This document shows positions 1 to 64,000 of a stretch of 64,000 nucleotides of DNA, one piece after another. The stretch is from sequence record ON113170.1; one strand, written 5' to 3'. Numbering within the stretch: position 1 is the stretch's first letter; each line of letters opens with the position of its first letter. Source of the DNA: Enterococcus phage vB_OCPT_CCS1. A program made the translations under genes and the position numbers. A model generated the notes under the pieces. The model was given only the letters and a program-made list of their open reading frames with translations. It was not told where the DNA came from and did not search any database.

Positions 1-92
1 TAGGGTCTTACTATTGAGTACTCACCGTTAGTATTGTTTTCATCAAAATAGTCCAAGAATTTTTGTTTACTTTTCTCAATATTTTTTGTCAT
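1..92 (-). CDS. partial CDS (C-terminus outside window), hypothetical; downstream of nrdD, could be the NrdG activase but the visible N-terminus is uninformative
   Basis: ATG at 92 preceded by AGGAGG at 8 nt spacing; reads MTKNIEKSKQKFLDYFDENNTNGEYSIVRP... to the window edge. Confidence 0.35.
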   Translation of the reverse strand, partial: MTKNIEKSKQKFLDYFDENNTNGEYSIVRP

Positions 93-149
93 GTTCACAA
101 CCTCCTGTACATAAATAATATAGCACAAGACGTTGTGAACCGACAGCGA

Positions 150-2321
150 CTACATATGTTTTGCTCTGTGGTCGATTTCTACTTTTCTTCCGTGTGGCAT
201 AGGTCTAGCTTGTGGATTTCCGAGATAGCCACATGTTCGTTTAACGACATCGCATGTTGCGGGGTCATTATTCCCACATTGTGGACATTCGTAGCCATCT
301 GATGTGGGGTTAAACTCTCCGTCAAAACCACATTCATGACATTTATCAATTGGAGTGTTTGTTCCTAAGTAACCAACTTTATCATAGCTGTAGTCCCAAA
401 CAGCTTCTAACGCCTTAAGGTTATGAACTAGTTTAGGATACTCTACATAGTGAATAAAACCACCAGAAGCATATTTTGGAAACTCTTTCTCAAAGTCAAT
501 CTTTTCAAAAGGTGTTGGAGCTTTACGAACATCATAGTGGAAACTATTTGTATAGTATTCTTTGTCTGTAATGTTCTCGATGATTCCATATTTTTCTGTG
601 TCCATACGACAGAATCTATCGGTTAGACTTTCACTTGGTGTTGAGTAGATAGAGAACCAGATGCCTGTCTCTTTTGTCCATTCATCCTTTTTATCATAAA
701 GCTTACGTAGAACGTCTAAAGCAAACTCTTTTGCTTCTTCATGTCTTGGGTCTGTTTTATCTTGCCAGTCACCACCATAGAACATGCTAGCAACCTCGTA
801 CAGCCCGATATAGCCCATAGAAACCGTTGCACGGTTATTTATGAACAATTGTTTTACATCGTCATCATCGGTTAAATTAGCCCCAAAAGCACCATGTTTG
901 TACAAGATAGGAGCATTCTTTGGTTGAGCTTCGTAAGTACGTTCAATTCGATAAACCAAAGCATCATGTAATACCTTAGCTCGTTCTTCAAAAATTTCCC
1001 AGAAGACTTCTTTATCCCCTTCTGATTCAATAGCAATACGTGGTAAGTTAAGGGTTACTACTCCTAAATTCATACGACCAGAGTTTACTTCGTTTCCATG
1101 TTCATCTTTCCATCCTTGTAAGAATGAACGACAACCCATAGGACATTTAAATGAACCTGTTAGCTCAACAATTTTGTCATAGTTCAAAATATCAGGGTAC
1201 ATACGTTTAGCTGAACATTCTAATGCTAACTGTTTTACTTCATAGTTAGGGTCTTCTGGTTTACGGTTAACTCCGTCTTTAATAGTGAATAATAATTTAG
1301 GGAAGATTGCTGTACGTCCTTCTGTTCCTAGACCTTGGATACGTACTTTAAAAATAGCTTTTTGGATTTCTCTTTCCCAACGACCTGTACCTAAACCAAA
1401 GCCAATAGAGGTGAAAGGAGTTTGACCATTCGATGTAAATAACGTATTGATTTCATACTCTAGGCTTTGCATTGCATCGTAAATATCTTTGTTTGTTTTC
1501 TCGATTGCATATGTTTCTGGTTCAGGAATACGGTAACGTTTAGCATCCGCCATATGTTTTTGGTAATTCATTTCAGCATAAGGGGCTAATACTTCATCAA
1601 TGCGGTCAAACGAACAACCACCATATTGACTGGAAGCCACATTCGCAATAATTTGTGCTGTTTGTGCTGTAGCTGTTTGAATGGAATGAGGTGAACCAAT
1701 TTCTGCATTACCCATTTTAAACCCGTTCTTCAACATATATTCAAAGTCAATCAAACAACAATTAGTCATTGGACGGTAAGGTTGGTAGTCTAAATCGTGA
1801 TAATGAATATCTCCACGTAAATGTGCGTTAGCTACATGAGGAGGGAGCATTTTAAGACCCTCAACTTTGTTAACTGTACCTGCTGTAAGGTCTCGTTCTG
1901 TTGCAAAGGTATTTGAGTCCTTATTTGCATTCTCATTGACAATAGTTTTGTCCTTTTCTTGTAGCTTACGTAATCTTACATTAATATCTGTATCACCTGC
2001 ACGTTCAGCATCACGTAAAGAACGAAACTCAATATAGTTTCTAGCTACGTTTTTAGCAAAAGATTTCATTAATTCCTGCTCTACAATACTTTGGAGTTTT
2101 GCAATATCGACACGTCCTGTATCGCTGTAATGCTTCACTACAAAGCGTTTAACACGTTCAGCTATAATCTCTCCTAAATCTGTTTTAGCGCCCGTAGCAT
2201 CCTTCTCAGCTCGTCCTACGGCACGTACAATCCTTCCTTCATTAAACTTGACAGTTCTTCCATCTCGTTTAACTACAAAAATCTGTTTTGTCTTAACATC
2301 TACATCTTGTGTTTCTTGCAC
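150..2321 (-). CDS. nrdD: anaerobic ribonucleoside-triphosphate reductase, class III
   Basis: 723 aa; N-terminal ATP-cone (VVKRDGRTVKFNEGRIV); C-terminal glycyl-radical motif RTCGYLG; Zn site CHECG...CPQCG; GTG start with AAAGGTGG RBS. Confidence 0.9.
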   Translation of the reverse strand: MQETQDVDVKTKQIFVVKRDGRTVKFNEGRIVRAVGRAEKDATGAKTDLGEIIAERVKRFVVKHYSDTGRVDIAKLQSIVEQELMKSFAKNVARNYIEFRSLRDAERAGDTDINVRLRKLQEKDKTIVNENANKDSNTFATERDLTAGTVNKVEGLKMLPPHVANAHLRGDIHYHDLDYQPYRPMTNCCLIDFEYMLKNGFKMGNAEIGSPHSIQTATAQTAQIIANVASSQYGGCSFDRIDEVLAPYAEMNYQKHMADAKRYRIPEPETYAIEKTNKDIYDAMQSLEYEINTLFTSNGQTPFTSIGFGLGTGRWEREIQKAIFKVRIQGLGTEGRTAIFPKLLFTIKDGVNRKPEDPNYEVKQLALECSAKRMYPDILNYDKIVELTGSFKCPMGCRSFLQGWKDEHGNEVNSGRMNLGVVTLNLPRIAIESEGDKEVFWEIFEERAKVLHDALVYRIERTYEAQPKNAPILYKHGAFGANLTDDDDVKQLFINNRATVSMGYIGLYEVASMFYGGDWQDKTDPRHEEAKEFALDVLRKLYDKKDEWTKETGIWFSIYSTPSESLTDRFCRMDTEKYGIIENITDKEYYTNSFHYDVRKAPTPFEKIDFEKEFPKYASGGFIHYVEYPKLVHNLKALEAVWDYSYDKVGYLGTNTPIDKCHECGFDGEFNPTSDGYECPQCGNNDPATCDVVKRTCGYLGNPQARPMPHGRKVEIDHRAKHM

Positions 2322-2471
2322 TCAAAGTTCCACCTTTCTTACAATATCTAGTATACTTAGTATAGCATAACAATACTTACAGTGCAAGATGTAATTGTTA
2401 ACAAAAAATAAAAGACTACAAACTAAGTTGTAGTCTTTTTCAACAAATATTACAAATTGATTAATTTTTTC

Positions 2472-2741
2472 TCAGATTAGTTCACCTAAGAAATCCTCAC
2501 CATCATCTGGTTTCTTGTTCTTATACTCGTCTGTTTTAAGCATTAAATACTTATTACCAGTTTCTACCTGTAATCTCTCAAATGCTCTACGGTACTCTTC
2601 GGCACTAGATGTAGCATCTAGTAAGAACTTAGCATTAAGAATAGCTAACACTGCTAGTAAGTCTTCTCTACTACCAGACATCTGTACCTTGACTGCACCA
2701 TCCTCAGTTGTATAAGCTCCGATTTTATTCTTAATTGCCAC
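2472..2741 (-). CDS. hypothetical protein (89 aa)
   Basis: ORF in the minus-strand early gene block. Confidence 0.45.
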   Translation of the reverse strand: MAIKNKIGAYTTEDGAVKVQMSGSREDLLAVLAILNAKFLLDATSSAEEYRRAFERLQVETGNKYLMLKTDEYKNKKPDDGEDFLGELI

Positions 2742-2760
2742 AGTTACACCTCTTAATCTT

Positions 2761-3588
2761 TTAATTTAATTTAATTTTAGGCATAGCTTCAAGAAGTTTA
2801 TTATTGAACTTTCCAGAAATAACAGCTTCCCCAAGTTCATTCGTTACCACGGAAATCCAGTAAGGAGACTTCGGTTTCAAACGATTATTGTTAACATCTA
2901 AAAATGCTCGGAACAATCGAGGGAAAGAGGTCACCCCTACTAGTTTACTAGCAAGGTCATGTGCAATAACTTTCTTAGTGAAACGCTCTGCATTAAATGA
3001 GTCTAGCGTATATAACAAGAAATAAACTCCCTGCAACTGTGTGTTTGACCTAAAATCTGTTGAATCAATAAACTTTTGATAGGACTGAGCAAACTTGACA
3101 TATTCTTTATAGTTACGGAAACGGAATGCACCATCACGTACAACATCTGTTTTTCTTCCTGCTGTACTACTATAGCCTAGCGCAGTAGCAATAGTAGAGG
3201 ACACCCGTAATGCCGGATACGTGGACATCAAGTTCAATAGTTGTTTATAACTTTGGTATCCTGATTCGGCATACTTATGGATGTAGTCTTCGACCTTCCA
3301 TGATTTACTTGTACTATTCAATTCTGCAACGTCAATGTCACTGTCATCGAACGTATAAGTAATAGGTAACCCAAGCTCACGAGCTACAGCTAAACGGTGT
3401 TGTCCGTCAATAACTTCCATCTTTCGATTTACTTTAATCTCGGTAAGAACCCCACGTTTCGCAATTGAGTCTCGTAAAGCCTTAGAAATTTTAACTGGTC
3501 TGTTTCCTTTTAGTTGTTTGAACTTAGACAAGTCTGCTGTTTCATAGACCTGTTTTACTGCTTTATCTTGCTTCTTTTCTTTAGACAC
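2761..3588 (-). CDS. ParB-like nuclease domain protein
   Basis: N-terminal ParB/Srx fold motifs: GNRPVKISKALRDSIAKRGVLTEIKV ... EVIDGQHRLAVARELGL (DGxHR). Confidence 0.6.
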   Translation of the reverse strand: MSKEKKQDKAVKQVYETADLSKFKQLKGNRPVKISKALRDSIAKRGVLTEIKVNRKMEVIDGQHRLAVARELGLPITYTFDDSDIDVAELNSTSKSWKVEDYIHKYAESGYQSYKQLLNLMSTYPALRVSSTIATALGYSSTAGRKTDVVRDGAFRFRNYKEYVKFAQSYQKFIDSTDFRSNTQLQGVYFLLYTLDSFNAERFTKKVIAHDLASKLVGVTSFPRLFRAFLDVNNNRLKPKSPYWISVVTNELGEAVISGKFNNKLLEAMPKIKLN

Positions 3589-3606
3589 CTGTCATCTCTC
3601 CCTTAA

Positions 3607-3918
3607 TTATTTTTTGTATTGAATGCTTTGACTTACCTCAGTAATCTTCTTAACCTTTTTAAATACATTAGGATAGCATTTTTCTAAGGTATTTCGGTCT
3701 ACACCAATGCGTTCATAGGCGCTAATAAGTTTGAAAGTTCCGTATTGAGATTCAACTTTTGTTTTCTTAAGTTGAATCATTTGTTCAAGAATTTCTTTTC
3801 TAAGTTCATCTCTTTGCTCGTTTAAAGAATCGAGCAATTCCTGAACACGTTTGTATTCCTTAAAGTTGCGCTCTAATTCTTTTTCTTTTACTTCTGTAGT
3901 TGTTAGTCTCATGACCAT
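3607..3918 (-). CDS. hypothetical coiled-coil protein (103 aa)
   Basis: ORF downstream of a TTGACT-17-TATACT promoter. Confidence 0.5.
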   Translation of the reverse strand: MVMRLTTTEVKEKELERNFKEYKRVQELLDSLNEQRDELRKEILEQMIQLKKTKVESQYGTFKLISAYERIGVDRNTLEKCYPNVFKKVKKITEVSQSIQYKK

Positions 3919-3943
3919 CTCTCCCTTTATTTACTATACTCAA

Positions 3944-3972
3944 AGTATATCATTACATATTATAAAAGTCAA
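3944..3972 (-). promoter_or_regulatory. sigma70-type promoter TTGACT-17-TATACT
   Basis: Motif and spacing. Confidence 0.5.
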
Positions 3973-4012
3973 CACCTATCTTACAAAAAATTGCCAAAAA
4001 AATATTTGGCAA

Positions 4013-4243
4013 TCAGTTTTTGTCATCAGGTTCTAATAGCTTGTCCGCAGGCATATCAAAAATCCGAGCTAATTTAGCTTGATTATTTGCTCTGGGTTTT
4101 TTGATTCCATGCTCCCAATAGGATACAGTTGACCAGTGTACACCTAGTTTTTTAGCTACAGAACGCAAGGATTCATGCTTTTCTTCACGAACACGTTTCA
4201 GCACCAAGGGTTTTGGCTTGCTTTCCACGATTCTCCCCTCCAT
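4013..4243 (-). CDS. HTH XRE-family (Cro/CI-type) transcriptional regulator
   Basis: 76 aa; helix-turn-helix LRSVAKKLGVHWSTVSYWEHG. Confidence 0.7.
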   Translation of the reverse strand: MEGRIVESKPKPLVLKRVREEKHESLRSVAKKLGVHWSTVSYWEHGIKKPRANNQAKLARIFDMPADKLLEPDDKN

Positions 4244-4286
4244 TCTATATGTAACTACAGCCCTAGGAAATCCTAGGGCAAACAGA

Positions 4287-5822
4287 TTATTTAAGTGCTT
4301 CTTTTACAAAGTCGTATTCTGGTTTATTTAACACAGACAACATCATTTCTTCTGGGGAAGTAACTTCTCCACCTAGTACTTGCGATAAAATATTTGTGGA
4401 GAATCCAGAAACTAACGCAACATTATCTTCGTTAAACCGTACTGGTAGATTATCATGACGAGATTGTACATTCCAGAAAATAATAGCAGGTAACTCGTAG
4501 CCATGATTTGCAAACTCCTGTTTTGCTTGCTCAAAGTTTGTTCTTTGTCCTCGTTCACAAGCAGTATTAAATTCCATATCACTGATAATAATAATCTTGG
4601 ATGGTAGTTCTTCTTGCGGTGTGTTATGCTTAACCGCAGTATCAAGAATCAATCGGAACACTGCTTGAATATTAGTAGAATAGCCAACTCTTGCACGGTT
4701 ATATACTCTCATACGGTCATACACAGTATCCTGTGGATTCAAATATACTAAACTAGGTTCTGATGCAAATGTAATGAAGTGATTAGCGAAAGTACCGTTT
4801 AATTTTTCAGCCGTGTATAATGCCAAACCTTGCGCAACATCCCAAGGGTAAACCCCGTTCGTTTCTGTCCAAGTCATTGAACTAGAAGAATCAGCAACTA
4901 CAATTGCGTTATCTTCCACATCCTTAATAACATCATCTAAAGACTGCCAAGTAGCTTCTAAAGAACGATTTACACCCTGACCTGCACGTGCTTTACGGTA
5001 TGCTCCTGTAATCTCGTGAGGTAATACCAAACTTGCATTAAGCTTTCCTTCACCCGACTCCACCTTTTCCATAAGCGCTTCATATTCATCTGGCATGTGT
5101 AATTGCAAAGCTTTACGGTATTTGAATAATGCTTTAGAGGATACTTGGTTCAAATCAATCTTATGGTATTCCTTGCTTGCTAACCGAACTTCAATTACAT
5201 TTAAGTAATCACGTAATTTAGCAATCATTTTACGATAACGAGTTAGACCTGCTTTGCCTTCAAAACCTAAATAGTTAGCAATACGAGCACCTTGATTACG
5301 TTTCTTACTATTTGGAGAACTTACATTAGCTAACCATTTACCTAGTAATGAAACAGGTTTACCCTCTGACATATTTTTAATATCTGATGTTAGTTGGTTC
5401 CCGATGATACGTGCACCTTCTGTATCCACAAAGTGGATACTACGTTTGTGTGCGTATTCCATAGTTTCAAATAAGTCTGTCCAACGACCAACATATGCCA
5501 TGTACTCCATTAAAGTAACGATTACTTGCTTGTTTTGGTTACGACCATCCACTAAGTATTTGATTGCTTCTAGGTAAGCGGAACGTTCACCCAATCCACC
5601 TAAACGGATATTACGTAAGTGTACCAAATTGCGTAATGCTAACTCTGGGTTTTCAGCATAAGCTTTAGAAAACATGTTTCGTACATCTTCTAAACGACCA
5701 CGCATAGCCCCTGCTTGTGCAAAGAAGTCTAAGTTAGCGTTTAAAGTTGATGTGTAAGTTTTAGCTCCATTTTCTGTATGTCCAACAGTTGTTTCTTCTT
5801 TTAGGTTGTCTAAAAATGACAT
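4287..5822 (-). CDS. Ro60/TROVE-like protein with C-terminal von Willebrand factor A domain (Rsr-like; DUF2828-type vWA protein is the alternative)
   Basis: 511 aa; N-terminal TENGAKTY resembles the Ro60 SEGGTYY region; C-terminal vWA MIDAS DSSSSM...T...IIIISDME; sits immediately downstream of tRNA-mimic (Y RNA-like) ncRNAs. Confidence 0.6.
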   Translation of the reverse strand: MSFLDNLKEETTVGHTENGAKTYTSTLNANLDFFAQAGAMRGRLEDVRNMFSKAYAENPELALRNLVHLRNIRLGGLGERSAYLEAIKYLVDGRNQNKQVIVTLMEYMAYVGRWTDLFETMEYAHKRSIHFVDTEGARIIGNQLTSDIKNMSEGKPVSLLGKWLANVSSPNSKKRNQGARIANYLGFEGKAGLTRYRKMIAKLRDYLNVIEVRLASKEYHKIDLNQVSSKALFKYRKALQLHMPDEYEALMEKVESGEGKLNASLVLPHEITGAYRKARAGQGVNRSLEATWQSLDDVIKDVEDNAIVVADSSSSMTWTETNGVYPWDVAQGLALYTAEKLNGTFANHFITFASEPSLVYLNPQDTVYDRMRVYNRARVGYSTNIQAVFRLILDTAVKHNTPQEELPSKIIIISDMEFNTACERGQRTNFEQAKQEFANHGYELPAIIFWNVQSRHDNLPVRFNEDNVALVSGFSTNILSQVLGGEVTSPEEMMLSVLNKPEYDFVKEALK

Positions 5823-5863
5823 CTGACATCTCTCCTTTGTATGATAGTATTTTATCTAACACC

Positions 5864-5892
5864 ACTATAACATGTAATATTATGTAAGTCAA
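5864..5892 (-). promoter_or_regulatory. promoter TTGACT-17-TATAGT for the Ro60-like gene
   Basis: Motif and spacing. Confidence 0.5.
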
Positions 5893-5989
5893 CGCCTTTT
5901 ATAAATAAAAAACCCATCCATTTAAGAATGAGTTTTTTCATCTTAACCAGTAGTTAAGCGGGGGGGGCGCAACACCTTTTATTTAACTT

Positions 5990-6130
5990 GTCATTATAAT
6001 ATCAAGAACCACAGGCTTAATAATTAGATTTGAAAGGTTTAGTCTATTAGTAGTTGATTGCTGTAGGGTTCTTTATGCTCTGGCAACCTAGTAGGTTAGA
6101 GCTATGGCAAATTGCCAAAACCTTTTTATT
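5990..6130 (-). repeat. third, degenerate copy of the Y-unit 5' module (R1) lacking a tRNA-like domain
   Basis: R1, R2 (6236-6312) and R3 (6418-6500) align as ATAAAA(A/C)GGTTTT-variable palindrome-ATAG-GTTCC/GCTCT...GGAAC/AGAGC-ATAAAGAAC..ACAGC; the outer stem shows two compensatory base-pair changes. Confidence 0.5.
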
Positions 6131-6312
6131 ATGTACAAGAATCTATTTTATACGTTGCTCTAACCAAACTGAGCTACGGGAGGATGATTCCTCCCGGCAG
6201 GACTCGAACCTGCGACCCACGGCTCCATAGGCAATAAAAATCGCTGTTAGATTCTTTATGTTCCGGCACCCATTAAGGATGGAACTATAGCTATGCTAAA
6301 ACCGTTTTATTT
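6131..6312 (-). ncRNA. Y RNA-like ncRNA unit A: permuted tRNA-like domain clamped by a 15-bp helix with a 7-nt bulge
   Basis: Minus strand reads AAGAAUCU[AACAGCG]AUUUUUAU...GCAGGTTCGAGTCCTGC-CGGGAGG-ATCA-TCCTCCCG-TA-GCTCAGTTTGGTTAGAGC-AACG-UAUAAAAUAGAUUCUU. The acceptor strands are perfectly complementary across a 4-nt loop. The 3'-half lying before the 5'-half rules out a normal or intron-containing tRNA. Confidence 0.55.
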
Positions 6313-6500
6313 ATGTAACAAGAACGCATTAACTTTAAGCTTTACCAATTAAGCTATACCACCAATGGTGGCAGTTGGATTCGAACCAACAACTCACATT
6401 TTTCAGATGTATTAGTTTTAAAAATTTGCTGTGGCGTTCTTTATGTTCCGGCTACCTGTTAGGTTGGAACTATGACATATGTCAAAACCTTTTTATCTTG
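6313..6500 (-). ncRNA. Y RNA-like ncRNA unit B: conserved 5' stem-loop module plus a circularly permuted tRNA-like domain (anticodon-like hairpin, T-arm, closed acceptor hairpin, D-arm), closed by a bulged long stem
   Basis: Minus strand reads TACATCTGAAAAATGTG-AGTTG-GTTGGTTCGAATCCAAC-TGCCACC-ATT-GGTGGTA-TA-GCTTAATTGGTAAAGC. The 3' strand GCGTTCTT pairs with AAGAACGC located 5' of the domain. TTGACA-17-TATTAT promoter at 6506-6534. Confidence 0.55.
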
Positions 6501-6505
6501 TCTTT

Positions 6506-6534
6506 ATAATAGCATAAGCTATTTAAACTGTCAA
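6506..6534 (-). promoter_or_regulatory. promoter TTGACA-17-TATTAT driving the Y RNA-like cluster
   Basis: Motif and spacing. Confidence 0.5.
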
Positions 6535-6558
6535 GTATTAATTTAAATATATTGAAAC

Positions 6559-6783
6559 TTATTTAAAAGCTCCAATATATTTAACAGTACCTTTGCATTT
6601 ACGTGCAAAAGCTTCTAGCTCTTTACGAGCACCTAAACGGTCTGGTTGAGAAGACTGTACTGTAACTTCTTTTGGCACAGTAATTTCACGAGTTTTCTTA
6701 ACTGTCTTTCCGTTTTTTAACTTTTGTTCATACTCTTCTGTACGAGTAGAAGTTGTTGAAATAATTCCATAAAATTTAGACAT
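6559..6783 (-). CDS. hypothetical basic protein (74 aa)
   Basis: GGAGG RBS 9 nt upstream of the ATG. Confidence 0.45.
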   Translation of the reverse strand: MSKFYGIISTTSTRTEEYEQKLKNGKTVKKTREITVPKEVTVQSSQPDRLGARKELEAFARKCKGTVKYIGAFK

Positions 6784-6813
6784 GTTATGTGACCTCCGGT
6801 CATTTTATTTTAA

Positions 6814-6895
6814 TGGGGAGTGATGGAGTTGCACCACCCGAGCTTTCGCAACTGATTTACAGTCAGCCCCGCTACTACTTACGGTATAACTCCCC
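6814..6895 (-). tRNA. tRNA-Tyr(GTA), class II
   Basis: Acceptor GGGGAGT/ACTCCCC; anticodon arm GCTGA-CTGTAAA-TCAGT; long variable arm; atypical T-loop TGCAACT. Confidence 0.5.
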
Positions 6896-7091
6896 GTATA
6901 AGTATGTATATATCAATACAATGTACAAGAACTTTTAGTGAGGTAGCTCTCATAGTGTATTAATGGGGTACATTGTGTAACTTCAACTAGTATTGCCTCA
7001 CACGTGACTAGTCTTATATACACAATGCCTACATACAACCCGATAGACCACCCTTGGTACGCATATTAAGAGGCGCAGGGTGGTACGAATA

Positions 7092-7162
7092 TATGGATTG
7101 CAGGATTTGAACCCGCACCTTTTTGACGGAAGCCAAAAATACTACCCTTATATTAAATCCAC
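7092..7162 (-). tRNA. tRNA-Gly(TCC), probable
   Basis: Acceptor GTGGATT/AATCCAT; loop CTTCCGT; T-arm GCGGGTTCAAATCCTGC. Confidence 0.45.
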
Positions 7163-7282
7163 ATAGTGTTAATAGGCGGGTACCCGACAGCGAAGTATCA
7201 TTCCTGTCTTGTCATTCTCCTATTAACTCCATAATACCTTGCCTAGAGTTGAGCTAGGTCTCACATTTATCGAAGGTACTAA

Positions 7283-7355
7283 TCGGGAAAGCAGGACTTG
7301 AACCTGCGACCCCACGCTCCCAAAGCGTGTGCGCTACCAACTGCGCTATTTCCCG
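7283..7355 (-). tRNA. tRNA-Pro(TGG)
   Basis: CGGGAAA-TA-GCGCAGTTGGTAGCGC-CACGC-TTTGGGA-GCGTG-GGGTC-GCAGGTTCAAGTCCTGC-TTTCCCG. Confidence 0.75.
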
Positions 7356-7370
7356 TTAACTTATACATAC

Positions 7371-7420
7371 ATTATAACACAAACTTACATGCTGTAAACA
7401 ACTATTTGTAAGTTTTTTTA
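7371..7420 (-). promoter_or_regulatory. promoter module: A-tract, hairpin, -35 TTTACA, 17 nt, extended -10 TGTTATAAT, upstream of tRNA-Pro
   Basis: Related copies at 15925-15975 and 16436-16470. Confidence 0.45.
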
Positions 7421-7433
7421 ATTTATCCATTCG

Positions 7434-7510
7434 GGACAGTGTGCTTTAACCATTCAGCCACCCGCAGGGGCAACCCGCAGGACGGGAATCGAACCCGTAT
7501 AACACTGTCC
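7434..7510 (-). ncRNA. tRNA-mimic (Y RNA-like) module: 9-bp closing stem, T-arm, closed acceptor-like hairpin, D-arm
   Basis: GGACAGTGT-TAT-ACGGGTTCGATTCCCGT-CCTGCGGG-TTGCC-CCTGCGGG-T-GGCTGAATGGTTAAAGC-ACACTGTCC. No anticodon arm; 5' and 3' ends base-pair. Confidence 0.55.
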
Positions 7511-7675
7511 TATTGGATAGGCTTGTGTACCTGTCATCTTCCGATTACACACACCTAGTCTAGTTACCGTACCAATAGATTTGACAGGAATCTAGGGTAA
7601 CGCCCAATATGGTGTTAATTCACCTCGTATTCTGTTACAGGTTTGCAACCCTGAACAAGGATGACCAATCCTAAT

Positions 7676-7742
7676 GATATGCGAGGGGATTTGAACCCCT
7701 ATCTACTTCATAGGTCACTTTATCCACTTAAGCTACGCATAC
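7676..7742 (-). ncRNA. truncated tRNA-like element (67 nt; acceptor, D-arm and T-arm present; anticodon arm reduced to about 16 nt)
   Basis: GTATGCG-TA-GCTTAAGTGGATAAAGT-GACCTATGAAGTAGAT-AGGGGTTCAAATCCCCT-CGCATAT. Confidence 0.4.
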
Positions 7743-7799
7743 CTATTTAATTTCTAGCTAGGTAACTAAATTCACTGCACCTTGCGCAGAGTACAGCTA

Positions 7800-7872
7800 T
7801 GGAGCATAGCGGACTTGAACCGCTGACATCTACCTTGCAAGGGTAGCGCTCTCCCAACTGAGCTAATGCCCC
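7800..7872 (-). tRNA. tRNA-Ala(TGC)
   Basis: GGGGCAT...CTACC-CTTGCAA-GGTAG...AGCGGTTCAAGTCCGCT-ATGCTCC. Confidence 0.75.
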
Positions 7873-7877
7873 GAAAA

Positions 7878-7950
7878 CACCTCCGCTGAGATTTGAACTC
7901 AGAATGCGGGATTAGAAATCCTGTGGTTTATCCAATTAGCCTACGGAGAT
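7878..7950 (-). tRNA. tRNA-Arg(TCT)
   Basis: Acceptor ATCTCCG/CGGAGGT; loop TTTCTAA; T-arm CTGAGTTCAAATCTCAG. Confidence 0.65.
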
Positions 7951-7954
7951 ATAC

Positions 7955-8119
7955 TTACTTAAACGGAAGATAAATTGTTTGACCAATTCTAATTTTATTA
8001 GGGTCTTTAATATTCCTATTCTGACCATGTAACCAAATTAGTCTCCATAACCAAGGCTTGCCATAATATTTTCTAGCAATAGAATACAATGTGTCACCTT
8101 TTTTAACTGTGTATTTCAT
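7955..8119 (-). CDS. stand-alone LysM-domain mini-protein (54 aa)
   Basis: Not in the ORF track (under 60 aa). ATG at 8119 with GGGGGT RBS; translates MKYTVKKGDTLYSIARKYYGKPWLWRLIWLHGQNRNIKDPNKIRIGQTIYLPFK, the classic LysM pattern. Confidence 0.5.
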   Translation of the reverse strand: MKYTVKKGDTLYSIARKYYGKPWLWRLIWLHGQNRNIKDPNKIRIGQTIYLPFK

Positions 8120-8148
8120 AACAATTACCCCCTAATTTATAAATATGG

Positions 8149-8517
8149 CTATATATAGGATACTCCTGTAAACAATTCAATTGCTTCAATTTCAGTATGG
8201 AAGTTTTCCCATTCTAAACATTCATAGAAATCTTGTAAGATATGCTTGTCTTTCCTGTAAACAGTCTCACCTTTATGGGCTTTCTCACAGATTTCTCTAA
8301 CAGCATCCACATTATATTTACCACCAGTTTTATACTGTTCTAAACCAGAATCTAGTAAAACTCGTTGTACTTCTTCACTCTTATCTCCTGCTTTCCAAGA
8401 GTCAAAAGCTTTATCATACAATGTATCTTCCATGTTTTCACCTTCTACTTCCATGATTGATTGAATAAATCTTTGCCACTTAGAAGGCTCTTTGTGTTTA
8501 CCTTTACGAAAACTCAT
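8149..8517 (-). CDS. hypothetical protein (122 aa)
   Basis: GGAGG RBS. Confidence 0.5.
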   Translation of the reverse strand: MSFRKGKHKEPSKWQRFIQSIMEVEGENMEDTLYDKAFDSWKAGDKSEEVQRVLLDSGLEQYKTGGKYNVDAVREICEKAHKGETVYRKDKHILQDFYECLEWENFHTEIEAIELFTGVSYI

Positions 8518-8544
8518 TATTAGCCTCCATTATCTTTAATGAAC

Positions 8545-8631
8545 CGAGGAGGAGGGACTCGAACCCCCAAACGCTTTTACACGTCTACATGATTTCAAAT
8601 CACGCTGAATACCAGTTATGATACTCCCCGA
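8545..8631 (-). tRNA. tRNA-Ser(TGA), class II, atypical D-arm
   Basis: Acceptor CGGGGAG/CTCCTCG; anticodon arm CGTGA-TTTGAAA-TCATG; long variable arm. Confidence 0.5.
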
Positions 8632-8741
8632 AAAAGAAACTGATTGACTAGTACTGTTAGTTGACTAGTCAACCGGAACTACTTAAACCGAACTCTTTAA
8701 ACAGCTTTAGTAGTTATTATTTAGGTTTTTAAATAAACAAC

Positions 8742-9002
8742 TTACCAAAACCAAACTAGATTTAATGCTAGTCGTTTACTAATAATAGGTGATTTTCTAT
8801 GTCTAACCGATTTAAACTTACGTACATTCCCCTTATATGGTGTAAAGTCAATCTTACAAGGTTCAACATAATTAAATTTACGGTTAGCTCGTTTAATTAC
8901 TGCTTGCTTTTGTTTAGAAGCTTTAATTTCTTTTTCAAATGCTTCTTTTTCAATGTTGTTAGCTATGGTTGCTAAATGTTCAGTCATAAAGCTCATGTCC
9001 AT
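8742..9002 (-). CDS. hypothetical basic protein (86 aa)
   Basis: AAGGAG RBS; lies just downstream of tRNA-Ser(GGA). Confidence 0.4.
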   Translation of the reverse strand: MDMSFMTEHLATIANNIEKEAFEKEIKASKQKQAVIKRANRKFNYVEPCKIDFTPYKGNVRKFKSVRHRKSPIISKRLALNLVWFW

Positions 9003-9021
9003 CTCTCCTTACACGTTCTAT

Positions 9022-9108
9022 GGAAGGCATGGGATTCGAACCCACACATGCTGTTACACATCTACTTGGTTTCCAACCAAGCCTCTTTACCGTTTGAGTA
9101 ACCTTCCG
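9022..9108 (-). tRNA. tRNA-Ser(GGA), class II
   Basis: GGAAGGT-TA-CTCAAACGGTAAAGAG-CTTGG-TTGGAAA-CCAAG, long variable arm, GTGGGTTCGAATCCCAT-GCCTTCC. Confidence 0.7.
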
Positions 9109-9202
9109 TCTTGGGAGCAGGCGGGTTTGTGTCAAGTACACAATACCTAATCTTCTGTGCATGTTGTTCCCTAGGCTTTATGCACACCCTACTATCTGCA
9201 TA

Positions 9203-9388
9203 CTAACAGACCTGCCAATTTTCTAACACTTTTTCTAATGCTTCGTATGGACACATTACTGTCTTACCGTGAACACCATGTATTCTCAAAATAATATAAT
9301 GTTCATTTATCTCAGAGGTAACAAAGTATATCTTGTCTTTCACTAAACCTAAACTTCCGTTTAAACCAATGAATTTTAAATACATCAT
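9203..9388 (-). CDS. hypothetical protein (61 aa)
   Basis: AAGGAGG RBS. Confidence 0.4.
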   Translation of the reverse strand: MMYLKFIGLNGSLGLVKDKIYFVTSEINEHYIILRIHGVHGKTVMCPYEALEKVLENWQVC

Positions 9389-9539
9389 GTTACCTCCTTA
9401 TTATGTATAACCCATGAAGCATCATGGGGGGACTGTAGTATGCCCAACCTGCGGGGATGCTCCGCTCTGAATCCGTAGAAATCAGCCACAATTCGATATT
9501 TATTTAATGAAAAAATTAGATAGGATTCGACTGCTTGAC

Positions 9540-9640
9540 AAAGGCAGTCTATGGAGTAGACGGGACTCGAACCCGTGTCCTAACGTAGAACCATACAAAA
9601 TTCTACGGGCGTAGTTACTAGTTTTAATCTACGTTAAGGT
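9540..9640 (-). ncRNA. tRNA-like/Y-like structured element: canonical T-arm (ACGGGTTCGAGTCCCGT) followed by a closed hairpin GACTGC-CTTTGTCAA-GCAGTC, preceded by a 7-bp hairpin CGTAGAA...TTCTACG; no matching 5' acceptor strand
   Basis: Hand folding; the 3' acceptor CTACTCC has no GGAGTAG partner anywhere upstream. Confidence 0.35.
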
Positions 9641-10132
9641 TACAACTAATAACTGAAATTACCTTAACTGAGTGGTAAAGCCTCTCCTGAGTTATCCACT
9701 TTTACCTCAGCGTTGTCGGTTGATGAGTCCTCTAGGTAGAACCGACCCTAGTCTAGAGGGGTAAGTGTGTAGCTAGTCTAAAACTAGGCTACAGCTAATA
9801 ATTCTTCGTTTTTAGCAGTTATATTTACTGCGATGATTAAGTCATCACTCTGCCCGCTATTCATATACTCCTTACGCCAGTCGAAACCAAAACTACCCCA
9901 ACATAAGAATTTCTTTTGACTAACCCTACCCTTCCGGCAGGGTCTAATCAAAAGTATACAATTAAAAAAATGAAAATGAGTTACGGAAAATGTAACGTCT
10001 CCACCACCGGACTATAAGGGTAAGTTGTTCCGGTCTTTAACCTAAGTACTTTACTTAAATCTAACAGGACAGCCTTCATTACGTAAACTACTTAACCATG
10101 TAAAACGTAAAGGTCAATTTCCGTTGACCTAA

Positions 10133-10206
10133 TGCAAGAGGGGGGATTCGAACCCCCACTGAATAGATTCTAAGTCTACTTCCTCTGCCAGTTGGGATAC
10201 TCTCGC
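10133..10206 (-). tRNA. tRNA with anticodon TAG (Leu-type anticodon) but a short 5-nt variable arm; atypical
   Basis: GCGAGAG...GTAGA-CTTAGAA-TCTAT-TCAGT-GGGGGTTCGAATCCCCC-CTCTTGC. Confidence 0.45.
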
Positions 10207-10290
10207 ATAATAACAGCCCTACCCAACCGCTGTTCTGCTAGCATATAGCTTGCAGGCTTTTTATCTGTGTTATAAAAACCAGAAAGGCTA

Positions 10291-10374
10291 TACGGGTAAC
10301 AGGAGTCGAACCTGCATGTCACAAGGGACAATGGATTTTAAGTCCACAGCGTATACCAGTTCCGCCATACCCGC
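10291..10374 (-). tRNA. tRNA-Leu(TAA), class II
   Basis: GCGGGTA...GTGGA-CTTAAAA-TCCAT, long variable arm, GCAGGTTCGACTCCTGT-TACCCGT. Confidence 0.7.
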
Positions 10375-10552
10375 ATAATCACTTTTTAAACTAGATTATT
10401 TATGATTTCCCACTTCTGAAAAAAATACCACTTTATATATCAACATTTTTCTTATGAATGGGTTAAGATATGTTTTAACGAAAAAGAGGCTAAAAGAGTA
10501 TTTCCTCAAAATTTTTTGTCAAGTTAATCTAGTAAGGAAAAGTGTAACCTTA

Positions 10553-10623
10553 TGTGACTGCTCAGAATCGAACTGAGATTCATGTTTCCACAGAACACTG
10601 CCTTACCGTTAGGCTACAGTCAC
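10553..10623 (-). tRNA. tRNA-His(GTG) with encoded G-1
   Basis: (G)GTGACTG-TA-GCCTAACGGTAAGGC-GTGTT-CTGTGGA-AACAT...TCAGTTCGATTCTGA-CAGTCAC. Confidence 0.75.
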
Positions 10624-10637
10624 CATCATGTGTTCCT

Positions 10638-10676
10638 TACAAGAATTACTATACAGCATCTTGTAAGGAAAGTCAA
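10638..10676 (-). promoter_or_regulatory. promoter TTGACT-17-TATAGT with the -10 box embedded in a 10-bp palindrome CCTTACAAGA/TCTTGTAAGG (operator-like), upstream of tRNA-His
   Basis: Motif, spacing and dyad symmetry. Confidence 0.45.
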
Positions 10677-10695
10677 CACTTAAATGTAATTTTAT

Positions 10696-10917
10696 TTAAA
10701 AAAGTTTTGATGAATCTAATTGAGAGAAACTTTCAGGTAGAGAACCTAGTTCTTCCATATACTCTTGGTCAATCTCATAAACAGATAACTCGGTTACTTC
10801 GTTTTCAATAGTAAGTTTCATTGCTTCTGCTGTTTGTATACTGTGTCCTTCTATTTGAAGTTTATCATCAAGATAAATACCTTCCCAGTCTTCTGCAACT
10901 ACATAGTCTGCTTTCAA
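10696..10917 (-). CDS. hypothetical acidic protein (73 aa; TTG start as in the ORF track)
   Basis: Frame offset by one from the upstream ORF, which stops 9 nt away. Confidence 0.35.
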   Translation of the reverse strand: MKADYVVAEDWEGIYLDDKLQIEGHSIQTAEAMKLTIENEVTELSVYEIDQEYMEELGSLPESFSQLDSSKLF

Positions 10918-10925
10918 GATATTAC

Positions 10926-11177
10926 CTACTTTCTTCTCAATTTCTGATAAAAATTATTATTCTTGTAATCATCCTCGTGGGCATAGAATTTTTTCATGTC
11001 ATATGTCCAACAAGTTTCTTCTACTCGTTTATGATGTGTCAATGTTACTTCGTCATCAAAACAACCTTGATTTAATTTATGCCTGTAATTTCTATTAACC
11101 ATTCTTTTTATATCTCGAACAGTTGAATCTTTCATACAAACATAACGGTAATAGGGTTTTCTGTAACTTCTACTCAT
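10926..11177 (-). CDS. hypothetical basic protein (83 aa)
   Basis: AAGGAGG RBS. Confidence 0.45.
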   Translation of the reverse strand: MSRSYRKPYYRYVCMKDSTVRDIKRMVNRNYRHKLNQGCFDDEVTLTHHKRVEETCWTYDMKKFYAHEDDYKNNNFYQKLRRK

Positions 11178-11331
11178 TGTAAGTCCTCCTTAATAGATAC
11201 TTACAATTTAGACAATACTTTCTTCACAGGAACCACTCCTTATTAATAAAAGCTACCTCCCGAAAAACGTTTCTTCACCAAAGTGTAAGACGTAAACTAA
11301 CGACAGGTCATAGTTTTCCAATTAAGGCAAA

Positions 11332-11405
11332 TACCAGTGAGAGGATTTGAACCTCTGACACCCGCCTTATCAAGACGATGCTCTAACCAACTGAGCTACA
11401 CTGGT
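11332..11405 (-). tRNA. tRNA-Ile(GAT)
   Basis: ACCAGTG-TA-GCTCAGTTGGTTAGAGC-TCGTC-TTGATAA-GGCGG-AGAGGTTCAAATCCTCT-CACTGGT. Confidence 0.7.
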
Positions 11406-11558
11406 GTGACCCATGTGTCAGGACTTTCACCTGTTCTCGGGGTGCCCCGCCTCTCTACTAATCTCCTCATTCGGTGCCCCTACTAGAGTGACTAGAGATA
11501 GTTAGCAATAAAAATTATATATCATGAATCAAATTTTTACTGCATCCTATATACACGA

Positions 11559-11630
11559 TACCGTCTACAGGATTTGAACCTGTGACATCCACCTTGTAAG
11601 GGTGACGTTCTCCCACTGAACTAAGACGGT
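11559..11630 (-). tRNA. tRNA-Val(TAC)
   Basis: ACCGTCT-TA-GTTCAGTGGGAGAAC-TCACC-CTTACAA-GGTGG-ACAGGTTCAAATCCTGT-AGACGGT. Confidence 0.7.
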
Positions 11631-11699
11631 GAAATATGGAACCCTACCAGAGGATTTCTTTCGGTATTACAGTCACCTCGGCATGAACAAAGCCAGATA

Positions 11700-11760
11700 T
11701 TGAGGTCTGGACTTCTCACGCCCCGGGAGTCGAACCCAGTATAGACAAACCATATTTTAT
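11700..11760 (-). ncRNA. tRNA-like fragment (T-arm CTGGGTTCGACTCCCGG plus 3' acceptor GGCGTGA without a 5' partner)
   Basis: Hand folding. Confidence 0.3.
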
Positions 11761-11854
11761 ACGGAAGACAGGATTCGAACCTGCGATATAGGAGTTTTAG
11801 TGCACTTATTGTCTCCACGGTATCCGTTGCGTATGCCCTACACGCCACTTCCGT
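11760..11854 (-). ncRNA. long (95 nt) atypical tRNA-like gene: acceptor ACGGAAG/CTTCCGT, D-arm and T-arm canonical, but no resolvable anticodon arm (contains GGAG...CTCC with a 20-nt insert)
   Basis: Hand folding; could be an unusual class II tRNA or a decoy. Confidence 0.35.
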
Positions 11855-11861
11855 ATGTTAA

Positions 11862-11934
11862 CCGACAGTAAAGGAATCGAACCTCTATCACTAGATTCGT
11901 AGTCTAGTATCCTATCCAATTGAACGAACTGTCG
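11862..11934 (-). tRNA. tRNA-Arg(ACG)
   Basis: CGACAGT...CTAGA-CTACGAA-TCTAG...AGAGGTTCGATTCCTTT-ACTGTCG. Confidence 0.6.
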
Positions 11935-12036
11935 CTCTAGGCTAGCAATTACGCAGACTGACTATGGGCACCTTCGTCCCGTCCCCTGTAAGTGCCCTCC
12001 TACAGGTTGTCCGTGGCACCGCAATGTACTAACCGA

Positions 12037-12110
12037 TGTCCCCACAGGGATTTGAACCCCGAACCTCCCGATTAAAAGTCGGGTGCTCTAGCCGATTGAG
12101 CTATGAAGAC
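12037..12110 (-). tRNA. tRNA-Lys(TTT)
   Basis: GTCTTCA-TA-GCTCAATCGGCTAGAGC-CCCGA-CTTTTAA-TCGGG-CGGGGTTCAAATCCCTG-TGGGGAC. Confidence 0.7.
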
Positions 12111-12159
12111 AGTTGTGTTTTTCAAGATAACCCTCTCGAAAAACCGTTACTAATAGAAA

Positions 12160-12242
12160 AACTAAGGGTCTCGACTGACAGATTTGAACTGCCTGCTCCT
12201 CCTAAGAGGCGTGTTACCAAAGCCATACACCAACTCTTCGAG
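12160..12242 (-). ncRNA. aberrant tRNA-like element (good T-arm GGCAGTTCAAATCTGTC, weak acceptor pairing 5/7, no standard anticodon arm)
   Basis: Hand folding; overlaps the 3' end of tRNA-Lys(CTT). Confidence 0.3.
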
Positions 12243-12243
12243 A

Positions 12244-12318
12244 ATATCCCCTACAGGATTCGAACCTGTGACCCCCTGATTAAGAGTCAGGTGCTACCAC
12301 CAACTGAGCTAAGGAGAT
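12244..12318 (-). tRNA. tRNA-Lys(CTT)
   Basis: ATCTCCT...CCTGA-CTCTTAA-TCAGG-ACAGGTTCGAATCCTGT-AGGGGAT. Confidence 0.65.
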
Positions 12319-12334
12319 AAGATTACCAATAGCT

Positions 12335-12412
12335 AGTTAAGCCTTACGGAATCGAACCGCCATGAGGTTATGAAGCTCACATAGACCACTAGACACAAAA
12401 CTAGCTTATTGA
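12335..12412 (-). ncRNA. aberrant tRNA-like element (T-loop TTCGATT; acceptor 5/7)
   Basis: Hand folding. Confidence 0.3.
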
Positions 12413-12510
12413 TAAAATTCTATATAGATAATTGTATGCAATGTTCGCACTAACTAACCAGATAACTAGCCAATCATTCAAAACATTAATTTGTGAGTTT
12501 CCGCTCACAA

Positions 12511-12582
12511 TGCTGATTGAGAGAATCGAACTCCCATTCCCGGGTTACAAAGCCGGAGTAATAGCCGTTATACTAAATCAGC
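12511..12582 (-). tRNA. tRNA-Thr(TGT)
   Basis: GCTGATT-TA-GTATAACGGCTATTAC-CCGGC-TTTGTAA-CCCGG-GGGAGTTCGATTCTCTC-AATCAGC. Confidence 0.65.
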
Positions 12583-12584
12583 GT

Positions 12585-12604
12585 AACCCCTCAATAGAGG
12601 GGAA
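12585..12604 (-). terminator. hairpin CCCCTC-AATA-GAGGGG after the AAA ATPase stop codon
   Basis: Stem-loop. Confidence 0.3.
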
Positions 12605-12607
12605 TTA

Positions 12608-13699
12608 TTATACTAGGTTACCATACCCGTAGGTATTTGTTTGAGCTTGTTTAAACATGATGCTCTTGATAGTTAAGTCGTTGTACTTTTCATCGTCTTC
12701 ATCATCAAGGTACACATCAACGTTAACGTTCTTACCGGAAATACCGATTGTTTCGTCTTTACCAACTGTTAAGTCTTTACTGTTGAATGATACATCAAAG
12801 TAGATGCTATCTTCTTTTGTACGACTACCGAACGAAACTCTGTCACCGAATAAATCTAAGCTTCGAGAGTTGATTACAACAGGTTGTAACCCACCTTCGA
12901 ATTGAATAGTTACTGTGTAATATTGATTTTCAATATTAAGGATGTTTAAGTCAGCAATAGCTTCACCAAATGGGATACCAAAGTTTAATTCCAACGCAAT
13001 AGCTCGTAAGCAGTCATAATTTAACTTAATTCTACGGCTAAACTTAACAACACTGTCAATTTCACCATAGTAAGCTTCGTCTAACTTATCTTGCAAGTAA
13101 GTACGAATTTCATCTGCATCAGGATATTCGAAACGTAAATGGTAATGAAAACGTCCCGGACGGTTAAGCATAAAGTCATTTACACGATTTAAGCTATTAA
13201 CAGTAAGAGCGTAGATACGTTTACGTTGTGATAAACCATCGAATAAGCTCAATAGTTTTTCTTGTGGTTCACGACCGTCACGGTCATTGAATACTTTTTC
13301 AAACTCATCGAACAGGATAAGAGACTCTTGGTCAATACTGTCAATAAATTCTGCAATCCCCGGATAAGCTTCTGTAATTAAGATAACAGGCATACCCTCT
13401 TCAATAGCTCGTTGAGATAAGATTTGAGTAAATAGTGATTTACCAATCCCTTTGTCTCCACTTAAAATGATTCCTAAGCTACGATTAATTGTTTTAAATG
13501 TGTGTAGCACTTTTTCAATTTTAGCTAAACGGTCACCGTAAACTTTAGGTTCTTTCAAATCAAAATCGTCTGTTACTACTAGCGAGAACCCTGACATTTG
13601 ATTGAACCGAACTTTATAAGTTTGCGCAGGTAACTTATCATAAGTTTTAAGGTCGTTTGCATAAATTTCATAGTTACTACCATAGTTGATTACTTTCAT
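12608..13699 (-). CDS. AAA+ family ATPase (classical AAA clade)
   Basis: Start taken at MKVINYG (AAGGGG RBS). Walker A GDKGIGKS, Walker B LILFDEFE, second region of homology NRPGRFHYHLRF. Embedded in the tRNA operon. Confidence 0.75.
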   Translation of the reverse strand: MKVINYGSNYEIYANDLKTYDKLPAQTYKVRFNQMSGFSLVVTDDFDLKEPKVYGDRLAKIEKVLHTFKTINRSLGIILSGDKGIGKSLFTQILSQRAIEEGMPVILITEAYPGIAEFIDSIDQESLILFDEFEKVFNDRDGREPQEKLLSLFDGLSQRKRIYALTVNSLNRVNDFMLNRPGRFHYHLRFEYPDADEIRTYLQDKLDEAYYGEIDSVVKFSRRIKLNYDCLRAIALELNFGIPFGEAIADLNILNIENQYYTVTIQFEGGLQPVVINSRSLDLFGDRVSFGSRTKEDSIYFDVSFNSKDLTVGKDETIGISGKNVNVDVYLDDEDDEKYNDLTIKSIMFKQAQTNTYGYGNLV

Positions 13700-13738
13700 A
13701 AATATTCCCCTTATTCGTGTTTTACTAGCATTTGCTAA

Positions 13739-13812
13739 TGGAGAGGGGTGGAATTGAACCACCGACCCCTAGGGTTTCAATCTAGTGCTCTAACCTACTG
13801 AGCTACCTCTCC
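13739..13812 (-). tRNA. tRNA-Phe(GAA)
   Basis: GGAGAGG-TA-GCTCAGTAGGTTAGAGC-CTAGA-TTGAAAC-CCTAG-GGTGGTTCAATTCCACC-CCTCTCC. Confidence 0.6.
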
Positions 13813-13933
13813 GTGTCAATTTGGACTTATCCCCCACGTGGTTACTAAGATAAGTCCTATGCCTTTGAAGTGTGGATACTCAAAAATGAGTACAGGTACT
13901 AAAAATCTGATGACAAGTCAGATTTATATCATA

Positions 13934-14004
13934 AGCAGAAGGTGAGATTCGAACTCACATTCAGGGGTTTGCAATCCCTAGCCTTAACCACTTGGCTACT
14001 TCCG
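13934..14004 (-). tRNA. tRNA-Cys(GCA)
   Basis: GCGGAAG-TA-GCCAAGTGGTTAAGGC-AGGGA-TTGCAAA-CCCCT-GTGAGTTCGAATCTCAC-CTTCTGC-T. Confidence 0.7.
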
Positions 14005-14017
14005 CAATATCAAAATA

Positions 14018-14089
14018 CACGCTGTGAAGGATTCGAACCCCCGTCTTCCGGGTTGGAGCCGGAAATGATAGCCACTACACCAACAGCGC
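14018..14089 (-). tRNA. tRNA-Trp(CCA)
   Basis: GCGCTGT...TCCGG-CTCCAAC-CCGGA...GGGGGTTCGAATCCTTC-ACAGCGT. Confidence 0.65.
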
Positions 14090-14164
14090 AAGATTCGGAG
14101 GGGAGGGACTAGCAACCCTCCGAAAGATGTAAGATAATGAGAGATTAAAACATACCACTATTAA

Positions 14165-14215
14165 AAGTGGAATAGGTAATTAAGGATTCGAACCTTACAA
14201 GCCCTTACTGCTTAC
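14165..14215 (-). ncRNA. mini tRNA-like remnant (acceptor plus T-arm only, about 48 nt) immediately downstream of a promoter
   Basis: AGGTAAG-CAGTAAGGGCTTG-TAAGGTTCGAATCCTTA-ATTACCT. Confidence 0.3.
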
Positions 14216-14226
14216 CTTGTAAACTT

Positions 14227-14255
14227 ATAGTATCATGTGTTGTACCGAAAGTCAA
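14227..14255 (-). promoter_or_regulatory. promoter TTGACT-17-TACTAT
   Basis: Motif and spacing; a CTTGTAA motif lies nearby. Confidence 0.4.
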
Positions 14256-14274
14256 CACTTTTTATAAAAATAAT

Positions 14275-14294
14275 AGGGAGAAATATTTCTCCCT
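14275..14294 (-). terminator. perfect palindrome AGGGAGAAATATTTCTCCCT followed by a U-rich tract (minus sense), between tRNA-Met and the upstream promoter
   Basis: Hairpin plus AUUAUUUUUAUAAAA. Confidence 0.45.
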
Positions 14295-14300
14295 AAAAAA

Positions 14301-14373
14301 TGGACTACTTGGGAATCGAACCCAAACCTGTCAGTTATGAGCTGACGGCTCTGACCTACTGAGCTAATAGTCC
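14301..14373 (-). tRNA. tRNA-Met(CAT) (Met or lysidine-Ile cannot be distinguished)
   Basis: GGACTAT-TA-GCTCAGTAGGTCAGAGC-GTCAG-CTCATAA-CTGAC-TGGGTTCGATTCCCA-GTAGTCC. Confidence 0.75.
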
Positions 14374-14406
14374 GTGTAATAATACCACGAAATAAACCTT
14401 AGTAAG

Positions 14407-14508
14407 TCATACAGTCCCAGAAAGGGAGGCATATGATACTAGTGTTGAGTGCCATAATCGTTTAATAAATGTGACTGAGAGAGTAATAAATTTCTTAGGC
14501 ATGTCCAT
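14407..14508 (-). CDS. possible 33-aa peptide MDMPKKFITLSVTFIKRLWHSTLVSYASLSGTV
   Basis: AAAGGAGG RBS 5 nt before the ATG; flanked by a 14-bp inverted repeat (GGGAGGCATATG / CATATGCCTCC). Confidence 0.3.
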   Translation of the reverse strand: MDMPKKFITLSVTFIKRLWHSTLVSYASLSGTV

Positions 14509-14580
14509 ATGCCTCCTTTCCAATAATGATAGTTTTAAGATATAAACAGAATAAATAAAAGAGAAAATAATAATGAATAA

Positions 14581-14652
14581 TAGCGCATGAGAGAGTCGAA
14601 CTCTCGATTCCGGTTCGAAAGACCGGTGTCTTGACCGCTTGACCAATGCGCC
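14581..14652 (-). tRNA. tRNA-Glu(TTC)
   Basis: GGCGCAT-TG-GTCAAGCGGTCAAGAC-CCGGT-CTTTCGA-ACCGG-GAGAGTTCGACTCTCTC-ATGCGCT. Confidence 0.75.
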
Positions 14653-14657
14653 ATAAA

Positions 14658-14732
14658 CGAGCTATATGGGACTTGAACCCATGACCTTCTCCGTGACAGG
14701 GAGACGAGCACTCCTGACTGCTCCAATAGCCC
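14658..14732 (-). tRNA. tRNA-Asp(GTC)
   Basis: GGGCTAT-TG-GAGCAGTCAGGAGTGCTC-TCTCC-CTGTCAC-GGAGA-ATGGGTTCAAGTCCCAT-ATAGCTC. Confidence 0.75.
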
Positions 14733-14769
14733 AATGTTTCCCCAACCACCGCCACCTAGGGGATTCGTA

Positions 14770-14890
14770 CGTCTACGTGAGTTTTTTGGTTATAGTTCCT
14801 TGTTTAAGACAAGGAAGTACGAGTGGACTACCAATTTACCACTCTGCGGTTCTGATTGCGGTAGGTGGGATATGTAAGATAAAAAGACCA
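14770..14890 (-). pseudogene. degenerate tRNA-like sequence (mutated T-loop GTACGAATCC; 7-bp anticodon-like stem TTCCTTG-TCTTAAA-CAAGGAA)
   Basis: Hand folding. Confidence 0.3.
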
Positions 14891-14899
14891 CTCTTAGAA

Positions 14900-15917
14900 T
14901 GATTTAATCTGTAAAAAACACATCGCATAAACGAGATGCAGTTATAGCTCTATCAAGCAACCTACACCGATTCCGTCGATTACTACCGACATCGCCTTGC
15001 TCGTGTACTTTGAGCGCCCATTTCCAACCCTCGGTTGCTAATGTTTCTCTCCTAACCTACACCTGAGAGTGGCACACGTCTGTGCTAGTATTTTATGCCT
15101 ATTAACTGATTCGCAGGCACACTGCTTAATTCAGCCAACCAATCGGCATCCGATAAGATTGATTGTTTCCGTAGGTTCTTTAAGTCACTGGAGTGGTACT
15201 GCCCCACTCACGCCTATTAAAGTGTTAACTTAATAGATAAAAACTACTCATAACAGGTTTACTACCATAGCATTCTCTACTTCCGCCACAGTGACATGTT
15301 TAAAAACTCAAAACTTAATAGATTAAGGGCTTTTCTTCCTGCTTCATATACACTCACTGCATTCGGTCACATACTCAGAGAGGCTGAACCATCGGGAGCT
15401 ACCCGATAGCTTCTCTCTGCCTTTAATGTATGGTCTAGCACGGTGGCTAACAACGTTCACCTAAACATTCAGCTATTAAAAGTATTAATTAACATATATC
15501 CTTATGTCTTCTATAATATTTTCATCAAAAGCTGACTTAGGCTACTTGTACCAAGGTCTCTTGTTAAACCTGTATTTCTACAGTTCTCGTCAAAGGGAGT
15601 CTTTTGAGTTTTCCAAGGTCTGCCAAGCTTCTCACACTTCCACCTAACTTGGATTCTTTTCCACAGGAACGTCTATTGTATCCCCCAAGAGTCTTGTACC
15701 TTACAATCCATGTATACTCCACATAACGCTTAACTGATATTAGCTTTTACTAATAGTTACTCCTATGTTACCATAAGACCTACCTGCAACCCAAAGCACT
15801 ATCGCACCTTCGGTTACATTCAGATTCACGCCACGCTATCCTAGCAAGCTGTTCAAACTTTCTGCACTAGGTTCAAAATCTATTAAGTTTTCAATTTTTA
15901 ACCACTAACTTGTGGTG
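14900..15917 (-). ncRNA. candidate large structured ncRNA (about 1 kb ORF-free, GC-balanced, hairpin-rich); GOLLD/ROOL-like is the suggested class from context only
   Basis: No ORF of 60 aa or more on either strand across roughly 1 kb inside the tRNA array; local stems such as GAGTGG-tactgcc-CCACTC and nested CAGAGAG..ATCGGG-AGCTA-CCCGAT..CTCTCTG; dedicated promoter at 15925-15953. Confidence 0.35.
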
Positions 15918-15924
15918 TAATACT

Positions 15925-15975
15925 AATATAGCATAACATTACAAAGTTGTAAACACCTTTTTGTAAGTTTTTTTG
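15925..15975 (-). promoter_or_regulatory. promoter module: A-tract, -35 TTTACA, 17 nt, TGCTATATT, driving the ORF-free 1 kb segment
   Basis: Motif and spacing; near-identical to the module at 7371-7420. Confidence 0.45.
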
Positions 15976-15987
15976 ATTTTTTTTTGA

Positions 15988-16075
15988 TGGAAGGTAAGGG
16001 GGTCGAACCCTTACACCGGATTTCTCCGACCTAACTGATTAGCAATCAGCCCTATTACCATTTGAGTAACCTTCC
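15988..16075 (-). tRNA. tRNA-Ser(GCT), class II
   Basis: GGAAGGT...GCTGA-TTGCTAA-TCAGT, long variable arm, AAGGGTTCGACCCCCTT-ACCTTCC. Confidence 0.65.
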
Positions 16076-16085
16076 AAAAACAAAA

Positions 16086-16108
16086 AGGGAACCCCTGTAA
16101 TTAAACAG
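16086..16108 (-). terminator. hairpin CCCCTGT-AATTAA-ACAGGGG followed by UUCCCUUUUUGUUUUUGG
   Basis: Minus-sense terminator just upstream of tRNA-Ser(GCT). Confidence 0.4.
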
Positions 16109-16184
16109 GGGTAAGAGAGATGTCTCTAAAAGCCTACAACCATTATAACATAGAAACATAGTTTGTACAGCCGTAACTGTACAA

Positions 16185-16256
16185 CTGTCAGGACAGGGTT
16201 CGAACCTGTATCGTAACTTCCAAAGAGTTATGTCCTACCTATTAGACGACCTGACA
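16185..16256 (-). tRNA. tRNA-Gln(TTG)
   Basis: TGTCAGG-TC-GTCTAATAGGTAGGAC-TAACT-CTTTGGA-AGTTA-ACAGGTTCGAACCCTGT-CCTGACA. Confidence 0.75.
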
Positions 16257-16347
16257 AAAGGTGGAACCTCCCTAAATTTGGGGAAGAGGGAGGTTATCAT
16301 GCTATTAACAAACACGAATCTGCTAACCAAGTAATCTTGACTAGCAA

Positions 16348-16418
16348 CTCACCTAGCAGGACTTGAACCTACAAGAACTGGTTAACAGCCAGTCATGATA
16401 CCGTTTCATCATAGGTGA
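16348..16418 (-). tRNA. tRNA-Asn(GTT)
   Basis: TCACCTA-TG-ATGAAACGGTATCAT-ACTGG-CTGTTAA-CCAGT-GTAGGTTCAAGTCCTGC-TAGGTGA. Confidence 0.75.
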
Positions 16419-16435
16419 ATTTTAGTTCTATCAAC

Positions 16436-16470
16436 ATTATAACACAAAAGCTGATAGAACTAGCAACTTT
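16436..16470 (-). promoter_or_regulatory. extended -10 promoter TGTTATAAT within the loop of an inverted repeat, upstream of tRNA-Asn (first gene of the array)
   Basis: Motif. Confidence 0.4.
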
Positions 16471-16658
16471 TTTACAAACTTAACAACTTTTTTCTTAACT
16501 ACTGATTCAGCAACTTACTCAATAGTTAAAGACTTAAAGAAAGAGGAAGTAATTGAGGTATGTCAATCACTAACTAAAGTATACAACATTTTTATCATCC
16601 TGACAACAACTAAATACAAAAAGTTCAAAAAAGATTATAAATAGTTAAATTATCAGAA

Positions 16659-16803
16659 TATTCAAATTAATGTCCTATTTTAAATTTTTGACCTCCTTAT
16701 ATACTTAATACTATATATTAAATATATATATCTAAATTATATAAATATTAGACTATATATTATTAATATATATAAGACTTGCAAAAAATTAAAATAGGAC
16801 ATT
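16659..16803. repeat. AT-rich element E1 bounded by perfect 15-bp terminal inverted repeats AATGTCCTATTTTAA / TTAAAATAGGACATT
   Basis: Second copy at 20853-20981 with shared internal CCTTATATA...TAATACTATATAT motifs; both sit between transcription units. Confidence 0.6.
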
Positions 16804-16852
16804 TTTCTGACAATTCACTTTTAGATAAAAAGAAAGAGAGCAAAATGCCCTC

Positions 16853-17191
16853 TTACCGTGTTTCAAAGTATTCCTTGATTGTATACTCTCTAGCTTCTTT
16901 AGCTTCATCAGTTTCATCTTTAGGAGCTAAATACAAGTCAGTAATTGTAGCAGGTACCTCTACCATCTTGTAGTCAATAAAAGTAGCTTGACGTAGATTT
17001 AAGTATCGAATACCTGTTGTTCTATCAGTACCTGTATGAACAGGCAAGAAAGTTAATTCTTTACCTCTGACAGAGCCATTAGCTTGTGTTAGTGCATCAA
17101 CTACAGTTCCGCCCATATAGCGTGGAAATAGGTAAACCTTGTCAGTACCTACTGTAATTTCTGCGACCTTTTCGTGTGTTGGATAGTTCAC
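16853..17191 (-). CDS. hypothetical protein (112 aa, GTG start)
   Basis: ORF track. Confidence 0.45.
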   Translation of the reverse strand: MNYPTHEKVAEITVGTDKVYLFPRYMGGTVVDALTQANGSVRGKELTFLPVHTGTDRTTGIRYLNLRQATFIDYKMVEVPATITDLYLAPKDETDEAKEAREYTIKEYFETR

Positions 17192-17245
17192 TTATAATTT
17201 CTCCTTTCAGAATATGCTATAATTACAGTATAAGTATAACATATT

Positions 17246-17593
17246 CTATGGTTTAAAAATGCTGAACACGTAAGTCACAACCGCACCGAGAACAATCATG
17301 AAGATGTTCTCCACGATGTCTCTTTTATGGTCAAACTCTTTATCGTTTACACCTTCGAGAGCATCAATGGTTTCTTCCAGTTTTGTAATCTGGTACGTAA
17401 GATGTGAATATTTCTCTTCATGAACAGCTAACCTTTTATCAAGACTGTTAACGATGTCCTTCAATTCACTAACTGCATTATTCAGTTCTGTGTTGTCCTG
17501 TTTAATGCCCTTCTCAGTTAGTTCTCCATGTTGGAGCTTGTCTTCCAATCGTTGCAGTCTTAATACTAGGTCACCTATTTGGTAATCGTTCAT
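17246..17593 (-). CDS. coiled-coil protein with C-terminal transmembrane anchor (115 aa)
   Basis: GGGGGAG RBS; C-terminal IFMIVLGAVVTYVFSIF. Confidence 0.5.
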   Translation of the reverse strand: MNDYQIGDLVLRLQRLEDKLQHGELTEKGIKQDNTELNNAVSELKDIVNSLDKRLAVHEEKYSHLTYQITKLEETIDALEGVNDKEFDHKRDIVENIFMIVLGAVVTYVFSIFKP

Positions 17594-17632
17594 TTGTGCT
17601 CCCCCTCTCGGTTGTATAGCTCAATCTCCCGG

Positions 17633-17890
17633 TCAGTTAGAAAACCACATGTAACCGCCTATGCCCAGAATACATCCGACAAGGTAAATAATTGGAGTAT
17701 ACAGCCCAATGAAGAGCATAACCACGCTACCAACACTAAGTCCGTATAATATCAAAAGATACTTATACGATGCCAAAGGACTTAAATCTGCTTGCAGTTT
17801 TTTGTACTGTATAGCTCGGGTGACATAGTAGGATGCTGAGTAAACGAACAACTGTAGTAATAACATAGCAATAAATGCTAGTCGGTACAT
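17633..17890 (-). CDS. small membrane protein (85 aa, two predicted TM helices)
   Basis: Hydrophobic segments LAFIAMLLLQLFVY and LSVGSVVMLFIGLY... Confidence 0.5.
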   Translation of the reverse strand: MYRLAFIAMLLLQLFVYSASYYVTRAIQYKKLQADLSPLASYKYLLILYGLSVGSVVMLFIGLYTPIIYLVGCILGIGGYMWFSN

Positions 17891-18008
17891 TCTATCGCCT
17901 CTCTTCTTTCCTAGAGCTATCTTTAATATAGTACACCAAAGCCTTTATAATCAGGTGTGCTAGATTAAATATGTAGGCTAAAAAATACAAACGGAAGAGT
18001 GAGAAAAA

Positions 18009-18278
18009 GTGAAGGTACGGAAAAAACTATTATACAAATCAATTTTTATCACCATCTCTGTTATCATCATGATTTGTGCAAGCAAGCTGATTGCAGATGT
18101 GCTAGGCTTAGAACAACATTTTACAGCAACAATGCTTGTAGGAGGTTCTTTGTGGGCTTGGATAGCTAGTATTGTCTTTGATTCTTATGAGAAGAGAAAA
18201 AAGAAGGACAATCTACAGCAACAGCTTAATGAAGCACTGCGTGATTTAAAAGAGATAAAAGCGTTAATCAAAAAATAA
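18009..18278 (+). CDS. membrane-anchored coiled-coil protein (89 aa, GTG start)
   Basis: N-terminal TM ITISVIIMICASKLIADVL. Confidence 0.45.
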   Translation: MKVRKKLLYKSIFITISVIIMICASKLIADVLGLEQHFTATMLVGGSLWAWIASIVFDSYEKRKKKDNLQQQLNEALRDLKEIKALIKK

Positions 18279-18297
18279 TTAATAAGGGGTGGAGGAT

Positions 18298-18576
18298 ATG
18301 TCCCTTACAAGAGAAGAAATAAAGCAAAAAAGGCAGTATATTTTTAGCAAAGCTCAAAAGACGACAAATATACGAAAAGGGGATAAACGCATAGCAAGTG
18401 CTACACGGATGTGTGCAGTATGTGGAAGACCGTTGTCTAGACTTGTTCTTACTAATGGTTCTGCAATAGTTACTACAGCACATGTAAGCTGTAAGATGTC
18501 AGATTTAGTACGATTGAACATGTGTGAAGACATACGGTCTTGCTATGCGTATACAAGTAAAAAGGGGGAGGAATAG
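18298..18576 (+). CDS. small Cys-containing protein (possible zinc ribbon)
   Basis: ATG at 18298 with GGGGTGGAGG RBS; CAVCGRP...HVSCKM. Confidence 0.4.
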   Translation: MSLTREEIKQKRQYIFSKAQKTTNIRKGDKRIASATRMCAVCGRPLSRLVLTNGSAIVTTAHVSCKMSDLVRLNMCEDIRSCYAYTSKKGEE

Positions 18577-18580
18577 CCAC

Positions 18581-19009
18581 ATGAGTATGGCAGACCGTAT
18601 TAAAGAAAATGCTGAACAAAAGAAAATGGAACGTACATCCGAACAACGATTACGTGACACATTTAATAATGCTTCTCTCACGTTAATTAACCAGTTCATG
18701 GCTAAAGTTATGGCAGGTTCAATAGATATAGATGACGTTGGAGATTTAACCCGTCTATTCCAAATCTACATGCAGATTAATAATATCAATGCAGGAATGC
18801 AAGAGGGAACTGGTCAGTTACCTGCTCTTAGTGCTACGCAAAAAGATATTATTGCAGACAAGGTAAGCACTGAAAAGGCTACCATAGATGGAGAGGAGGA
18901 GGAAGTTGTTTCGTTGGAGGAATTAGCTAAATTATCGGATGAAGAAATTGATAAGATGCTATTGGATAAGGAAATCCAAATGAACAAAGAAAACGAAGCA
19001 ACGTTTTAA
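18581..19009 (+). CDS. putative terminase small subunit
   Basis: ATG 18581 with GGGGGAGG RBS; about 140 aa; stop overlaps the start of the large terminase (TAATG). Confidence 0.35.
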   Translation: MSMADRIKENAEQKKMERTSEQRLRDTFNNASLTLINQFMAKVMAGSIDIDDVGDLTRLFQIYMQINNINAGMQEGTGQLPALSATQKDIIADKVSTEKATIDGEEEEVVSLEELAKLSDEEIDKMLLDKEIQMNKENEATF

Positions 19010-20844
19010 TGACAAATAAAGCACAACATATTGCTAAAATGGCAAAAGAAATGTATGGGACGGACAAAATAACAACTGCACAGCTTGCCTACATCACAGA
19101 CATGTTAACTCCGTCCACATATTTACTAAGAAACCACTCCGTTCGTAATCATCCGATTACATTTATGATTTCCGGACGTGACCAACAAAAAGCCCAAGCG
19201 CATAGACCTTGGCAAGTAAAAATTATTAATGACCAACATCGAACAAAGGCAGTTATTAAATCACGGCAATTAGGGCTTTCAGAAATGGGAGTAGGAACCA
19301 TGCTACACTTTGCAGATACACATAGTTACGATGCAGTTAAGTGTTTGTATACCTTCCCAACAAATGAACAAATGACTAAATTTGTACAAACACGTCTTGA
19401 CCCAGTATTACAACGTGGTTACTACAGTACGATTATTGACCCAGAAGTAGACTCATTAAAGGCTAAGAAGATTCGTAATAGCTTTTTATACTTCCGTTCA
19501 AGTTCTAAACCGGGAGCTGTAGAAGGGGTCGATATTGATTACCTGTCTATGGATGAGTACGACCGTGTTCCTGCATTAGCCGAAGCTTCTGCATTGGAAT
19601 CTATGTCATCTTCTCCATATAAGATTGTTACTCGTTGGTCTACTCCATCAGCTCCTGATGTAGGTATCCATGCTTTGTTTGAACAGTCTGACCAATACTG
19701 GTATCTACACAAATGTGACAAGTGCAATCATTATAACCAAATGAACTATGAAGACTATGTACCGGAGGCACCAGTGGAACGCAGAGGGAATATTCTTTGT
19801 GTAAACCCTAAAGGGGTAGACCCAATTGCCAAAACAGTTGTGGATGGCTCCTTCCAATTCGTTTGTCAAAAATGTGGAGAACCATTAGACCGTTGGTACA
19901 ATGGTATATGGGTTCCTAAATACCCAGACCGTACTAAAAATGGTCTAGGTATTCGAGGATACATGATTTCTCAAATGAATGCTGTTTGGGTATCTGCTGA
20001 CCAATTAAAAACAAAAGAATTAACATCACTATCAAAACAAGCGTTCTATAACTATACATTGGGTTACCCTTATGCTGACCAGAAACTTACAGTTAATGCT
20101 AGTGACGTAGAACGTAATAGACGTGGAGACCTCCCAGAATCTCCTAGAGACCGTGGAGATTACAAGTTTATCTCTGTAGGTATTGACTGGGGAAACAGAC
20201 ACTGGGTGTCCATTCATGGCGTTAGAACGAATGGTCAAGTAGATTTAATTAAATTGTTCTCTGTAGGTAAAGCTAACCCGTTAAACCCTGATGCAATTGA
20301 TACAGATATTCAGTCAATTCGATTACAATTAGCACCATATGAACCTGATATTATCGTTGCTGATGTTGGTGACTCTGGTGATAAAGTTGCTAAACTGATT
20401 CAGATTTATGGTAAAGACCGTGTATTTGGTTGTGTATACCCATCTACACCTAAATCTACAGGTAACTTAGTGCCTAGTTGGAATGTTCAAGGTAACAAGG
20501 TATCTGCTGATAAGCTAATGCAGAATAAACGATACATCTCAAACATGAAAGATGGAGTTATTGGTTTCTACCATAAAATGGATAGTGAACTAATGCTTTA
20601 CATTGAACACTGGGGAAATGTAGTAATTCGTGATGAAGAGGATGAAAAATCTCCTACAGGATTCCGACAAACTATTGGACGTAAAGGTGATGACCACTAT
20701 TCACAAGCTAGTGTTTATTCCATGTTAGGTTATGAACATTTGATGAACGTATTTACAGGGGCAGATGACTACGGGTTTAACTCTGATTGGATTTCTACTC
20801 AATTGAACCCTACACCTCCTGATATTTTTACTCAATTTACTTAA
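19009..20844 (+). CDS. terminase large subunit (T4 gp17-like)
   Basis: 611 aa; deviant Walker A KSRQLGLSE (T4-type SRQxGKT); C-terminal RNaseH-like nuclease motifs ISVGIDWG and IIVADVGDSGD; Zn-ribbon insert CDKCN...CQKCG; positioned upstream of the portal. Confidence 0.75.
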   Translation: MTNKAQHIAKMAKEMYGTDKITTAQLAYITDMLTPSTYLLRNHSVRNHPITFMISGRDQQKAQAHRPWQVKIINDQHRTKAVIKSRQLGLSEMGVGTMLHFADTHSYDAVKCLYTFPTNEQMTKFVQTRLDPVLQRGYYSTIIDPEVDSLKAKKIRNSFLYFRSSSKPGAVEGVDIDYLSMDEYDRVPALAEASALESMSSSPYKIVTRWSTPSAPDVGIHALFEQSDQYWYLHKCDKCNHYNQMNYEDYVPEAPVERRGNILCVNPKGVDPIAKTVVDGSFQFVCQKCGEPLDRWYNGIWVPKYPDRTKNGLGIRGYMISQMNAVWVSADQLKTKELTSLSKQAFYNYTLGYPYADQKLTVNASDVERNRRGDLPESPRDRGDYKFISVGIDWGNRHWVSIHGVRTNGQVDLIKLFSVGKANPLNPDAIDTDIQSIRLQLAPYEPDIIVADVGDSGDKVAKLIQIYGKDRVFGCVYPSTPKSTGNLVPSWNVQGNKVSADKLMQNKRYISNMKDGVIGFYHKMDSELMLYIEHWGNVVIRDEEDEKSPTGFRQTIGRKGDDHYSQASVYSMLGYEHLMNVFTGADDYGFNSDWISTQLNPTPPDIFTQFT

Positions 20845-20852
20845 AAAAGCAA

Positions 20853-20981
20853 AATGTCCTATTTTAATTTTTCTACGTCCTTATATATTAATACTATATA
20901 TCTATATACCTATATCTAGTTATTAAGTATATATAGTATAATATATTATATAAGGGAGACAAAAATTTAAAATAGGACATT
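20853..20981. repeat. AT-rich element E2 with the same 15-bp terminal inverted repeats
   Basis: See E1. Confidence 0.6.
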
Positions 20982-21087
20982 TTTATCAAATTAGCTATTG
21001 ATTGACAAAAAATAATATGCTATTATACTACTTGTCAATAATAGCACTAGTTATTTTTCTTGTCATAACAATAAAGGAGACGTTTAC

Positions 21088-21933
21088 ATGAATGACAATC
21101 AAGAATACCAAGCTCTTGTTGATAATCTTCTTAGTTCTGTTCCAGAGATTAAACCTGTAGAAGCTACAGTTAGTAAGTCCTTTTTAGAAGGTATGCTAGG
21201 TAAGAAGTTAAACTACGGGTACGTTATATCAGAAAATGAAAAATTATCAAAAGACTATTCACATATTGTGAAGGCTTATGGTTTTAACTCCTTTTATGAC
21301 CTATACTGCTACGCTGATAGTTGTGATTCACTAAATGACTATTTAATTAAAGGCGGTCAAAAAGATTTATCAAAGTTGAAGCCAGTTAAAAGACGAGTAA
21401 TGAGAAATGGTAAAATGATGACAACTACTATCTACGAAGACAGTTCCGGAGAAAACGATGATAAAAACCCACTAGATAAGGACACTCAAACAGAGGAAAA
21501 TGTTGAACCAAGAAATGCTAGAGATTTAAGCAAAACAATTATTGGGGATGACCATAATGGTATAGACCCAAAACAAATTGCTAAACTTAAAACTGAGGCA
21601 GGCAGGTTAAACGGGACATTTTCAACTGATTGTTCTTCATACTTAGTTCTTCAAGGAGAAACCGGAGAACTTGGTGGTGTGGCAGGTTATCGTAAAGAGG
21701 GTAGCTATTTATATCTAGCTTTCTATCAATCAGACGACCTTACAAGTGGAGTGGCTTATGTAGCATTTACACAACTATTGTTACGTGCTCGTAAACTTGG
21801 CTTAGGTGCTAAGATTGATGCTACTGATGACCCGTTAGCACTAGAATTATTTAAAGAATACGGACTTAAAAAAAGTGGTAGTTGTTATATAATTTCCAAG
21901 AGTTCCCTACTGGAAGCGCTTGGGGAGCCATGA
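21088..21933 (+). CDS. hypothetical protein (281 aa)
   Basis: ORF track; AAGGAG RBS. Confidence 0.5.
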   Translation: MNDNQEYQALVDNLLSSVPEIKPVEATVSKSFLEGMLGKKLNYGYVISENEKLSKDYSHIVKAYGFNSFYDLYCYADSCDSLNDYLIKGGQKDLSKLKPVKRRVMRNGKMMTTTIYEDSSGENDDKNPLDKDTQTEENVEPRNARDLSKTIIGDDHNGIDPKQIAKLKTEAGRLNGTFSTDCSSYLVLQGETGELGGVAGYRKEGSYLYLAFYQSDDLTSGVAYVAFTQLLLRARKLGLGAKIDATDDPLALELFKEYGLKKSGSCYIISKSSLLEALGEP

Positions 21934-22757
21934 TTTCAACTTTTGAGTTATTTTTAATTTTAGCCTTCTCAACAACTGTGTTTATATGCTATAATCTTTT
22001 TGTAGCTCAAACAGTCAAGACAATTTTTGATTTGAGAAAAAAGGCACAAGTTGTGCTAACTGAAAGAGCAACTGAGCTAACGAAGAAGTTAACAAACATA
22101 CTGAAAGGGGATGTACAGGAGTTGCCAGAGAAAGAAAACGTAATTATTAACGAACAAACACTCTCTGACTTGTTAGTCGAAAAAGCAAGCGATGCCGACT
22201 ACAAATTGTTCATTGAGAAACTGACAGAGATTGTAAAGGACTTATATTCAAATTATCAATTTCTTCGTCAAGACCCACAGCCCGATGACTTCATGTCAGG
22301 TTATTTTTTAGGGTTCCAAGTTTTTAGAGAGGAATACCCTGTCGAATACGAGTATTTATTCCGATTAGCTATTGACCGTGGGTTAGACGATATTAAAATC
22401 AATAAACTCTTTGTCGAAGCTTTACAAAACGGAGAGGTATTACCATTAGGGGATGCCATTGTTGACCCTAACTTGTCCGGATGCAGTTCTATCCTTCAAG
22501 CACAAGAAGTACGTGTAAACATTGTATTCGCACCTAAAGCATACATGGAGCGTAAAGAAGAGTTGATTGAAGAGAAAACTGCTGAAATGGAAAAGCAGAA
22601 GAAAGAGCAACAAGAACTAGCAATCCAAAAAGACAACGTGGTTAAATCTGCACGTCTTGCTGAGGCTGTCATTAACGAATTAGTGGATGAAGTCGCAGAA
22701 AAACACGAACTACAAGAACTCGTTAAACAAATTAAAGAAAGCATGAGGTATTTCTAA
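21930..22757 (+). CDS. membrane-anchored coiled-coil protein
   Basis: ATG 21930 overlapping the upstream stop (ATGA); N-terminal TM MISTFELFLILAFSTTVFICYNLFVAQ. Confidence 0.5.
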   Translation: MISTFELFLILAFSTTVFICYNLFVAQTVKTIFDLRKKAQVVLTERATELTKKLTNILKGDVQELPEKENVIINEQTLSDLLVEKASDADYKLFIEKLTEIVKDLYSNYQFLRQDPQPDDFMSGYFLGFQVFREEYPVEYEYLFRLAIDRGLDDIKINKLFVEALQNGEVLPLGDAIVDPNLSGCSSILQAQEVRVNIVFAPKAYMERKEELIEEKTAEMEKQKKEQQELAIQKDNVVKSARLAEAVINELVDEVAEKHELQELVKQIKESMRYF

Positions 22758-23114
22758 ATGGCAAACCCTACAACCAAAGTAACATTAAATCAAGCATTAA
22801 TCAAAGAATTGCGTGCACTTCAAGGAAAAAGAGAGTCCTTGATTGCAAGCAATCTACATGTACCAGAACCTCAGTCAGTTATGATTCCAATTCCTAATGT
22901 TTTAGTAACAGATGGTGACAAAGAGGTACTAAAATTTATTAAAAATATCGGTTTAATTCGAGCTGATAAATCTTTTGGGTTAGATGTGGCAATTGAAGCA
23001 GGAGAAAAAGTAACCCTTACAGATGGACGGTCTTCCACTATCTTGGAATGTATTTTCTATTACACAGGAGATACAAAAATTGATGAAATTGAGCAATTCT
23101 TAGAACAAAACTAA
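22758..23114 (+). CDS. hypothetical protein (118 aa)
   Basis: Translationally coupled (TAAATG). Confidence 0.5.
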   Translation: MANPTTKVTLNQALIKELRALQGKRESLIASNLHVPEPQSVMIPIPNVLVTDGDKEVLKFIKNIGLIRADKSFGLDVAIEAGEKVTLTDGRSSTILECIFYYTGDTKIDEIEQFLEQN

Positions 23115-23146
23115 TATTTCCTGATTAAAAAGAGTCTTTTTTACTT

Positions 23147-23156
23147 GTGCTATATT
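23147..23156 (+). promoter_or_regulatory. TGCTATATTA extended -10 motif (recurrent structural-module promoter)
   Basis: Same decamer, each preceded by a terminator hairpin, at 24582, 25327, 26352, 28548, 30432, 38190, 38209, 45684, 53690 and 57179. Confidence 0.4.
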
Positions 23157-23226
23157 AACATTGCACAAGGAAAGAGAACTCTTTTTTTTGTGACTTTTTT
23201 TACAGGAGGTTGCAAGATGGCAGGCG

Positions 23227-24485
23227 AAGTATTTAGTAGTTTAATTACAAGCGTTAACCCTAAACTGATGAACTCTGGTAGTCGTAATGGTATTGCTATT
23301 GACCGCATTGTTCTACATCACAACGCAACAACAAACAAGGATGTTGCTATGAACACATGGGTAGTAGGTGGTAGTGCAGGTACATCTGCTCACTATGAGG
23401 TTACTCCAACAGAGATTATCGGTTGTGTAGGTGAGCAGTACTCAGCATTCCATGCCGGAGGAACTGGTGGTGCAGATATTCCTAAGATGGCTAACCCTAA
23501 CCAACGCTCAATCGGTATCGAAAACTTAAATTCAAGTGGTGCTCCTAACTGGTCAATTGACCCTCGTACGGTTACAAACTGTGCTCGATTAGTAGCAGAT
23601 ATTTGTAAACGTTACGGTATCCCATGTGACCGCCAACATGTCTTAGGTCATAACGAAGTGACTGCAACAGCATGTCCCGGAGGTATGAACGTAGACGAAG
23701 TTGTACGCCAAGCAAAACAATTTATGGCAGGTGGAAATAACAGCGCACCTAAGCCTAGTCAAACAAACGGTCGTCAAGCATTCTTTGATATTGTGAATGT
23801 AAACTCTGGTGCATTTAACGTACAAGGATGGTTCATTCCTAGCAAGTCTACAAAAGGGCAATCTATCTGGTTATACTTTATGGATAAAGCTACAAACAAA
23901 GAAATTGGGCGTTTCCAAGGTAAACGTGTAGTTCGTGAAGACGTTAAAAAAGTATACCCATCTAACCCTAACGGGGCAGAAGTTGGTTTTAATGTTAATG
24001 GCTTAACCCCACAAAATCTTATGGGTAAAGAGTATTACTTCTTGTTACGTTATAACAACGATAGCAAAGAAGAGCTTTACGTAAAAGATAAAGTCTTTAA
24101 AGCCCCTGCATTAATTAACCGTGGTTGTTTAGACGTAATCAGAGGCGACAAAGGTCAGGTAACACTACACGGATGGCACTTATCTTCTAAACGTAGAGAT
24201 ACTGACAAACACTTCTTATTCATCATGGATAAGAAAACGAATAAAGAAATTGTACGTTTTGACGTTACAAAATCTTCATTCAAGGCTTCTCCTGATATTC
24301 AAAAACTATATGACGGAACGATTGCGCAACGAGGAAACTGTAGATTTGCTTTTGCTCATGCACTAGATGCTAAATCTCCTGCACGTGGTAAAGACATCTA
24401 TATCCTAAGTCGTTATTGCTCCGACCCATTAGGGAATACAGGAATTTCTGACCAGTTACAACTTGGTGGAACTAACAAATTGTAA
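23227..24485 (+). CDS. N-acetylmuramoyl-L-alanine amidase (Amidase_2/PGRP) with two C-terminal cell-wall-binding repeats; endolysin candidate
   Basis: ATG 23227 with AGGAGG RBS; IVLHHNATTN...HYEV...ACPG motifs; duplicated roughly 110-aa module (GWFIPSKSTKGQSIWLYFMDKATNKEI / GWHLSSKRRDTDKHFLFIMDKKTNKEI). Confidence 0.8.
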
Positions 24486-24494
24486 CAGTACAAT

Positions 24495-24520
24495 GACCTA
24501 CCTTCGGGTGGGTCTTTTTT
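24495..24520 (+). terminator. rho-independent terminator after the amidase gene
   Basis: GACCTACC-TTCG-GGTGGGTC plus T6. Confidence 0.55.
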
Positions 24521-24642
24521 ATTACTGTAATAATATGTAATAGAACTGTAATGATTTAGGACTACCTTTGTAATACTAATTTGCTATATTAGTTCCTGTA
24601 AGCAACACATAAAACTAAAACAACCCAAAGGAGAACGACAAC

Positions 24643-25269
24643 TTGAAGAAAACGACAATTGCAACATTAGGACTTTTAGGACTAGGACTATCATTAGGAT
24701 TGGGAGCTAAAGCTCACGCAGACGAAATCCAAGAAAATGGACAAACTTACTGGCAAGTAGAATCCGGAGATACATTATCAGCTATTGGTAATCGTTACGG
24801 AATTGATTTTAACCTAATTCACCAAGCAAACTCAGACAAAGTTTCAGATGCTAACTTGATTTATGTTGGAGACAAACTATTATTACCATTAAACGGTGAA
24901 GTTCAAGCTCCTGTAGCTCAACCAGTGCAAGAAGCACCAGTTGTAGAACAAGCGCCTGTAGTAGAAGAAACACCTGTAGTAGAACAGGCACCTGTAGTTG
25001 AACAGGCACCCGTTGTTCAAGAACCAGTAGAACAAGCTCCTGCCGTTACATCTAACTCAGCAAAAGAATGGATTGCACAAAAAGAATCTAGCGGTTCTTA
25101 CTCAGCAACTAACGGACGTTACATTGGACGTTACCAATTAGATGCTTCATACTTAAACGGTGACTACTCACCAGAAAACCAAGAACGTGTAGCAGATGCT
25201 TATGTTGCAGGACGTTATGGTTCATGGGAAAATGCACAAGCTTTCTGGTTAGCTAACGGTTGGTACTAA
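24643..25269 (+). CDS. secreted LysM protein with Pro/Val-rich linker and C-terminal transglycosylase-like (Apf-like) domain
   Basis: Signal peptide MKKTTIATLGLLGLGLSLGLGAKAHA; LysM (GDTLSAIGNRYGI...VGDKLLLP); QAPVVE repeats; C-terminal GRYQLDASY...AFWLANGWY. Confidence 0.7.
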   Translation: MKKTTIATLGLLGLGLSLGLGAKAHADEIQENGQTYWQVESGDTLSAIGNRYGIDFNLIHQANSDKVSDANLIYVGDKLLLPLNGEVQAPVAQPVQEAPVVEQAPVVEETPVVEQAPVVEQAPVVQEPVEQAPAVTSNSAKEWIAQKESSGSYSATNGRYIGRYQLDASYLNGDYSPENQERVADAYVAGRYGSWENAQAFWLANGWY

Positions 25270-25326
25270 AATAATAAATACTAACAGATTAAAAAAAGAC
25301 TCTCTTTTTAGGGGGTCTTTTTCTTA

Positions 25327-25336
25327 TGCTATATTA
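25327..25336 (+). promoter_or_regulatory. TGCTATATTA motif
   Basis: Recurrent decamer. Confidence 0.35.
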
Positions 25337-25371
25337 TAACTGTAACTTAAAACAAACAGGAAGTGATAGCT

Positions 25372-26316
25372 ATGAGTAACATTAACATGGAAACCGCAAT
25401 TGCGAACATGTACGCTCTAAAAGCAAGAGGTATTACTTACTCAATGAACTACTCCCGAACAGGTGCAGATGGCACAGGGGATTGCTCTGGTACTGTCTAT
25501 GATTCTTTACGTAAGGCAGGGGCTAGTGATGCAGGTTGGGTACTTAACACAGATAGTATGCACAGTTGGCTAGAAAAAAATGGTTTTAAACTGATTGCAC
25601 AAAATCAGGAATGGTCAGCTAAACGTGGAGACGTTGTTATCTTTGGTAAAAAAGGTGCAAGTGGTGGTTCCGCAGGTCACGTGGTTATCTTCATTAGTAG
25701 CACACAGATTATTCACTGTACATGGAAATCCGCAACAGCTAACGGTGTTTACGTAGATAACGAAGCAACTACTTGCCCATATAGCATGGGTTGGTATGTG
25801 TATCGTTTAAATGGTGGAAGTACTCCTCCAAAACCAAACACTAAGAAAGTAAAAGTACTTAAACATGCTACCAACTGGTCTCCATCAAGTAAAGGTGCAA
25901 AAATGGCAAGTTTTGTCAAAGGCGGTACATTTGACGTTAAACAACAACGACCAATTTCTTATTCTTACTCTAATCAAGAATACTTGATTGTAAATAAAGG
26001 AACAGTACTTGGATGGGTTCTTTCCCAAGACATTGAAGGTGGATATGGTTCAGATAGAGTTGGGGGAAGCAAACCTAAACTACCTGCCGGATTTACGAAG
26101 GAAGAAGCTACGTTTATTAATGGTAATGCTCCTATTACTACTCGTAAGAATAAACCAAGCTTATCTTCTCCAACAGCTACACCATTGTATCCGGGACAAT
26201 CTGTAAGATACCTTGGTTGGAAGTCTGCTGAGGGATACATCTGGATTTATGCAAACGATGGACGTTACATCCCTGTACGACCTGTAGGTAAGAAAGCATG
26301 GGGTACATTTAAGTAA
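25372..26316 (+). CDS. CHAP-domain peptidoglycan peptidase with C-terminal binding domain
   Basis: ATG 25372; catalytic Cys in DCSGTVYD and His in GHVVIF. Confidence 0.7.
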   Translation: MSNINMETAIANMYALKARGITYSMNYSRTGADGTGDCSGTVYDSLRKAGASDAGWVLNTDSMHSWLEKNGFKLIAQNQEWSAKRGDVVIFGKKGASGGSAGHVVIFISSTQIIHCTWKSATANGVYVDNEATTCPYSMGWYVYRLNGGSTPPKPNTKKVKVLKHATNWSPSSKGAKMASFVKGGTFDVKQQRPISYSYSNQEYLIVNKGTVLGWVLSQDIEGGYGSDRVGGSKPKLPAGFTKEEATFINGNAPITTRKNKPSLSSPTATPLYPGQSVRYLGWKSAEGYIWIYANDGRYIPVRPVGKKAWGTFK

Positions 26317-26326
26317 CATGACTTAA

Positions 26327-26352
26327 GAGGGCTATTTAGCCCTCTTTTTTGT
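26327..26352 (+). terminator. rho-independent terminator after the CHAP gene
   Basis: AGAGGGC-TATTTA-GCCCTCT plus T6. Confidence 0.55.
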
Positions 26353-26361
26353 GCTATATTA
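26352..26361 (+). promoter_or_regulatory. TGCTATATTA motif
   Basis: Recurrent decamer. Confidence 0.35.
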
Positions 26362-26444
26362 AATTAGTAGACAGTGATGAAAAATTGTTACAGGGCTACC
26401 TGTGGTATACTTAAACTAGTACAAATGCTTGGGGGTAAGAATAC

Positions 26445-26789
26445 GTGGCATACTTACAGGACGATACATGGCAAGCAGTAAAACAGTTAGCTAAACAAAA
26501 CGGTTTTGTAGGAGACTGGATTCTAATTATTCACCTCTACTATGAAAACGGTGGAAACAATGTACAAGTTCATACTGCTATAGATAATAAAAATTACCGC
26601 ATACTACGAATCTTAGATAACAAACAGGTTTTATTAGTTGATAGAGAAGGAAACGTTGCTGTAGAGGACTATGAAGTAGTCAATGACAGTCAGAAAGGTT
26701 TCTTTTATAGTGATATGCACAAAGTCGAACTAACACTTCCGGAAGGTTGTAGCTTCAACGGTAAACAAAGAATAAAAATTTATATATGA
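26445..26789 (+). CDS. hypothetical protein (114 aa)
   Basis: ORF track. Confidence 0.5.
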   Translation: MAYLQDDTWQAVKQLAKQNGFVGDWILIIHLYYENGGNNVQVHTAIDNKNYRILRILDNKQVLLVDREGNVAVEDYEVVNDSQKGFFYSDMHKVELTLPEGCSFNGKQRIKIYI

Positions 26790-26805
26790 GGTAGGTGTAA
26801 TCAAG

Positions 26806-28494
26806 TTGCCAAAATGGTTAGATAAAGTGTTGGGTGTAGAAGAAGATACTGACATCGTTAAAAGCGAAGAAGTCTACCAAACCTTGCTTAAAGAAATTCA
26901 AGCACAGCCGTTAACAGAAACGGTAGAGAAAGGTATGAATGGTAAACCAGTAGCATACATGCAACCTATAATTGGTGACATGTCAGTAAACCCCGGATTT
27001 AAGACAAAACCTTCTATTAGAAATTCTCAGGATTTACACAAAATGTTGAAGAAGTTTGGTAACAATATCATTCTTAATTCAATTATTAATACACGGTCAA
27101 ATCAGGTATCTATGTATTGTAAACCTGCAAGAAACTCTGAGACAGGTGTAGGTTACGAGGTTCGGCTGAAAGATATTGAACAAGAGCCATCCACACATGA
27201 CATTGCAAATATTAAAAGAATTGAAAGCTTTTTAGAAAATACCGCAGTATTCAAAGACCAAAATAGGGATAATTTTACTGCTTTTTGTAAGAAGATGGTA
27301 CGTGCAACTTATATGTATGACCAAGTTAACTTTGAGAAGGTATTCGATAAAGATGGTAACTTTATTAAATTTGATACTGTAGACCCCACAACAATCTTCT
27401 TAGCTACTAACGGTAAAGGAAAAATTATTGAAAAGGGAGAACGATTTGTACAAGTACTAGACAATCGAATCGTAGCCAAATTTAATGAACGTGAGATGGC
27501 TTTTGCTGTTCGTAACCCACGTGCTGATATTGAAGTAGGTCAGTACGGTTATCCAGAACTAGAGATTGCCTTGAAGCAGTTTATTGCACATGAAAACACC
27601 GAGACGTTTAATGACCGATTTTTCTCTCACGGAGGAACAACACGTGGTATCTTACATGTTAAAGCAGGACAACAACAAAGTCAGCAAGCATTAGATATTT
27701 TCCGTAGAGAATGGAGAAGCTCCTTATCAGGTATTAATGGTTCATGGCAAATCCCAGTAGTATCCGCAGAAGACGTTAAGTTCGTTAACATGACACCATC
27801 TGCTAATGATATGCAGTTTGAAAAATGGTTGAACTATTTAATCAATGTAATTTCTGCGTTGTATGGGATTGACCCCGCTGAAATTAACTTCCCGAATAAT
27901 GGGGGAGCAACTGGTTCTAAAGGTGGTTCTTTAAACGAGGGTAACTCAAAAGAGAAAATGCAAGCTTCCCAAAATAAAGGGTTACAACCATTATTACGCT
28001 TTATTGAAGATACTGTAAATACTTTCATTATTGCTGAGTTTGGAGACAAGTATCAATTCCAATTTAGAGGCGGAGACTTAAGTGCTCAATTAGACAAGAT
28101 TAAGATTCTTGAAGCAGAAGTTAAGGTATTTAAAACAGTTAACGAAGCACGTGCTGAAAAAGGGTTGGAACCAATTAAAGGTGGAGACGTAATCTTAGAC
28201 GGTGTTCTAATTCAATCTATCGGTCAGTTAATGCAACAAGAACAATTTAACTATCAAAGACAACAGGATAAGCTTAACAGGCTCTTAGAGATTTCTGGTG
28301 GCGAAGCAGATGATTCTAATGGAATTAGCTTCCAAGACAAACAACAAGGCTTAGATGGCACCTCAGCTAGCGTAAATGGTAAAGGAGAGTCATCTGTTGG
28401 TAAAGATGGTCAAATTAAAGGTAAAGGCGTAACTAACACCAATTCTGCTAAACAAGGTATGAAAGGTGATAAACCTAACGACTGGCAAAAATAA
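26806..28494 (+). CDS. portal protein (TTG start)
   Basis: 562 aa; precedes prohead protease, scaffold and capsid; Gly/acid-rich C-terminus. Confidence 0.6.
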   Translation: MPKWLDKVLGVEEDTDIVKSEEVYQTLLKEIQAQPLTETVEKGMNGKPVAYMQPIIGDMSVNPGFKTKPSIRNSQDLHKMLKKFGNNIILNSIINTRSNQVSMYCKPARNSETGVGYEVRLKDIEQEPSTHDIANIKRIESFLENTAVFKDQNRDNFTAFCKKMVRATYMYDQVNFEKVFDKDGNFIKFDTVDPTTIFLATNGKGKIIEKGERFVQVLDNRIVAKFNEREMAFAVRNPRADIEVGQYGYPELEIALKQFIAHENTETFNDRFFSHGGTTRGILHVKAGQQQSQQALDIFRREWRSSLSGINGSWQIPVVSAEDVKFVNMTPSANDMQFEKWLNYLINVISALYGIDPAEINFPNNGGATGSKGGSLNEGNSKEKMQASQNKGLQPLLRFIEDTVNTFIIAEFGDKYQFQFRGGDLSAQLDKIKILEAEVKVFKTVNEARAEKGLEPIKGGDVILDGVLIQSIGQLMQQEQFNYQRQQDKLNRLLEISGGEADDSNGISFQDKQQGLDGTSASVNGKGESSVGKDGQIKGKGVTNTNSAKQGMKGDKPNDWQK

Positions 28495-28547
28495 ATAGAG
28501 GGGTAACACCCTCTATTTACAATTGTCCAACTGTTTAGTGGTAGTTC

Positions 28548-28557
28548 TGCTATATTA
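28548..28557 (+). promoter_or_regulatory. TGCTATATTA motif
   Basis: Recurrent decamer. Confidence 0.35.
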
Positions 28558-28593
28558 AAAACAGATGTAAGTTTAGGTGGTGAATGAACAAGA

Positions 28594-29382
28594 ATGCAAG
28601 AAAAGTATAATATTTTCGTTCCCATTGACGTAGCAGGTTCTGTAGAGAAATCTGAACAGGCAAACGATGGTGAATGGTACGTACAGGGTTACGCTACAAC
28701 GCCTGACCTTGACTTGCAAGGAGACATTATTTTACCACAGGGAATTGACATTTCTTACTTTGTTACTAAAGGGTGGGTAAACTACGAACATAAACAAGAT
28801 GCGGAATACATCATCGGTGTACCAACTGACAACTGTTATGTAGACCTTAATAAAGGCTTATTCGTAGAAGCTAAACTTATGAAAGAAAGCAAGTATGCTC
28901 AATCAATGTGGCAGTTAGCTAATACCATTCAAAAATCAGGAATCTCACGTCAGTTAGGTTTCTCAATTGAAGGGGCAGTTACAAGTCGAAATGCAAGAGA
29001 CAATCGTATTATTGAGGGTGTGGCTATCAGAAACGTAGCATTAACTACACATCCTGCTAACCCACAAGCTACGTGGGAAACACTTGTTAAGTCTTGGACA
29101 ACAGGGTATGGAATTACTCCTGAGACACAGACAGATGCAGGGGCATTACGTAGAGAAATGTTTAAAGAAGACATTACAAACTTAACGTATGCAGTTAAAA
29201 CAGTAGCTAAGTTATATGGTAAAAAGCCCGAAGATAAAGAGTTTATATTGCGTGAAGTTGCTAAGAGTTTTGACCAAGAAACCTCTGAACCAGAGTTAAG
29301 TGCATTTATGTTACAATTAACTAGAGGGGTTTCCTTACAAGAAGCTAACAACTTCATTGAAAGTAGAAAGGAGCTAAAATAG
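28594..29382 (+). CDS. prohead maturation protease (putative)
   Basis: 262 aa between portal and scaffold-like gene. Confidence 0.5.
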   Translation: MQEKYNIFVPIDVAGSVEKSEQANDGEWYVQGYATTPDLDLQGDIILPQGIDISYFVTKGWVNYEHKQDAEYIIGVPTDNCYVDLNKGLFVEAKLMKESKYAQSMWQLANTIQKSGISRQLGFSIEGAVTSRNARDNRIIEGVAIRNVALTTHPANPQATWETLVKSWTTGYGITPETQTDAGALRREMFKEDITNLTYAVKTVAKLYGKKPEDKEFILREVAKSFDQETSEPELSAFMLQLTRGVSLQEANNFIESRKELK

Positions 29383-30398
29383 TGTCTAAAACAATCAATG
29401 ACATTATCGAAGATTTCGATTCAAAAGTGAATGTACAGGAAGTTTCTAAATCTATTGAAGACGAACAAGTAGAACCTGTACAGGAAGAAGCAGTTGAAGC
29501 ACCAGAAACAGTTGAAGAAGGTGTGGAAAGTGACAAGCCGGAAGAACAGCCTGTTGAAGCTGAGGAAGTTAAAGAGGATGCTAAACCAGAATCCGAACCT
29601 GCTGAGTCAGTTGAGAAGTCAGAACCAGAGTCCGAAGTCGCAGAAGAAGCTACGGAACCAGAAGTGGAAGAAGTAGAAAAATCTGATAAGGAATCCGATG
29701 AAGAAGAAAAGAAATCTTCTGACAAAGAGGACGACAAAGAGGACGACAAAGACGATAAAAAGGCTAAAAAAGATAAAGAAGATAAAAAAGAAGATAAAGA
29801 CAAGGAAGATGAAGACAAAGAAGATGTTAAAAAATCTGATGAGTCCGAAGTCTCAGAACCTGTAGAGAAATCTACTATTTCTCCACAAGATATTCTTGGT
29901 GGATTTGAAGCAGTATTCAAAAATATGGCAGGTCTTGTTGATGTCCAAAAATCTTTAACAGATACTATTACAGAATTAAAATCTGAAATTGTAAGCTTAC
30001 GTGAAGCTAGAGAAGCAATTTCTATTGAACCTGAGGAAGTTAATAAATCTATTCTTTTAGATAAAACTAGTGAAGTAACTGTAGAAGGTAAAGCAGTAGG
30101 ATTTGTTACTAAATCTGTAGATGTGCAACCAGATGTAACTTCTGAACAAGAAGACGTTGTTGAAGTAGTAGTAGAAGGTGCTGAACAACAAGAAGAAGCT
30201 CCTGATAAATCTGATGAAGAACAATTGTTTGACAGTGTTCGTGGAATCCGTGACGACTTAATGAGCACATATACTCGTGTTGCAAGTACCGGACAAGCTC
30301 CTCGTGGTGAGTTAGAGGAAATTCGTCAATTATGGGGACGTATTAAATCCCAAGACGAACTAGCTCGTGCACAAGCATTCATTGATAAATACAAATAA
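29382..30398 (+). CDS. acidic scaffold-like protein
   Basis: 338 aa, extreme E/D/K low complexity (EEVEEVEKSDKESDEEEKK...), coiled-coil C-terminus; classic scaffold position. Confidence 0.5.
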   Translation: MSKTINDIIEDFDSKVNVQEVSKSIEDEQVEPVQEEAVEAPETVEEGVESDKPEEQPVEAEEVKEDAKPESEPAESVEKSEPESEVAEEATEPEVEEVEKSDKESDEEEKKSSDKEDDKEDDKDDKKAKKDKEDKKEDKDKEDEDKEDVKKSDESEVSEPVEKSTISPQDILGGFEAVFKNMAGLVDVQKSLTDTITELKSEIVSLREAREAISIEPEEVNKSILLDKTSEVTVEGKAVGFVTKSVDVQPDVTSEQEDVVEVVVEGAEQQEEAPDKSDEEQLFDSVRGIRDDLMSTYTRVASTGQAPRGELEEIRQLWGRIKSQDELARAQAFIDKYK

Positions 30399-30431
30399 AT
30401 TTACTAAAATGTAAATTTTTTTAAGGTGTAC

Positions 30432-30441
30432 TGCTATATTA
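30432..30441 (+). promoter_or_regulatory. TGCTATATTA motif upstream of the capsid gene
   Basis: Recurrent decamer. Confidence 0.35.
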
Positions 30442-30520
30442 TAGTCAGAACCAATGAGAGACCTGACATTTCCCCCCTGAACCTCCACAGGGTCAGGTCT
30501 CATCTTTGAGAGGAATAAAA

Positions 30521-31942
30521 ATGAAAGGTGATTTATATATAATGCCAGAAGACAAAAAACAAGAAGCTAAATTAAATCCCGTTCAGGAACAAGTAATCAA
30601 AGGATTTACAACTGGTTATGGTATTACTCCTGACACGCAAACTGATGCAGCGGCTTTAAGACGAGAATTTCTAGATGACCAAATTACTATGCTTACATGG
30701 GCAGAAGGAGACTTGTCATTCTATCGTGACATCACAAAACGCCCTGCTACATCTACAGTAGCTAAATATGACGTATACTTAGCACATGGTAAAGTAGGAC
30801 ATACACGTTTCGTTCGTGAAATCGGTGTAGCTCCAATTTCTGACCCAAGCTTACGTCAAAAAACTGTTAACATGAAATACGTTTCTGATACTAAGAACAT
30901 GAGTATCGCATCTGGTTTAGTTAACAACATCGAAGACCCAATGCAAATCTTAACAGACGATGCTATCTCTGTTGTTGCTAAAACAATTGAATGGGCTTCT
31001 TTCTATGGAGATGCTGACTTATCTGAAAACCCAGAACGTGACTCCGGTCTAGAATTTGACGGTTTAGTTAAATTAATTGACAAACATAACGTTATTGATG
31101 CTAAAGGTGAAAGCTTAACAGAAGCATTGCTTAACCAAGCTTCCGTATTAATCGGTAAAGGTTATGGTACTCCAACTGATGCTTACATGCCAATCGGTGT
31201 ACAAGCTGACTTCGTTAACCAACAACTTGACAAACAAGTTCAAGTTATCCGTGACAACGGTCAAAATGTAACAATGGGATTCAACGTTCAAGGGTTCAAC
31301 TCTGCACGTGGATTCATTAAATTACATGGTTCAACAGTAATGGAATTAGAACAAATCTTGGATGAATACCAAATGGTTAGCCCTAATGCTCCACAAAAAG
31401 CTACTGTTCAAACAGCTGTAGAAACTAACAAGAAAGGTACATTCCGTCCAGAAGACATTGCTACTCCTGCTGAGTATAAAGTAGTTGTAGTATCTGACGA
31501 TGCAGAATCTGCTCCATCTGACGTAGCTACTGCTACAATTGCTAATGCTACTGACGGTGTTAAATTATCAATCACTATCAACAGCATGTACCAAGCTCGT
31601 CCTCAATACGTAGCTATCTACCGTAAAGGACATCAAACAGGATTGTTCTACCAAATCGCACGTGTACCTGCAAGTAAAGCAGAAGGCAACGTAATCACTT
31701 TCTACGATTTGAACCAACAAATCCCTGAAACTGCTGACGTATTCGTAGGTGAATTGACTCCATCTGTAGTTCACTTGTTCGAATTACTACCAATGATGCG
31801 TTTACCATTAGCTCAAATGAACGCTTCTGTAACATTCGCAGTTCTATGGTATGGTGCTTTAGCTCTTCGTGCACCTAAGAAATGGGCACGAATCAAGAAC
31901 GTTAAATACATTCCATCTGGAAACGTAATTAACGAACGCTAA
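30521..31942 (+). CDS. major capsid protein
   Basis: ATG 30521 (GAGAGGAATAAAAATG); about 473 aa; position after protease and scaffold; high codon-usage gene. Confidence 0.65.
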   Translation: MKGDLYIMPEDKKQEAKLNPVQEQVIKGFTTGYGITPDTQTDAAALRREFLDDQITMLTWAEGDLSFYRDITKRPATSTVAKYDVYLAHGKVGHTRFVREIGVAPISDPSLRQKTVNMKYVSDTKNMSIASGLVNNIEDPMQILTDDAISVVAKTIEWASFYGDADLSENPERDSGLEFDGLVKLIDKHNVIDAKGESLTEALLNQASVLIGKGYGTPTDAYMPIGVQADFVNQQLDKQVQVIRDNGQNVTMGFNVQGFNSARGFIKLHGSTVMELEQILDEYQMVSPNAPQKATVQTAVETNKKGTFRPEDIATPAEYKVVVVSDDAESAPSDVATATIANATDGVKLSITINSMYQARPQYVAIYRKGHQTGLFYQIARVPASKAEGNVITFYDLNQQIPETADVFVGELTPSVVHLFELLPMMRLPLAQMNASVTFAVLWYGALALRAPKKWARIKNVKYIPSGNVINER

Positions 31943-31979
31943 TCTTAGTTAAACTAAGAAAAATTGAATAGAAAACGGA

Positions 31980-32012
31980 ATAGGGAACGGTCTAACTGTT
32001 CCCTATTTTTAT
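31980..32012 (+). terminator. rho-independent terminator after the capsid gene
   Basis: ATAGGGAAC-GGTCTAACT-GTTCCCTAT plus T5. Confidence 0.55.
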
Positions 32013-32039
32013 TATAACGAATTAAATGGAGGAATACAA

Positions 32040-32291
32040 ATGTTAAAATCTACAGTATTACAAAATAAAAAAGTGGCAACATCTTTTGGAGAAGCTGAAT
32101 TTAACCATTTAGGAGAAAGTCATAACTTGCCAGAGGAACATCAAAAAGCTTTAGCTGAAAAGGTACCTTATTTGACACACATTCCTGATAAGAAAGAAAA
32201 ACCTAAAGAGGAAAAAGAAGTAAAAGAAGAAAAACCAAAAGCTAAAAAAGCACCTGCTAAAGCTAAAACAGCCAAAAAAGATAAAGAGTAG
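32040..32291 (+). CDS. small Lys/Glu-rich protein (83 aa)
   Basis: ORF track. Confidence 0.4.
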   Translation: MLKSTVLQNKKVATSFGEAEFNHLGESHNLPEEHQKALAEKVPYLTHIPDKKEKPKEEKEVKEEKPKAKKAPAKAKTAKKDKE

Positions 32292-32302
32292 GAGGTCATC
32301 AT

Positions 32303-33199
32303 ATGTACCCAGATTACGGTTATGATGATGGTGGAAACCAAGATGTATACCAACCATATGCACATGGTAACCCAAAACATATTGACATTGCAGACCTAGA
32401 TAAGATTACTCCTGCTGATTACGGTTGGACTCCTGACACGTTAAAGGCTTATATGTTTGGGGTATCTGTAGTTAACCCTGAAACAGGTGAACCATTAGGA
32501 GATACATTCTATGAGCATGTAATTGACACAGCAATTGCTAAAGCCGAAAAGAAACTGGATATTGCGATTTTACCTCGTTTAATTCAAGGGGAACATCACG
32601 ATTTTCACCAATCGGATTTCAACTCTTACTTATACACGCATGTGTTTAAACGACCACTAATTCAAGCTGAAAAGCTACAATTAGAAATTAATGGACGAGG
32701 AATTTATCGTTACCCTGCAAACTGGTGGAAAGTATATACCCTAGCGGGGCATATCCAAATGTACCCAACAGCAATGATGCAAACAGGTACACAATTTGCC
32801 TATGATTTTGCATTCTCTGGCTACCCACAATTAGCAGGTATGCCACCTTCATCTGGTCAAGTAGATGCTCCACAAATGATTCATATTGACTACGTAGCGG
32901 GTATGTTACCTCGTAAGAATCGTGGATACAATGCTGAGTGGGAGTGTCCTGCTGATTTAGAGCAATTAGTAATCAAATATGCTATTAAGGAAATCTTCCA
33001 ACAATGGGGACGTTTGATTATTGGTGCCGGTATTGCAGGAAAATCCTTGTCAATTGACGGTGTAACTGAAAGTATACAAACAACACAATCTGCTATGTAT
33101 GGTGGTGCTTCTGCCGACATTAAACAGATTGACGAAGATATTGATAGACTAGAACGTGACCTAGCTTCCTACTTCGGAATGAACCTAGGAATTATTTAA
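32303..33199 (+). CDS. head-tail joining region structural protein (298 aa)
   Basis: GGAGG RBS; position. Confidence 0.5.
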   Translation: MYPDYGYDDGGNQDVYQPYAHGNPKHIDIADLDKITPADYGWTPDTLKAYMFGVSVVNPETGEPLGDTFYEHVIDTAIAKAEKKLDIAILPRLIQGEHHDFHQSDFNSYLYTHVFKRPLIQAEKLQLEINGRGIYRYPANWWKVYTLAGHIQMYPTAMMQTGTQFAYDFAFSGYPQLAGMPPSSGQVDAPQMIHIDYVAGMLPRKNRGYNAEWECPADLEQLVIKYAIKEIFQQWGRLIIGAGIAGKSLSIDGVTESIQTTQSAMYGGASADIKQIDEDIDRLERDLASYFGMNLGII

Positions 33200-33212
33200 G
33201 GAGGGATGACTC

Positions 33213-34085
33213 ATGGCTAATGAACCAACACGTTTCAGCAGTTCAGGTTCTACAGGTAACCCTAAGCAATATATGAATGTAAGTAGACTAGAGTTTGAAA
33301 CAAAAGGTATGGATACCTTTGTAATGAACCGTGGTATAAACATTCTGTGGGAACGAGCTTGGCTTTGTACATGCCGAAATCCGATGACTCTTGCTCCTGA
33401 CTCTAATTGCCCTATTTGTAGGGGAAGAGGTATTGCCTATCAACCTGCTGTTAAGGACATAATGATTATCCAAAGTCAAGAAAAAGGTGTATCAAACCAA
33501 GATTTGGGGTTGTTCGATTCTGGTACAGCTATTGGTACAACTCCAATTGACTCTAAAATTACTTTCCGAGACAGAGTTACTGTCCCAGATGTGGAAATAT
33601 ACCAAAGTTTCATTTTTAATGTAAATAGTCGTAGATTAGAGACAGGTATGTTTTTAAGCTATGATGTTAAACGGCTAGAGGATGTGTATGGTGACAAAGG
33701 GCAAGTCCTTGTGGAGGGTAAAGACTTTACGATGGACTATAGCACGAATACTTTTTATCCTAAACAACATTTGTTAAACACGAACATCTCTATCAACATG
33801 GCAGTAACATTACGTTATCTGGTTATTGATTTACTCAAAGAAAGTCGTTACCAGTACACGAAATTTGGTGTAAAAGAACCGCTGTTTGAGAACCTTCCTA
33901 GAAAGCTCCTATTGAAGCGTGAGGACATCTTTGTTGATAGTGAACCTTTTGTATTAGAAGTAGATACGAAGTCTCGTCTAGAGGCACTAGAGAAAGAAAA
34001 AGAAATAACAGAATCTAAGATGGTAGACCCTAAACGTACAGGTTCAAGTGCGGGAGGATTCTTTGGAGGTAAACTAAATGGCTAA
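33213..34085 (+). CDS. structural protein (290 aa)
   Basis: GGAGGG RBS. Confidence 0.5.
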   Translation: MANEPTRFSSSGSTGNPKQYMNVSRLEFETKGMDTFVMNRGINILWERAWLCTCRNPMTLAPDSNCPICRGRGIAYQPAVKDIMIIQSQEKGVSNQDLGLFDSGTAIGTTPIDSKITFRDRVTVPDVEIYQSFIFNVNSRRLETGMFLSYDVKRLEDVYGDKGQVLVEGKDFTMDYSTNTFYPKQHLLNTNISINMAVTLRYLVIDLLKESRYQYTKFGVKEPLFENLPRKLLLKREDIFVDSEPFVLEVDTKSRLEALEKEKEITESKMVDPKRTGSSAGGFFGGKLNG

Positions 34086-34701
34086 GAAAGGACAACGACC
34101 TGCACTGTTCACCAGTCCTAAAGAAATGTTAGGTAATCTGACACGAGCAATGGTAGATGAGATTCTATCTGATGCACAAGACCAAGCATTACGTGCAGGT
34201 GCTGATGTCCAAAGAATGCCTAATTATTTACAGGTAACAGAATCAAGAATGGCTAAGAGCGGTGTAATTGATTTAAAACCGTTCTTCGCTCGTTCTAGTA
34301 AGAAGAAGTACAATAAAAAAGGTGAATGGTACTTATATATTCCTATTCAAATTAAGACAAGAAAGATGTCTAGAAGATTATATGACGATTTAAGGTCTTT
34401 TCCTACAAATGGTCGTCCTGTAACAGTTAAGATGGACTATCTTTATGATAGAAGAAAACAAAGTCCCGCTGTACAAAGTATCAACTATAGCCCTAAGTCC
34501 AAAAATGTTACAATTATACCAAGAGAGTGGGGAGAAGGTACACGGAATACATATGTTACATTCCGTACAGTAAATGCCAATTCTCCGGCTAACAGTTGGA
34601 TAATCAATCGTAGTAAAGTGAACTCGGACGATATGAGTAAAACAATGTTAGCTAACATCGACAGGTTAATGAAGTGGAAATTGAAGAATTTAGGAGGGTA
34701 A
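34078..34701 (+). CDS. structural protein (207 aa)
   Basis: Overlapping start. Confidence 0.5.
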   Translation: MAKKGQRPALFTSPKEMLGNLTRAMVDEILSDAQDQALRAGADVQRMPNYLQVTESRMAKSGVIDLKPFFARSSKKKYNKKGEWYLYIPIQIKTRKMSRRLYDDLRSFPTNGRPVTVKMDYLYDRRKQSPAVQSINYSPKSKNVTIIPREWGEGTRNTYVTFRTVNANSPANSWIINRSKVNSDDMSKTMLANIDRLMKWKLKNLGG

Positions 34702-34704
34702 AAG

Positions 34705-35550
34705 ATGATACCAAGTTTAGACACTTACTTGTATAAAGAATTTGAAGAAAGACTGAGAATTATCTTAGAAGAGTGCTATATTATAGACGAAGCTTTGAAG
34801 GAGATAGATTCCCAAGCTTTAGAGACATTTAAAAACACTTACTGTTCAATTGACGGTAAGGCTCCAAAGAAAGAAATCGAAATGTCGTATTCTTTCCCAC
34901 AGGAGAAGCAGAACTTTAATGCTCGTTATGTGATTACACTAGGTGGGAGTGATGAGGAGAATAAGTCAATGGGTGGTATACAGGGAGGCTATACTTACCG
35001 AGAAGGTGATATAGTTAATGAAGCTGTTCAACTTGTCCGTAATGGAAAAGATTTAATTATGAACACAACAAAGCCTGTAGCTGATTTTTTGAATAGCCCA
35101 GATATTAGTTTTTCAGAAAGCGACCATTTCAGAATTGAAAACAACAAGCCTGTATTTGATTATTCCGGTAATGAACATTTAGAAGGTAAATCTTTTAATA
35201 TTGTTTATACTGTGAAAGAGTCTGATGAGGATGTAGCAGGTGTTTACAAAGGGTACCAATCCTCCGATACCGTAAACATTGTCGGAATTAGTACAAATAT
35301 GGACACTGCCCGCTGTCTAGATGCCATCGCAAGATTAATTCTTATTACGATGCGTGACAGCTTAGATGAGAAAACAGGATACATGCTACAGACATTACAC
35401 TTTGGAGACATGCAACCTGTAATTGAATCAGGTGAGACAGTAGTATTTGGTAGACCTTGTACAATCGGGTATAAAGTGACTAATTCTATTAGTTTTGATT
35501 TAAACCGACAAATACGAGAAATTATTACCAAAAGGAGGATGAAAGCCTAA
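34705..35550 (+). CDS. structural protein (281 aa)
   Basis: ORF track. Confidence 0.5.
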   Translation: MIPSLDTYLYKEFEERLRIILEECYIIDEALKEIDSQALETFKNTYCSIDGKAPKKEIEMSYSFPQEKQNFNARYVITLGGSDEENKSMGGIQGGYTYREGDIVNEAVQLVRNGKDLIMNTTKPVADFLNSPDISFSESDHFRIENNKPVFDYSGNEHLEGKSFNIVYTVKESDEDVAGVYKGYQSSDTVNIVGISTNMDTARCLDAIARLILITMRDSLDEKTGYMLQTLHFGDMQPVIESGETVVFGRPCTIGYKVTNSISFDLNRQIREIITKRRMKA

Positions 35551-35789
35551 TGGCAAAAGAAACAACAAAGACTAAACAAGAGAGTCCAAAGGAACAACCT
35601 AAAAAGGTTCCAAAGCCTAAAGGGTACGTTCATGTAGATACATTTTTGGGCTATGCACAAGTACTTTACGGATTGAGTAAGTATCAAGTAGCAGGCTTCA
35701 AAGCATTCATGGCAGGGAGAGAGTATCAGCACGATGATGCCGACTTTGTTCCGTTTTTGGAAAAGTATATAGGAAAGGAAGTTAAATAA
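35550..35789 (+). CDS. small structural protein (79 aa)
   Basis: Coupled ATGs. Confidence 0.45.
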   Translation: MAKETTKTKQESPKEQPKKVPKPKGYVHVDTFLGYAQVLYGLSKYQVAGFKAFMAGREYQHDDADFVPFLEKYIGKEVK

Positions 35790-35792
35790 TAA

Positions 35793-37502
35793 ATGGCTGT
35801 AGAACAATTCCCAAGAAAAAAAGTGTCCCGTCCACATACTGAAATTACTGTAGATACTTCTGGTATCGGTGGTGCATCTAACAGTTCTGAAAAAACATTA
35901 ATGTTAGTAGGTTCTGCTAAAGGTGGTAAACCTAATACAGTTTATCGTTTCCGTAACTACCAACAAGCTAAAGCTACATTACGTAGTGGTGAACTATTGG
36001 ATGCTATTGAATTAGCATGGAACGCTTCTGATGTGAACACTGCATCCGCAGGTGACATTTTAGCATTGCGTGTAGAAAATGCTACTAACGCAAAAATCAA
36101 AAAAGGTGGTTTAACCATCGCATCTACTATTTATGGTTTAGATGCAAACGAAATGCAAGTTGCTTTGGAAGACAATAGTTTAACAAATACTAAACGTCTG
36201 ACAATTGCATTTGCAAAAGACGGATACAACAAAGTATTCGATAACTTAGGTAAAATCTTCTCTATCAAGTATAAAGGAGACCAAGCACAAGCTTCCTTCT
36301 CTATTACAGAAGATAACATTACTAAGAAAGCAAATAAACTTATTCTAAGTGCAGGTGCTGAGGCTGATTCCCAAACTCCTGTAATGGAATATAGTTTAGG
36401 ACAAGGTGTTTACTCTGATACAAACGTATTAGTAAGTGCAATTAACAGTCTACCTGACTGGGAAGCTAAATTGTTCCCTATCGGAGATAAAAATGTACCT
36501 ACTGAAACATTTGATAAAGTAGAAAAAGCTGATGTTAAAACAGGTGAGAAATATGTTGAAGCTCTAGGCGGAGACATTGCTAAACAATTGGAATACAATG
36601 ACTATGTAACAGTAGAAATTGACCGTGCAACTCCAATTCAAGACTTTGCGTTAACTAACCTTTCTGGTGGTACAGATGGAACAGTTCCAGAATCTTGGGC
36701 TGACAAATTCCCTCTACTAGCTAATGAAGGTGGTTACTACTTAGTACCATTGACAGACAAACAAGCTGTTCATTCAGAAGCTTTAGCATTCGTTAAAGAC
36801 CGTACAGACAATGGAGACCCTATGCGTATCGTTGTTGGTGGTGGAACGAATGAAACAGTTGAAGAAAGCATTGCACGTGCTACAAACTTACGTGACCCAA
36901 GAGCTTCTGTAGTAGGATTCTCTGGAACTCGTAAAATGGATGATGGACGTTTGCTTAAATTACCGGGCTACATGATGGCTTCACAAATTGCAGGTATTGC
37001 AAGTGGGCTTGAAATCGGTGAAGCAATTACGTTTAAACACTTCACAGTAACAAGTGTAGACCGTATCTACGAAAGTGGTCAGTTAGACATGCTTAATGAA
37101 AGTGGTGTTATCGCTGTTGAGTATGTACGTAACCGTTCCTTAACTGCATTCCGTATCGTTCAAGACGTTACAACTTACAACGATAAAACAGACCCAGTTA
37201 AGAATGAAATGTCTGTTGGTGAAGCAAACGACTTCCTAGTATCTGAATTGAAGATTGAACTAGATAACAACTTCATTGGAACTAAAGTTGTAGATACAAG
37301 CGCAAGCTTGATTAAAAACTTCATCCAATCATTCCTAGATAAGAAAAAACGTGCTCGTGAAATCCAAGATTACACACCAGAAGAAGTACAAGTTGTTCTT
37401 GAAGGGGATGTAGCATCTATCAGCTTGACTGTAATGCCAATCCGTAGCTTGAACAAGATTACTGTACAACTAGTGTACAAACAACAAATCTTGACAGCAT
37501 AA
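35793..37502 (+). CDS. tail sheath protein
   Basis: 569 aa, immediately upstream of the tube gene. Confidence 0.7.
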   Translation: MAVEQFPRKKVSRPHTEITVDTSGIGGASNSSEKTLMLVGSAKGGKPNTVYRFRNYQQAKATLRSGELLDAIELAWNASDVNTASAGDILALRVENATNAKIKKGGLTIASTIYGLDANEMQVALEDNSLTNTKRLTIAFAKDGYNKVFDNLGKIFSIKYKGDQAQASFSITEDNITKKANKLILSAGAEADSQTPVMEYSLGQGVYSDTNVLVSAINSLPDWEAKLFPIGDKNVPTETFDKVEKADVKTGEKYVEALGGDIAKQLEYNDYVTVEIDRATPIQDFALTNLSGGTDGTVPESWADKFPLLANEGGYYLVPLTDKQAVHSEALAFVKDRTDNGDPMRIVVGGGTNETVEESIARATNLRDPRASVVGFSGTRKMDDGRLLKLPGYMMASQIAGIASGLEIGEAITFKHFTVTSVDRIYESGQLDMLNESGVIAVEYVRNRSLTAFRIVQDVTTYNDKTDPVKNEMSVGEANDFLVSELKIELDNNFIGTKVVDTSASLIKNFIQSFLDKKKRAREIQDYTPEEVQVVLEGDVASISLTVMPIRSLNKITVQLVYKQQILTA

Positions 37503-37567
37503 CAGGTCGGGGGCTTTTAGCCCCCTATACCTTACTAAAAATAATCTAAAATAGGAGTGAAACATAG

Positions 37568-37990
37568 ATGGCTAGCGTTGGAAATCAAACAGTCCACACA
37601 GGTAACACAGTTTACTTGATGATTGGTAACAAAATTATCGGACGTGCACAATCTGCATCTGGTGAACGTCAATACGGTACACAAGGTGTATACGAAATTG
37701 GTAGTATCATGCCACAAGAACACGTATACTTGAAATATGAAGGTACAATCAACCTTGAACGTATGCGTATGAAGAAAGAAGACTTAGCAAGCTTAGGTAT
37801 TACTGCTCTAGGTGAAGATATTCTTCAACGTGACATTATCGACATCGTAATGATGGATAACTTGACTAAAGAAATCGTTGTTGCTTACCGTGGATGCTCA
37901 GCTGTATCTTATAGTGAATCATTCACAGCTAACGAAATCACTAGTGAGTCCACTCAGTTCACGTACCTAACATCAGCGAAGGTAAAATAA
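37568..37990 (+). CDS. tail tube protein
   Basis: 140 aa after the sheath gene; strong RBS. Confidence 0.6.
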   Translation: MASVGNQTVHTGNTVYLMIGNKIIGRAQSASGERQYGTQGVYEIGSIMPQEHVYLKYEGTINLERMRMKKEDLASLGITALGEDILQRDIIDIVMMDNLTKEIVVAYRGCSAVSYSESFTANEITSESTQFTYLTSAKVK

Positions 37991-38002
37991 GTAGTGTAAA
38001 GT

Positions 38003-38033
38003 AGACCCTGTTTATTTGGGGTCTATTTTTTTT
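38003..38033 (+). terminator. rho-independent terminator after the tube gene
   Basis: AGACCC-TGTTTATTTG-GGGTCT plus T9. Confidence 0.55.
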
Positions 38034-38043
38034 ATTTTAGGTA

Positions 38044-38072
38044 TTGACAATTTGTATATGTATCTATATAAT
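38044..38072 (+). promoter_or_regulatory. consensus promoter TTGACA-17-TATAAT
   Basis: Perfect hexamers and spacing. Confidence 0.5.
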
Positions 38073-38247
38073 TAGTATTGTAGTTGGTATACATTTTCGA
38101 ACTTAATCTTTCTTATCTTTATCTTACACATGACCTAGCAGGAGTGCTAGGTCTATTTTTTTTGCTATCATAGAGCCAACTAACTAGTGTGCTATAATAA
38201 GTATAGAATGCTATATTAACTTATGAAAGACATAGGAGGAATAAGTA

Positions 38248-38721
38248 ATGACTGAAAAAGAAAACAAGGTTGACTTCCCTCAGCTTAACATGACTCGTGA
38301 ACAGCTTATTGAAAAGATTAACCGTGGGGAAAACCTAACAGATGAAGAAATTAATTTACTTAAATATCATAATGCAGAAGCAGAACATAAAGAACTTAAC
38401 CGAATTATTCCGGGAGTTAACAATGTGTTCTCAAAACACTATGATTTTAAAGAATTTGGATTGGAATTTGATATTAAAATCAAAGCCCCTAACGTTGTAC
38501 AACAAGGTAAAATTCAAGCAATGCGTGAGGCTTACCTAGAAGGTATGGGTATGGCAGTAAGTAACTTTATCTTCCAATGCTATCACACGTTAGCTACTAT
38601 ACGTGTCTGTGGTGTAGAGGTTCCAAAAGAGCTAGAAAGAGATGAAGATATTTATAACATCTATATCCTAAATGTAATCGGAAAGGACTTTGCGGAGTGG
38701 TTAAACTCCTTTCGATTCTAA
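38248..38721 (+). CDS. hypothetical protein (157 aa)
   Basis: Downstream of a consensus sigma70-type promoter. Confidence 0.5.
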   Translation: MTEKENKVDFPQLNMTREQLIEKINRGENLTDEEINLLKYHNAEAEHKELNRIIPGVNNVFSKHYDFKEFGLEFDIKIKAPNVVQQGKIQAMREAYLEGMGMAVSNFIFQCYHTLATIRVCGVEVPKELERDEDIYNIYILNVIGKDFAEWLNSFRF

Positions 38722-38776
38722 TTTAGAAAGTTTAGGGGGTATAAAAACCCTTGTTAGAAACAACTATAGCCGTAAC

Positions 38777-39370
38777 ATGTGGGCTATTATGAAGAAGTTT
38801 AATGTGTTACCTAGTGACCCTGCATGGCAAAATCTGACACATGAACAAATAGAATGGATTCTGTATAACATGGAAAGAGATGTTGAGGAAGAACAACGTA
38901 GAGCTAAAGGTCTTGCTCTTGAAGGTGAATACGAAGACTTAGATGCTTCTTGGTATGAAGTGCCTCATGAAGAGTTTAACCCTATACGTGAAGGTCATGA
39001 CGAAGCCGAGATTGCTCGTAAGCTTAATGAAATCACTACAGAAGAAGACATGGCTAAACTTAAAGCTCGTTGGGAAGCTAGTCAAGAAGTCGATGCAATC
39101 CGTGCCGAAGGTGGTACAACGATTGAAGAAGATACAATCAATGAACTTATTGCTAACAACGTGCAGAAAGCTATTGAAGAAGCTAAACGTATTGAGAAAC
39201 ATGGTGGTAATAAGTGGGGAGATAAAACCCCAATTGAATTAGAGGAAGAGCGTAAGAATTTAGAGTTTAAATCCCAACTTAAGCAAGATGATATTCAAGA
39301 TGCAATTGCTCTGTTCAATGGTGAGAAAGAAATTGAACCAACATCATTAGATGATGATTTTGTAATATAG
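38777..39370 (+). CDS. acidic protein, possible tail assembly chaperone
   Basis: Position immediately before the tape measure gene. Confidence 0.4.
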   Translation: MWAIMKKFNVLPSDPAWQNLTHEQIEWILYNMERDVEEEQRRAKGLALEGEYEDLDASWYEVPHEEFNPIREGHDEAEIARKLNEITTEEDMAKLKARWEASQEVDAIRAEGGTTIEEDTINELIANNVQKAIEEAKRIEKHGGNKWGDKTPIELEEERKNLEFKSQLKQDDIQDAIALFNGEKEIEPTSLDDDFVI

Positions 39371-39419
39371 GAGGGTAGGGTAAAACCCTACCTTTTCTTT
39401 GTAAAGGAAGTGTGGAAAT

Positions 39420-42400
39420 ATGGCTAACAACTATCGGTTTTATGTTGATGCAATGACTGGGGATGCCATTGCAAAATTAGAAGAAGTTAACAAGTTGATG
39501 GATAAAATTGACTCTAAAAGTGCAAAGGGTACCCAGAAGTTTTTCCATACAACTCAACGGGAAATAGACGAAGCAGTAGCCGATATGCAACGTCTTATCC
39601 AAATGAAAAAGGAACTAGATAGAAACTTTGAAAAACAAAGTTCTATGGCGGAAGCTACAGGTAGCATGACAGACTTTAAACGTGCACGTGCAAACCTAGA
39701 ACAGTTACAAAGTGAGTTCCAAAAAACACAAAATGAGTTCCAAAAGTTAGCAAGCATGAAAGCTAACCCGAACTTTACGAATAAAACAGCTTTAAAAGAA
39801 CAAAGAGCATATAGAGAAGAGTTAACCGAGCAAGAAAAAGCCCTCCAAGCAATCAAGAAAGCTCAACAAGAATTAAACCATGTAAACTCTCGTGTAAACT
39901 ATAGAGCACGCCAAGCTACCTCCACAGGAAGAATGACCCACAATCAATCTGAAAGTATGAAGAAGGATTTAGGTGGTGTTGGTCTATATTCAGATACACA
40001 ACGAGAAAACAAGGAACGACAAGCTCAATTAAGAGAACAATACCGTAGACGACAAGAAGAACTATCGCAAGTACGTTCTGACACAAACTTAGATAGACAG
40101 GTTCGTAAGAACAGAGAGACATCTATTTTAGAGGAAATCAAAGGTATTGAACAAGAGATTGAAGCTCGTAAGAAATTTAATCAGACCTTGAATGATACTA
40201 TTGAGAACTTAAAAGCTAAAACAGAACAGTTAAACAATAGCAATGTCAAAGTAGAGGCGGATAGGAACTCCACTGCGGGCGTTATAGCTTCTCGTGCTCC
40301 ATCTATAGCCATTGCAGGTATAGGCTCTGCTATGGCGGCAATGGGAGGCTTATACGCTAAAGGAGCTACTGCTAATGCGGGTATGCGTGATTCAACTATC
40401 TCTTTAGGGCAACGTACAGGTAATGGTGACTTCCGTGCTATCCGTAAAGAAGCTCAAACGATGGGTATTGAGAAGCAACTTGGATATAAAGGGGCTGATA
40501 TGCTTCAATTCCAAGAAGATGCGTTAAGTAATATCGGATTTACCAACAAAGAAGACTTAACATCCAATACTAGAGCTTTAGCAGAAGGTTCACGTGCAGT
40601 TCCTGTTGATTCTGAAACCTTAAGCGGGTTTATGAACGACCAAATGCGTAGAGGCGCTGTGAGCGGTAAAGACCAAATTAAAGCGATTCAAGAAGGTTTC
40701 TTAGGGGCTATCCAAAAATCTGGTATGGTAGGTCGTGAAAAAGAGCAGTTAAATGCTTTGAAAACATTAAGTGACCAATCATTTAGTGGACGTAACGGTA
40801 GCAATGAGGAACTTAAACAACAAATGGCTATGCTTACGTTGTTGAATAAAACTGGTTCTCGTGCCGTTCAAGGTGAAGAGGGTGCTGAATTGATGACTAG
40901 CTTATCAGCAGGTATCCAAAACAGTATCTGGAATAACAAAGCCTCCCTACTTTTGGGTAAAGGTACAAAATACCAAGGTGGCGAGGGTATGTACGCTTTA
41001 AAAGGCAAAGTTGAAGAAGGAGCTACTGCGGAAAATGTAGGAGCTATTATTGGAAGTGTACAGCAATCTGGAGGTAGTGAGGACTATCAAAAATTTACAT
41101 TTGCTTCGGCTCTCCATGAATTGTTTGGAACTGATGCGAAAAACGACCAGATAGATGCTATGTGGAAAGCCTATGCAAATGGCAATCTAAATGAAGAAAA
41201 TATCAATAAGATTATGAATGAAAGCCAGTCTACTGGTAAGGACAAGTACAAGAAGAATGCAGATGACTATGCTAACTCTAAAGAGGGTATGGCTAACCGT
41301 TCCGAAGCAGTAACTGAGAAACAAGCTTCTGGTATTAATGATTATGGTGATGCTCTACGAGGAATTAACTCTAAACTAGGAGGAATCCCACCGGGTATGT
41401 ATGCTCTAGGCGCAGGTATGGGTGCCTTAGCAACTGCCTTGATTACTTCTGGTGGTATGTCTTTATTCTCTGGTAAAATAAAACAGGGTATAGGTACGAT
41501 GTTCTCAACAGGAACTACAACAGCCGGAGCAGGCAGTGCAGGCGGTTCATTCTTCAAAGGTGTAGGGCAAGCCTTTAAATCAGGTAAGGCTACTGGTGGA
41601 TGGTCAGCAGGTCTTAAGAATGCAGGTAGTACAGCTAAGGACTTAGCAGGTGCAAATATTGCTAGTGCTGATAGTATCGCAGGAGTTACTAAAGCAGGCT
41701 CTATGGCAGGTAAAGTCGGTAAAGTGGCGGGTAAGGTAGCTTTACCACTTGCTTTAGTAGGTTCCGCAATTGATATTGCAAGCTCAGATGACAAAGTAAA
41801 ATCTGTCGGAGAGAATGCCGGAGGTTTAGCAGGTGGGTTTGCCGGAGCTAAACTAGGTGCTTTAGCAGGTACAGCTATTATGCCGGGTGTTGGTACAGTT
41901 ATCGGTGGTGCTATAGGTGCTATCGGAGGTAGCTTAATTGGTAATAAAGCCGGTGGTGGTTTAGTAGATGGCGTTCGTAAGTTCTTTGGTGGAGAGGAAG
42001 CTTATGCAGACGAAGTAGATACAGGTACTTCCGCAGGTGGACAAAAAACGCTTAAGGGACAAGAGAACAAATCTGGTAAACAGGAAGAACGAGACATGGC
42101 AAACAAACATGTCCTTTCTGAAAAAACACGTGCTGAAAATAATGCTGAGGAAGCAACCAACTTGTCTATTTACTCAAAATTACTTGACAGAGCACAACGA
42201 ATATTAAACCAAGCTAGAAATCAAAATGGTATCTTTGGTAACTCTAAAGGTGCTAATAGTTCTAGTGATAGTGGTGGTATCGGTGATGACCCTGCAAGTA
42301 AAGATTTTGGTGGAGACTGGGAAAAAGCCATCCGTCAAGCTTCTAAGCAACTTGGGGTAGACGTTACTGACCAAGATGTGGACACATTACTTAAACTGAT

Positions 42401-43064
42401 TCAAGCAGAGTCTAATGGTGATGAAAAAGCTGTCCAACAAATCATTGATGAGAATAACTTCAATGGCTCTGGTGGTGCTAAAGGACTTCTACAATATATC
42501 CAATCTACATTCGATGCTTACAAAGTAAACGGACACGATGACATCATGAGTGGTTATGACCAACTACTAGCGTTCTTTAACAATAGTAACTGGCAAAAAG
42601 ACCTAAGCTCATGGAATAATCGTTACCAAAATGGTAGTACGGGCTGGGGTCCAACGGGTAGTAAGACTCACGCAATGGGTGGACATATCACTTCTCCGGA
42701 ACATGCCTTACTTGGTGAGGTACCGGGACAAGATGAATATGTTATTAACCCGCACCAACCTACAGCTCCTAGACTATTAGCAGAAGCTACTCGTAAAACT
42801 GCACAGAAATTCCGTTTGTTTGGTAATGGTTCTGGGGATAACTGGTCTTCTCGTGTAGGTGGAATTAGCCTATCAGGTTCCGGTAATTCAGCGCAGTCAC
42901 CAACATTAAACAATACGAACGAAGTTAAGGTTAATGTAACTGTTCAAGGTGGCGGAACTTCTGAAAGTATTGCTAATGAAATTGGTAATAAGACAGCAGG
43001 TAAGATTCTGCAATCAGTCGATGATGCAATGAGTTTCTTTACAAAAGAAATGAAACGAGTTTAA
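39420..43064 (+). CDS. tail tape measure protein with C-terminal lytic transglycosylase (SLT) domain
   Basis: 1214 aa; coiled-coil N-terminus; Gly-rich TM region; SLT motifs AESNGDEK...GAKGLLQYIQSTF. Confidence 0.8.
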   Translation: MANNYRFYVDAMTGDAIAKLEEVNKLMDKIDSKSAKGTQKFFHTTQREIDEAVADMQRLIQMKKELDRNFEKQSSMAEATGSMTDFKRARANLEQLQSEFQKTQNEFQKLASMKANPNFTNKTALKEQRAYREELTEQEKALQAIKKAQQELNHVNSRVNYRARQATSTGRMTHNQSESMKKDLGGVGLYSDTQRENKERQAQLREQYRRRQEELSQVRSDTNLDRQVRKNRETSILEEIKGIEQEIEARKKFNQTLNDTIENLKAKTEQLNNSNVKVEADRNSTAGVIASRAPSIAIAGIGSAMAAMGGLYAKGATANAGMRDSTISLGQRTGNGDFRAIRKEAQTMGIEKQLGYKGADMLQFQEDALSNIGFTNKEDLTSNTRALAEGSRAVPVDSETLSGFMNDQMRRGAVSGKDQIKAIQEGFLGAIQKSGMVGREKEQLNALKTLSDQSFSGRNGSNEELKQQMAMLTLLNKTGSRAVQGEEGAELMTSLSAGIQNSIWNNKASLLLGKGTKYQGGEGMYALKGKVEEGATAENVGAIIGSVQQSGGSEDYQKFTFASALHELFGTDAKNDQIDAMWKAYANGNLNEENINKIMNESQSTGKDKYKKNADDYANSKEGMANRSEAVTEKQASGINDYGDALRGINSKLGGIPPGMYALGAGMGALATALITSGGMSLFSGKIKQGIGTMFSTGTTTAGAGSAGGSFFKGVGQAFKSGKATGGWSAGLKNAGSTAKDLAGANIASADSIAGVTKAGSMAGKVGKVAGKVALPLALVGSAIDIASSDDKVKSVGENAGGLAGGFAGAKLGALAGTAIMPGVGTVIGGAIGAIGGSLIGNKAGGGLVDGVRKFFGGEEAYADEVDTGTSAGGQKTLKGQENKSGKQEERDMANKHVLSEKTRAENNAEEATNLSIYSKLLDRAQRILNQARNQNGIFGNSKGANSSSDSGGIGDDPASKDFGGDWEKAIRQASKQLGVDVTDQDVDTLLKLIQAESNGDEKAVQQIIDENNFNGSGGAKGLLQYIQSTFDAYKVNGHDDIMSGYDQLLAFFNNSNWQKDLSSWNNRYQNGSTGWGPTGSKTHAMGGHITSPEHALLGEVPGQDEYVINPHQPTAPRLLAEATRKTAQKFRLFGNGSGDNWSSRVGGISLSGSGNSAQSPTLNNTNEVKVNVTVQGGGTSESIANEIGNKTAGKILQSVDDAMSFFTKEMKRV

Positions 43065-43072
43065 GAAAACTA

Positions 43073-43099
43073 GGGGGACTCGTTCCCCCTTTATTTATT
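43073..43099 (+). terminator. terminator after the tape measure gene
   Basis: GGGGGA-CTCGT-TCCCCC plus TTTATTTATT. Confidence 0.45.
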
Positions 43100-43113
43100 G
43101 AAGGAGGTAAACT

Positions 43114-45633
43114 ATGGCGGTAGAATTACGTTATCCTAGATTTAACCTAGCGTTTTATACAGAAAAAGACGAATACCATATTACGTATGATGCACAGACA
43201 GGTGAATCTAATACTTCTGTAGTAAACAAAGATAACGATTCAGAAGTTTCTAATAACTTTATGATTGAGTCTGTTATTAGTTTAACAACAAAAAATGCAA
43301 TGGAAGACGATAGTGCGGTCTTTTCTTTTGTTCTAGCCGGAGATGTATACTGGGACAGAATTTTAAAAGCTAACGATGCAGTTGTACTACGACTTTATCC
43401 TGATATAACCAGTGACCTACCTGTTAACCCAGTCTTACTAGTCGGGTTAATTTCAGAAGTGCGACTTGAAGGAGACTATGGGGAGAACTCTAAGATGTAT
43501 CGTATCACAGGTCAATCCTTTGCTAAGGCTTTAATGCAGTTTGACTTAGGTGTTATCCAAGAAGTAAGTGTTGTATTAACTGATATTGGTTGGCTCCCTG
43601 ATGATGCCCAAGAAGGGGTTAAAATGACAGGTAGAAGCGCCAGTCAGCTAGCAGAAGGAATGATGAACCGTTTCTTGCAATACATGAAATTCGATTTTAA
43701 TGGTAAAGGGTTAGAACGATTTTTAGAGTGGGAGCTGGATAGTTGGACAGAAGCTGAGCGTTTGATAGATAATACCCCGTATATTAACTATGAGGGTTCT
43801 CTAAAACAACTGTTAGATGACATCACAGCTAAACCATTCAATGAGCTATTCTTTGATGCTACACCAGAAAACAGATGTCGAATGGTTATGCGTAGAACAC
43901 CATTTGATAAAGCAGACTGGGAAAACTTGACTACGTATACTGTAACGTCTAAAGAAGTTATTTCTGAGTCAGTAGCAACAAATGATACAGAAGCCTATTC
44001 TATCTTTAATATTTCTATAAATAACCTTTATGGTACAGACTCTATGATGCTTGGTTCTAAACCACAGGTATTCCCCGCTTTAGTTAACAAATATGGCTAT
44101 AAGAAGCTAGAAGTTGATAACAAATATTTACAGGGTGCAATTGTAGATAGTGGGGATAATGCAGATAGTGCTGATACAAATACAGATGGGGATACAGAAA
44201 CTAACGAAGATACCGCTACAGAAAGACGTACAACTAGAGACAAAGATACGAATGAATCTAGTGCGTTTGATACGACTTATGGCACAGTAATGAACTATCT
44301 ACGTGGTTACCCATTAGACATCTTAAGGGTGAAACGTGGTAATGTGCGAGCTAAGATACTTCAAGTAGACAGACGTATCACAGGGACAATGGCAGACAAA
44401 ATCATTGACCAGTATATCATGACACAGAGCTTGACAAAAGAGCAGTTCACGGATATAACTGGTATCAACGAAAAGAATGCTAGCAAAGGTAACGGGAAAG
44501 AAAAACCTACCTACAAAAAAATTGTAAAATTCTTAGAAGATTACAAGGATGAAGCGGATAATAAGGAAACTACTACTATTAAGAATGAGCTTATGAATAA
44601 GTTCAACTTAACAGACAATCAAGCTACATCCATTGCTAGTGAATTTGTAGGTCAAAAAAGTTTACGTAAAACTAGATACGATGAAATCATGAAAAATAAC
44701 CCAAGTGATAGTACAACAGTTTCTGGTTCTGATACAAAGTATGTAAAAGAGTTTACAAAACGGTTGGCTAACTGGTACTGTGAGAATCCTAACTTTTATA
44801 GTGGAGATATTGTAGTTAAGGGTAGCCCAGACTATCGTTTAGGTGGAAGACTATTCGTAGTAGATGAACAGAATAACGAATTGTGGGAATATTACATTGA
44901 ATCCGTAGAGCACACTTTCTCCTACACACAAGGTTACACGACAACTTTAGGAGTTACTCGTGGTCTTAAAAATGGTGGTAAAGACCGTTTCACCCATCTT
45001 TGGGGCAAGTCAGAAGACTTCTCAGGAGGTATGTTAGGTGAAAAGACTTTAGAAGCTTTACTAGAAGACCAAGAAAAGAAAAACAATGAAAACAATAGTA
45101 ATTCTGGCTCTAGCGGTGGTTCAAGTGGTAGCACAAACCCATCGAATATCCCGGGTGGTACAGTAGCTATGAAAGCTGTAAACTGGGGACGTTCTCATTC
45201 TAAGACGGAATCTTCCTTTAGGTCTGCATACGACTGGGGAGGCGGACGTACAGGTAGAGACCCATTTGAAAGCTCTCCTATTGCCACTGACTGTTCTTCA
45301 TTTGTATGGTGGTGTTTTAAACATGCAGGTGTAGAATTAAATGGTGGGGCAACTGGGATGACTACATGGAGTATTATTGCGGATACGAAACTTGAAACAA
45401 TAGCTACCCGTGGTCAAAAGAACTCTGCTATTTTTGATAAGATGAAAGCAGGAGACATTATCTGGTTCCGTAACTGTGAGCATATTGGAATTTACTGTGG
45501 TGAAGGAAAAATGGTTGCATGTAATGGTTCAGGTAATATGAATGAAAGCCCTACAGCCGGTATTATTGTGTCAGACATGACAAGTGGATACTGGTGGGAC
45601 ACATTCGATGGAGACGTAAAAAGATACAACTAA
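43114..45633 (+). CDS. tail-associated lysin with C-terminal NlpC/P60 cysteine peptidase domain
   Basis: 839 aa; DCSSFVWWCF...EHIGIYCGEGKMV (Cys/His catalytic pair). Confidence 0.7.
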   Translation: MAVELRYPRFNLAFYTEKDEYHITYDAQTGESNTSVVNKDNDSEVSNNFMIESVISLTTKNAMEDDSAVFSFVLAGDVYWDRILKANDAVVLRLYPDITSDLPVNPVLLVGLISEVRLEGDYGENSKMYRITGQSFAKALMQFDLGVIQEVSVVLTDIGWLPDDAQEGVKMTGRSASQLAEGMMNRFLQYMKFDFNGKGLERFLEWELDSWTEAERLIDNTPYINYEGSLKQLLDDITAKPFNELFFDATPENRCRMVMRRTPFDKADWENLTTYTVTSKEVISESVATNDTEAYSIFNISINNLYGTDSMMLGSKPQVFPALVNKYGYKKLEVDNKYLQGAIVDSGDNADSADTNTDGDTETNEDTATERRTTRDKDTNESSAFDTTYGTVMNYLRGYPLDILRVKRGNVRAKILQVDRRITGTMADKIIDQYIMTQSLTKEQFTDITGINEKNASKGNGKEKPTYKKIVKFLEDYKDEADNKETTTIKNELMNKFNLTDNQATSIASEFVGQKSLRKTRYDEIMKNNPSDSTTVSGSDTKYVKEFTKRLANWYCENPNFYSGDIVVKGSPDYRLGGRLFVVDEQNNELWEYYIESVEHTFSYTQGYTTTLGVTRGLKNGGKDRFTHLWGKSEDFSGGMLGEKTLEALLEDQEKKNNENNSNSGSSGGSSGSTNPSNIPGGTVAMKAVNWGRSHSKTESSFRSAYDWGGGRTGRDPFESSPIATDCSSFVWWCFKHAGVELNGGATGMTTWSIIADTKLETIATRGQKNSAIFDKMKAGDIIWFRNCEHIGIYCGEGKMVACNGSGNMNESPTAGIIVSDMTSGYWWDTFDGDVKRYN

Positions 45634-45657
45634 CCTCGTTAATAGCGAGGTTTTTTT
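45634..45657 (+). terminator. rho-independent terminator after the tail lysin gene
   Basis: CCTCG-TTAATAG-CGAGG plus T7. Confidence 0.55.
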
Positions 45658-45683
45658 ACTGTAAAAAACAAAACTAGTATGTG

Positions 45684-45693
45684 TGCTATAATA
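45684..45693 (+). promoter_or_regulatory. TGCTATAATA motif upstream of the giant tail gene
   Basis: Recurrent decamer. Confidence 0.35.
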
Positions 45694-45732
45694 TTAAGTA
45701 GAGACACATACAAGAGAAAGGATGGTATCAAC

Positions 45733-48700
45733 TTGGCAGGAGGACGTAGATTTCAGGCAGGGTTAGGTTCCGAACATAAAAGATTATACAAAGAAGGACA
45801 ACAAATTAATACTTTGTTGCTAGCCCAAGTTATCCAAGTTAATTATAAATATAATACAGTTGATTTATTAGCATTACAGCATAAAGAAGTTTTCCAAAAC
45901 TCATATGCCAATGAAGGTAGATTCTCTGCTCGTTTACCAATGGAGTTTGGTGGACGAAACCTTGCAGGACAACCATATGGTCAAGTAAACCCCATTGCCG
46001 TTGGTACTGTTGTCCTAGTAGGTTTTATTAACTCTGATAAAGATATGCCGATTGTTATTAGTGTATACAATAACAACGATGTAAATAAACAATTATCTCG
46101 TACACGTTTTGCTAATGCAGAGCCTACAGATATGGCTTTAGCAGGACAAATGTACCAAAAATTTAGTTTGTACCCATCACTGACTTACGATAGCATTGAT
46201 GGAGATGGTAACCGAATAGTTACATTCTCAGGTAAATCCTTTATCGCATTTGATACAAAAGACATGCAAAACTCTCCAATGACGGATGCTAGCTACGGTT
46301 CTCGTTATGAAGACCTAGGAACATCTTATTACAATGACGGGGAACTAATTGAACCGATGAAAGGTCGAGCACCTAATGTGTTATTCAAACACCAAGGTAT
46401 TCTTGACGATGACAATAAACCTGACACACATAACTTCATGATTCACATTAACCCAGATGGAACATACCGTACATCTATGATGGATACGGAACAAGACTGG
46501 CGGACAATGTTTGAAATGACACCAGAAGGTAAAATACGTTTACGTAGACAGGGAGATACTGTACGCTTAAACGATGGTTTTGAGATTGGTGAGCTAGGTA
46601 TTAATGAAGAAGGTATCGTTTACCTACGTAATGGGGATATGGACTTAGAAGTTCGTGAAGACGGTATCTATTCCCAAGGTAAACTAATTACAGAAAGTAT
46701 CAATCTTGATGATATTTATGAAAAGTTAGCTAATGTTACTTTTGAAATTAATAAGACAAATGAGTCCTTGCAAATTTTAGCTGGTAAATCAGAAGTCCAA
46801 GACGGTAAAATTGTAAATCTAGAAACAGAAATTACAATTGTAGCCGGTAAAGTAGAGTCTAAAGTAAGTGCAACAGAAGTACAAGACATGATTGACAGTT
46901 CTATCGTAGACATGGCAGAGGCTATTAAACAAGCCCAAGAAGATGCAGACAGAGCAAATCAAATTATTTCTGATATGGCTAGTGATAACCGTTTGACTCC
47001 TAGTGAGAAGCTAGACTTACTAAAAGAGTGGGACATTGTTAAAAATGAATACCCAACTTATTTAGCACAAGCTGAATTATACGAAGTAGACAGCACGACA
47101 TATACTGCTAAGTACAAAGCTTTAGAAACATTTGTTACTCCTTTATTGGAAGACATGGAAGCTACTAGTGTAGTAGACGGCTCTATTATGCGTAAAACAT
47201 TTAGCGCATATTACACAGAACGAATCAATTTACTAAATGCAATCACTAAAGGGTTAAAAGACGGTTTAGAAGAGGCAATGAAGAAAGCTTCTCAGGCTTC
47301 TGTAGATGCTACACAAGCTTTAGCTGATTCTGCACAGGCACAAATTGATGCAAACAATGCAAAGCAATTGATTGCAGATATTGCTAGTGACGGTAAGCTG
47401 ACTGCTTCTGAAAAGTACCAATTGAAAAAAGAATGGGATGTTATTGTTAAGGAGTATCCTACAACAATTGCCCAAGCAACAAAATACAAAGTAAATACAG
47501 ATAACTATACTGCTAAGTATAAAGCTTTAGAAACATTTGTTACTCCTTTGTTTGCGAACATGAATGAAACAAGCGTAGTTAACGGGGAACAACTACGTGC
47601 AGTATTTTCTGATTACTATGCTGTAAAGATTACTTTATTAAAAGAAATCACAGATATTGCTCGTGATGAACTGACTGATTATGGTAACCGTATTACTGTA
47701 GCAGAAACAAAAATCACACAAACATCCGAAGCTATCACGTTAATGGCTTCCCGAGTGGAAACTGTTGAAAATGATGTTAGAACAAACACAGCGCAATTGA
47801 AAGTACAAGCAGACCTAATTAGTCAGAAAGTAACTGCTAGTGAAGTAAAAGATGCTATTGATAATGCAATTGATAACATGTCTATTGGTGGTTCTAACTT
47901 ATTTGTAATCAATACTCAAACAGCAGGACTACTAAATGAAAATAATGGTACTGTAGGAACAGCCGTAGATAAATCTGTAGTATCTAACTATATCAAGGTA
48001 ACAGCTAGAATGCCTTATGTAGCTTCTTTATATGGAAACACAGGGACAAACAGTATCATCATTGCATGGTATGACACAAGCAAAACGTTTATCTCTGGTC
48101 AAGCTGTAGCTGATTCCGGAGATTTCCATAAAACGTATGTTGCACCAGAAAATGCAGTATACGCTCGTTTAAGCTATAAGAAATCTGATACTGTTAAGAT
48201 GAAATTCGAAGTAGGTACAAAACCAACTGATTACAGCCCTGCATGGGATGATATTAAGGGTGACCAAACTGCTTTAGAGGAATACATCAAACAAGTAGAA
48301 GAACAAGCTAAGCAAGCACAGCAAGAAGCGGAAAATGCTAAGAATGAGGCTGAGAATGCAAATAGTGCAATTGCTGACATGTCTAACGACAACATGTTAA
48401 CAGCAAATGAGAAACAACAAATATTACTGCAATGGGAAGAAATTAAGACGGAGTACCCAATTAATTTAGACCAAGCAACTAAATTTGGAGTTTCTGCTAC
48501 GCAATATACAACAGCGTATAATGCACTAAAAACATACTTAGACCCATTGTTGGCAGACATGACAACAACTTCTGTAATTATTGGCTCTACTATGCGCAGT
48601 ACATTCAATACGTACTATGACCGTAGAACAACATTGCTTAACCGTGTAGCTGAACTAGCTAAACAAGTAGCTGACCAAGCTAAGGATACAGCAGATAAAG

Positions 48701-51700
48701 TAGACGATGACTTAAACAACATTGGTGGATACAACTATATTGGGTTCTCTTCCGGAGACCATATGTATCCTCGTTTAATGATTAAGAATGTTGGTTACTA
48801 TTACATTCCTTCTACAACAAGCGCAGAATTTGTGAGTGACATGGTTTGTCTAAAACCAAAAACAGCAACAGTTACAAGCGTTCAGTATGACGTTGGTAAT
48901 GCCAATGCTAGTGTGGCTGATGTTGGGCTTGCTAACTATCGAATGAAAGAAGTTAAAACAGGTCAATGGCTGACTGCTTCTGCGAATTTAAAAGTTGTAG
49001 GAACAGGTACTGCGTATCTAACGATTTTTACACTTGAAAATGGTTCGTGGAAAGCTTCATATAGTGATAGAGTTAACGCAAGTCAAGGAGTAACTCGTGT
49101 AGTAGCTCAAAGACAAGTAACAGATGCAACCACAGGTATTTTAGTTCGAGTTGATGGTAGTAGCATAACCGAAGTTCATTTTGGAAATATGCAATTAGAA
49201 GTTGGTATTCGCTCTACCCCTTGGAAGAAATCAGACATTGACATTCAAGAAGACATCAATAATGTTGCGGACGATATTAAAGATTATATTGGTGCTCGTT
49301 CTGATAACTTAATCACAAATGGTTTTGGTGAACTAGGGAACAATACGAACATTGGTGGTATCTTTGATGGTGCTGATAGAATTGTAGGTAAAGGTTCCTT
49401 CCGTCAAGAAGAAGCAAATAAATCACTGCTATTTAGTGAACACATTGTTATTGATAATAAAAAAGTCTATAACTTTGACTACTACATGCACACATTAAAA
49501 GGTGTAGGTCGAAGTTTTGCAATGATTTGCCCTTATGACGTAGACGGTGTTCGTATTACTTACCCTTCTCTCGGGGGACGAAACTACAACTCTACTACCC
49601 CTGTTGAATTTACAAAACTGACAAAACCGCTGAAAGTCGGGGATACAGAGGTTTTTGTAGAAGATGTTAGTCTATGGAACGGACAGGCACCGCAAGACTA
49701 CCAACGTAGTATTATCATGTGGGGCTATAAAAACTCGTTCGGCTATACTTATCCCGATGGAACGTATAGTCAGCTAATGCAGATGAGGACATATGATATT
49801 GGTGCAGTTGACACCACAGCTAACAAGATTACGTTAAACAAGCCATGGGCAGTTGCAAATCCAAATAGTTCAGATGGGATTTTCCCAGTAGGGCATACAC
49901 TTAGCCCAACTTCTGACGGCTCCACATATTTGTATTTGAATGGTCACGTAAATATACAAGTACCTACTACGTACACCAAGTACAGCCATTTGATTAGTGG
50001 CTCTTCTGAGTTTGCTAATACAACGATTATCCCAGTAGAAACAGGTTCTATTCAACTTGGATTCTTATTGAACCGTGATACAACAGGTGAAAAATCTTGG
50101 CTAAACGGTTTACGTCTACGTGACTATACAGATACGTATAAACTAAACGATGACGTTAGAGAAACACAAGAAAACGTAGACAAAGCCCAAGCAGATGCTA
50201 ATAAAGCTAATCAGTCAATTGCCGACCTATCTAATGATAATCTAGTTACTCCGAATGAGAAATTAGACTTGAAAAAAGAATGGGAAATCATTGTTGCCGA
50301 AAAACCTAAGAATGATGCTCAGGCAGATAAGTTCGGGGTAAGCAAAGTAGCTTATGGTACTGCGTATACAGCTTTAAGTAACTACATCACACCTATCTTA
50401 GCAAGCACAACAACGAACTCAGCTATTGTAGGGCAAACTATGCGGGACACGTTTAAAGCATATTACACAGCTCGTACAGACCTTTTAAATGCTGTTGCTA
50501 CAAAAGCGAAAGACTTAGCTGATACAGCGCAGTCTGGGGTAGAACAAGTTAAAGCAAAGGCTGAAAAGGCACAAGCTGATGCTACTAAAGCTCAACAAGA
50601 TGCAAGTAAAGCACAACAAGATGCTACTAAAGCAAATCAGGCTATTACAGACTTATCTAATGATAATCTAGTTACTCCTAATGAAAAGCTAGACTTGAAA
50701 AAAGAATGGGAAATCATTGTAGCTGAAAAACCTATTAACGACACTCAAGCGGATAAATTCGGAGTAAGTAAAACGGACTACGGTACGAAGTACACAGCTT
50801 TAAGTAACTACATTACACCTATCTTGACTGATTTAACAACCAACTCTGCTATTGTAGGTCAGACTATGAGAGATACGTTCAGAGCATACTACACTGCAAG
50901 AACGAATCTACTAAACTCAATCAGTGTAAAAGCTAAGGAACTAGCAGATAAAGCCCAAACAGATGCTAACAATGCACAGAATAGTGCAAATAACGCACAA
51001 AGTTCAGCTAACCAAGCTCAAACGGATGCTACAAATGCACAAAACAGTGCAAACAAAGCTCAAGCAGATGCTACTAAGGCTAACCAATCAATTGCAGACT
51101 TATCTAATGATAATCTAGTTACTCCTAATGAGAAATTGGATTTGAAAAAAGAGTGGGAAATTATTGTAGCTGAAAAACCCAAGAACGATGCTCAAGCAGA
51201 TAAATTTGGTGTAAGTAAAACCACCTATGGTACTGCATATAATGCACTGAACACCTATCTAACTCCAATACTGGCAAATTTAACAACAAATTCTGCGATT
51301 GTTGGACAGACGATGAGGGATACGTTTAAGACGTACTACTCTGCTCGTACTGATTTATTAAATGCTATTGCATCTAAAGCTAAGGATTTAGCTGATAACG
51401 CACAAGATACAGCGGATAACATAGCTGTCGGTACTCGTAACCTTTTAATCGGGACACAGGACTTTTCCAAAGGTAAATATCCGGGGAATACGCATATTAC
51501 AATTACAGATGAAAAACTGTTTGGAAATGCAGTAATGAAAAATGACTTTACTACAGGTACAGGATACTCAGACATGTATCAACTGACTACCTCAATTATT
51601 CCAACAGGTACTCAGTATACGTTATCGTTCTATGCAAAAGCAGATATAGACAAAACAAAAATGTCTTGCTACTTCTACAACCCAAACACTACGGTAAATA

Positions 51701-53643
51701 GTGTAAACAATCAAGGAGGTAGGATTACCTCTAGTGATGGACGTTCTGTATTCGTTTTAAGTACAGAATGGACTAAATACTGGGTAACTTGGACACAGAC
51801 ACAAGCAGATAGACCTAAATCAGTAATTATTGGTCGTAAGACTGGTGGGGAAGAACCTAACTCTGCTTTCTACATGTCTTCTCCAATGCTAGTAGAAGGG
51901 AACAAACCACAAACGTGGATGAAAGCCCCAGAAGACATCGAAACGGCTATAAACGGTAAAGAAGGTGCTTGGGTTTACTCACCAACAGCACCAACAAATC
52001 CGGCTATTGGTTTAGTCTGGGTGGATTCTTCTAAGACTCCAAACCAACCAAAACGTTGGGTAGGAGGAGAAACTGGATGGGTTGCTCTAACCCCAGAAGA
52101 AGTAAAAGACTTGCCTTGGGGTGAAGACGGTTCTAACCTTGCTGACTGGGTGGCACAAGCAGAACAAAAGATTTCTTCTGATGCAATCATTAATACTGTA
52201 TTAGGTTCTGAGGACTTTACAGGTATCTTTGACAAGAAGGCTAACACAGAAGACTTGAACAACCTTGCTTCTTACGATGACTTAGATGCTATGCAAGCTG
52301 AGTATGAACGTTTGCTAAAAGAGGGTATTGCAGGAATTGACTTCTCACCATATGTAACTAATACGGAGTTAGAACAGTTGAAAGATAGCTTCACTTTCTC
52401 TGTTCAACAAGCCGGTGGGGTTAATATGTTGAAGAACTCTCTGGGATTCTCCGGACTAGATTTCTGGGATGATGACAGCGGACGAAATTTCTATCGTAAA
52501 AACAACTCCGTTACAGTTACTAACCCTAATGTTAAATTTGAGAGAACAGCCGACACACCTAATGGGTTCAAATTAACTGGCGCACAAGACCGTAGTGGTA
52601 CTGTTAGAATTAATAACGTCATCAACTCAAATGGTTATTGGACAGTTTCTTTCTGGTTAAGGGGAAGTCAAAGCGGAACTAGTAACTTCCAAATGGATAT
52701 TTGTGATTTGGGAGTTACAAATTTTGCGGTCACGGCTGATAATGACTGGCGAAAGGTATCGTTAACTGTGAATGTTACTAACTATAGTCAATCAACTTAT
52801 CACTTCGTTGATTTTCAAAACATCGCTTGGGCATACTTCTTTATAAAAGACTTCAAAGTTGAGAAGGGAATAACTGCAACTGACTGGACTCCTGCCCCAG
52901 AAGATGCTATTGTGTTTGACCCTATTGTCACCACTACACAGAACGACCAACTAGCTAAACTAGGATTTGGTTCTGGGTTTATGGTAAACCGAGCACAAAA
53001 TGCAATATTACGTCAGACAATCGAATTACCAGAAGCAAAACAAGGATTGCAATATGCCTTGTCCTTCTATATGAACGTAGCTACCTTTGGAGACACTACA
53101 GGTTTACAATGTGGGGCACGTATTTATGAAGAAGGTGTGTTGAAATACACAGTAGGAGTAACAGATGCTACACAAGGCATTCCAAGTGACTATCACTTGT
53201 ATAAACTTGTATTTGAACCGGAATCCCCAAATACTGTCATTGAGCTGTTTGTTATAAATGGGGCACAAGCAACTGTAATCATATCAGGGGTTATGTACAA
53301 CATTGGTAACATTGCGTTGAAATGGCAACCGTACCCAAGTGAAATCTATAATACGAACGTTAAGATTGATATTAACGGTATTACTGTTAAGAATAATCAA
53401 ACAGATGGTTATACAATGATTACTCCGCAAGAGTTTTCAGGTTATGCTAGGGTTAACGGGGAGATGGAACGTATCTTTACGTTAAATGGTCAGGTAACAG
53501 AGGTTAAGATGTTGAAGGCGGAAAAACGTATTACTATGGAACCTATTTCTGTGTTTGCGATGAACTCCAAGGAAACCAACACGATTGGTTGGGCGTTTGT
53601 AGCTTCCGGGGATGTTAGCCATACTACGGTGTCTAACACATAA
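45733..53643 (+). CDS. giant tail/baseplate protein (about 2636 aa) with six tandem roughly 135-aa repeats and CBM-like modules
   Basis: The track ORF starts at 45679 but overlaps the TGTGCTATAATA promoter; in-frame TTG at 45733 with AAAGGATGG RBS proposed as the start. Repeats ADLSNDNLVTPNEKLDLKKEWEIIVAEKP... Confidence 0.65.
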   Translation: MAGGRRFQAGLGSEHKRLYKEGQQINTLLLAQVIQVNYKYNTVDLLALQHKEVFQNSYANEGRFSARLPMEFGGRNLAGQPYGQVNPIAVGTVVLVGFINSDKDMPIVISVYNNNDVNKQLSRTRFANAEPTDMALAGQMYQKFSLYPSLTYDSIDGDGNRIVTFSGKSFIAFDTKDMQNSPMTDASYGSRYEDLGTSYYNDGELIEPMKGRAPNVLFKHQGILDDDNKPDTHNFMIHINPDGTYRTSMMDTEQDWRTMFEMTPEGKIRLRRQGDTVRLNDGFEIGELGINEEGIVYLRNGDMDLEVREDGIYSQGKLITESINLDDIYEKLANVTFEINKTNESLQILAGKSEVQDGKIVNLETEITIVAGKVESKVSATEVQDMIDSSIVDMAEAIKQAQEDADRANQIISDMASDNRLTPSEKLDLLKEWDIVKNEYPTYLAQAELYEVDSTTYTAKYKALETFVTPLLEDMEATSVVDGSIMRKTFSAYYTERINLLNAITKGLKDGLEEAMKKASQASVDATQALADSAQAQIDANNAKQLIADIASDGKLTASEKYQLKKEWDVIVKEYPTTIAQATKYKVNTDNYTAKYKALETFVTPLFANMNETSVVNGEQLRAVFSDYYAVKITLLKEITDIARDELTDYGNRITVAETKITQTSEAITLMASRVETVENDVRTNTAQLKVQADLISQKVTASEVKDAIDNAIDNMSIGGSNLFVINTQTAGLLNENNGTVGTAVDKSVVSNYIKVTARMPYVASLYGNTGTNSIIIAWYDTSKTFISGQAVADSGDFHKTYVAPENAVYARLSYKKSDTVKMKFEVGTKPTDYSPAWDDIKGDQTALEEYIKQVEEQAKQAQQEAENAKNEAENANSAIADMSNDNMLTANEKQQILLQWEEIKTEYPINLDQATKFGVSATQYTTAYNALKTYLDPLLADMTTTSVIIGSTMRSTFNTYYDRRTTLLNRVAELAKQVADQAKDTADKVDDDLNNIGGYNYIGFSSGDHMYPRLMIKNVGYYYIPSTTSAEFVSDMVCLKPKTATVTSVQYDVGNANASVADVGLANYRMKEVKTGQWLTASANLKVVGTGTAYLTIFTLENGSWKASYSDRVNASQGVTRVVAQRQVTDATTGILVRVDGSSITEVHFGNMQLEVGIRSTPWKKSDIDIQEDINNVADDIKDYIGARSDNLITNGFGELGNNTNIGGIFDGADRIVGKGSFRQEEANKSLLFSEHIVIDNKKVYNFDYYMHTLKGVGRSFAMICPYDVDGVRITYPSLGGRNYNSTTPVEFTKLTKPLKVGDTEVFVEDVSLWNGQAPQDYQRSIIMWGYKNSFGYTYPDGTYSQLMQMRTYDIGAVDTTANKITLNKPWAVANPNSSDGIFPVGHTLSPTSDGSTYLYLNGHVNIQVPTTYTKYSHLISGSSEFANTTIIPVETGSIQLGFLLNRDTTGEKSWLNGLRLRDYTDTYKLNDDVRETQENVDKAQADANKANQSIADLSNDNLVTPNEKLDLKKEWEIIVAEKPKNDAQADKFGVSKVAYGTAYTALSNYITPILASTTTNSAIVGQTMRDTFKAYYTARTDLLNAVATKAKDLADTAQSGVEQVKAKAEKAQADATKAQQDASKAQQDATKANQAITDLSNDNLVTPNEKLDLKKEWEIIVAEKPINDTQADKFGVSKTDYGTKYTALSNYITPILTDLTTNSAIVGQTMRDTFRAYYTARTNLLNSISVKAKELADKAQTDANNAQNSANNAQSSANQAQTDATNAQNSANKAQADATKANQSIADLSNDNLVTPNEKLDLKKEWEIIVAEKPKNDAQADKFGVSKTTYGTAYNALNTYLTPILANLTTNSAIVGQTMRDTFKTYYSARTDLLNAIASKAKDLADNAQDTADNIAVGTRNLLIGTQDFSKGKYPGNTHITITDEKLFGNAVMKNDFTTGTGYSDMYQLTTSIIPTGTQYTLSFYAKADIDKTKMSCYFYNPNTTVNSVNNQGGRITSSDGRSVFVLSTEWTKYWVTWTQTQADRPKSVIIGRKTGGEEPNSAFYMSSPMLVEGNKPQTWMKAPEDIETAINGKEGAWVYSPTAPTNPAIGLVWVDSSKTPNQPKRWVGGETGWVALTPEEVKDLPWGEDGSNLADWVAQAEQKISSDAIINTVLGSEDFTGIFDKKANTEDLNNLASYDDLDAMQAEYERLLKEGIAGIDFSPYVTNTELEQLKDSFTFSVQQAGGVNMLKNSLGFSGLDFWDDDSGRNFYRKNNSVTVTNPNVKFERTADTPNGFKLTGAQDRSGTVRINNVINSNGYWTVSFWLRGSQSGTSNFQMDICDLGVTNFAVTADNDWRKVSLTVNVTNYSQSTYHFVDFQNIAWAYFFIKDFKVEKGITATDWTPAPEDAIVFDPIVTTTQNDQLAKLGFGSGFMVNRAQNAILRQTIELPEAKQGLQYALSFYMNVATFGDTTGLQCGARIYEEGVLKYTVGVTDATQGIPSDYHLYKLVFEPESPNTVIELFVINGAQATVIISGVMYNIGNIALKWQPYPSEIYNTNVKIDINGITVKNNQTDGYTMITPQEFSGYARVNGEMERIFTLNGQVTEVKMLKAEKRITMEPISVFAMNSKETNTIGWAFVASGDVSHTTVSNT

Positions 53644-53652
53644 CAAATAGAG

Positions 53653-53680
53653 GGGAGCCTTTCCTGTAAGGCTCTCTTTT
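53653..53680 (+). terminator. terminator after the giant tail gene
   Basis: GGAGCC-TTTCCTGTAA-GGCTCT plus CTTTT. Confidence 0.45.
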
Positions 53681-53689
53681 GTTGTGTTG

Positions 53690-53699
53690 TGCTATAATT
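53690..53699 (+). promoter_or_regulatory. TGCTATAATT motif
   Basis: Recurrent decamer. Confidence 0.35.
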
Positions 53700-53732
53700 A
53701 TATTATGAGAAACAAAATAATGAGGTGAAAAA

Positions 53733-56147
53733 ATGGCTATAAGCGGTAGCAAGTATACAGCTTTTGCAAGACATAGACTTGTATTAGAATGGAGAGCTTC
53801 TCAAAATATTGCAGGTAACTATTCTGATGTAAGTATTTGGTTGTATTTGCAATCTATGGATGCCTATGGTGCAATGTATGCCTCCGCTGTAGGTCAAGCG
53901 CAGGTAACAGCCAATGGGCTAAGACAAACAGAAAATGCGACCTCGCAATTGAACGCATATCAGAAAAAATTATTATTAGCCAAAGTTTGGCGTGTCAACC
54001 ATGATGCAGATGGTAACAAATCATTTACTATTACCGGTAGCTACTTTGTAAACGTAACATTTGCAGGAGTTTATTATGGAACAATTACTATACCTGCATT
54101 TGCGGTCTATTTAGATAGAATCCCACGTAAGAGTTCTTTGAACCCTGTTCCGGATTTGAATATTCCAAACAAACTAAGTGTAAGTATTACTCGACAAAGT
54201 TCTAGTTTTAATCATAACCTAACTGTTTGGGTAGCTAACAGAGCAAGCCCTACTCTAACTAATGATGACCACTGGGTTTACCTAAATAGTATTGAGAATG
54301 TAGGAACAAGTGGTACGTTTACTTTTAGTGTAGCAAACTTTACTGAAATGTTCAAGAGGATGGGTACAAACACCGAATGGGTAGGTAAGGTGAAGCTCTG
54401 GACGAATGGTTTGAATGAGTCTGAGCCAAGCCAACAACGAACCTTCCGAATAAAACCTCCAATGAATGCGCAAGCTTCCGGTGGTAACTTAAAAGTTAAA
54501 GTAGGAGAAAAAATTACAGTTAACCTAAGTAATTTTCAATCTGATGCTAACTTTAAATATACTGGTGTATTCGACTATCGAGGAGTATCCATACCAGTAG
54601 CAACAAATGTACATGCTAATTCTATGACTCTTACATTAACCCAAGCAAACGTGGATTCTATCTTGAAAGAGTCTCCGGATGATGCAGGAACATGGGGGCA
54701 AGTACGAGTAACAAGTTACTATAATGGTGTACAATATCGTACTCCTTGGACTGGACAACATATTGATTGTACCATTCCTAAAGAAGATTATCTACCTGTA
54801 ATCAACGGGACACCGACTTATACTGATTTAAGTGCCGAAGCTACTAACGTTACCGGAAGTAATCAAGTAGCGTTACAAAGTAAGTCTAATATCCGTGTGA
54901 CTATTCCTGCTAACTTTGCCACAGGTCAAGGATTCTCAACGATTAAAACCGTTCAAGCCTCTTTAGGTGGTGCTACCAAGACAGCAAACTATGATGCTTC
55001 TGGATTTAATATTGATATTGGAGCACCAAATGAAGGAACAGCTTCTACATTAGTTGTTACTGTGTTAGATAGTCGTGGATTCAATACTTCATGGACAAAA
55101 ACAGTTCAAGTATATCCGTATACAAATCCGGATGTTGCTTACACGATTGCTCGTAGAAACAACTTTGAAGTAGACACGGAGTTAACAGTTTCAAGTAGTT
55201 GGGCACCCGTTACTATTAGTGGGGTAAACAAAAACGCAATTACTGCTGTAACTTACGCAACAAAACGAGCAGGTACTGATACTTGGGGTTCAGAAACACC
55301 CGTTACTTTTAGTACTGATGGTACAAAAGTTATTGTTCCTACCACTGTTGTTCAGATACCTAACGAATATAGTTGGAATTTCCGTCTAACTATTAAGGAT
55401 AAATTTGGTAGTTTTTCTAGGGAAGCAAATATTCCTGCCGGAAAGCCTATCATGTTCATTGATGCGGTTCGTGAATCTGTAGGTTTTGGTAATTTAACCG
55501 GTACAGGAGAAAGCCGTAATCTTAATGGTGTTATTGAGATTGAACCTGATAGATACCACAGCACAGGTAAAACTGGTATTCAGATGAATAATAGTGATAT
55601 TTCTGGTCTGAATGGTCTATTCTTCTCTAATGACGTAATGGATAATGACGGGGAAGGTCTTCACTTTATTAAGTCAGGTAAAAATATTAACTCCCCTAAT
55701 CAAAGTCAAGATTACGATCGTATGTACATGAGAGATAACGGATTCTATGTTAACCATGATGGCACTCCAATATTTAAAGTTACTGATAATGGTCGTATGT
55801 ACTATCCGGCTAACATGCTATGGTCAGGTGGTTGGTATATGTCAGCCAGTCAAGTTATAACACCATCTAAGCCTTTGTCTGAATGTAGAAATGGTTGGGT
55901 GCTTATGTGGGTTAAATACATGAATGGTGCTTCTTCATGGAACGACATGATTCAAACTTACATTGGAAAAGATATGGTAACTACTGCATCTACTTCGGGC
56001 GTTCGATTGTTGTTCGGTGGATATGGTGACGTTGTTGCTCATAAATATCTCTATGTTACTGATACGCAAATAAAAGGTAATGACAACAATTTTAAAGGTG
56101 AAAACTACGCTAACCGAGCGGTACTAGTAAGGGTACACGAATTTTAA
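53733..56147 (+). CDS. tail fibre/baseplate protein (804 aa)
   Basis: Position; Ser/Thr/Asn-rich beta-type composition. Confidence 0.55.
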   Translation: MAISGSKYTAFARHRLVLEWRASQNIAGNYSDVSIWLYLQSMDAYGAMYASAVGQAQVTANGLRQTENATSQLNAYQKKLLLAKVWRVNHDADGNKSFTITGSYFVNVTFAGVYYGTITIPAFAVYLDRIPRKSSLNPVPDLNIPNKLSVSITRQSSSFNHNLTVWVANRASPTLTNDDHWVYLNSIENVGTSGTFTFSVANFTEMFKRMGTNTEWVGKVKLWTNGLNESEPSQQRTFRIKPPMNAQASGGNLKVKVGEKITVNLSNFQSDANFKYTGVFDYRGVSIPVATNVHANSMTLTLTQANVDSILKESPDDAGTWGQVRVTSYYNGVQYRTPWTGQHIDCTIPKEDYLPVINGTPTYTDLSAEATNVTGSNQVALQSKSNIRVTIPANFATGQGFSTIKTVQASLGGATKTANYDASGFNIDIGAPNEGTASTLVVTVLDSRGFNTSWTKTVQVYPYTNPDVAYTIARRNNFEVDTELTVSSSWAPVTISGVNKNAITAVTYATKRAGTDTWGSETPVTFSTDGTKVIVPTTVVQIPNEYSWNFRLTIKDKFGSFSREANIPAGKPIMFIDAVRESVGFGNLTGTGESRNLNGVIEIEPDRYHSTGKTGIQMNNSDISGLNGLFFSNDVMDNDGEGLHFIKSGKNINSPNQSQDYDRMYMRDNGFYVNHDGTPIFKVTDNGRMYYPANMLWSGGWYMSASQVITPSKPLSECRNGWVLMWVKYMNGASSWNDMIQTYIGKDMVTTASTSGVRLLFGGYGDVVAHKYLYVTDTQIKGNDNNFKGENYANRAVLVRVHEF

Positions 56148-56161
56148 GAGGAGGTGCACAT

Positions 56162-56890
56162 GTGGTTATCTATGTTGAATTAGACGAAAACAACGTAGTT
56201 CTTGGGTGGAGTAGCAGTTACTCCGAAGGTTTAACGGAAGTAGAAATACCGGAAGACCACCCAATCATTGTTTTAAATGACTTCTTCGGAAACTACGTAT
56301 TTAAAGATGGTAAACTAATAAAAGACCCCTCCAAAGAACTAGCTAACTTAAAAGAATACGTTAAAGATACTTTAGCGGATTCTTGCTACCAAGAGACGTT
56401 AAAAGGTTTTGACTACCCATTTTCTGATAGTGAAACCTATCATGTCTCCTACTCTAAAAATAAACAACAATACTTCGAAGAGATTAAGTCGCTCTTCGAA
56501 CGTAAAGTTGTTACGCATATTAACTGGGAGTTTATTAATGCTGATGGGGGAACTATCTTAAAAGAATTAGATGAAATAAGTTTCTTAACGCTTTATACTT
56601 TTGCTAGTTTAGTAAAAACAGCTAAAATGAGCAAACTAAAAGAAAAGCTGTACCCATTAGTAGACAGTCAAACTGATAAGGACGAGCTACTTAAAATTAC
56701 GTGGGATTCTATTCCTGATGAACCGTTACCAGAAAAACCTGTAATTGATTTAGATGGAGACGGAGAAATCAGCCAAGAAGAGTTTGATGCACTGGCTAAA
56801 GAAAACAAAGAGTTAAAACAAAAAGTAGAATTAAATGAGTTAGCTCTAATGGATGCAATCAATATGCTGTCAAGCATGATTACAGGTTAA
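56162..56890 (+). CDS. hypothetical protein, possible fibre assembly/chaperone (242 aa)
   Basis: C-terminal coiled coil. Confidence 0.45.
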   Translation: MVIYVELDENNVVLGWSSSYSEGLTEVEIPEDHPIIVLNDFFGNYVFKDGKLIKDPSKELANLKEYVKDTLADSCYQETLKGFDYPFSDSETYHVSYSKNKQQYFEEIKSLFERKVVTHINWEFINADGGTILKELDEISFLTLYTFASLVKTAKMSKLKEKLYPLVDSQTDKDELLKITWDSIPDEPLPEKPVIDLDGDGEISQEEFDALAKENKELKQKVELNELALMDAINMLSSMITG

Positions 56891-56910
56891 CTTTAAAGGA
56901 GGTGATAACT

Positions 56911-57057
56911 GTGTATCCACATCTATCAATGCTATATGCAACGTATGTCATGAAAGACCCAACGGTATGGACAATGGACAAAGTTCCTGCTATGATTCGA
57001 GACGATGTACAAAGAATTGTAGACGAAATGGCAAAAAAAGAACAAACACCCGAGTAG
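56911..57057 (+). CDS. small protein (48 aa, GTG start)
   Basis: Not in the ORF track; AAAGGAGGTG RBS 7 nt upstream. Confidence 0.35.
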   Translation: MYPHLSMLYATYVMKDPTVWTMDKVPAMIRDDVQRIVDEMAKKEQTPE

Positions 57058-57178
57058 TCTTTCTAACACTGGGGATTTCCATTGGCTTAGTCGCAGGACT
57101 AGCTATTGGGTTCTTCCTATAATGCTCGGGGAGAGGAAGAGGGTGGCTTAGGCTGTCCTCTTTTTTCTTAGTTAATTG

Positions 57179-57188
57179 TACTATATTA
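57179..57188 (+). promoter_or_regulatory. TACTATATTA motif
   Basis: Recurrent decamer. Confidence 0.3.
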
Positions 57189-57211
57189 ATGGACGAAAGG
57201 ACGTGATAAGT

Positions 57212-57913
57212 GTGGGACAATCAGATGGAATGGGTGGAACATTAAAAAGAATTGCTATTCAAGTTGGGGACGACCCAAACACAGGTTGGTATAGATTTCA
57301 AGTTAACCCAACTCAATATAAATACAGCAAACCACACCGTGTAACAATCTTTAAAACAAAGTCTAACATTATCACTGAGGACTTTGGTAAAGATATTGAA
57401 ACCATTCAATTCTCTGGTACAACTGGATTTAGAAAAGACTCTAGAGGAATGAACGGTGCTGATAGATTAAGAGAACTATCAGATATGATAGACGACTACG
57501 CAAATAAAGGTGGGAATGGGAACCGTCCAAAAGTAGAAATGAAGTTCTATAATTTTACTGATGACCAGTACTTTGTGGTTCATTTAGCCCCAGAGGGTCT
57601 CATAATAGAACGTTCTGCGGAACAGCCATTACTATTTACTTATACATTAAGCTTAGTTGTATTAAGAAAAGCAGGGGAACCTGCTGAACGTGACCAAGTT
57701 AACCCAGAAATCGGAAATAAAAATCCTAGTGTAGGAGACAAAGACAAAGACACAAGAAGTGGTATAATTAGAACACCTGCACAGTTACTACATGAACAGT
57801 ATAAAAATTCTGTGTTGCCAAATATAGCAGTAAACCCTAGTGGTACATCTGGTGCCTATAACTACGGTTTAGTTGAGCTAAAAAGATTAATTGGTTACGG
57901 AGGTGGTCAATAA
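57212..57913 (+). CDS. baseplate/tail structural protein
   Basis: GTG 57212 downstream of a TACTATATTA promoter; the track ORF start overlaps that promoter. Confidence 0.45.
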   Translation: MGQSDGMGGTLKRIAIQVGDDPNTGWYRFQVNPTQYKYSKPHRVTIFKTKSNIITEDFGKDIETIQFSGTTGFRKDSRGMNGADRLRELSDMIDDYANKGGNGNRPKVEMKFYNFTDDQYFVVHLAPEGLIIERSAEQPLLFTYTLSLVVLRKAGEPAERDQVNPEIGNKNPSVGDKDKDTRSGIIRTPAQLLHEQYKNSVLPNIAVNPSGTSGAYNYGLVELKRLIGYGGGQ

Positions 57914-58449
57914 TGGCAACTGTATATCAATCTGCGGACTTGCTAAGATTCTTTCGTTACTTAAACGTAAACGTGCAAGGAGATGTCGTTAGTAATGTCA
58001 TAGACGACCAACCTAACTTTATTTCTAGATTTTACACACCGCACACAAGAGTGAATAAAATATCTAGTACCTTATTAGATATTGTGAAAGACAATAACAT
58101 TAGTGAAACAAATAAAGAGTTATCCAAGGATTCACTAACCTATAAGTTCTTGAAGAGTGGACTACGATTAACAGCTCCTGACATTTACCAGTTAGCTCAA
58201 ATCGTAGTACTTGAATCTTTTGCTTTAATTTATGCAATTGAAGAAAAACCTGAAATGTTCAAAATGATTAATGAATCAGATGTGAAACAAACACGTGAAA
58301 ACGTGAAGTATCTTGTGGACTACTTAGGGGAGAAAAAAGATTATACTGATATTGTAATGGATTTACACTCTATGGATATTGCCCTTGGTTATATTCAAGA
58401 ACAGATTCCATTAATTCAAGGAGGGTTACCAGTAAATGGCACGATATAA
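57913..58449 (+). CDS. baseplate structural protein (178 aa)
   Basis: Coupled (TAATG). Confidence 0.45.
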   Translation: MATVYQSADLLRFFRYLNVNVQGDVVSNVIDDQPNFISRFYTPHTRVNKISSTLLDIVKDNNISETNKELSKDSLTYKFLKSGLRLTAPDIYQLAQIVVLESFALIYAIEEKPEMFKMINESDVKQTRENVKYLVDYLGEKKDYTDIVMDLHSMDIALGYIQEQIPLIQGGLPVNGTI

Positions 58450-59140
58450 GAAACATACAATCGTTTATGGAGAAACCATGCAATCCATTGCTCAAATGGA
58501 GACAGGTTCTGTAAATGACTGGATAAAGATTGCTGAGTATAACTCCTTGGTTTATCCATACATAGTAGACACTATGCAGGAGAAGATGGCTAATATTGAA
58601 CACCTAGCAACACCGGGAGACACCTTAGTGATTCCTGTAGAAGCTAATCTGTTAGACATGGATATTAACCACTTAAACCAACGAGACATGGACTTCTTGC
58701 TTAGCCTCTCTTTAGGTAGAGATTTAGACATGACAAGTGAGACAGAGTACTACGAAAATCATGGTACAAGTGATGAGGTGTTCTCATTGACCCATAACGG
58801 GCACGGAGACCTTAAGACAGCCAGCGGAGCAGACAATATAAGGCAAGCTACTATCTCTCGTCTAATGACCGCTAAGGGGTCTTTAATGCTACACCCCGAA
58901 TACGGAAGTAATTTACATTTGCTTTTCGGTAAAACCACTATTGAGCAGATGAAACTAATCAGCTTAGAAGTGTGCGAAACGGTACTAAAAGATACTCGAG
59001 TAGCTGAGTGTGTATTAGTCAGTCACTACATCGAAGAAGACCATTATGTAGGGAACTACAGAGCAACCATACAATCTACAAAAGACCAGTTTGAATTTGT
59101 AGTACAAAATGATAGTGTGGGCGCAATTGTGATAGAGTAG
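58436..59140 (+). CDS. baseplate protein with N-terminal LysM-like domain (XkdP-like)
   Basis: YGETMQSIAQMETGSVNDWIKIAEYNSL. Confidence 0.45.
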   Translation: MARYKKHTIVYGETMQSIAQMETGSVNDWIKIAEYNSLVYPYIVDTMQEKMANIEHLATPGDTLVIPVEANLLDMDINHLNQRDMDFLLSLSLGRDLDMTSETEYYENHGTSDEVFSLTHNGHGDLKTASGADNIRQATISRLMTAKGSLMLHPEYGSNLHLLFGKTTIEQMKLISLEVCETVLKDTRVAECVLVSHYIEEDHYVGNYRATIQSTKDQFEFVVQNDSVGAIVIE

Positions 59141-59154
59141 AAAGGAGTATCCCT

Positions 59155-60207
59155 GTGAGACTAAAGAAAATTTCAGAAATTTTAGGTAGACTAATTGACG
59201 TAACCATGATTAACACTCATGAGTTAAACGACTTCTCTGTAGGGTCTACGATTCGTTCCATTTATGAAGCTGTATCAATGGAACTTGAACAATACTACAT
59301 TTTAGGAAGAGAAAATATTTTATGGGGGATTGAGCAGGGGGTACTAAATGCTTTCGACTTTAGAAAACGTGAAGCCAAACGAGCTTACGGTATGGTGACT
59401 CTAGAGTTCCATACTGTAACACAAACCCCTGTTTATGTCCCTACAGGTACAACTTTTGACTCTAGCTTGTCTGGTGCACCTAGTAACTTGACATTCCAAA
59501 CAATGCGAGACTATGTGATTCCTGCCGGAGTTGTTACAGCAAAAGTAGAAGTTTACTGTACGACAGTAGGTTCGAAAGGGAACATTGCTAAAGGTAGAAT
59601 CAATCGTGTTATTAACAACATCTCTAACCTGAAAAAAGTGTATAATGAATATGACATACTTACTGGTACAGATGAAGAAAGTATTGAATCTGTGAAGAAA
59701 AGGTTCCATGCTTTTGTTGAGTCCCGTGGTAGAGCTACGATTAAAGCTTTAGATTACGGTACACGACAAGTAGAAGAGGTATCCGGTGTGTATATCAAAG
59801 AGGAAGTTGGTTATGTACGTATTTACGCTCATGACTTGAACGGGGACTTAAAAGGTGAAACACTAGCTAAAATCAAAACAGCTATTGAAGACTATCGACC
59901 TGCGGGAATTAAACTAGATGTGTTCCCTGTAGTCAAACTTACAGTACCAATTGATGTAACAATCACAATTAATAATAAAAACAGAATTAACACTGCACTA
60001 GAAGAAAGAATTGAACTAACTATCAGAAACTATCTAAACAGTCGTACAGTATCTCAAACATTAGTGAAAGCTGACTTGTTACAGGCTATCATGAATATTG
60101 ATGATAACTTAATATATGACTGCGTAATTAATAACTTGGATGGTAACTTAGATATTAGAGACGAGGAAATCATTCGTGCAGGAGATGTAACAATAGAATT
60201 AATCTAG
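59155..60207 (+). CDS. baseplate J-like protein (putative)
   Basis: 350 aa; position after the LysM baseplate protein and before the fibre. Confidence 0.4.
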   Translation: MRLKKISEILGRLIDVTMINTHELNDFSVGSTIRSIYEAVSMELEQYYILGRENILWGIEQGVLNAFDFRKREAKRAYGMVTLEFHTVTQTPVYVPTGTTFDSSLSGAPSNLTFQTMRDYVIPAGVVTAKVEVYCTTVGSKGNIAKGRINRVINNISNLKKVYNEYDILTGTDEESIESVKKRFHAFVESRGRATIKALDYGTRQVEEVSGVYIKEEVGYVRIYAHDLNGDLKGETLAKIKTAIEDYRPAGIKLDVFPVVKLTVPIDVTITINNKNRINTALEERIELTIRNYLNSRTVSQTLVKADLLQAIMNIDDNLIYDCVINNLDGNLDIRDEEIIRAGDVTIELI

Positions 60208-60218
60208 GAGGTAAAATT

Positions 60219-63200
60219 GTGAGTAATTTTTTCAGAAACATACACCCACTCTTGCGAAGAAATAAACGTCCGGAGAAGTACGATGACACGAATTTCGCTG
60301 TGTTAAATGCGTTGAATTATGAATTAACACAGGCAGAGCAAGAAACCATTGCTAGTAAAATACAATCCTCCTTAGAGTCTGCTACAGATACGTACCTAGA
60401 CACTTGGGGAGATTGGTTCGGGGTGTACCGTAAGGACGGTTGGGACGATGAGTACTATCGTGCACGTATCATACGGGAACTACTTCTTAAGCGTGGTACA
60501 ATTCCTGCTATCATTGATGCACTAGTAGATTTTCTTAATGATAATGATGCAGTTGTTCAAATCTACGAACCATGGAGAAACATCTTCTATACAAATAAAT
60601 CTAAATTAAACGGTGATGACCACTTAATGGGTTATTACTACCGTTTTGCAATTATTGACATTTCAATTGACAGACCGTTTCCTCCTGAAATCGTAGAAAT
60701 TATCAAGGCTTTCAAACCTGCGGGTGTTTTATTCTATCTAAGACTAGATACAAGCTTAGACAAGAATAAAACAACTGTAGAAAGTCCTTATGTATACTTA
60801 GACGTAACAAATAAAACAGAATTAGAGTTCCTTAACGGTTTGTATTATGACCTACGAGGTAACATTAACCTGTCTGACCAACGAACACAAGTTGTGGGGA
60901 ACAACATCTTCCACACAAATAACTCTAAGCTAAACGGAGAAGACGTGCTTGCAGGGGCGTTTAACCATGGACGAGGCTATATTCACTTAGCAAGTACCAC
61001 ATTGCTTGATTACACACCAAAAGCTACTGATTCTATGAGTAACTTAAAAACAACTCTAGGTGAAGCAGGCTCTGACATGTACAATCAAACAAAAGAAAAA
61101 GACGGAAGAACAGCTTCTATTCAAGTACCTGCAACAAAAAATGTACACACCCTATACTCCAACAGTTTAGACTTTGGTGACTATGATTATTCAACCGCAC
61201 CAAACCTTTTGCCTACATTAGATTATTCTAAATTGAGTAAAAACGGCTCAGCTTTACAAACACCTTTACCATATATTAAAGACTATGGTGACTACTTTGT
61301 ACTTGACTCTAATGACGCATCAGCGGTTGGAACGTCTAGAAACTGTTTTGTACCGTTTCTAACACGTTTAACTAAAGGTAAAACGTATACACTAAGCGTT
61401 AGTATGATGGTTGATGATGAGTTTGCGAACAATCAAGGTTATTATAATTCACCATTAAATTATACAATATCCACAACAAACCCAGCTAAATCAGATATAA
61501 TAGCTAGTATATATTCGAGTGCTGATATGCGTAACCAATGGAAACGAGTGTCTAAAGTATTTACTGTACCAGCAAACCAAACAGACGGTGACTATGTATA
61601 TTTACAACTATATCAAACCGCAGGTGTCAAAGGTAAATTATACATTCGTTATGATATGATGATTCAAGAAGGAGACCAAACCAGTTCTCAAGCACCAGCT
61701 AACCAAATGCCAAAAGTCGCAACTGATGATTATATGTTTTCACACCAGAATGTTACTAAGACTGAGGAAGATGGTAATATAACTAGTTTTAATAATTTAC
61801 CAACTAGCGAACCTATTCGCAATATATACGTTAGGAACACAGAGGGTACTAAAAAACTAATTCCTTTGTTATCAGATAAAAAACAATATACCATGAGCGT
61901 TGAAATGTGGTCTGAAAAAGAAGTAACACCAGTAATAAGATACCGTGTTAATGATAGTAATAACACACCCAAGTTCCCTTTAGAAATAGCTAATAAAAAA
62001 ATACCAGCTAAACAATGGACTGAGGTGTCTGTTACGAACACGCTTGACTTACCAAGTAATCTCAATATGATTAAACCTGAGTCACAAAAACCAGTTACTA
62101 ATAGTAACTATCTTATTAAAATCTATAACATTGAACCAATGGTAAAAGGCAAGAAGTATACCATCACATTGAAAGGTACAAAGCCAGATACACAATCGTT
62201 TAGACCCTTCTTTACACGTGAAACTGGTACTCCGTGGGGTTTTGGTGATATGAAACTAGTTTCTGGTACTACAGACATTTATAGCGGAACATTCACCGCT
62301 GCTGCAGATGCTCACCCAACTAGTCCGCAAGTTCAAATATATCAAGTACCAAATACTACAGTAGATGAGTGTACGATAGAATGGTTAAAACTAGAAGAAG
62401 GTGAAACTTATACACCTGACTACCCTCAACACTGGTTGCACATTGCTATTCCACAAGCATATGAAGGTACTATTAAAATCAAAAATGATAGTATCAAAAT
62501 CCAAGAGGGAGCAACAACAACAAAACCGGCTTGGAAACCTAATTTACTAGACGCTCCATATTATTTGAGTAAGGTGCCTTTGGGTGAGAATATTGCTAAT
62601 AAAGATATTCAGTTTCCAATCAAAACCAGTGAATATCTTTCATATATCGCTAGAATGATAGAACCTTTTGTTGTAGGAGAAACTTATACAATTACCATAA
62701 AAGCAACAAAACCAACCAGTCAAACGTTTATGGTTTATAACAGCGGTGTAGGGACTACTTATTACGGAAACCTAAAACCAGTTGAGGGATTGACAGATGT
62801 ATGGTCACTAACATTCACACCAACGAATGTTTCGTCAGTTAATCCTAGCGATTTACGTATATTTCAGTATCCATCATCAACAGTAGGCGCTGTTCAAATT
62901 GATTGGTTAAAAATCGAAAAAGGAGATACAAGAACTCCTAACATTGATTCCTACGACTATGTAGGCTCTCTGATAGAAGATACGGAAACACCTACATTAG
63001 ACCCGACTAAGTATACATGGACGGTAAATGGGGATGTAACAAATAAAAAGGCATATATGATATTTGACATTAAAACATTTATCGAAGAAAATTATGCTAC
63101 AGAATTTGAAAAACTTGTTGCTGACCTAGGTGAAGACCAAGCGTTGAACGCTGTATTTGAAAATTTCAACATCTCTACAGCGCTTAAAGCTTTAGTGAGC

Positions 63201-63794
63201 CCAAGTTCACCAATTAATTTCTCAGTTGAGCTATACGACTTTTCTACAAGTGCATGGCACAAACTAAACACGGATAGTTTAGACCTACGTATGCGTACGT
63301 TTAACTTAGTAGCGAATCGTATTACAGACTATTTAAACGACTACAAGCTGTTATTTGTTCGTTACGTTTTTGATAACGAAACAGATAAAGATGTGACAGT
63401 TGAACTAGACATGCTAAACGTACTATGCAATTATCGTTTAGGTGACGGGTACAGCGTTGGTTTACAGAGCAAAGTAGAAACATTAACAGATATACCGGCA
63501 AGTAATGTAAGTTTGTCAAAAGAATCATTAGTACTAGGGATAGGCGAATCAGAGGCAGTAACTGCAACTCTTTTACCTGCTAATACAACTAATACTAATT
63601 TAGAATGGTTAATTCTAGACCCTAACATTGCTAAGGTATCCAGTTCGGGTAATATTACGGGGTTGTCCGAAGGGAAAACAAAACTTGTAGTTTACGGGGA
63701 TGACCGAAACGTAAGTGCTGAGTGTGATGTAAAAGTCGTAATTAGACCTACAGCAATTGCACTAGACAAGGAAACAATAAATATCAATATCTAG
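60219..63794 (+). CDS. tail fibre / receptor-binding protein with duplicated CBM-like modules and C-terminal Big_2 Ig-like domain
   Basis: GTG start with GGAGGT RBS; internal duplication (YTITLKGTKPDTQSF... / YTITIKATKPTSQTF...); Big_2 motif at the C-terminus. Confidence 0.7.
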   Translation: MSNFFRNIHPLLRRNKRPEKYDDTNFAVLNALNYELTQAEQETIASKIQSSLESATDTYLDTWGDWFGVYRKDGWDDEYYRARIIRELLLKRGTIPAIIDALVDFLNDNDAVVQIYEPWRNIFYTNKSKLNGDDHLMGYYYRFAIIDISIDRPFPPEIVEIIKAFKPAGVLFYLRLDTSLDKNKTTVESPYVYLDVTNKTELEFLNGLYYDLRGNINLSDQRTQVVGNNIFHTNNSKLNGEDVLAGAFNHGRGYIHLASTTLLDYTPKATDSMSNLKTTLGEAGSDMYNQTKEKDGRTASIQVPATKNVHTLYSNSLDFGDYDYSTAPNLLPTLDYSKLSKNGSALQTPLPYIKDYGDYFVLDSNDASAVGTSRNCFVPFLTRLTKGKTYTLSVSMMVDDEFANNQGYYNSPLNYTISTTNPAKSDIIASIYSSADMRNQWKRVSKVFTVPANQTDGDYVYLQLYQTAGVKGKLYIRYDMMIQEGDQTSSQAPANQMPKVATDDYMFSHQNVTKTEEDGNITSFNNLPTSEPIRNIYVRNTEGTKKLIPLLSDKKQYTMSVEMWSEKEVTPVIRYRVNDSNNTPKFPLEIANKKIPAKQWTEVSVTNTLDLPSNLNMIKPESQKPVTNSNYLIKIYNIEPMVKGKKYTITLKGTKPDTQSFRPFFTRETGTPWGFGDMKLVSGTTDIYSGTFTAAADAHPTSPQVQIYQVPNTTVDECTIEWLKLEEGETYTPDYPQHWLHIAIPQAYEGTIKIKNDSIKIQEGATTTKPAWKPNLLDAPYYLSKVPLGENIANKDIQFPIKTSEYLSYIARMIEPFVVGETYTITIKATKPTSQTFMVYNSGVGTTYYGNLKPVEGLTDVWSLTFTPTNVSSVNPSDLRIFQYPSSTVGAVQIDWLKIEKGDTRTPNIDSYDYVGSLIEDTETPTLDPTKYTWTVNGDVTNKKAYMIFDIKTFIEENYATEFEKLVADLGEDQALNAVFENFNISTALKALVSPSSPINFSVELYDFSTSAWHKLNTDSLDLRMRTFNLVANRITDYLNDYKLLFVRYVFDNETDKDVTVELDMLNVLCNYRLGDGYSVGLQSKVETLTDIPASNVSLSKESLVLGIGESEAVTATLLPANTTNTNLEWLILDPNIAKVSSSGNITGLSEGKTKLVVYGDDRNVSAECDVKVVIRPTAIALDKETININI

Positions 63795-63808
63795 ATAAGG
63801 AGTTACTC

Positions 63809-64000
63809 ATGATATATACAGCTTACGCAAATTCAGCCGATGGCACAAAAGACTTTACTAAAGTGAGACCTAAACCAAACCTGTATAATTCCAGTCTCCT
63901 AAATTCTGACTCCTCTATTATTGTAGAGGAGACAGGGTTTAAGCTTTTGGGAGGTTGGGCTAAAACAGTAATCAACCATGCAAATCTTCGGAAAATTCTG
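63809..64000 (+). CDS. partial CDS (N-terminus only), hypothetical tail protein
   Basis: ATG 63809 with AAGGAG RBS; runs to the window edge. Confidence 0.4.
   Translation, partial: MIYTAYANSADGTKDFTKVRPKPNLYNSSLLNSDSSIIVEETGFKLLGGWAKTVINHANLRKIL

What the first reader, a model, noticed from the sequence alone, without database searches (positions are those of the whole stretch)
7676..14890. Multiple aberrant tRNA-like elements interleaved with canonical tRNAs
Besides about 25 canonical tRNAs, there are tRNA-like elements at 7676-7742, 9540-9640, 11700-11760, 11760-11854, 12160-12242, 12335-12412, 14165-14215 and 14770-14890. These keep a near-perfect T-arm and often the D-arm, but lack a functional anticodon arm or a matching 5' acceptor strand. 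Some are closed by hairpins in the same way as the Y-like modules. The number and shared style suggest a family of tRNA mimics or decoys rather than random decay.
Basis: seen in the sequence. Interest (0 to 1): 0.55.

Follow-up and report, generated by a model that had tools for sequence, protein, structure and literature searches.

The report
Anticodon-less tRNA look-alike RNAs in phage
An Enterococcus phage carries, between its ordinary tRNA genes, several conserved small RNA genes that keep the upper half of the tRNA shape but have no working anticodon, so they probably bind tRNA-recognising proteins and cannot decode.

Summary
The window is a Schiekvirus (Herelleviridae) Enterococcus phage. 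All RNA genes lie on the minus strand.

Of the eight listed loci:
- 9540-9640 is simply the 3' tRNA-like domain of a normal tmRNA.
- 14770-14890 is a structured RNA whose 5' tRNA(CAU)-like part was lost here by a ~180-nt deletion.
- 7676-7742, ~11634-11755, 11759-11856, 12166-12243, 12323-12415 and 14174-14217 are real tRNA-shaped elements. ARAGORN and Rfam do not call them as tRNAs.

Five of these six show compensatory base changes in diverged relatives. Three differ from diverged relatives at about 2% of positions, against about 13% in adjacent spacers. They are therefore selected structured RNAs, not decaying pseudogenes. The sixth (7676-7742) has no divergent homologue to test.

The T arm, a GG-containing D-like loop and a 12-bp acceptor/T stack are kept. 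The anticodon arm is a stub, a freely varying hairpin, or absent. Two elements are closed by helices, as in Y RNAs.

The array sits beside a DUF2828 protein whose predicted fold matches Ro60, with Y-RNA-like modules next to it.

Function is inferred only: non-decoding tRNA mimics, matured by the tRNA-processing enzymes, that bind tRNA-recognising proteins.

The parts
7676..7742 (-). E1: tRNA-shaped element. It has a 7-bp acceptor (GUAUGCG/CGCAUAU), U8-A9, a D arm (GCUU-AAGUGGAUA-AAGU) and a T arm (AGGGG-UUCAAAU-CCCCU). Only 15 nt stand where the anticodon arm plus variable loop (21-22 nt) should be.
   Evidence: Read from the sequence and the MFE fold. No ARAGORN or Rfam call. ARAGORN at -ps80 gives 'tRNA-???' with a 2-nt anticodon. 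GenBank annotations call it tRNA-Pseudo, tRNA-OTHER or tRNA-Arg. Present in 9 of 13 Schiekvirus loci at 98.8-100% identity. Absent as a precise 133-nt cassette in the others.
9552..9899 (-). tmRNA (ssrA), tag peptide AKNEELLAVA. The finding's 9540-9640 is its 3' tRNA-like domain.
   Evidence: ARAGORN. Rfam RF00023, 142.7 bits against a cut-off of 47.
11634..11755 (-). E3: permuted, Y-RNA-style module. In order: closing stem AUAUGG/CCAUAU; T arm CUGGG-UUCGACU-CCCGG; a closed 'acceptor' hairpin GGCGUGA.../...UCAUGCC extended by an inner hairpin CCAGA/UCUGG; then hairpin GAGG/CCUC.
   Evidence: Folds. Nine pairs changed on both sides relative to the L063 homologue; 0 of 500 shuffles reach this and slid controls give 0-2. 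Present in 6 of 13 Schiekvirus loci as a precise 122-nt indel between E4 and tRNA-Val.
11759..11856 (-). E4: five-helix tRNA-like RNA. It has a 7-bp acceptor (ACGGAAG/CUUCCGU, discriminator A), a 5-6 bp D-like hairpin with a GG loop, hairpin 1 (ACGG-AUA-CCGU), hairpin 2 (GGAG-18 nt-CUCC) and a T arm (GCAGG-UUCGAAU-CCUGU). There is no anticodon loop.
   Evidence: Independent MFE folds of the sequence variants give the same topology. Hairpin 1 becomes CCGUG-GAAGA-CACGG and hairpin 2 becomes GGAAG/CUUCC in L053, L054 and L056. The D-like stem changes from G-C to A-U in Porthos. Annotated 'tRNA-OTHER undetermined' in phage 113. No Rfam tRNA hit at E<=10.
12166..12243 (-). E5: tRNA-like RNA that starts 1 nt after tRNA-Lys(CUU). 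It has an acceptor UCUCGA/UCGAGA, an invariant D-like segment GUUGGUGUAUGGCUUUGGUAACAC, a 4-bp hairpin with a tetraloop in place of the anticodon arm, a T arm GGCAG-UUCAAAU-CUGUC and a conserved CCC tail.
   Evidence: Fold. Against L063 the acceptor changes CUCGA/UCGAG to UUCGG/CCGAA, and the stub hairpin is replaced by CUCUAG-9 nt-CUAGAG. Five pairs changed on both sides; 3 of 500 shuffles reach this. Present in all 13 Schiekvirus loci at 97.7-100%.
12323..12415 (-). E6: tRNA(CAU)-like core closed by a helix. The core has a GG-containing D-like segment, a 5-bp stem with loop C-UUCAUAA-C, and a T arm GCGG-UUCGAUU-CCGU. It is closed by a 4-bp helix plus a 16-bp helix, and ends 3 nt upstream of tRNA-Lys(CUU).
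   Evidence: Fold. The core is 95% identical in L063, while the outer helix has a completely different sequence that still pairs. Five pairs changed on both sides; 0 of 500 shuffles reach this. One difference in 93 nt against L053-55, while the spacer just upstream (12416-12510) differs at 26-27 of 95 positions. The best Rfam hit is tRNA-Sec at 16.8 bits, E=2.3.
14174..14217 (-). E7: acceptor/T-arm mini-helix. It consists of AGGUAA/UUACCU, a 14-nt GGG-containing linker and a T arm UAAGG-UUCGAAU-CCUUA. It begins about 3 nt from the predicted transcription start.
   Evidence: Promoter-like site TTGACT-17-TACTAT with a TG at 14255-14227, and a terminator-like hairpin at 14170-14155. Conserved in all Schiekvirus loci and in the more distant L004 and L064, with a compensatory A-U to G-C change in the T stem.
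14155..14170 (-). Hairpin with a U-rich tail directly after E7. A hairpin of different sequence occupies the same place in L004 and L064.
14740..14870 (-). E8: 3' remnant of a tRNA(CAU)-like gene (14857-14870) fused to a structured domain. The domain has a long-range helix CCCAC-CUACCGC/GCGGUGG-UUGGGG, a D-like hairpin GAGUGG-12 nt-CCACUC, an 8-bp hairpin and a 4-bp hairpin.
   Evidence: The alignment with 21C1, Porthos and L003 shows a ~180-nt deletion in the window, which removes the D arm, the CAU anticodon arm and the 5' half of the T arm. The intact gene is annotated tRNA-Met, tRNA-Ile or pseudo in relatives. Compensatory changes occur in the 8-bp hairpin (UUCCUUGU/ACAAGGAA against UUUAUUGU/ACAAUAA) and the 4-bp hairpin (CGUA/UACG against CGCA/UGCG).
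6814..6895 (-). Probable tRNA-Tyr(GUA), just below the default thresholds. It is the 25th tRNA.
   Evidence: Rfam tRNA 27.7 bits against a cut-off of 29. ARAGORN -ps90 calls tRNA-Tyr. Annotated tRNA-Tyr in phage 113. A tRNA-Tyr(GUA) is called by default ARAGORN at the corresponding position, just after tRNA-Gly, in L063 and L064. Identical (100%) in 12 of 13 relatives and 98.9% in L060.
7420..7520 (-). Context: Y-RNA-like (YrlA-type) module. In order: a long 5'/3' stem with an internal loop containing CGAAU, a T arm, a closed hairpin and a D arm.
   Evidence: Rfam YrlA 30.1 bits, below the cut-off of 69. Fold with z = -3.6.
6020..6510 (-). Context: three tandem Y-like modules. Two of them have a T arm, then a closed 7-bp hairpin, then a canonical D arm (T arms at 6378-6386 and 6201-6209).
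   Evidence: Sequence, folds, T-arm scan.
4287..5822 (-). Context: 511-aa DUF2828/DUF7788 protein with an invariant DxSxS MIDAS motif. Its predicted fold is that of Ro60 (TROVE plus vWA).
   Evidence: Pfam. Alignment. AlphaFold model with pLDDT 89. Foldseek best matches are Ro60 1yvr (TM 0.64, E 3.8e-8) and phage phiLo TROVE 9kop. PHROG 850 'RNA-binding protein'.

Best explanation
Six of the eight loci are small non-coding RNA genes built on the 'top half' of tRNA. These are E1 (7676-7742), E3 (11634-11755), E4 (11759-11856), E5 (12166-12243), E6 (12323-12415) and E7 (14174-14217).

Each keeps:
- a T arm with a canonical T loop;
- a GG-containing D-like loop that can form the tRNA elbow;
- in E1, E4, E5 and E7, an acceptor helix that stacks on the T stem to give the usual ~12-bp mini-helix.

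The anticodon arm is a stub (E1, E5), is replaced by freely varying hairpins (E4), or is missing (E7). In E3 and E6 the module is closed by a helix, as in bacterial Y RNAs.

Shown: the elements are real, lie on the same strand as the tRNAs, abut them, are conserved, and keep their helices through compensatory changes.

Inferred:
- They are co-transcribed with the phage tRNAs.
- RNase P and RNase Z cut them out, and they may be CCA-tailed. No phage tRNA here encodes CCA.
- They accumulate as L-shaped RNAs that cannot decode.
- They work by binding proteins that read the tRNA elbow and acceptor end.

The most likely setting is the neighbouring RNA-centred accessory module: a Ro60-like protein, Y-like RNAs, tmRNA and ROOL. 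In that setting they would tether or titrate host RNA-processing or RNA-degrading enzymes, or tRNA-directed defence proteins.

The two remaining loci are the tmRNA's tRNA-like domain and a 5'-truncated tRNA(CAU)-like gene fused to another structured RNA.

The confidence of 0.55 is for the whole statement. That E3-E7 are selected, structured, non-decoding tRNA-like RNAs I put at about 0.85. That they act as protein-binding mimics, and are not mere processing signals, I put at about 0.45.
For: - Not ordinary tRNAs: no ARAGORN or Rfam tRNA call, even at E<=10 on an 800-nt slice. They are reached only at 70-80% ARAGORN thresholds, alongside false positives.
- Selected structure: E3 has 9 pairs changed on both sides, E5 has 5 and E6 has 5, matched by 0-3 of 500 shuffles, while slid controls give 0-2. 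E4 keeps five helices although hairpin 1 and hairpin 2 have different sequences in L053, L054 and L056. The E7 T stem changes A-U to G-C in L004 and L064.
- Conservation: E5, E6 and E7 differ at 4 of 215 positions against L053-55, and adjacent spacers at 42 of 315, p about 1e-6.
- What is conserved is the elbow and the acceptor/T stack. The anticodon-arm substitutes vary freely.
- Position: E5 starts 1 nt after tRNA-Lys(CUU). E6 ends 3 nt before it. E3 ends 3 nt before tRNA-Val. E7 starts at a predicted transcription start.
- No phage tRNA encodes CCA, so all of them need RNase Z and the CCA-adding enzyme.
- Generality: in 18 related tRNA-bearing loci there are 94 orphan T arms on the tRNA strand and 1 on the other. 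Acceptor partners lie at non-canonical distances of 25-125 nt.
- Context: the DUF2828 protein has the Ro60 fold. YrlA-type modules lie beside it. DUF2828 homologues also occur in distant loci that carry tRNA arrays and orphan T arms.
- Precedent: a phage Ro60 with Y-like RNAs binds host PNPase (PMC12135203), and bacterial Y RNAs mimic tRNA (PMC4201824).
Against: - No expression, processing or binding data exist for any of these elements.
- The covariation rests mainly on one diverged lineage (L063). E7 adds L004 and L064, and E4 adds the L053/L054/L056 group. The number of independent events is therefore small.
- E1 has no divergent homologue, so nothing shows that it is under selection.
- E1 and E3 are missing from 4 and 7 of 13 close relatives. 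One relative with a 94% identical ATPase (L066) lacks the whole block. The elements are therefore dispensable.
- EFP01 has lost the Ro60-like gene but keeps E4-E7 intact. This argues against strict dependence on that protein.
- The canonical-order elements have free acceptor ends and lack the long bulged stem that Ro60 binds in Y RNAs.
Confidence: 0.55

Rival explanations
1. They are tRNA pseudogenes: duplicated or truncated tRNA genes that are decaying neutrally in a recombination-prone accessory region.
For: - E8 is visibly truncated in this genome.
- E1 and E3 are gained or lost as precise cassettes.
- Homing-endonuclease genes interrupt the array in relatives.
- tRNAscan-based annotations label E1 and the E8 parent as pseudo.
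Against: - Compensatory changes maintain the helices in E3-E7.
- E5, E6 and E7 are about seven times less diverged than adjacent spacers.
- None is a close copy of any tRNA in the window.
- The block of conservation in E6 stops exactly at the edge of its outer helix.
Confidence: 0.1
2. They are processing punctuation, like plant mitochondrial t-elements, mascRNA or MHV68 TMER tRNA-like parts. Their only job would be to give RNase P and RNase Z cleavage sites that define the ends of neighbouring RNAs. The excised pieces would be by-products.
For: - The acceptor/T mini-helix and the elbow are exactly what is conserved.
- The elements abut other RNA genes within 1-5 nt.
- E7 sits at the 5' end of a transcription unit.
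- t-elements set this precedent (PMC1920247).
Against: - Most neighbours are canonical tRNAs that carry their own RNase P and RNase Z determinants, so extra sites between tRNA-Lys and tRNA-Lys, or between tRNA-Arg and tRNA-Val, are redundant.
- E3 and E6 are closed by helices and offer no free acceptor end.
- Strong sequence conservation of the E5 D-like segment and the E6 loop is more than a cleavage signal needs.
Confidence: 0.15
3. They are Y-RNA-type cofactors of the phage Ro60-like (DUF2828) protein. Each would tether that ring protein to a different host enzyme, for example PNPase or RNase R.
For: - The protein has the Ro60 fold.
- Three or four YrlA-style modules lie next to the gene.
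- E3 has the same permuted order, and E6 has a long closing helix.
- The DUF2828 gene co-occurs with tRNA arrays and orphan T arms in distant loci.
- Phage phiLo Ro60, its Yrl RNAs and host PNPase form a complex (PMC12135203).
Against: - E1, E4, E5 and E7 have ordinary tRNA topology without a bulged 5'/3' stem.
- There is no Rfam YrlA hit for any of them.
- EFP01 lacks the protein yet keeps E4-E7 unchanged.
- L010-L019 carry orphan T arms with no DUF2828 gene within 10 kb of the ATPase gene.
Confidence: 0.2
4. They are working but unusual tRNAs that decode, or are charged for a non-ribosomal use.
For: - E6 keeps a conserved UUCAUAA loop on a 5-bp stem.
- Some annotations name E1 tRNA-Arg and the E8 parent tRNA-Met or tRNA-Ile.
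Against: - E1, E4, E5 and E7 have no 7-nt anticodon loop on a 5-bp stem.
- The stub hairpins differ in length and sequence between lineages.
- The E6 acceptor is buried in a helix of at least 20 bp.
- None has the G3-U70 pair that would allow anticodon-independent charging by AlaRS (read from the sequence).
Confidence: 0.03

Closest known systems
Bacterial and phage Y RNA-like RNAs (YrlA, Rfam RF02553) with Ro60/Rsr
   Same: - A tRNA-like module with a canonical T arm and D-loop features but no anticodon.
- The module is closed by a helix (E3, E6).
- The elements are encoded near a Ro60-fold protein.
- Phage examples are known (PMC4201824, PMC12135203).
   Different: - Four elements (E1, E4, E5, E7) have normal tRNA strand order with free acceptor ends.
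- No bulged Ro-binding stem with the GNCGAA motif.
- No YrlA model hit.
- They are interleaved with tRNAs up to 9 kb from the gene.
- The protein belongs to the DUF2828 family, not to a recognised TROVE orthologue.
tRNA-like domain of tmRNA
   Same: An acceptor helix plus T arm with a reduced D region and no anticodon arm, closest to E7. One of the eight loci actually is this domain.
   Different: The others have no mRNA-like region, no pseudoknots, no G3-U70 alanine identity pair and no tag reading frame.
tRNA-like processing elements: plant mitochondrial t-elements, mascRNA from MALAT1, MHV68 TMER viral tRNA-like RNAs
   Same: - tRNA-shaped RNAs that are not used for decoding.
- They keep the acceptor/T mini-helix recognised by RNase P, RNase Z and the CCA-adding enzyme.
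- They are embedded in longer transcripts.
   Different: Those elements define the ends of an adjacent mRNA, lncRNA or miRNA. Here most neighbours are tRNAs that need no help, and no processing data exist.
Phage T4 stable RNAs species 1 and 2 (rnaC, rnaD) in the T4 tRNA cluster (from my own knowledge, not checked here)
   Same: Small stable RNAs of unknown function, encoded among phage tRNA genes and matured with them.
   Different: Different phage family and host. No sequence or structural comparison was made here.
tRNA pseudogenes, as annotated by tRNAscan-SE
   Same: E1 and the parent of E8 are labelled pseudo or undetermined tRNAs in several GenBank records.
   Different: E3-E7 show compensatory substitutions and strong purifying selection, which pseudogenes do not.

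Membership tests
Canonical tRNA (Rfam RF00005 / ARAGORN) | Score at or above the curated threshold (29 bits), or a default ARAGORN call | tested here: not met
   No hit for E1 or E3-E8 at the gathering score, nor at E<=10. Only 6816-6893 comes close, at 27.7 bits.
Canonical tRNA (Rfam RF00005 / ARAGORN) | A 5-bp anticodon stem with a 7-nt loop carrying U33 and a 3-nt anticodon | tested here: not met
   - E1: 15 nt in place of the anticodon arm plus variable loop.
- E4: hairpins with 3-nt and 18-nt loops.
- E5: a 4-bp stem with a tetraloop.
- E7: none.
- E6: a UUCAUAA loop, but with a C-C closing mismatch, and the acceptor is buried in a long helix.
Canonical tRNA (Rfam RF00005 / ARAGORN) | A 7-bp acceptor stacked on a 5-bp T stem with a TTCRANY-type T loop | tested here: met
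   E1 has 7+5, E4 has 7+5, and E5 and E7 have 6 plus one mismatch, then 5. T loops are UUCAAAU, UUCGAAU, UUCAAAU and UUCGAAU.
tmRNA (RF00023) | Model score above 47 bits, a tag reading frame and a tRNA-like domain formed by the 5' and 3' ends | tested here: met
   9549-9899 scores 142.7 bits with tag AKNEELLAVA. This applies only to the finding's 9540-9640.
YrlA / bacterial Y RNA (RF02553) | Model score at or above 69 bits | tested here: not met
   Only 7420-7520 matches, at 30.1 bits. Nothing matches E1-E8.
YrlA / bacterial Y RNA (RF02553) | Permuted order: T arm, closed acceptor-like hairpin, D arm, all enclosed by a 5'/3' stem | tested here: inconclusive
   E3 has the closing stem, T arm and closed hairpin, but a non-D-like third hairpin. 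E6 is closed by a long stem but is in normal order. E1, E4, E5 and E7 are not permuted.
YrlA / bacterial Y RNA (RF02553) | Ro60-binding bulged helix with a GNCGAAN0-1G-type motif | tested here: not met
   Not seen in E1-E8 by reading the sequence. 7420-7520 has CCCGAAUGG in an internal loop (motif from PMC4201824).
YrlA / bacterial Y RNA (RF02553) | Encoded next to a Ro60 orthologue and bound by it | not testable with these tools
   A Ro60-fold protein is encoded at 4287-5822, 1.9-9 kb from the elements. Binding cannot be tested here.
tRNA pseudogene | Neutral divergence: substitutions break helices as often as in controls, and the rate is like that of the flanking spacer | tested here: not met
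   For E3-E7. Not testable for E1, which has no divergent copy. Partly met for E8, which carries a 5' deletion.
t-element / mascRNA-type processing signal | Cleaved by RNase P and RNase Z, thereby defining the end of an adjacent functional RNA | not testable with these tools
   The structural prerequisites are present, namely the 12-bp acceptor/T stack and the elbow. There are no cleavage data.

The most novel reading that the evidence does not exclude
Herelleviridae-type phages encode a diversified repertoire of anticodon-less tRNA mimics inside their tRNA arrays. These RNAs would be matured by the host tRNA machinery and then act as sponges or adaptors. They could soak up host factors that attack or read the tRNA acceptor end and elbow, such as tRNA-directed immune toxins and quality-control nucleases. 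Alternatively, together with the phage Ro60-like ring, they could redirect host exonucleases. That would make this an RNA-based counter-defence layer not yet described for phages.
Probability: 0.25. Interest if true: 0.85.

Novelty: new variant of a known kind. Interest (0 to 1): 0.6.

Why it matters
- Phage tRNA arrays are usually read only as codon-supply or anti-nuclease back-up sets.
- Here, about a fifth of the tRNA-shaped genes in the array cannot decode, yet at least five are under selection for structure.
- Similar orphan T-arm elements are common in related phages: 94 against 201 called tRNA and tmRNA genes in 18 loci.
- These RNAs are absent from Rfam. In GenBank they are unannotated or labelled pseudo or undetermined tRNAs.
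- They lie beside a previously unrecognised Ro60-fold protein family (DUF2828) with Y-like RNAs, so they give a concrete, testable entry into RNA-based host manipulation by therapeutic-type Enterococcus phages.
- Practically, they explain discordant tRNA counts between annotations of near-identical phages.

Tried and rejected
- Rfam at permissive thresholds on the 10.5-kb block and on an 800-nt slice gave no family for E1-E8.
- Searches for more diverged copies of the E6 core in metagenome and viral contig collections returned only near-identical Schiekvirus copies.
- ATPase-based look-ups found no lineage between 84% and 59% identity with usable flanks. L065 is too short, and L066 lacks the block.
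- BLAST of the elements against about 50 more distant loci found homologues only for E7 and the Y-like modules. The E1 and E3-E6 families therefore appear confined to Schiekvirus plus the L063 lineage.
- The idea that the elements are recent copies of neighbouring tRNAs was rejected. Local alignment scores fall within the tRNA-versus-tRNA background.
- G3-U70 (AlaRS identity) was looked for by eye and not found.
- The MAFFT alignment of E4 mis-registers the divergent middle part, so formal pair counts were not run on it. Independent MFE folds were used instead.
- Literature searches for DUF2828, for Herelleviridae tRNA-like RNAs and for phage tRNA-like decoys found no description of these elements.

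Full report
**What the window is.** The 6-17 kb part of the window is 97-98% identical to Enterococcus phages of the genus Schiekvirus (Herelleviridae), such as Porthos, vB_Edu_21C1 and EFDG1. All RNA genes lie on the minus strand. ARAGORN finds 24 tRNAs and one tmRNA (9552-9899, tag AKNEELLAVA). Rfam adds a ROOL RNA at 15309-15895, a sub-threshold tRNA at 6816-6893 (27.7 bits against a cut-off of 29) and a sub-threshold YrlA match at 7420-7520. The 6816-6893 locus is a tRNA-Tyr(GUA). ARAGORN calls it at a 90% threshold, it is annotated as tRNA-Tyr in phage 113, and a tRNA-Tyr(GUA) is called by default at the corresponding position in L063 and L064.

**Checking the observation.** I scanned for T-arm motifs (G[GT]TC[AG]ANNC with a stem). 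Nine lie outside called genes. All are on the minus strand and all fall between 6.2 and 14.2 kb. No such motif with a stem occurs in the other ~50 kb.

Locus by locus:
- 9540-9640 is the 3' tRNA-like domain of the tmRNA. It is not a separate element.
- 14770-14890 has no intact T arm. The alignment with three relatives shows that the window has lost about 180 nt. The lost stretch includes the D arm, a perfect CUCAUAA anticodon arm and the 5' half of the T arm of a tRNA(CAU)-like gene. That gene is annotated tRNA-Met, tRNA-Ile or pseudo elsewhere.
- The other six loci are real. I call them E1 (7676-7742), E3 (11634-11755), E4 (11759-11856), E5 (12166-12243), E6 (12323-12415) and E7 (14174-14217).

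The statement that they lack a matching 5' acceptor strand is wrong for E1, E4, E5 and E7. Neither ARAGORN nor Rfam calls any of them, even at E<=10 on an 800-nt slice. ARAGORN reaches E1, E6 and E7 at an 80% threshold, where E1 gets a 2-nt 'anticodon'. It reaches E4 and E5 only at 70%. At those settings it also reports hits inside the ATPase coding sequence.

**Anatomy**:
- E1 has a 7-bp acceptor, U8-A9, a D arm with GG and a perfect T arm. Only 15 nt stand where 21-22 nt of anticodon arm plus variable loop should be.
- E4 has a perfect 7-bp acceptor with discriminator A, a 5-6 bp D-like hairpin with a GG loop, two further hairpins and a perfect T arm. No anticodon loop is present.
- E5 begins 1 nt after tRNA-Lys(CUU). 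It has a 6-bp acceptor, an invariant D-like segment, a 4-bp stem with a tetraloop, and a T arm.
- E6 has a D-like GG segment, a 5-bp stem with loop C-UUCAUAA-C and a T arm. A 4-bp helix and a 16-bp helix enclose it, and it ends 3 nt before tRNA-Lys(CUU).
- E7 is an acceptor/T-arm mini-helix with a 14-nt GGG-containing linker. It starts about 3 nt after a predicted transcription start (TTGACT-17-TACTAT with a TG, 14255-14227) and is followed by a hairpin with a U-rich tail.
- E3 is permuted: closing stem, T arm, a closed 'acceptor' hairpin with an extension, then another hairpin. This is the order seen in bacterial YrlA Y RNAs (PMC4201824).

The shared features are the T arm, a GG loop able to form the elbow, and (in E1, E4, E5 and E7) the ~12-bp acceptor/T stack.

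**Conservation.** I compared 13 Schiekvirus loci.
- E5, E6, E7 and the tRNA-Tyr are present in all 13.
- E4 is present in 12.
- E1 is present in 9 and E3 in 6.
- E1 and E3 are gained or lost as precise 133-nt and 122-nt cassettes.

The most diverged Schiekvirus group is L053-55, with coding sequence about 92% identical to the window. Against that group, E5, E6 and E7 together show 3-4 differences in 215 nt. The adjacent spacers show 35-42 in 315 (Fisher p 1e-6 to 8e-6). The spacer just upstream of E6 differs at 26-27 of 95 positions, while E6 differs at 1 of 93, and the boundary falls at the first base of the outer helix.

**Covariation.**
- E4: L053, L054 and L056 carry a different middle section. 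Hairpin 1 is CCGUG-GAAGA-CACGG instead of ACGG-AUA-CCGU, and hairpin 2 is GGAAG/CUUCC instead of GGAG/CUCC. Independent MFE folds still give the same five-helix topology. The D-like stem changes G-C to A-U in Porthos.
- A more distant lineage was found through its DUF2828 protein (73% identical): locus L063, from a Logan assembly. It carries E3, E5 and E6.
- E5 against L063: the acceptor changes CUCGA/UCGAG to UUCGG/CCGAA. The stub hairpin is replaced by a 6-bp stem with a 9-nt loop. The D-like segment and the T arm are identical. Five pairs changed on both sides, reached by 3 of 500 shuffles.
- E6 against L063: the 60-nt core is 95% identical. The outer helix has an unrelated sequence that still pairs. 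Five pairs changed on both sides, reached by 0 of 500 shuffles.
- E3 against L063: nine pairs changed on both sides across all four helices, reached by 0 of 500 shuffles. Slid controls give 0-2.
- E7 is conserved in the still more distant L004 and L064, with an A-U to G-C change in the T stem.
- The remaining domain of E8 also shows compensatory changes, in two hairpins.

The caveat is that most of this rests on one or two diverged lineages, so the number of independent events is small. Scans of the metagenome and viral collections with the E6 core returned only Schiekvirus-identical copies.

**Generality.** I took loci around homologues of the AAA ATPase that sits inside the array. The 18 loci with tRNAs hold 201 called tRNA and tmRNA genes. 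They hold 94 orphan T arms on the tRNA strand and 1 on the opposite strand. The 31 loci without tRNAs have 8 in 557 kb. Thirty of the 94 are near-canonical at a 90% ARAGORN threshold, and the rest are not. In a second count, with slightly different loci excluded, 41 of 92 orphans have a perfect 7-nt acceptor partner, against 13 of 92 for a displaced control 7-mer. The partners lie 25-125 nt upstream, which reproduces the mini-helix, short-anticodon-region and long-insert styles seen here. Several orphans have the YrlA order of T arm, closed 7-bp hairpin and D arm.

**Context.** The 511-aa ORF at 4287-5822 carries DUF2828 and DUF7788 domains and an invariant DxSxS MIDAS motif. Its AlphaFold model has pLDDT 89. 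The best PDB matches cover the full length: Ro60 (1yvr, TM 0.64, E 3.8e-8) and the Thermus phage phiLo TROVE protein 9kop. PHROGs names the family 'RNA-binding protein'. Between this gene and the tRNA array lie three tandem Y-like modules (6020-6510). Two of them have a T arm, a closed hairpin and a canonical D arm. A further module lies at 7420-7520. DUF2828 homologues at 33% identity occur in the distant loci L022-L027, next to tRNA arrays with orphan T arms.

Two observations weaken the link to the E elements. EFP01 has lost the gene and the three tandem modules but keeps E4-E7 unchanged. L066 lacks the whole block.

**How it most likely works.**

*Shown:* these are conserved, strand-specific, structure-constrained RNA elements. 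They keep the tRNA elbow and the acceptor/T stack, and they have no usable anticodon arm.

*Inferred from established knowledge:* RNase P, RNase Z and the CCA-adding enzyme recognise exactly that top half and measure the ~12-bp stack (reviewed in PMC4919913). No tRNA of this phage encodes CCA. The elements are therefore probably excised, and perhaps CCA-tailed, with the tRNAs they abut.

*Further inference:* the mature RNAs act by binding proteins that read the tRNA top half. The nearest precedents are Y RNAs that tether Ro60 to PNPase, including a phage Ro60/Yrl/PNPase complex proposed to divert a host nuclease (PMC12135203). Another is a Herelleviridae anti-CRISPR that uses t(m)RNA fragments against host nucleases (PMC11662646).

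*Rivals:*
- Pure processing punctuation is less likely, because most neighbours are self-sufficient tRNAs.
- Pseudogene decay is excluded for E3-E7. It remains possible for E1 and is visibly true for the 5' part of E8 in this genome.
- Decoding function is excluded by the anatomy.

**Novelty.** tRNA mimics as a kind are known: YrlA, the tmRNA tRNA-like domain, mascRNA and TMER. These particular designs are not in Rfam. In GenBank they appear only as 'pseudo', 'OTHER' or mis-assigned tRNAs. I found no paper that describes them. I rate them a new variant of a known kind.

Noticed in passing
window 4287-5822 (-): A DUF2828/DUF7788 protein has a full-length predicted Ro60 (TROVE plus vWA, MIDAS DxSxS) fold. 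It shows no sequence-level hit to any PDB chain. More than 4700 homologues exist in the protein database, mostly from metagenomes.
   Followed up: yes
window 6020-6510 (-) and 7420-7520 (-): There are three tandem repeats of a Y-RNA-like unit. Each has a conserved upstream hairpin and a 5'/3' stem AAGAAC.../...GUUCUU. Two units carry a T arm, a closed 7-bp hairpin and a canonical D arm. A fourth unit at 7420-7520 gives a sub-threshold Rfam YrlA hit (30.1 bits).
   Followed up: partly
window 6814-6895 (-): A tRNA-Tyr(GUA) is missed by default ARAGORN and falls just under the Rfam cut-off. Its T loop is UGCAACU and its D arm is odd. It is identical (100%) in 12 of 13 relatives and 98.9% in L060.
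   Followed up: yes
window 14906-15308 (-): A ~400-nt non-coding block lies between ROOL and E8. In 21C1 and Porthos it is followed by a ~45-nt duplicate of the ROOL 3' end. In the IMG/VR relative L003 the block is absent and ROOL abuts the tRNA(CAU)-like gene. It therefore behaves like an insertion. Deletions start at its right edge in this window and in EFP01. It has no Rfam match.
   Followed up: partly
window 11935-12034 (-): The spacer between tRNA-Lys(UUU) and tRNA-Arg(ACG) folds into a long stem-junction structure (-36 kcal/mol, z about -2.1). It is 87.5% identical in the distant L063 lineage, so it is possibly another structured RNA. It has no Rfam match.
   Followed up: partly
window 11406-11558 (-): A GC-rich spacer upstream of tRNA-Ile contains repeated GGGGCACC motifs and a GGUGAAAGUCC segment. 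It is 99-100% conserved in close relatives and has no Rfam match.
   Followed up: no
window 12112-12165 (-): The 54-nt spacer after E5 is as conserved as E5 itself, with 0-1 differences against L053-55. It may belong to the same functional unit. It includes a conserved CCCUUAGUUUUU just after the E5 acceptor strand.
   Followed up: no
L056 (EFP01, KY549443) and L066 (ENA ERZ27269408 k141_26373): These are natural deletion variants. EFP01 lacks most of the Ro60-like gene and the three tandem Y-like modules, and carries an IS-type transposase in the array. L066 goes from the ATPase gene straight to the genes beyond the Ro60-like gene, so it lacks the tRNAs, tmRNA and E1-E6 in between.
   Followed up: partly
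L052, L053, L057, L061 (relatives), positions corresponding to window 6900-7100, 9400-9550 and 14700-16000: HNH, GIY-YIG, 'group I intron' endonuclease and endonuclease VII genes are inserted at different points of the tRNA array in different isolates. The array is a hotspot for free-standing homing endonucleases.
   Followed up: no
L010-L019, about 650-850 nt upstream of the ATPase gene: A conserved orphan T arm (GCAGG-TTCGATT-CCTGT) is followed directly by a ribosome-binding site and the ATG of a small ORF. This is a tRNA-like element placed as an mRNA 5' leader in another phage group.
   Followed up: no

Follow-up and report, generated by a model that had tools for sequence, protein, structure and literature searches.

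A ROOL RNA gene followed by a modular element with a tRNA-like domain in the tRNA array of an Enterococcus phage

The segment of about 1 kb at positions 14900–15975 of the DNA analysed here (the ‘window’; 64,000 nt from Enterococcus phage vB_OCPT_CCS1, sequence record ON113170.1) is a composite of two neighbouring minus-strand genes for non-coding RNAs: a ROOL RNA gene and, following it, a second element that we refer to as X. ROOL is a known family; X, however, appears to be undescribed. We consider it likely that the two genes are co-transcribed, and our preferred reading is that a tRNA-like domain, as a processing handle, would separate ROOL from the structured RNA lying downstream. The initial annotation had treated the whole segment as one candidate large non-coding RNA; its non-coding nature stands, but not its unity, as ROOL takes up 587 nt (about 55% of the flagged interval) and 14876–15295 is a separate, variably present cassette.

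The ROOL gene and its setting

The source phage is a virulent Enterococcus phage (Herelleviridae, Schiekvirus), with the window being 98% identical to Schiekvirus phages. As first noticed, no open reading frame of 60 or more amino acids exists on either strand between 14902 and 16779, and the base composition of the segment is balanced (GC 0.37–0.46 at 14900–15900, against 0.16–0.29 at 16400–16900). Searches for a protein-coding remnant returned no Pfam match and a single chance-level match in PHROGs (E = 0.39) for the reading frames of the interval, and the longest minus-strand frame within X is broken by stops in homologues; specifically, this 40-aa frame is interrupted in the DA9 type and lacks its start in the L009 type, and a protein remnant in X was rejected.

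A covariance-model search places a full-length ROOL RNA (RF03087) at 15309–15895 on the minus strand, the match running from position 1 to 574 of the 574-position model without truncation (267.8 bits, with the gathering score at 99.1; E = 4.1e-60), and so bears out what had been offered as a guess. The alternative raised alongside it, GOLLD, can be set aside: there is no match in the window at the gathering score, and none in 14700–15400 at E-values up to 10. In the alignment the outer helix and most internal helices of ROOL are present with few non-canonical pairs; the nested helix CAGAGAG..ATCGGG-AGCTA-CCCGAT..CTCTCTG picked out by eye (at approximately 15376–15419) is indeed a ROOL helix, at model positions ~462–500. 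An independent minimum free energy (MFE) fold pairs the 5′ and 3′ ends of the RNA, and its stability is matched by none of 100 shuffled sequences (z = −4.4). The 587-nt RNA conforms to the family in size (about 580 nt) and in its multi-junction architecture with an AU-rich variable internal loop, as also in its phage origin, strand and placement within a tRNA island; we see no family-defining difference, the 3′ neighbour being X here and a tRNA in sister phages. The stretch at 15309–15895 is, with near certainty, a ROOL gene.

The surrounding array comprises 24 tRNA genes plus one tmRNA gene, every one of them read from the minus strand, so that ROOL lies in tRNA sense within the tRNA operon, as had been proposed for the large RNA. 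ROOL is kept in 67 records of Enterococcus Herelleviridae phages at 89–99% identity and, in Kochikohdavirus, homology ends exactly at its borders. It is unannotated in all 40 of the related phage records listed, where its place holds either nothing or a ‘hypothetical protein’; across the related phage and prophage records inspected, X likewise goes unannotated or is covered by spurious ‘hypothetical proteins’. The family was described by Weinberg et al. in 2017 (RF03087; PMC5737381), with phage members found near tRNA islands and forming an octameric cage of unknown function (PMC12286853, PMC5737381). In other members a multi-junction monomer assembles into a hollow homo-octamer (PMC12286853, PMC12515178); the structure of an E. 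faecalis ROOL has been solved and RNA fused to the 3′ end leaves assembly undisturbed (PMC12515178, which also summarises the structure from Ling et al. as we use it here).

The promoter module reported upstream of the segment, in the minus sense, is present at 15953–15925: a sigma-70-type promoter-like site with −35 TTTACA, a 17-nt spacer and a TG-extended −10 (TG-n-TATATT; 10 of 12 matches plus the TG), lying some 30 nt upstream of ROOL position 1. Matches of this kind are not enriched across the region (7 observed, 7.6 expected from shuffles); at the same relative position upstream of ROOL, phage phiEF17H has a stronger site (TTGACA-18-TG-n-TATTAT) in non-homologous flanks. The spacer between the 3′ end of ROOL and the tRNA-like domain of X (15296–15308, minus; AGUUUUUAAACAU) is only 13 nt long, too short to hold a promoter-like site of its own. 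Most likely, ROOL and X are co-transcribed from the putative promoter at 15953–15925.

Architecture of element X

Element X extends from 15295 to 14876 on the minus strand, starting 13 nt downstream of ROOL. Read 5′ to 3′, it consists of a tRNA-like domain derived from tRNA-Leu, one or two multi-helix junction domains and one or two intrinsic terminators.

The tRNA-like domain (15183–15295, minus), defined by folds, covariation and a covariance model that we term R1, has a 7-bp acceptor-like stem (GUCACUG/CAGUGAC), a D arm of tRNA-Leu-type sequence and, where a tRNA would have its anticodon and variable arms, a long hairpin at its centre. A T-stem of 6 bp (GAGUGG/CCACUC), whose 7-nt loop is non-canonical, and a U at the discriminator position follow; CCA is absent. 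The hairpin GAGTGG-TACTGCC-CCACTC (15191–15209), previously assigned to the one large RNA, is real but belongs elsewhere, being the T-arm-like hairpin of X rather than a part of ROOL. Compared with tRNA-Leu and other type II tRNAs, the domain shares the acceptor stem, U8 and the D-arm sequence UGGCGGAA..GGUAGACGC (also found in the tRNA-Leu(TAA) of the window at 10290–10375), as well as a T arm, whose loop reads UUCGAUU in most members, and a trailer that begins with U and lacks CCA. It differs in its anticodon arm, which is variable, replaced by long inserts or missing altogether, in the 6 bp of its T stem, such that the acceptor-plus-T stack measures 13 bp instead of the 12 bp of ordinary tRNAs, and in its discriminator, mostly U and not A. 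A genuine tRNA was rejected at this position, with the anticodon arm variable or absent and no call from either ARAGORN or the Rfam tRNA model (RF00005) at 15183–15295; under relaxed ARAGORN settings the prophage copies are called only with an ‘intron’ and with inconsistent anticodons, and the window copy is still uncalled.

In the family alignment, the domain shows the 7-bp acceptor stem stacked on the T stem-loop, the D arm, and covariation. Between 92 and 93% of alignment cells are paired, with 6 pairs changed on both sides; none of 500 shuffles reaches these values, and controls in which the structure is slid along the alignment fall to 28–50% paired. Of the 6 T-stem pairs, 4 or 5 show covariation (5 in the set of 50 distinct sequences), the acceptor stem of EH-TP1 replaces an A-U pair by G-C, and MFE folds run independently on 15 variants return one common cloverleaf-like shape. 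The window copy scores 47.8 bits against model R1, a value to be read in the knowledge that this copy is itself part of the training alignment; with default filters, the model misses Schiekvirus-type copies in a large multi-locus search, whilst finding the window copy when the window is searched by itself.

The second module, which we call ‘block C’ (15047–15177, minus), is optional in the family and is a multi-helix junction closed by AACCUAC/GUAGGUU. RNAalifold predicts 32 pairs here, 3 of them with compensatory changes—for example CAAUCAAUC/GAUUGGUUG in one variant against CAAUUCAUC/GAUGAAUUG in another, and GCACAG..UGUGC against GCGCAG..GCGC—and one hairpin has been exchanged wholesale between variants. 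Beyond this lies the core, ‘block D’ (14956–15039, minus), recognised by pattern matches to the frame AGCAACC-GAGGG ... GUGUA-GGUUGCU around two hairpins. The core interiors fall into at least 5 non-homologous types, and in each of these the closing helix and the hairpins inside it persist; copies of the E. hirae and E. thailandicus types have U-A in place of a C-G pair of the closing helix.

Two terminator-like hairpins complete the element. The one at 14913–14939 (minus; from folds) is followed by U6 and carries a single U-C mismatch in the window phage, being perfect in phage Porthos. The other, at 14876–14903 (minus; from alignment), reads AUCAUUC-UAA-GAGUGGU then CUUUUUAUCUU and is homologous to the canonical terminator of the prophage copies (GAUCACUC-UUU-GAGUGGUC-U5AU4), although weak in the window. 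A consensus terminator scan of the window reported neither hairpin.

Folding energies do not set X apart from shuffled sequence (z = −1.2 on the minus and −2.0 on the plus strand for the whole segment 14871–15308, and −1.4 to −2.1 for its modules; not significant), so that the argument for structure is a comparative one. The covariation was tested on a structure derived from the very sequences used in the test, and the counts are inflated by shared descent, many of the copies being closely related. Many of the G-U pairs in the tRNA-like domain and in block C are compatible only with the minus (tRNA-sense) strand. With the covariation of its helices in support, X is probably a structured RNA under selection. 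Searches against Rfam 15 at E ≤ 10 in a small search space, covering 14700–15400 of the window and the prophage copies of X, gave chance-level hits throughout: mcrA at 12 bits, miRNA models on an upstream hairpin, and TLS-PK5 (16.6 bits; gathering score 70). An rRNA fragment was likewise rejected, with no Rfam match.

X in virulent and temperate phages

Among the relatives of the window phage, X is an occasional feature. In EfV12-phi1 and most Schiekvirus relatives, a 72-nt tRNA-Met stands where the window has X, at about the same distance from ROOL; X is present in just 6 deposited phages (6 of the 67 that are related). Its absence from most sister phages indicates that it is dispensable. All six copies in Schiekvirus run unbroken from the tRNA-like domain to the terminators, and are 98.8–99.3% identical to the window copy. 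In Porthos, a complete tRNA-Met lies beside X, not around it, and X is bracketed by a direct repeat, 46 nt long, of the ROOL 3′ end; in the window, the last 14 nt of tRNA-Met(CAT) are all that is left (14857–14870, minus; by comparison with Porthos and 21C1), a deletion of about 148 bp relative to these two phages having removed the rest of the tRNA, a strong terminator—the strongest of the window copy—and the duplicated ROOL 3′ end. A group I intron or insertion in tRNA-Met was considered and rejected: the exons do not flank X, and there is no intron model match.

X belongs to a modular family, of which we found about 120 copies. The core pattern gives 123 matches, or ~118 once 5 chance ones are removed, representing 29 unique sequences. 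The tRNA-like domain lies 5′ of the core at all 78 loci with sufficient upstream DNA, and 87 of 88 copies have a terminator 3′ of the core. A metagenome scan adds 25 further copies with the tRNA-like domain; two of its matches (L105 and L113) are chance hits in GC-rich DNA, and a third (L106), in which the closing helix is mismatched, looks like another. A scan of 185,579 species-representative genomes with the core frame yielded two genuine matches, in E. thailandicus and Ca. E. wittei, and one further chance match in a coding region. The family is phylogenetically narrow, being essentially confined to Enterococcus phages. Our literature search found the signature motifs of X in no paper, and nothing relevant on tRNA-like, ArpU or late-leader RNAs; two E. 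faecium transcriptome papers do report small RNAs from prophages, notably the 298-nt sRNA_1940 in prophage phiEnfa003 of Aus0004 (CP003351, 2399408–2399705; PMC5593968), and their supplements contain no sequences matching X.

Prophage-type genomes have X but no ROOL; there it sits between arpU and either an HNH gene or terS, co-oriented with these genes. The ArpU protein of phiFL2A binds three repeats downstream of arpU and turns on the late promoter (PMC3753634), and ArpU repeats lie upstream of the tRNA-like domain in phiFL2A and in E. faecium prophages; X in temperate Enterococcus phages sits in the late-operon leader, between the ArpU-activated promoter and the packaging genes. The cassette is common to temperate siphophages, in the ArpU late leader, and to virulent Herelleviridae, beside ROOL.

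Across the family, conservation in the tRNA-like domain coincides exactly with the D arm and the acceptor/T minihelix, whereas the part that would hold the anticodon varies and is missing from phiFL2A. Position −1 is mostly U, a U follows the discriminator and CCA is not encoded, as is also the case for all 24 tRNAs of the window. In minimal forms the next structured module begins 3–6 nt past the 3′ end of the domain. Real tRNAs can occupy the same slot (E. thailandicus, L093), and a tRNA-Lys lies directly 5′ of block C or the core at three loci (L009, L044 and L087).

A proposed processing handle and its alternatives

Our proposal for how ROOL and X work together begins with a single transcript, which would run from the promoter-like site at 15953–15925 through both elements. 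RNase P would cut at the 5′ side of the tRNA-like domain and so leave ROOL with only a short 3′ tail; RNase Z-type cleavage behind the discriminator base would then free the downstream structured RNA, ending at its own terminator and acting in trans as a stable, late-expressed molecule. The tRNA-like domain itself retains the acceptor stem, D arm and T arm that make up the ‘top half’ of a tRNA, and has lost the decoding half. Tentatively, we see in X a new class of phage structured RNA: a modular, recombining cassette using a decoding-dead tRNA-Leu mimic as its handle, and releasing a small junction-type RNA (frame GCAACC-GAGGG...GUGUA-GGUUGC) late in infection. That the domain is an RNase P/RNase Z processing handle we put at a little short of even odds; in the window copy, the non-canonical T loop (GGCAGUA), a D loop without GG and the missing ARAGORN call suggest that it may be a poor substrate for RNase P.

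Precedents for such handles exist. In MALAT1-mascRNA and in the tRNA-miRNA transcripts of murine gammaherpesvirus 68 (MHV68), tRNA-shaped elements recruit RNase P and/or RNase Z and set the ends of their neighbours, and the stable RNAs of phage T4 (species 1 and 2) are encoded inside a phage tRNA cluster. X has no sequence relationship to any of these, its cleavage is something we infer, and the order is its own, the tRNA-like element coming first and the structured RNA after. GOLLD (RF01998) shares the niche of a large structured RNA beside tRNAs in phages and prophages, and some of its members have tRNAs in an internal linker (PMC12286853), much as some copies of X have tRNA-Lys between modules; X is, however, far smaller and of unrelated consensus.

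ROOL and X might instead remain one uncleaved unit, with X, or the tRNA that replaces it, carried as 3′ cargo on the outside of the octameric cage; the 13-nt gap with no promoter-like site inside it would suit such a fusion, as would the tRNA-Met found at the X position in sister phages and the finding that 3′-fused RNAs, including a tRNA precursor, are displayed radially without disturbing cage assembly (PMC12515178). Since tRNAs and tRNA-like elements are canonical substrates of RNase P and RNase Z, cleavage between ROOL and X is nevertheless the default expectation, and the two are not wedded to one another: X occurs without ROOL at ~100 temperate-phage loci and ROOL without X in ~60 phages, whilst in phiEF17H a long hairpin follows ROOL and a tRNA comes only ~110 nt further on. 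We hold this arrangement to be quite improbable. Very improbable, to our minds, is that X in the window phage is non-functional debris, decaying temperate-phage DNA acquired through recombination, or a site of recombination or packaging acting as DNA. Its patchy distribution (6 of 67) and the duplication around the Porthos cassette would fit, as would a recent transfer, suggested by a 227-nt stretch that is 97.8% identical to a prophage-type replicon of E. faecium, and the wear on the window copy, with its 148-bp deletion, mismatched first terminator hairpin and non-canonical T loop; the intactness of all six Schiekvirus copies speaks against decay and, family-wide, helices survive both compensatory and wholesale replacement and their G-U pairs are strand-specific, a pattern for which DNA sites offer no explanation. 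On what is established for HK97-like packaging, the cos site of HNH-type phages is expected downstream of the HNH gene and not at X, and this too counts against a DNA site.

The late-leader position raises the further idea that X acts in cis, as an attenuator, a riboswitch-like sensor or a read-through RNA resembling put, with the virulent-phage copy a recombinational passenger. Lambdoid late leaders hold comparable RNAs (6S RNA/tR′ and the put RNAs of HK022). Within late leaders of the ArpU/RinA type, prophage X is always found downstream of the ArpU-dependent promoter and ahead of the first late gene, in the same orientation (PMC3753634), and its intrinsic terminator falls 10–108 nt past the conserved junction core, upstream of the packaging genes and directly 5′ of a ribosome-binding site; the core, moreover, resembles an aptamer-sized junction with invariant junction nucleotides. 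Saying this, a role in antitermination or attenuation has been neither reported for the ArpU leader nor found here: inspection of X revealed no mutually exclusive antiterminator pairing, and a candidate pairing of the acceptor stem with a terminator arm was dropped, as their 5-nt similarity does not covary (EH-TP1 and phiFL2A change one partner alone). In a reporter assay with the phiFL2A leader, ArpU was sufficient to activate expression of terS (PMC3753634). Real tRNAs and optional inserts of up to 370 nt inside X are easier to reconcile with a series of processed RNAs than with a compact sensor, and, unlike late-leader systems, X is found also in a virulent phage, where no late protein genes follow it, its Schiekvirus copies preceding tRNA genes. 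We judge a cis-acting leader unlikely, and retain the processed-cassette reading as our preferred one.

Few natural RNAs are known to form closed cages, and ROOL is one of them; the present locus offers a compact and genetically tractable case in which sister phages differ only in the 3′ neighbour of ROOL, tRNA-Met or X. It also supplies a testable reason for the placement of ROOL and GOLLD next to tRNAs, in that an adjoining tRNA or tRNA mimic may set their 3′ ends. If X does work through such a handle, tRNA-shaped handles would be a general phage route for maturing ornate RNAs such as ROOL, and the long-noted linkage of ROOL and GOLLD to tRNA genes would be accounted for. X itself seems to be an unrecorded RNA family residing in the late-operon leader of many temperate Enterococcus faecium phages, and one that moves between these and virulent phages under development for therapy.

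A ROOL RNA and its putative promoter

An Rfam 15 scan covering all of the window, with gathering thresholds applied, gives a full-length ROOL RNA on the minus strand at 15309–15895 (267.8 bits, gathering score 99.1; E = 4.1e-60; model positions 1–574 of 574) and no match to GOLLD. The initial annotation had proposed a single, GOLLD/ROOL-like non-coding RNA of about 1 kb at 14900–15975; its ROOL interpretation is supported, GOLLD falls away, and 14900–15308 belongs to a different element. The underlying observation also stands: no ORF of 60 aa or more lies between 14902 and 16779, GC content is 0.37–0.46 over 14900–15900 against 0.16–0.29 in the spacer at 16400–16900, and the two quoted hairpins are found at 15191–15209 and about 15376–15419. 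The ROOL segment folds with z = −4.4 (0 of 100 shuffles equally stable), its two ends paired, and for phiEF24C-like phages the homologous DNA is confined to ROOL, its borders coinciding with those of the RNA (query 600–1197). The presence of ROOL here is correct and the family already known: its members average 581 nt, occur in phages and prophages near tRNAs and have no known function (PMC5737381), and assemble into a homo-octameric cage (PMC12286853). All 40 of the related records listed leave the locus without a ROOL annotation.

The minus-strand promoter module proposed for this RNA (TTTACA / 17 nt / TG-n-TATATT) is present as a sequence match at 15953–15925; such matches are no commoner in the region than in shuffles (7 observed, 7.6 expected), so that a single one is weak evidence alone. 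In phiEF17H, where the flank upstream of ROOL is non-homologous to that of the window, a strong extended −10 promoter-like site (TTGACA-18-TG-n-TATTAT, 11/12 matches) lies about 30 nt before ROOL; this independent recurrence is the best support for a putative promoter of ROOL's own.

The second element as a separate cassette

The remainder of the interval, 15295–14876 on the minus strand, is a second, non-ROOL element, here called X. Searching 14700–15400 against Rfam at E up to 10 returned nothing beyond the ROOL end and one 12-bit chance hit, and targeted literature searching found no description of the X family. The folding energy of X is unremarkable on both strands. As for the protein-coding remnant that the initial annotation had allowed for, the short ORFs of X have no Pfam match and a single, chance-level PHROG hit, and homologues of the longest minus-strand ORF (40 aa) gain stop codons or lose the start. 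A 37-aa plus-strand ORF overlapping the ROOL 3′ end (15296–15409) matches phrog_27041, a PHROG family of unknown function, at chance level (E = 0.39). Since relatives annotate ‘hypothetical proteins’ over ROOL and X (e.g. 21C1_221 to 21C1_223), some protein families may be built from ORFs mis-called on these RNA genes.

Enterococcus phages vB_Edu_21C1 and Porthos share 98% identity with the window over the 1.3 kb around ROOL and X, a region matched by 67 Enterococcus phage records (Herelleviridae, Brockvirinae: Schiekvirus; Kochikohdavirus at 89%), most Schiekvirus relatives aligning to only 67% of the query. EfV12-phi1 has the equivalents of 14500–14870 and 15297–16100; in place of the intervening 426 nt (14871–15296) stand 71 nt, most of a tRNA-Met(CAT) gene. 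The 426-nt segment is carried by only six deposited phages, all at 98.8–99.3% identity. Porthos and 21C1 carry both the tRNA-Met and the X segment, plus an additional strong terminator hairpin, and in both a directly repeated 46-nt stretch of the ROOL 3′ end (Porthos locus L003, 1746–1791 and 2247–2292; 501-nt spacing) flanks X together with that hairpin. This arrangement resembles the att-like duplications left by elements inserting at tRNA 3′ ends, although X itself has no recombinase. Compared with both phages, the window has lost about 148 bp, comprising most of the tRNA-Met, the duplicated ROOL end and the strong terminator; of this tRNA-Met(CAT) gene, the second in the array (Porthos locus L003, 1661–1822), only the last 14 nt are left, at 14857–14870 (minus strand). 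Porthos annotates the gene as ‘tRNA-Pseudo-CAT’; another tRNA-Met persists in the window at 14301–14373. No minus-strand promoter-like site lies between 14870 and 14733, before tRNA-Asp and tRNA-Glu, and we speculate that the deletion, by removing the strongest X terminator, restores read-through into these two genes.

The array in which ROOL and X sit (7091–16419) comprises 24 tRNA genes and a tmRNA gene, all on the minus strand, interspersed with small ORFs of 50–122 aa and a 384-aa ORF (12608–13762) that relatives annotate as ATPase or clamp loader. The phage-encoded tmRNA (9549–9899, minus strand; 142.7 bits) has the tag peptide AKNEELLAVA; at its place a related IMG/VR contig, L033, has a stand-alone X-type tRNA-like module (6263–6394), between tRNA-Leu(TAG) and sequence matching window 9493. 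Schiekvirus relatives conserve the minus-strand spacer that separates the tRNA-Met remnant from tRNA-Asp (14734–14856). It contains two strong hairpins (GAGUGG..CCACUC, and UUCCUUG-UCUUAAA-CAAGGAA with its 7-nt loop centred on UAA), and its G-rich 3′ tract, GGUGGCGGUGGUUGGGG, pairs with the tRNA-Met 3′ end over ~12 bp. The spacer, called by neither ARAGORN nor Rfam, is possibly a tRNA-like element of type II that has degenerated. Between tRNA-Trp and tRNA-Met there is a lone perfect T-arm, UAAGGUUCGAAUCCUUA (14181–14197, minus strand), the remaining tRNA parts being undetectable; in EFP01 (locus L004, about 1370–1480) the X terminators are immediately followed by a strong promoter-like site, TTGACT-17-TACTATAAG, and this in turn by the homologue of the T-arm piece. 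Two copies of an extremely AT-rich (GC about 0.16–0.25), partly palindromic sequence are found at 16656–16816, just upstream of the array start and overlapping promoter-like matches, and at 20848–20984, the latter matching the L033 copy in both orientations at 74–79% identity.

A mosaic family led by a tRNA-like module

When plasmid records were searched with a sensitive DNA method, stretches 84–98% identical to X turned up in 36–41 kb E. faecium ‘plasmids’ that are evidently siphophage genomes; in each, the match falls, in gene direction, within an unannotated ~800-nt gap between the ArpU late regulator and HNH/terminase genes. Four such replicons (PLSDB NZ_CP042838.1, NZ_CP059741.1, NZ_LR135421.1 and CP063545.1), catalogued for E. 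faecium as ‘non-mobilizable plasmids’, have genes for ArpU, terminase, portal and further phage proteins; to all appearances these are genomes of temperate phages, perhaps phage-plasmids or prophages that have excised. Prophage copies lie downstream of three 7-nt ArpU-bound repeats, binding to which activates the late promoter (PMC3753634). With pattern scans that covered IMG/VR, metagenomes and species-representative genomes, the tally of pattern matches reached 123, five of them chance, among these L095, L105 and L113 (unrelated or GC-rich DNA) and, apparently, L106 (mismatched closing helix). Genuine matches in genomes come only from Enterococcus (E. thailandicus, Ca. E. wittei), and the phage hosts are E. 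faecium, E. hirae, E. gallinarum and E. faecalis. The two junction domains of the window copy (block C and the core) share 97.8% identity over 227 nt with an E. faecium prophage-type replicon, implying that temperate siphophages and virulent myophages have exchanged sequence recently.

Module order on the RNA strand is invariant: a tRNA-like module (76–292 nt; window 15295–15183); optional inserts of 3–370 nt, which may include block C (~130 nt; 15177–15047), another ~100-nt domain or a genuine tRNA-Lys; the core, or block D (64–82 nt across the family; 15039–14956), framed by GCAACC-GAGGG ... GUGUA-GGUUGC; and, 10–108 nt after it, an intrinsic terminator (a hairpin-U6 at 14939–14913 and a terminator at 14903–14876 in the window, all minus strand). 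The tRNA-like module is upstream of the core at all 78 loci with enough upstream sequence and a terminator downstream at 87 of 88; with over 40 distinct combinations of modules, the family is a pronounced mosaic. Some prophage leaders carry tandem tRNA-like modules (L067 10953–11277; L052 89–413), and in most prophage copies a long conserved hairpin, GAUAGACAGCAGCGGA...UCCGUUGCUGUCUAU, lies upstream of the first, ending 7–9 nt before the acceptor stem.

Folded singly, 15 distinct variants of the tRNA-like module each give a 7-bp acceptor-like stem, a D arm, a central arm that varies, and a T stem of 6 bp closed by a 7-nt loop; the D arm (UGGCGGAA..GGUAGACGC) matches the one in tRNA-Leu(TAA) of the window. 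A trimmed alignment has 92.9% of its cells paired and shows two-sided changes at six pairs, values reached by 0 of 500 shuffles (slid controls pair at 29–47%), and five of the six T-stem pairs covary among 50 distinct sequences that a covariance model retrieved, counts that overstate independent support because the sequences are closely related and the structure was derived from them. In EH-TP1, a phage of E. hirae, the acceptor stem reads GUCGCUG/CAGCGAC instead of GUCACUG/CAGUGAC, and other copies show A-C and G-U intermediates. Where an anticodon arm would be expected, sequence and length vary (phiFL2A lacks the region), and ARAGORN calls modules only at relaxed thresholds with an allowed ‘intron’, assigning inconsistent anticodons; the module is therefore a tRNA mimic that has kept the top half and lost the decoding half. 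The window module, with its non-canonical T loop GGCAGUA, is not called even at relaxed settings.

Block C is a predicted multi-helix junction closed by AACCUAC/GUAGGUU, with three compensatory pairs and one hairpin replaced wholesale. The core occurs with at least five unrelated interiors, its closing helix and two internal hairpins kept in each, and in the types from E. hirae and E. thailandicus that helix has U-A in place of C-G; the core could be assigned to no known motif. Many G-U pairs in these domains are compatible with the minus strand only.

A possible processing handle

X begins 13 nt after ROOL with no promoter-like site between them, and ends in terminators. The tRNA-like module may act as a processing handle: by cutting at 15296/15295, RNase P would at the same time give ROOL its mature 3′ end, and a cut after 15183 would free an RNA of block C plus core. 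We put this forward tentatively, at a little less than an even chance. It is suggested by the module's conserved parts, which coincide with what RNase P, RNase Z and the CCA-adding enzyme recognise in minihelix substrates, and by its borders, position −1 being usually U, CCA not encoded and the trailer U-first, as in the window's true tRNAs (CCA absent from 24 of 24, U-first trailers in about 20). In minimal forms the next structured module begins 3–6 nt past the mimic's 3′ end; true tRNAs fill the same slots in some members; and in X-less sister phages tRNA-Met follows ROOL at about the same distance.

Alternatively, ROOL and X could form one uncleaved unit, X being natural 3′ cargo on the cage; according to a commentary on Ling et al. 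(PMC12515178), the structure of an E. faecalis ROOL has been solved and the ROOL 3′ end tolerates fused RNAs. X could also be a cis-acting late-leader regulator, a passenger in this phage, or decaying recombination debris. Against these three stand the independent distributions of ROOL and X, the nesting of tRNAs within X, the lack of a covarying antiterminator and the family-wide maintenance of the helices.

The interval is composite: alongside the known ROOL, its second half belongs to an apparently undescribed modular RNA family led by a tRNA mimic.

Follow-up and report, generated by a model that had tools for sequence, protein, structure and literature searches.

Why should a phage carry near-copies of one AT-rich element, bounded by perfect inverted repeats, in the gaps where one transcription unit ends and the next begins? 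The question is raised by the window analysed here, the whole 64-kb stretch of DNA from a Schiekvirus (an EFDG1-like Enterococcus phage), in which the 15-mer AATGTCCTATTTTAA has four exact occurrences, two on each strand (Table 1), against a mean count of 0.00 and a maximum of 0 in 100 dinucleotide-preserving shuffles. Together with its reverse complement it bounds two elements, giving both the perfect 15-bp terminal inverted repeats that an earlier interpretation made from the letters alone (the sequence-only reading) had described. That reading had copy 1 begin at 16659; the actual start lies 10 nt later, at 16669, and the lengths are therefore 135 and 129 bp rather than 130-145 bp. Among the internal blocks said to be shared, TCCTTATATA and TAATACTATATAT do occur in both copies, but ATTATATAAG is exact in copy 2 only, copy 1 having ATATATAAG in its place.

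Inverted boxes around an easily melted core

Each copy consists of two inverted arms of ~36 bp that flank a core. Every arm contains box 1 (TGTCCTATTTTAA, or TGTCCTATTT(T/A)AA) and, 21-22 bp away, box 2 (TCCTTATATA), which is a weaker relative of box 1 lying about two helical turns further inward. The core between the arms (40-65 bp, 87-97% A+T) shows no palindromy beyond that given by its composition and is extreme in its duplex stability. Across the whole EFDG1 genome the three cores take ranks 1-3 among the least stable 60-bp duplexes, at -51 to -54 kcal/mol compared with a genome mean of -75.6 (sd 4.1) and -58.9 for the next site; the cores of phiEF24C are likewise the three least stable of their genome, and within the 64 kb the core of copy 1 ranks first and that of copy 2 second. 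The distance between the arms keeps no fixed helical phase (lengths 109-133 bp), a spacing that fits better with melting, or with arms that act independently, than with face-to-face looping.

The boxes are also the part of the element that does not change. Between the window phage and phiSHEF13 there are 21 differences within the two elements, none of them in the four 15-bp copies of box 1 (P ~0.004 under uniform substitution, as calculated from this count), and between species box 1 stays constant while core and loops diverge. The sole variable paired position breaks its pair, and there is no compensatory change.

As the sequence-only reading had noticed, both copies occupy gaps between transcription units: copy 1 is placed between the terminator that ends gene 16853-17191 (minus strand) and the tRNA-array promoter, whose -35 hexamer starts 62 bp past the left end of the element, and copy 2, which starts 9 nt past the TerL stop codon (20844), between that codon and a further promoter. 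When all copies are considered, the element lies 3' of a gene end, often past a canonical terminator, and 5' of a promoter, and is by virtue of this placement the locally least transcribed DNA.

Table 1. Coordinates in the 64-kb window of the two elements, their parts and neighbouring features
Feature	Position	Strand	Remarks
Element copy 1 (site 1, tRNA-array head)	16669..16803	.	135 bp; orthologues in same gap of relatives
Copy 1 left box 1 (AATGTCCTATTTTAA)	16669..16683	+	exact 15-mer match; identical in phiSHEF13
Copy 1 left box 2 (TCCTTATATA)	16694..16703	+	~21-22 bp inward of box 1
Copy 1 core	16704..16768	.	65 bp; ~95% A+T in least stable 60-bp window
Copy 1 right box 2 (TATATAAG on + strand; degenerate)	16769..16776	-	
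Copy 1 right box 1 (TTAAAATAGGACATT on + strand)	16789..16803	-	exact 15-mer match
Element copy 2 (site 2, directly 3' of TerL stop codon)	20853..20981	.	129 bp
Copy 2 left box 1	20853..20867	+	exact 15-mer match
Copy 2 left box 2 (TCCTTATATA)	20878..20887	+	
Copy 2 core	20888..20946	.	59 bp, AT-rich
Copy 2 right box 2 (TATATAAGGG on + strand)	20947..20956	-	
Copy 2 right box 1	20967..20981	-	exact 15-mer match
Canonical intrinsic terminator of gene 16853-17191, distinct from copy 1	16834..16854	-	phage 113 annotation has terminator here
Sigma-A-like promoter heading tRNA array, TTGTCA-17-TATACT	16578..16606	-	consensus match only
Sigma-A-like promoter, TTGACA-16-TATACT	21002..21029	+	consensus match only; 21 bp 3' of copy 2
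Xre-type HTH gene	4013..4243	-	candidate binder by inference only

Copies at the same positions in related phages

Are these two copies an isolated pair? The sequence-only reading, which proposed a search for others, had named in advance the finding that would speak against it, namely that only two copies exist and that their position is not conserved; what the genomes of relatives reveal is a third copy and conserved positions. The whole EFDG1 genome has exactly three copies at three loci, the third (site 3) falling outside the window, upstream of a UvsW-like helicase gene. phiEF24C also has three copies, but at two loci, with site 1 occupied by a tandem pair and an ordinary intrinsic terminator standing where the window phage has copy 2; the site 2 copy is missing in Kochikohdavirus. 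The uncultured relative U12 combines a tandem pair at site 1 with an occupied site 2. The same architecture, in the same syntenic gaps, is found in Schiekvirus, Kochikohdavirus, the uncultured U12 lineage and the Bastillevirinae of Bacillus (Bcp1, Bc431v3, BCP78, Shbh1), and two gaps recur across these relatives, one heading the tRNA array (site 1 orthologues occur in EFDG1, phiEF24C, U12 and the Bacillus phages) and the other separating the tail genes from the helicase. The intergenic DNA around the element cannot be aligned across these lineages, and its position is nonetheless kept.

The arrangement of the boxes is less uniform. In the Bacillus-type and L049-type lineages box 1 also occurs singly or as direct repeats (forward sites, AT core, reverse sites), and the Bacillus phages have extra outer box sites at 56 bp as well as inner arm parts that are not complementary. 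Their element sits in a divergent gap, upstream of both promoters, and is for this reason probably not transcribed. The orientation of the element relative to its flanking genes varies among genera. The motif was not found in the examined regions of Listeria phages A511 and P61, Staphylococcus phages 812 and Staph1N, and Bacillus phage Bastille, in all of which only 75-100 bp precede the helicase gene.

Less likely readings: RNA hairpins, mobile repeats and fragile sites

Folded as a single strand, each copy gives a long hairpin of -37 to -45 kcal/mol (z -8 to -9); the RNA hairpins predicted for the two strands cover the same energies (z -6 to -9) and have a conserved internal loop between their helices. 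Could the element then act as RNA? The transcribed arms would pair into an interrupted helix of ~30 bp, serving either for RNase III processing or stabilisation or as an unusually large bidirectional terminator, and so separate transcription units. The intergenic RNase III sites of T7 and the SPO1-like phage SP82 act as such hairpins between units, being conserved, long, interrupted and similar in sequence from site to site, and the present element shares with them a conserved, long, interrupted hairpin between the units of a lytic phage and the similarity among sites. In addition, GGACAUUUUU terminates copies 1 and 2 on the + strand, and the phiEF24C terminator stands at the position of copy 2. 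However, the folding signal comes from the ~36-nt arms only, and, unlike in the T7 and SP82 hairpins, complementarity is confined to these outer parts, the interior (40-60 nt) being unstructured (z -1.2 to +2.1 relative to shuffles of the same composition). A U-tract, present at some copies, is missing from site 3 of EFDG1 and phiEF24C and, on the relevant strand, from most site 1 copies; many copies are already preceded by a canonical terminator, or lie in promoter-upstream DNA as in the Bacillus phages, where the inner arms do not pair and half-sites also stand alone; and there is neither compensatory change nor any match of the element to Rfam. The U-tract, the neighbouring terminators, the interior and the position in Bacillus phages also speak against the bidirectional terminator/promoter hairpin of the sequence-only reading, which the phiEF24C terminator upholds weakly at best, and a primary function of this kind is improbable. 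Nevertheless, since the arms fold strongly as RNA and copy 2 replaces the terminator of phiEF24C, some copies may have a role at the transcript level.

MITEs and Correia-type elements, too, are 100-150 bp long, intergenic, RNA-foldable and bounded by terminal inverted repeats, and the phage element resembles them in all these respects. A MITE-like or selfish palindromic repeat that had spread within phage genomes, with no function for the phage, would be in keeping with the perfect 15-bp termini, with a copy number and a set of occupied sites that differ by genus (loss of site 2, tandems at site 1, a copy among tail genes), and with the genus-dependent orientation. Yet the target-site duplications that the sequence-only reading had suggested looking for were found neither at the window copies nor at those of EFDG1, the examined regions yielded no transposase with matching ends, and 185,579 bacterial and archaeal genomes returned 17 pattern matches, about the estimated chance number, with no real copy among them. 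There are, moreover, only three copies per genome, syntenic across two subfamilies; the boxes are constrained while the remainder drifts; and the paralogous copies of the U12/U22 lineage have ~15 nt of flank in common outside the inverted repeat, which is not expected of a cut-and-paste element. Insertion of a mobile repeat is accordingly very improbable.

Equally hard to credit is a programmed fragile site, at which arms folded back on single-stranded DNA would be cut by a phage Mre11/Rad50-like nuclease or by host SbcCD, so that the double-strand breaks seed recombination-dependent replication. Easily melted DNA flanked by inverted arms would suit it, as would the phage gene set, in which annotations name a recombination exonuclease, an exonuclease and a UvsX-like recombinase, and the GenBank record of EFGrKN has a run of Ns and a collapsed interior exactly at the element. 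That collapse, however, is most simply an assembly artefact, a non-palindromic spacer of 40-65 nt disfavours a hairpin or cruciform, and a purely structural target needs neither solitary boxes nor strict conservation of box 1.

Probable protein-binding sites and candidate replication origins

If the elements are best read as neither mobile nor primarily RNA hairpins, what do they do? The constancy of box 1 next to diverging core and loops, and its occurrence alone or in direct repeats, give the strongest support, among the three interpretations in the sequence-only reading (which, taken together, held up in part), to recognition sites for a phage DNA-binding protein. The elements are probably cis-acting sites at which a protein binds at the DNA level, and the evidence points to a previously undescribed kind of putative protein-binding control site, whose boxes would constitute a recognition array for a sequence-specific, phage-encoded DNA-binding protein.

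What might such binding control? A phage transcription regulator could use the boxes to control or isolate neighbouring operons, for instance by repressing or switching on the sigma-A-type promoters that serve the tRNA array and the replication module, or, in a variant, a protein roadblock could separate late from early transcription; an Xre-type HTH protein, a ParB-like protein or an HU-like protein could be the binder. A regulator gene beside its own upstream sites is the classic regulator-operator layout, and in several Bastillevirinae genera and in the L049 lineage the element immediately precedes an xre-like gene that runs divergently from the tRNA array. Multiple box sites (spacings of 21-22 and 56 bp), a consensus promoter within 0-64 bp of every copy, and the ~50-kb late-gene block of EFDG1 (morphogenesis and lysis, 54.4-104.3 kb), which is delimited by sites 1 and 3, agree with such a role. 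On the other hand, only at site 3 of EFDG1 do boxes overlap the -35/-10 hexamers, and the box-promoter distances, as counted by hand, vary (0, 19, 22, 34, 44, 64 bp) with no robust phasing when the Bacillus sites are counted in. Box 1 is not a dyad, such as Xre dimers usually need, and the gene for the Xre homologue belongs to the Herelleviridae core, being present also in members without the motif and no more conserved among motif-bearing lineages than relative to the motif-less Staphylococcus and Listeria phages. Regulation would, furthermore, involve only two to three loci per genome compared with dozens of promoters, and would leave the extreme AT-rich core without a role. We consider it rather unlikely; it and the RNA hairpin are the main rivals of the reading preferred below.

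The B. subtilis terminus repeats IRI and IRII, which are bound by RTP, form a related arrangement: two inverted ~47-bp repeats, ~59 bp apart and with two adjacent protein sites each, located just upstream of the gene for a small autoregulated DNA-binding protein. The inverted two-site repeats are alike, and xre adjoins the element comparably in the Bacillus phages; the sequence and the protein family are different, an extreme AT-rich core is not a Ter trait, and nothing suggests that the phage needs fork arrest.

Among the functions open to a protein-binding site, that of a replication origin is our tentative preference. An initiator would bind the inverted boxes, which surround the easiest 40-65 bp of the genome to unwind, and the AT-rich core would then melt; all this would take place in untranscribed DNA, past the end of one operon and short of the promoter of the following one. 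We infer both this binding and a start of replication at the elements. Each genome would have two to three origins: the first would head the tRNA array, the second would immediately precede the UvsW-like helicase/Rep-like/DnaB-like replication module, and Schiekvirus would have a further one past TerL. The genes next to site 3 encode the UvsW-like helicase, a DnaB-like helicase and a protein of 547 aa that matches an HTH weakly and has, in Staphylococcus phage Staph1N, a homologue with the annotation 'putative Rep protein'; an HU/TF1-like protein belongs to the phage gene set as well. Against the origin counts that AT-rich, readily melted DNA is common in terminator-promoter gaps generally. 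Because the motif was not found in the examined Listeria, Staphylococcus and Bastille regions, such origins would not be family-wide, and GC skew is uninformative on them here since it is confounded with gene orientation. The tandem duplication at site 1, and the extra copy that one lineage has between two tail genes, followed by a late promoter, are not obviously origin-like.

How does this design compare with known origins? In archaeal oriC-type origins inverted ORB elements surround an AT-rich unwinding element beside orc1/cdc6, and in herpes simplex oriS and oriL inverted UL9 boxes surround an AT-rich centre. The phage elements are similar in having inverted initiator-type boxes around a meltable AT core, several intergenic sites per genome and one site beside replication genes, but their boxes and proteins are unrelated, their initiator role is putative, their arms have two unequal boxes, and the Bacillus phages add the outer 56-bp sites. 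Lambda ori and SPP1 oriL/oriR are examples of the iteron-plus-AT-rich origins of phages and plasmids, and T4 oriF/oriG consist of a promoter and an unwinding element. Shared features are repeated boxes, ~21-22 bp apart, that adjoin an AT-rich unwinding region, multiple origins in one genome (SPP1, T4; here putative) and a UvsW-type helicase, here encoded beside site 3. By contrast, the present boxes lie inverted around the core, not next to it in a direct array; the element is located outside genes, and no promoter firing into the core was found. Closer relatives offer a further comparison, AT-rich intergenic regions having been proposed as origins, from composition alone, in Kayvirus SAM1 (PMC8952766) and in the P100-like Listeria phage CKA15 (PMC12282133). 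No repeated box or inverted-arm architecture is named there; what these proposals have in common with the present element is the family, Herelleviridae, and an unusually AT-rich non-coding stretch.

Two elements at transcription-unit boundaries

The two AT-rich elements with perfect 15-bp inverted ends that had been described from the sequence alone are real: the 15-mer AATGTCCTATTTTAA occurs exactly four times in the window and in none of 100 dinucleotide-preserving shuffles, and its occurrences form two inverted pairs, one for the element at the head of the tRNA array (copy 1, site 1) and one for the element after the terminase gene TerL (copy 2, site 2). The limits proposed for copy 2 stand, whereas copy 1 had been started 10 nt too early (at 16659 instead of 16669), so that the copies measure 135 and 129 bp. 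The internal blocks said to be shared are present in both copies, ATTATATAAG being exact in copy 2 but not in copy 1. Their position at boundaries between transcription units had been recognized correctly, with terminators or a stop codon on one side and promoters on the other. Copy 1 is flanked by a canonical terminator hairpin (16834-16854, belonging to the gene at 16853-17191) and by a sigma-A-like promoter, and copy 2 starts 9 nt downstream of the TerL stop codon, with a TTGACA-16-TATACT promoter 21 nt beyond its end. Across 16000-22000 the sequence matches that of Enterococcus phage EFDG1, and of about 30 further Schiekvirus genomes (Herelleviridae, Brockvirinae), at 98% identity.

Coordinates of the elements, their neighbours and recurrent motifs
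Feature	Sequence	Position	Strand	Remark
24 tRNA genes and tmRNA (array)	window	7091-16419	minus	
Short operon past the tRNA array	window	16853-17890	minus	
Terminase and structural genes	window	from about 18009	plus	
Copy 1, 15-mer pair	window	16669-16683 with 16789-16803		inverted
Copy 2, 15-mer pair	window	20853-20867 with 20967-20981		inverted
Sigma-A-like promoter heading the tRNA array	window	16606..16578		consensus-like
Late motif	window	23148, 24582, 25327, 26352, 28548, 30432, 34774, 38190, 38209, 45684	plus	
Late motif	window	116, 15924	minus	
Equivalent of copy 1	EFDG1	54256-54390		
Equivalent of copy 2	EFDG1	58440-58568		
Third copy	EFDG1	104333-104462		
Dyad beside outer box 1	related locus L049	1312-1368, 3623-3679		
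Dyad beside outer box 1	related locus L121	7290-7320		
Dyad beside outer box 1	related locus L140	1075-1110		

The tRNA array next to copy 1 also holds a tmRNA (9549-9899, minus strand; tag peptide AKNEELLAVA), amid the tRNA genes, and a full-length ROOL RNA (Rfam RF03087, 267.8 bits; 15309-15895, minus strand), about 30 nt upstream of which, on the same strand, stands the late-type motif TGCTATATTA (15924-15933). Three ~184-bp tandem repeats with tRNA-like arms are found at 6053-6473 (minus strand), and two of them give sub-threshold matches to YrlA, a Y RNA-like family (6126-6241, 47.1 bits, E 4e-9; 6312-6419, 34.3 bits). They are adjoined by the gene of a 511-aa DUF2828/DUF7788 protein (4287-5822, minus strand), RNA-binding according to the annotation of related records, with which they may constitute a phage Ro/Y-RNA-like module. 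Three tandem direct repeats of ~300 nt at 50152-51324 (spacing 426-447 bp, 77-78% identical) are apparently repeated coding modules of the tail region.

Syntenic copies in related phages

Are these two copies the only ones? Motif and profile searches of the complete EFDG1 genome returned exactly three, the additional one (site 3) lying, by position, about 2.7 kb past the window's right end. It starts directly at the stop codon of the tail module's final gene, and the -35 hexamer with which it overlaps belongs to a TTGACA-17-TACAAT promoter before a UvsW-like helicase gene, after which come genes for a 547-aa protein with a weak HTH_36 match (a search of solved structures gave nothing useful for it) and a DnaB-like helicase. 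Sites 1 and 3 bracket the ~50-kb late-gene block of EFDG1. The further copies for which the sequence-only reading had proposed to look therefore exist, both in the complete EFDG1 genome and, in syntenic positions, in more distant relatives. With either copy and its flanks as query, BLAST found full-length matches in all Schiekvirus genomes and, in about 40 Kochikohdavirus genomes, matches to the element only, the flanks being unmatched. In the Kochikohdavirus phiEF24C a tandem pair heads the tRNA region and a single copy precedes the helicase gene, with an ordinary terminator and no copy after TerL. Contigs of an uncultured relative (U12/U22) have two tandem copies at site 1, one after TerL, and an extra copy between two tail genes, where a canonical terminator precedes it and a late-type promoter (TGTGTGCTATAATA) follows.

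Metagenome and IMG/VR scans yielded more divergent members, which were traced to Bastillevirinae of Bacillus (Bcp1, BM15/Hobo, BCP78/TsarBomba, Shbh1 and Bc431v3). Here an AT-rich core is flanked by the same outer box (box 1) at the same two syntenic gaps, one running from an xre-type regulator gene through the element to the tRNA array, the other from an adsorption tail protein gene through an annotated terminator and the element to the UvsW-like helicase gene. Extra box 1 copies, solitary or in direct repeat (forward sites, core, reverse sites), belong to the Bacillus-type and L049-type lineages; in the Bacillus phages their distances from the inner sites are 22 and 56 bp, and the L049 lineage has box 1 seven times within 4.2 kb. 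In these phages a small conserved dyad, CCCTTGATAC..AAGGG, follows the outer box 1 copies, perhaps as a second site or as a small hairpin. In Listeria phages A511 and P61, Staphylococcus phages 812 and Staph1N, and Bacillus phage Bastille, just 75-100 bp precede the helicase gene and the motif was not found in the regions examined; the gaps of P61, Staph1N and Bastille, considered as possible sites of the same element, lack it.

An apparently empty site in the record of phage EFGrKN (L005, MW004544.1; about 1075-1100, equivalent to window 16690-16765) was rejected as a deletion allele, since an N-run stands where the interior of copy 1 is missing; the simplest explanation of the gap is that the assembly collapsed at the inverted repeat.

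This distribution bears on the suggestion that the elements are MITE-like insertions. Their perfect 15-bp ends do have the form of terminal inverted repeats, but a comparison of the flanks of copies 1-3 revealed no common direct repeat, and thus no target-site duplication, and in place of dispersed, polymorphic or host copies there are three copies at syntenic sites; in the U12/U22 lineage, paralogous copies also share flank outside the repeat. A pattern scan of 185,579 bacterial and archaeal genomes gave 17 matches, about the number estimated for chance, with the inner box (box 2) or the AT-rich core in none of the 17, which excludes a host or bacterial MITE as well. Nor do the elements mark the boundary of a long direct terminal repeat, as in other Herelleviridae, because the Schiekvirus repeats of about 2.1 kb (PMC9860891, PMC10054541) map far from all three.

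Arms, boxes and core

Each copy can be aligned to its own reverse complement, and as a single strand is predicted to form a long hairpin (-37 to -45 kcal/mol, z -8 to -9). When 13 distinct family members were folded both whole and with the outer 36 nt removed, the interiors alone did no better than shuffles (z -1.2 to +2.1, against -2.4 to -6.8 for full elements), complementarity being confined to the ~36-nt arms. The element is therefore not a 130-bp palindrome, its interior not being complementary; it consists of a 40-65 bp core, 87-97% A+T, between two inverted arms of ~36 bp. Each arm comprises, in order, box 1 (TGTCCTATTT[T/A]AA), a T-run, 5-6 variable bases and box 2 ([G/C]TCCTTATATA), which resembles box 1 and starts 21-22 bp past it. 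Two arm types, X (TTTTTGACCTCC) and Y (TTTTCT[AG][AC]GTCC), recur across genera, one of each being the commonest make-up. By this comparison copies 1 and 2 are mutually inverted, and orientation relative to the flanking genes flips between genera. An nhmmer profile had hinted that all copies share one orientation; this was set aside because the profile derived from the copies themselves, and we draw no functional conclusion from orientation.

Box 1 is identical in every one of the 32 arms compared (16 elements, five lineages), though the search pattern fixed 10 nt of it, and it is also unchanged in the phiEF24C copies detected by BLAST, independently of that pattern. Compared with phage phiSHEF13 (about 91-94% identity here), the two elements contain 21 differences, none of which falls in the four 15-bp box 1 copies (P about 0.004 if substitutions were uniform); four lie at the outer edge of box 2, as defined here, and the rest in the variable loop and core.

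Could the elements act as RNA? Large bidirectional terminators had been proposed, and as plain intrinsic terminators they are excluded: instead of a G+C-rich stem, a short loop and a U-tract they have an A/U-rich stem and a loop of 40-65 nt, with the U-tract missing at site 3 and in most site-1 copies. A terminator scan made no call on them and called the separate hairpin beside copy 1 instead; indeed, separate canonical terminators adjoin many copies. A known RNA family was likewise rejected, as Rfam 15 had no match in 16400-21200 at the gathering threshold and, at E up to 10, just two unrelated weak ones outside the elements. The Enterococcus copies might, judging from the folding model, serve as RNase III-type processing hairpins, for which a suitable stem is predicted (about 20 bp or more of double-stranded RNA being the requirement). 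Transcription across copies in gaps upstream of divergent promoters is unlikely, however, and such a role would leave unexplained both the copies upstream of two divergent promoters and the solitary boxes. Moreover, the inner arm parts are non-complementary in Bacillus-type and L049-type copies, and the single varying position that is paired in the predicted hairpin, in the comparison with phiSHEF13, is not compensated.

Box 1 is also similar to TGCTATATTA (TGCTATA[AT]TA), the late promoter reported for a P100-like Listeria phage (PMC12282133), which occurs 12 times in the window versus 1.25 expected, always co-directional with the local genes. Box 1 is no variant of it, given that three bases separate TG from TATTTT in box 1 versus one in the late motif, and the direction of every box, into the core, speaks against a promoter too.

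A putative protein-binding element and candidate origin

The conserved inverted and direct boxes agree best with the remaining proposal of the sequence-only reading, a recognition site for a phage DNA-binding protein, and we consider the element probably a DNA-level binding site for a putative protein. A conserved phage protein would recognize boxes that are inverted, or sometimes direct, and that surround an unwinding-prone core, with the element located in a gap, presumably untranscribed, that separates a terminator from the following promoter. The 547-aa protein, the Xre-like protein and a ParB-like protein (window 2761-3588) are candidate binders only. Nearest-neighbour free energies over 60-bp windows make the three EFDG1 cores the three least stable duplex sites genome-wide (-51.4, -51.9 and -53.9 kcal/mol; mean -75.6, sd 4.1; next site -58.9); the three copies of phiEF24C rank 1-3 in its whole genome, and copies 1 and 2 rank 1-2 in the window.

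The main alternative to the origin reading given below, and a less likely one, is that the boxes are an array of operators or insulators serving a regulator, for instance the Xre protein encoded nearby. The enclosure of the late-gene block by sites 1 and 3, and the adjoining xre gene in the Bacillus phages and the L049 lineage, would suit such an array, but in this window xre is distant (4013-4243), the boxes seldom overlap promoters, whose -35/-10 hexamers are mostly free, box 1 lacks dyad symmetry, and phages without the motif conserve Xre equally well; a phyletic link between Xre and the motif is not supported. By hand-counted distances, box 1 seemed to keep helical phase with the nearest promoter at six Enterococcus-type sites, but this was lost when Bacillus-type sites were added.

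Perhaps the protein-binding element is a replication origin, a reading by analogy that we favour, if tentatively, among the specific functions. Repeated conserved boxes suited to an initiator (32 arms in 16 elements, with 10 nt fixed by the pattern) lie next to an AT-rich region of low stability (ranks 1-3 in EFDG1 and phiEF24C), and the origin reading fits the two to three loci per genome, one of which abuts the replication-gene module. Inverted initiator sites around an unwinding element are found in archaeal oriC and herpesvirus oriS/oriL, which are alike in having such sites flank an unwinding-prone core, and the design also resembles that of iteron origins. GC-skew mapping was uninformative, as skew tracks gene orientation and does not discriminate between the readings, and no replication data on start sites were found in the literature searched. 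To our knowledge, no origin has been defined in Brockvirinae and part of Bastillevirinae. It is conceivable, if doubtful, that these phages have two to three origins per genome at which a conserved phage initiator acts on head-to-head TGTCCTATTT boxes to open the unwinding core, and which also mark the two borders of the late block; if so, one cis element would couple replication initiation to the partition between early and late transcription domains.

Neither the motif in a phage context nor a description of the element was found in the literature searched; the Bc431v3 genome paper lists promoters and terminators and not this element, and AT-rich gaps were proposed as origins from composition alone in Kayvirus (PMC8952766) and P100-like phages (PMC12282133). 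Hence we class the element as an undescribed family with an architecture of a known kind and a putative function. EFDG1-like and phiEF24C-like phages are leading candidates for Enterococcus therapy, and the related Bacillus phages are candidates for biocontrol. A short box strictly conserved across phages of two host genera offers a testable cis element and, judging from sequence, would imply a conserved, findable binding protein. Known sites can be spared deletion during engineering or synthetic rebooting, help in reading transcript maps, and matter for assembly quality, one GenBank record having its N-run and collapsed interior exactly at the element. Even if the elements were ordinary boundary DNA, the annotation would be useful.

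The 10-mer TGTCCTATTT of box 1 also forms the 3' half of a terminator hairpin (AAATAGGGCAC...GTGTCCTATTTTTT) at EFDG1 98903-98935 (L002) and phiEF24C 41582-41612 (L006), outside the EFDG1-aligned part of the window. Late-promoter-like motifs flank this hairpin, and the occurrence may reflect chance or a distant relationship.
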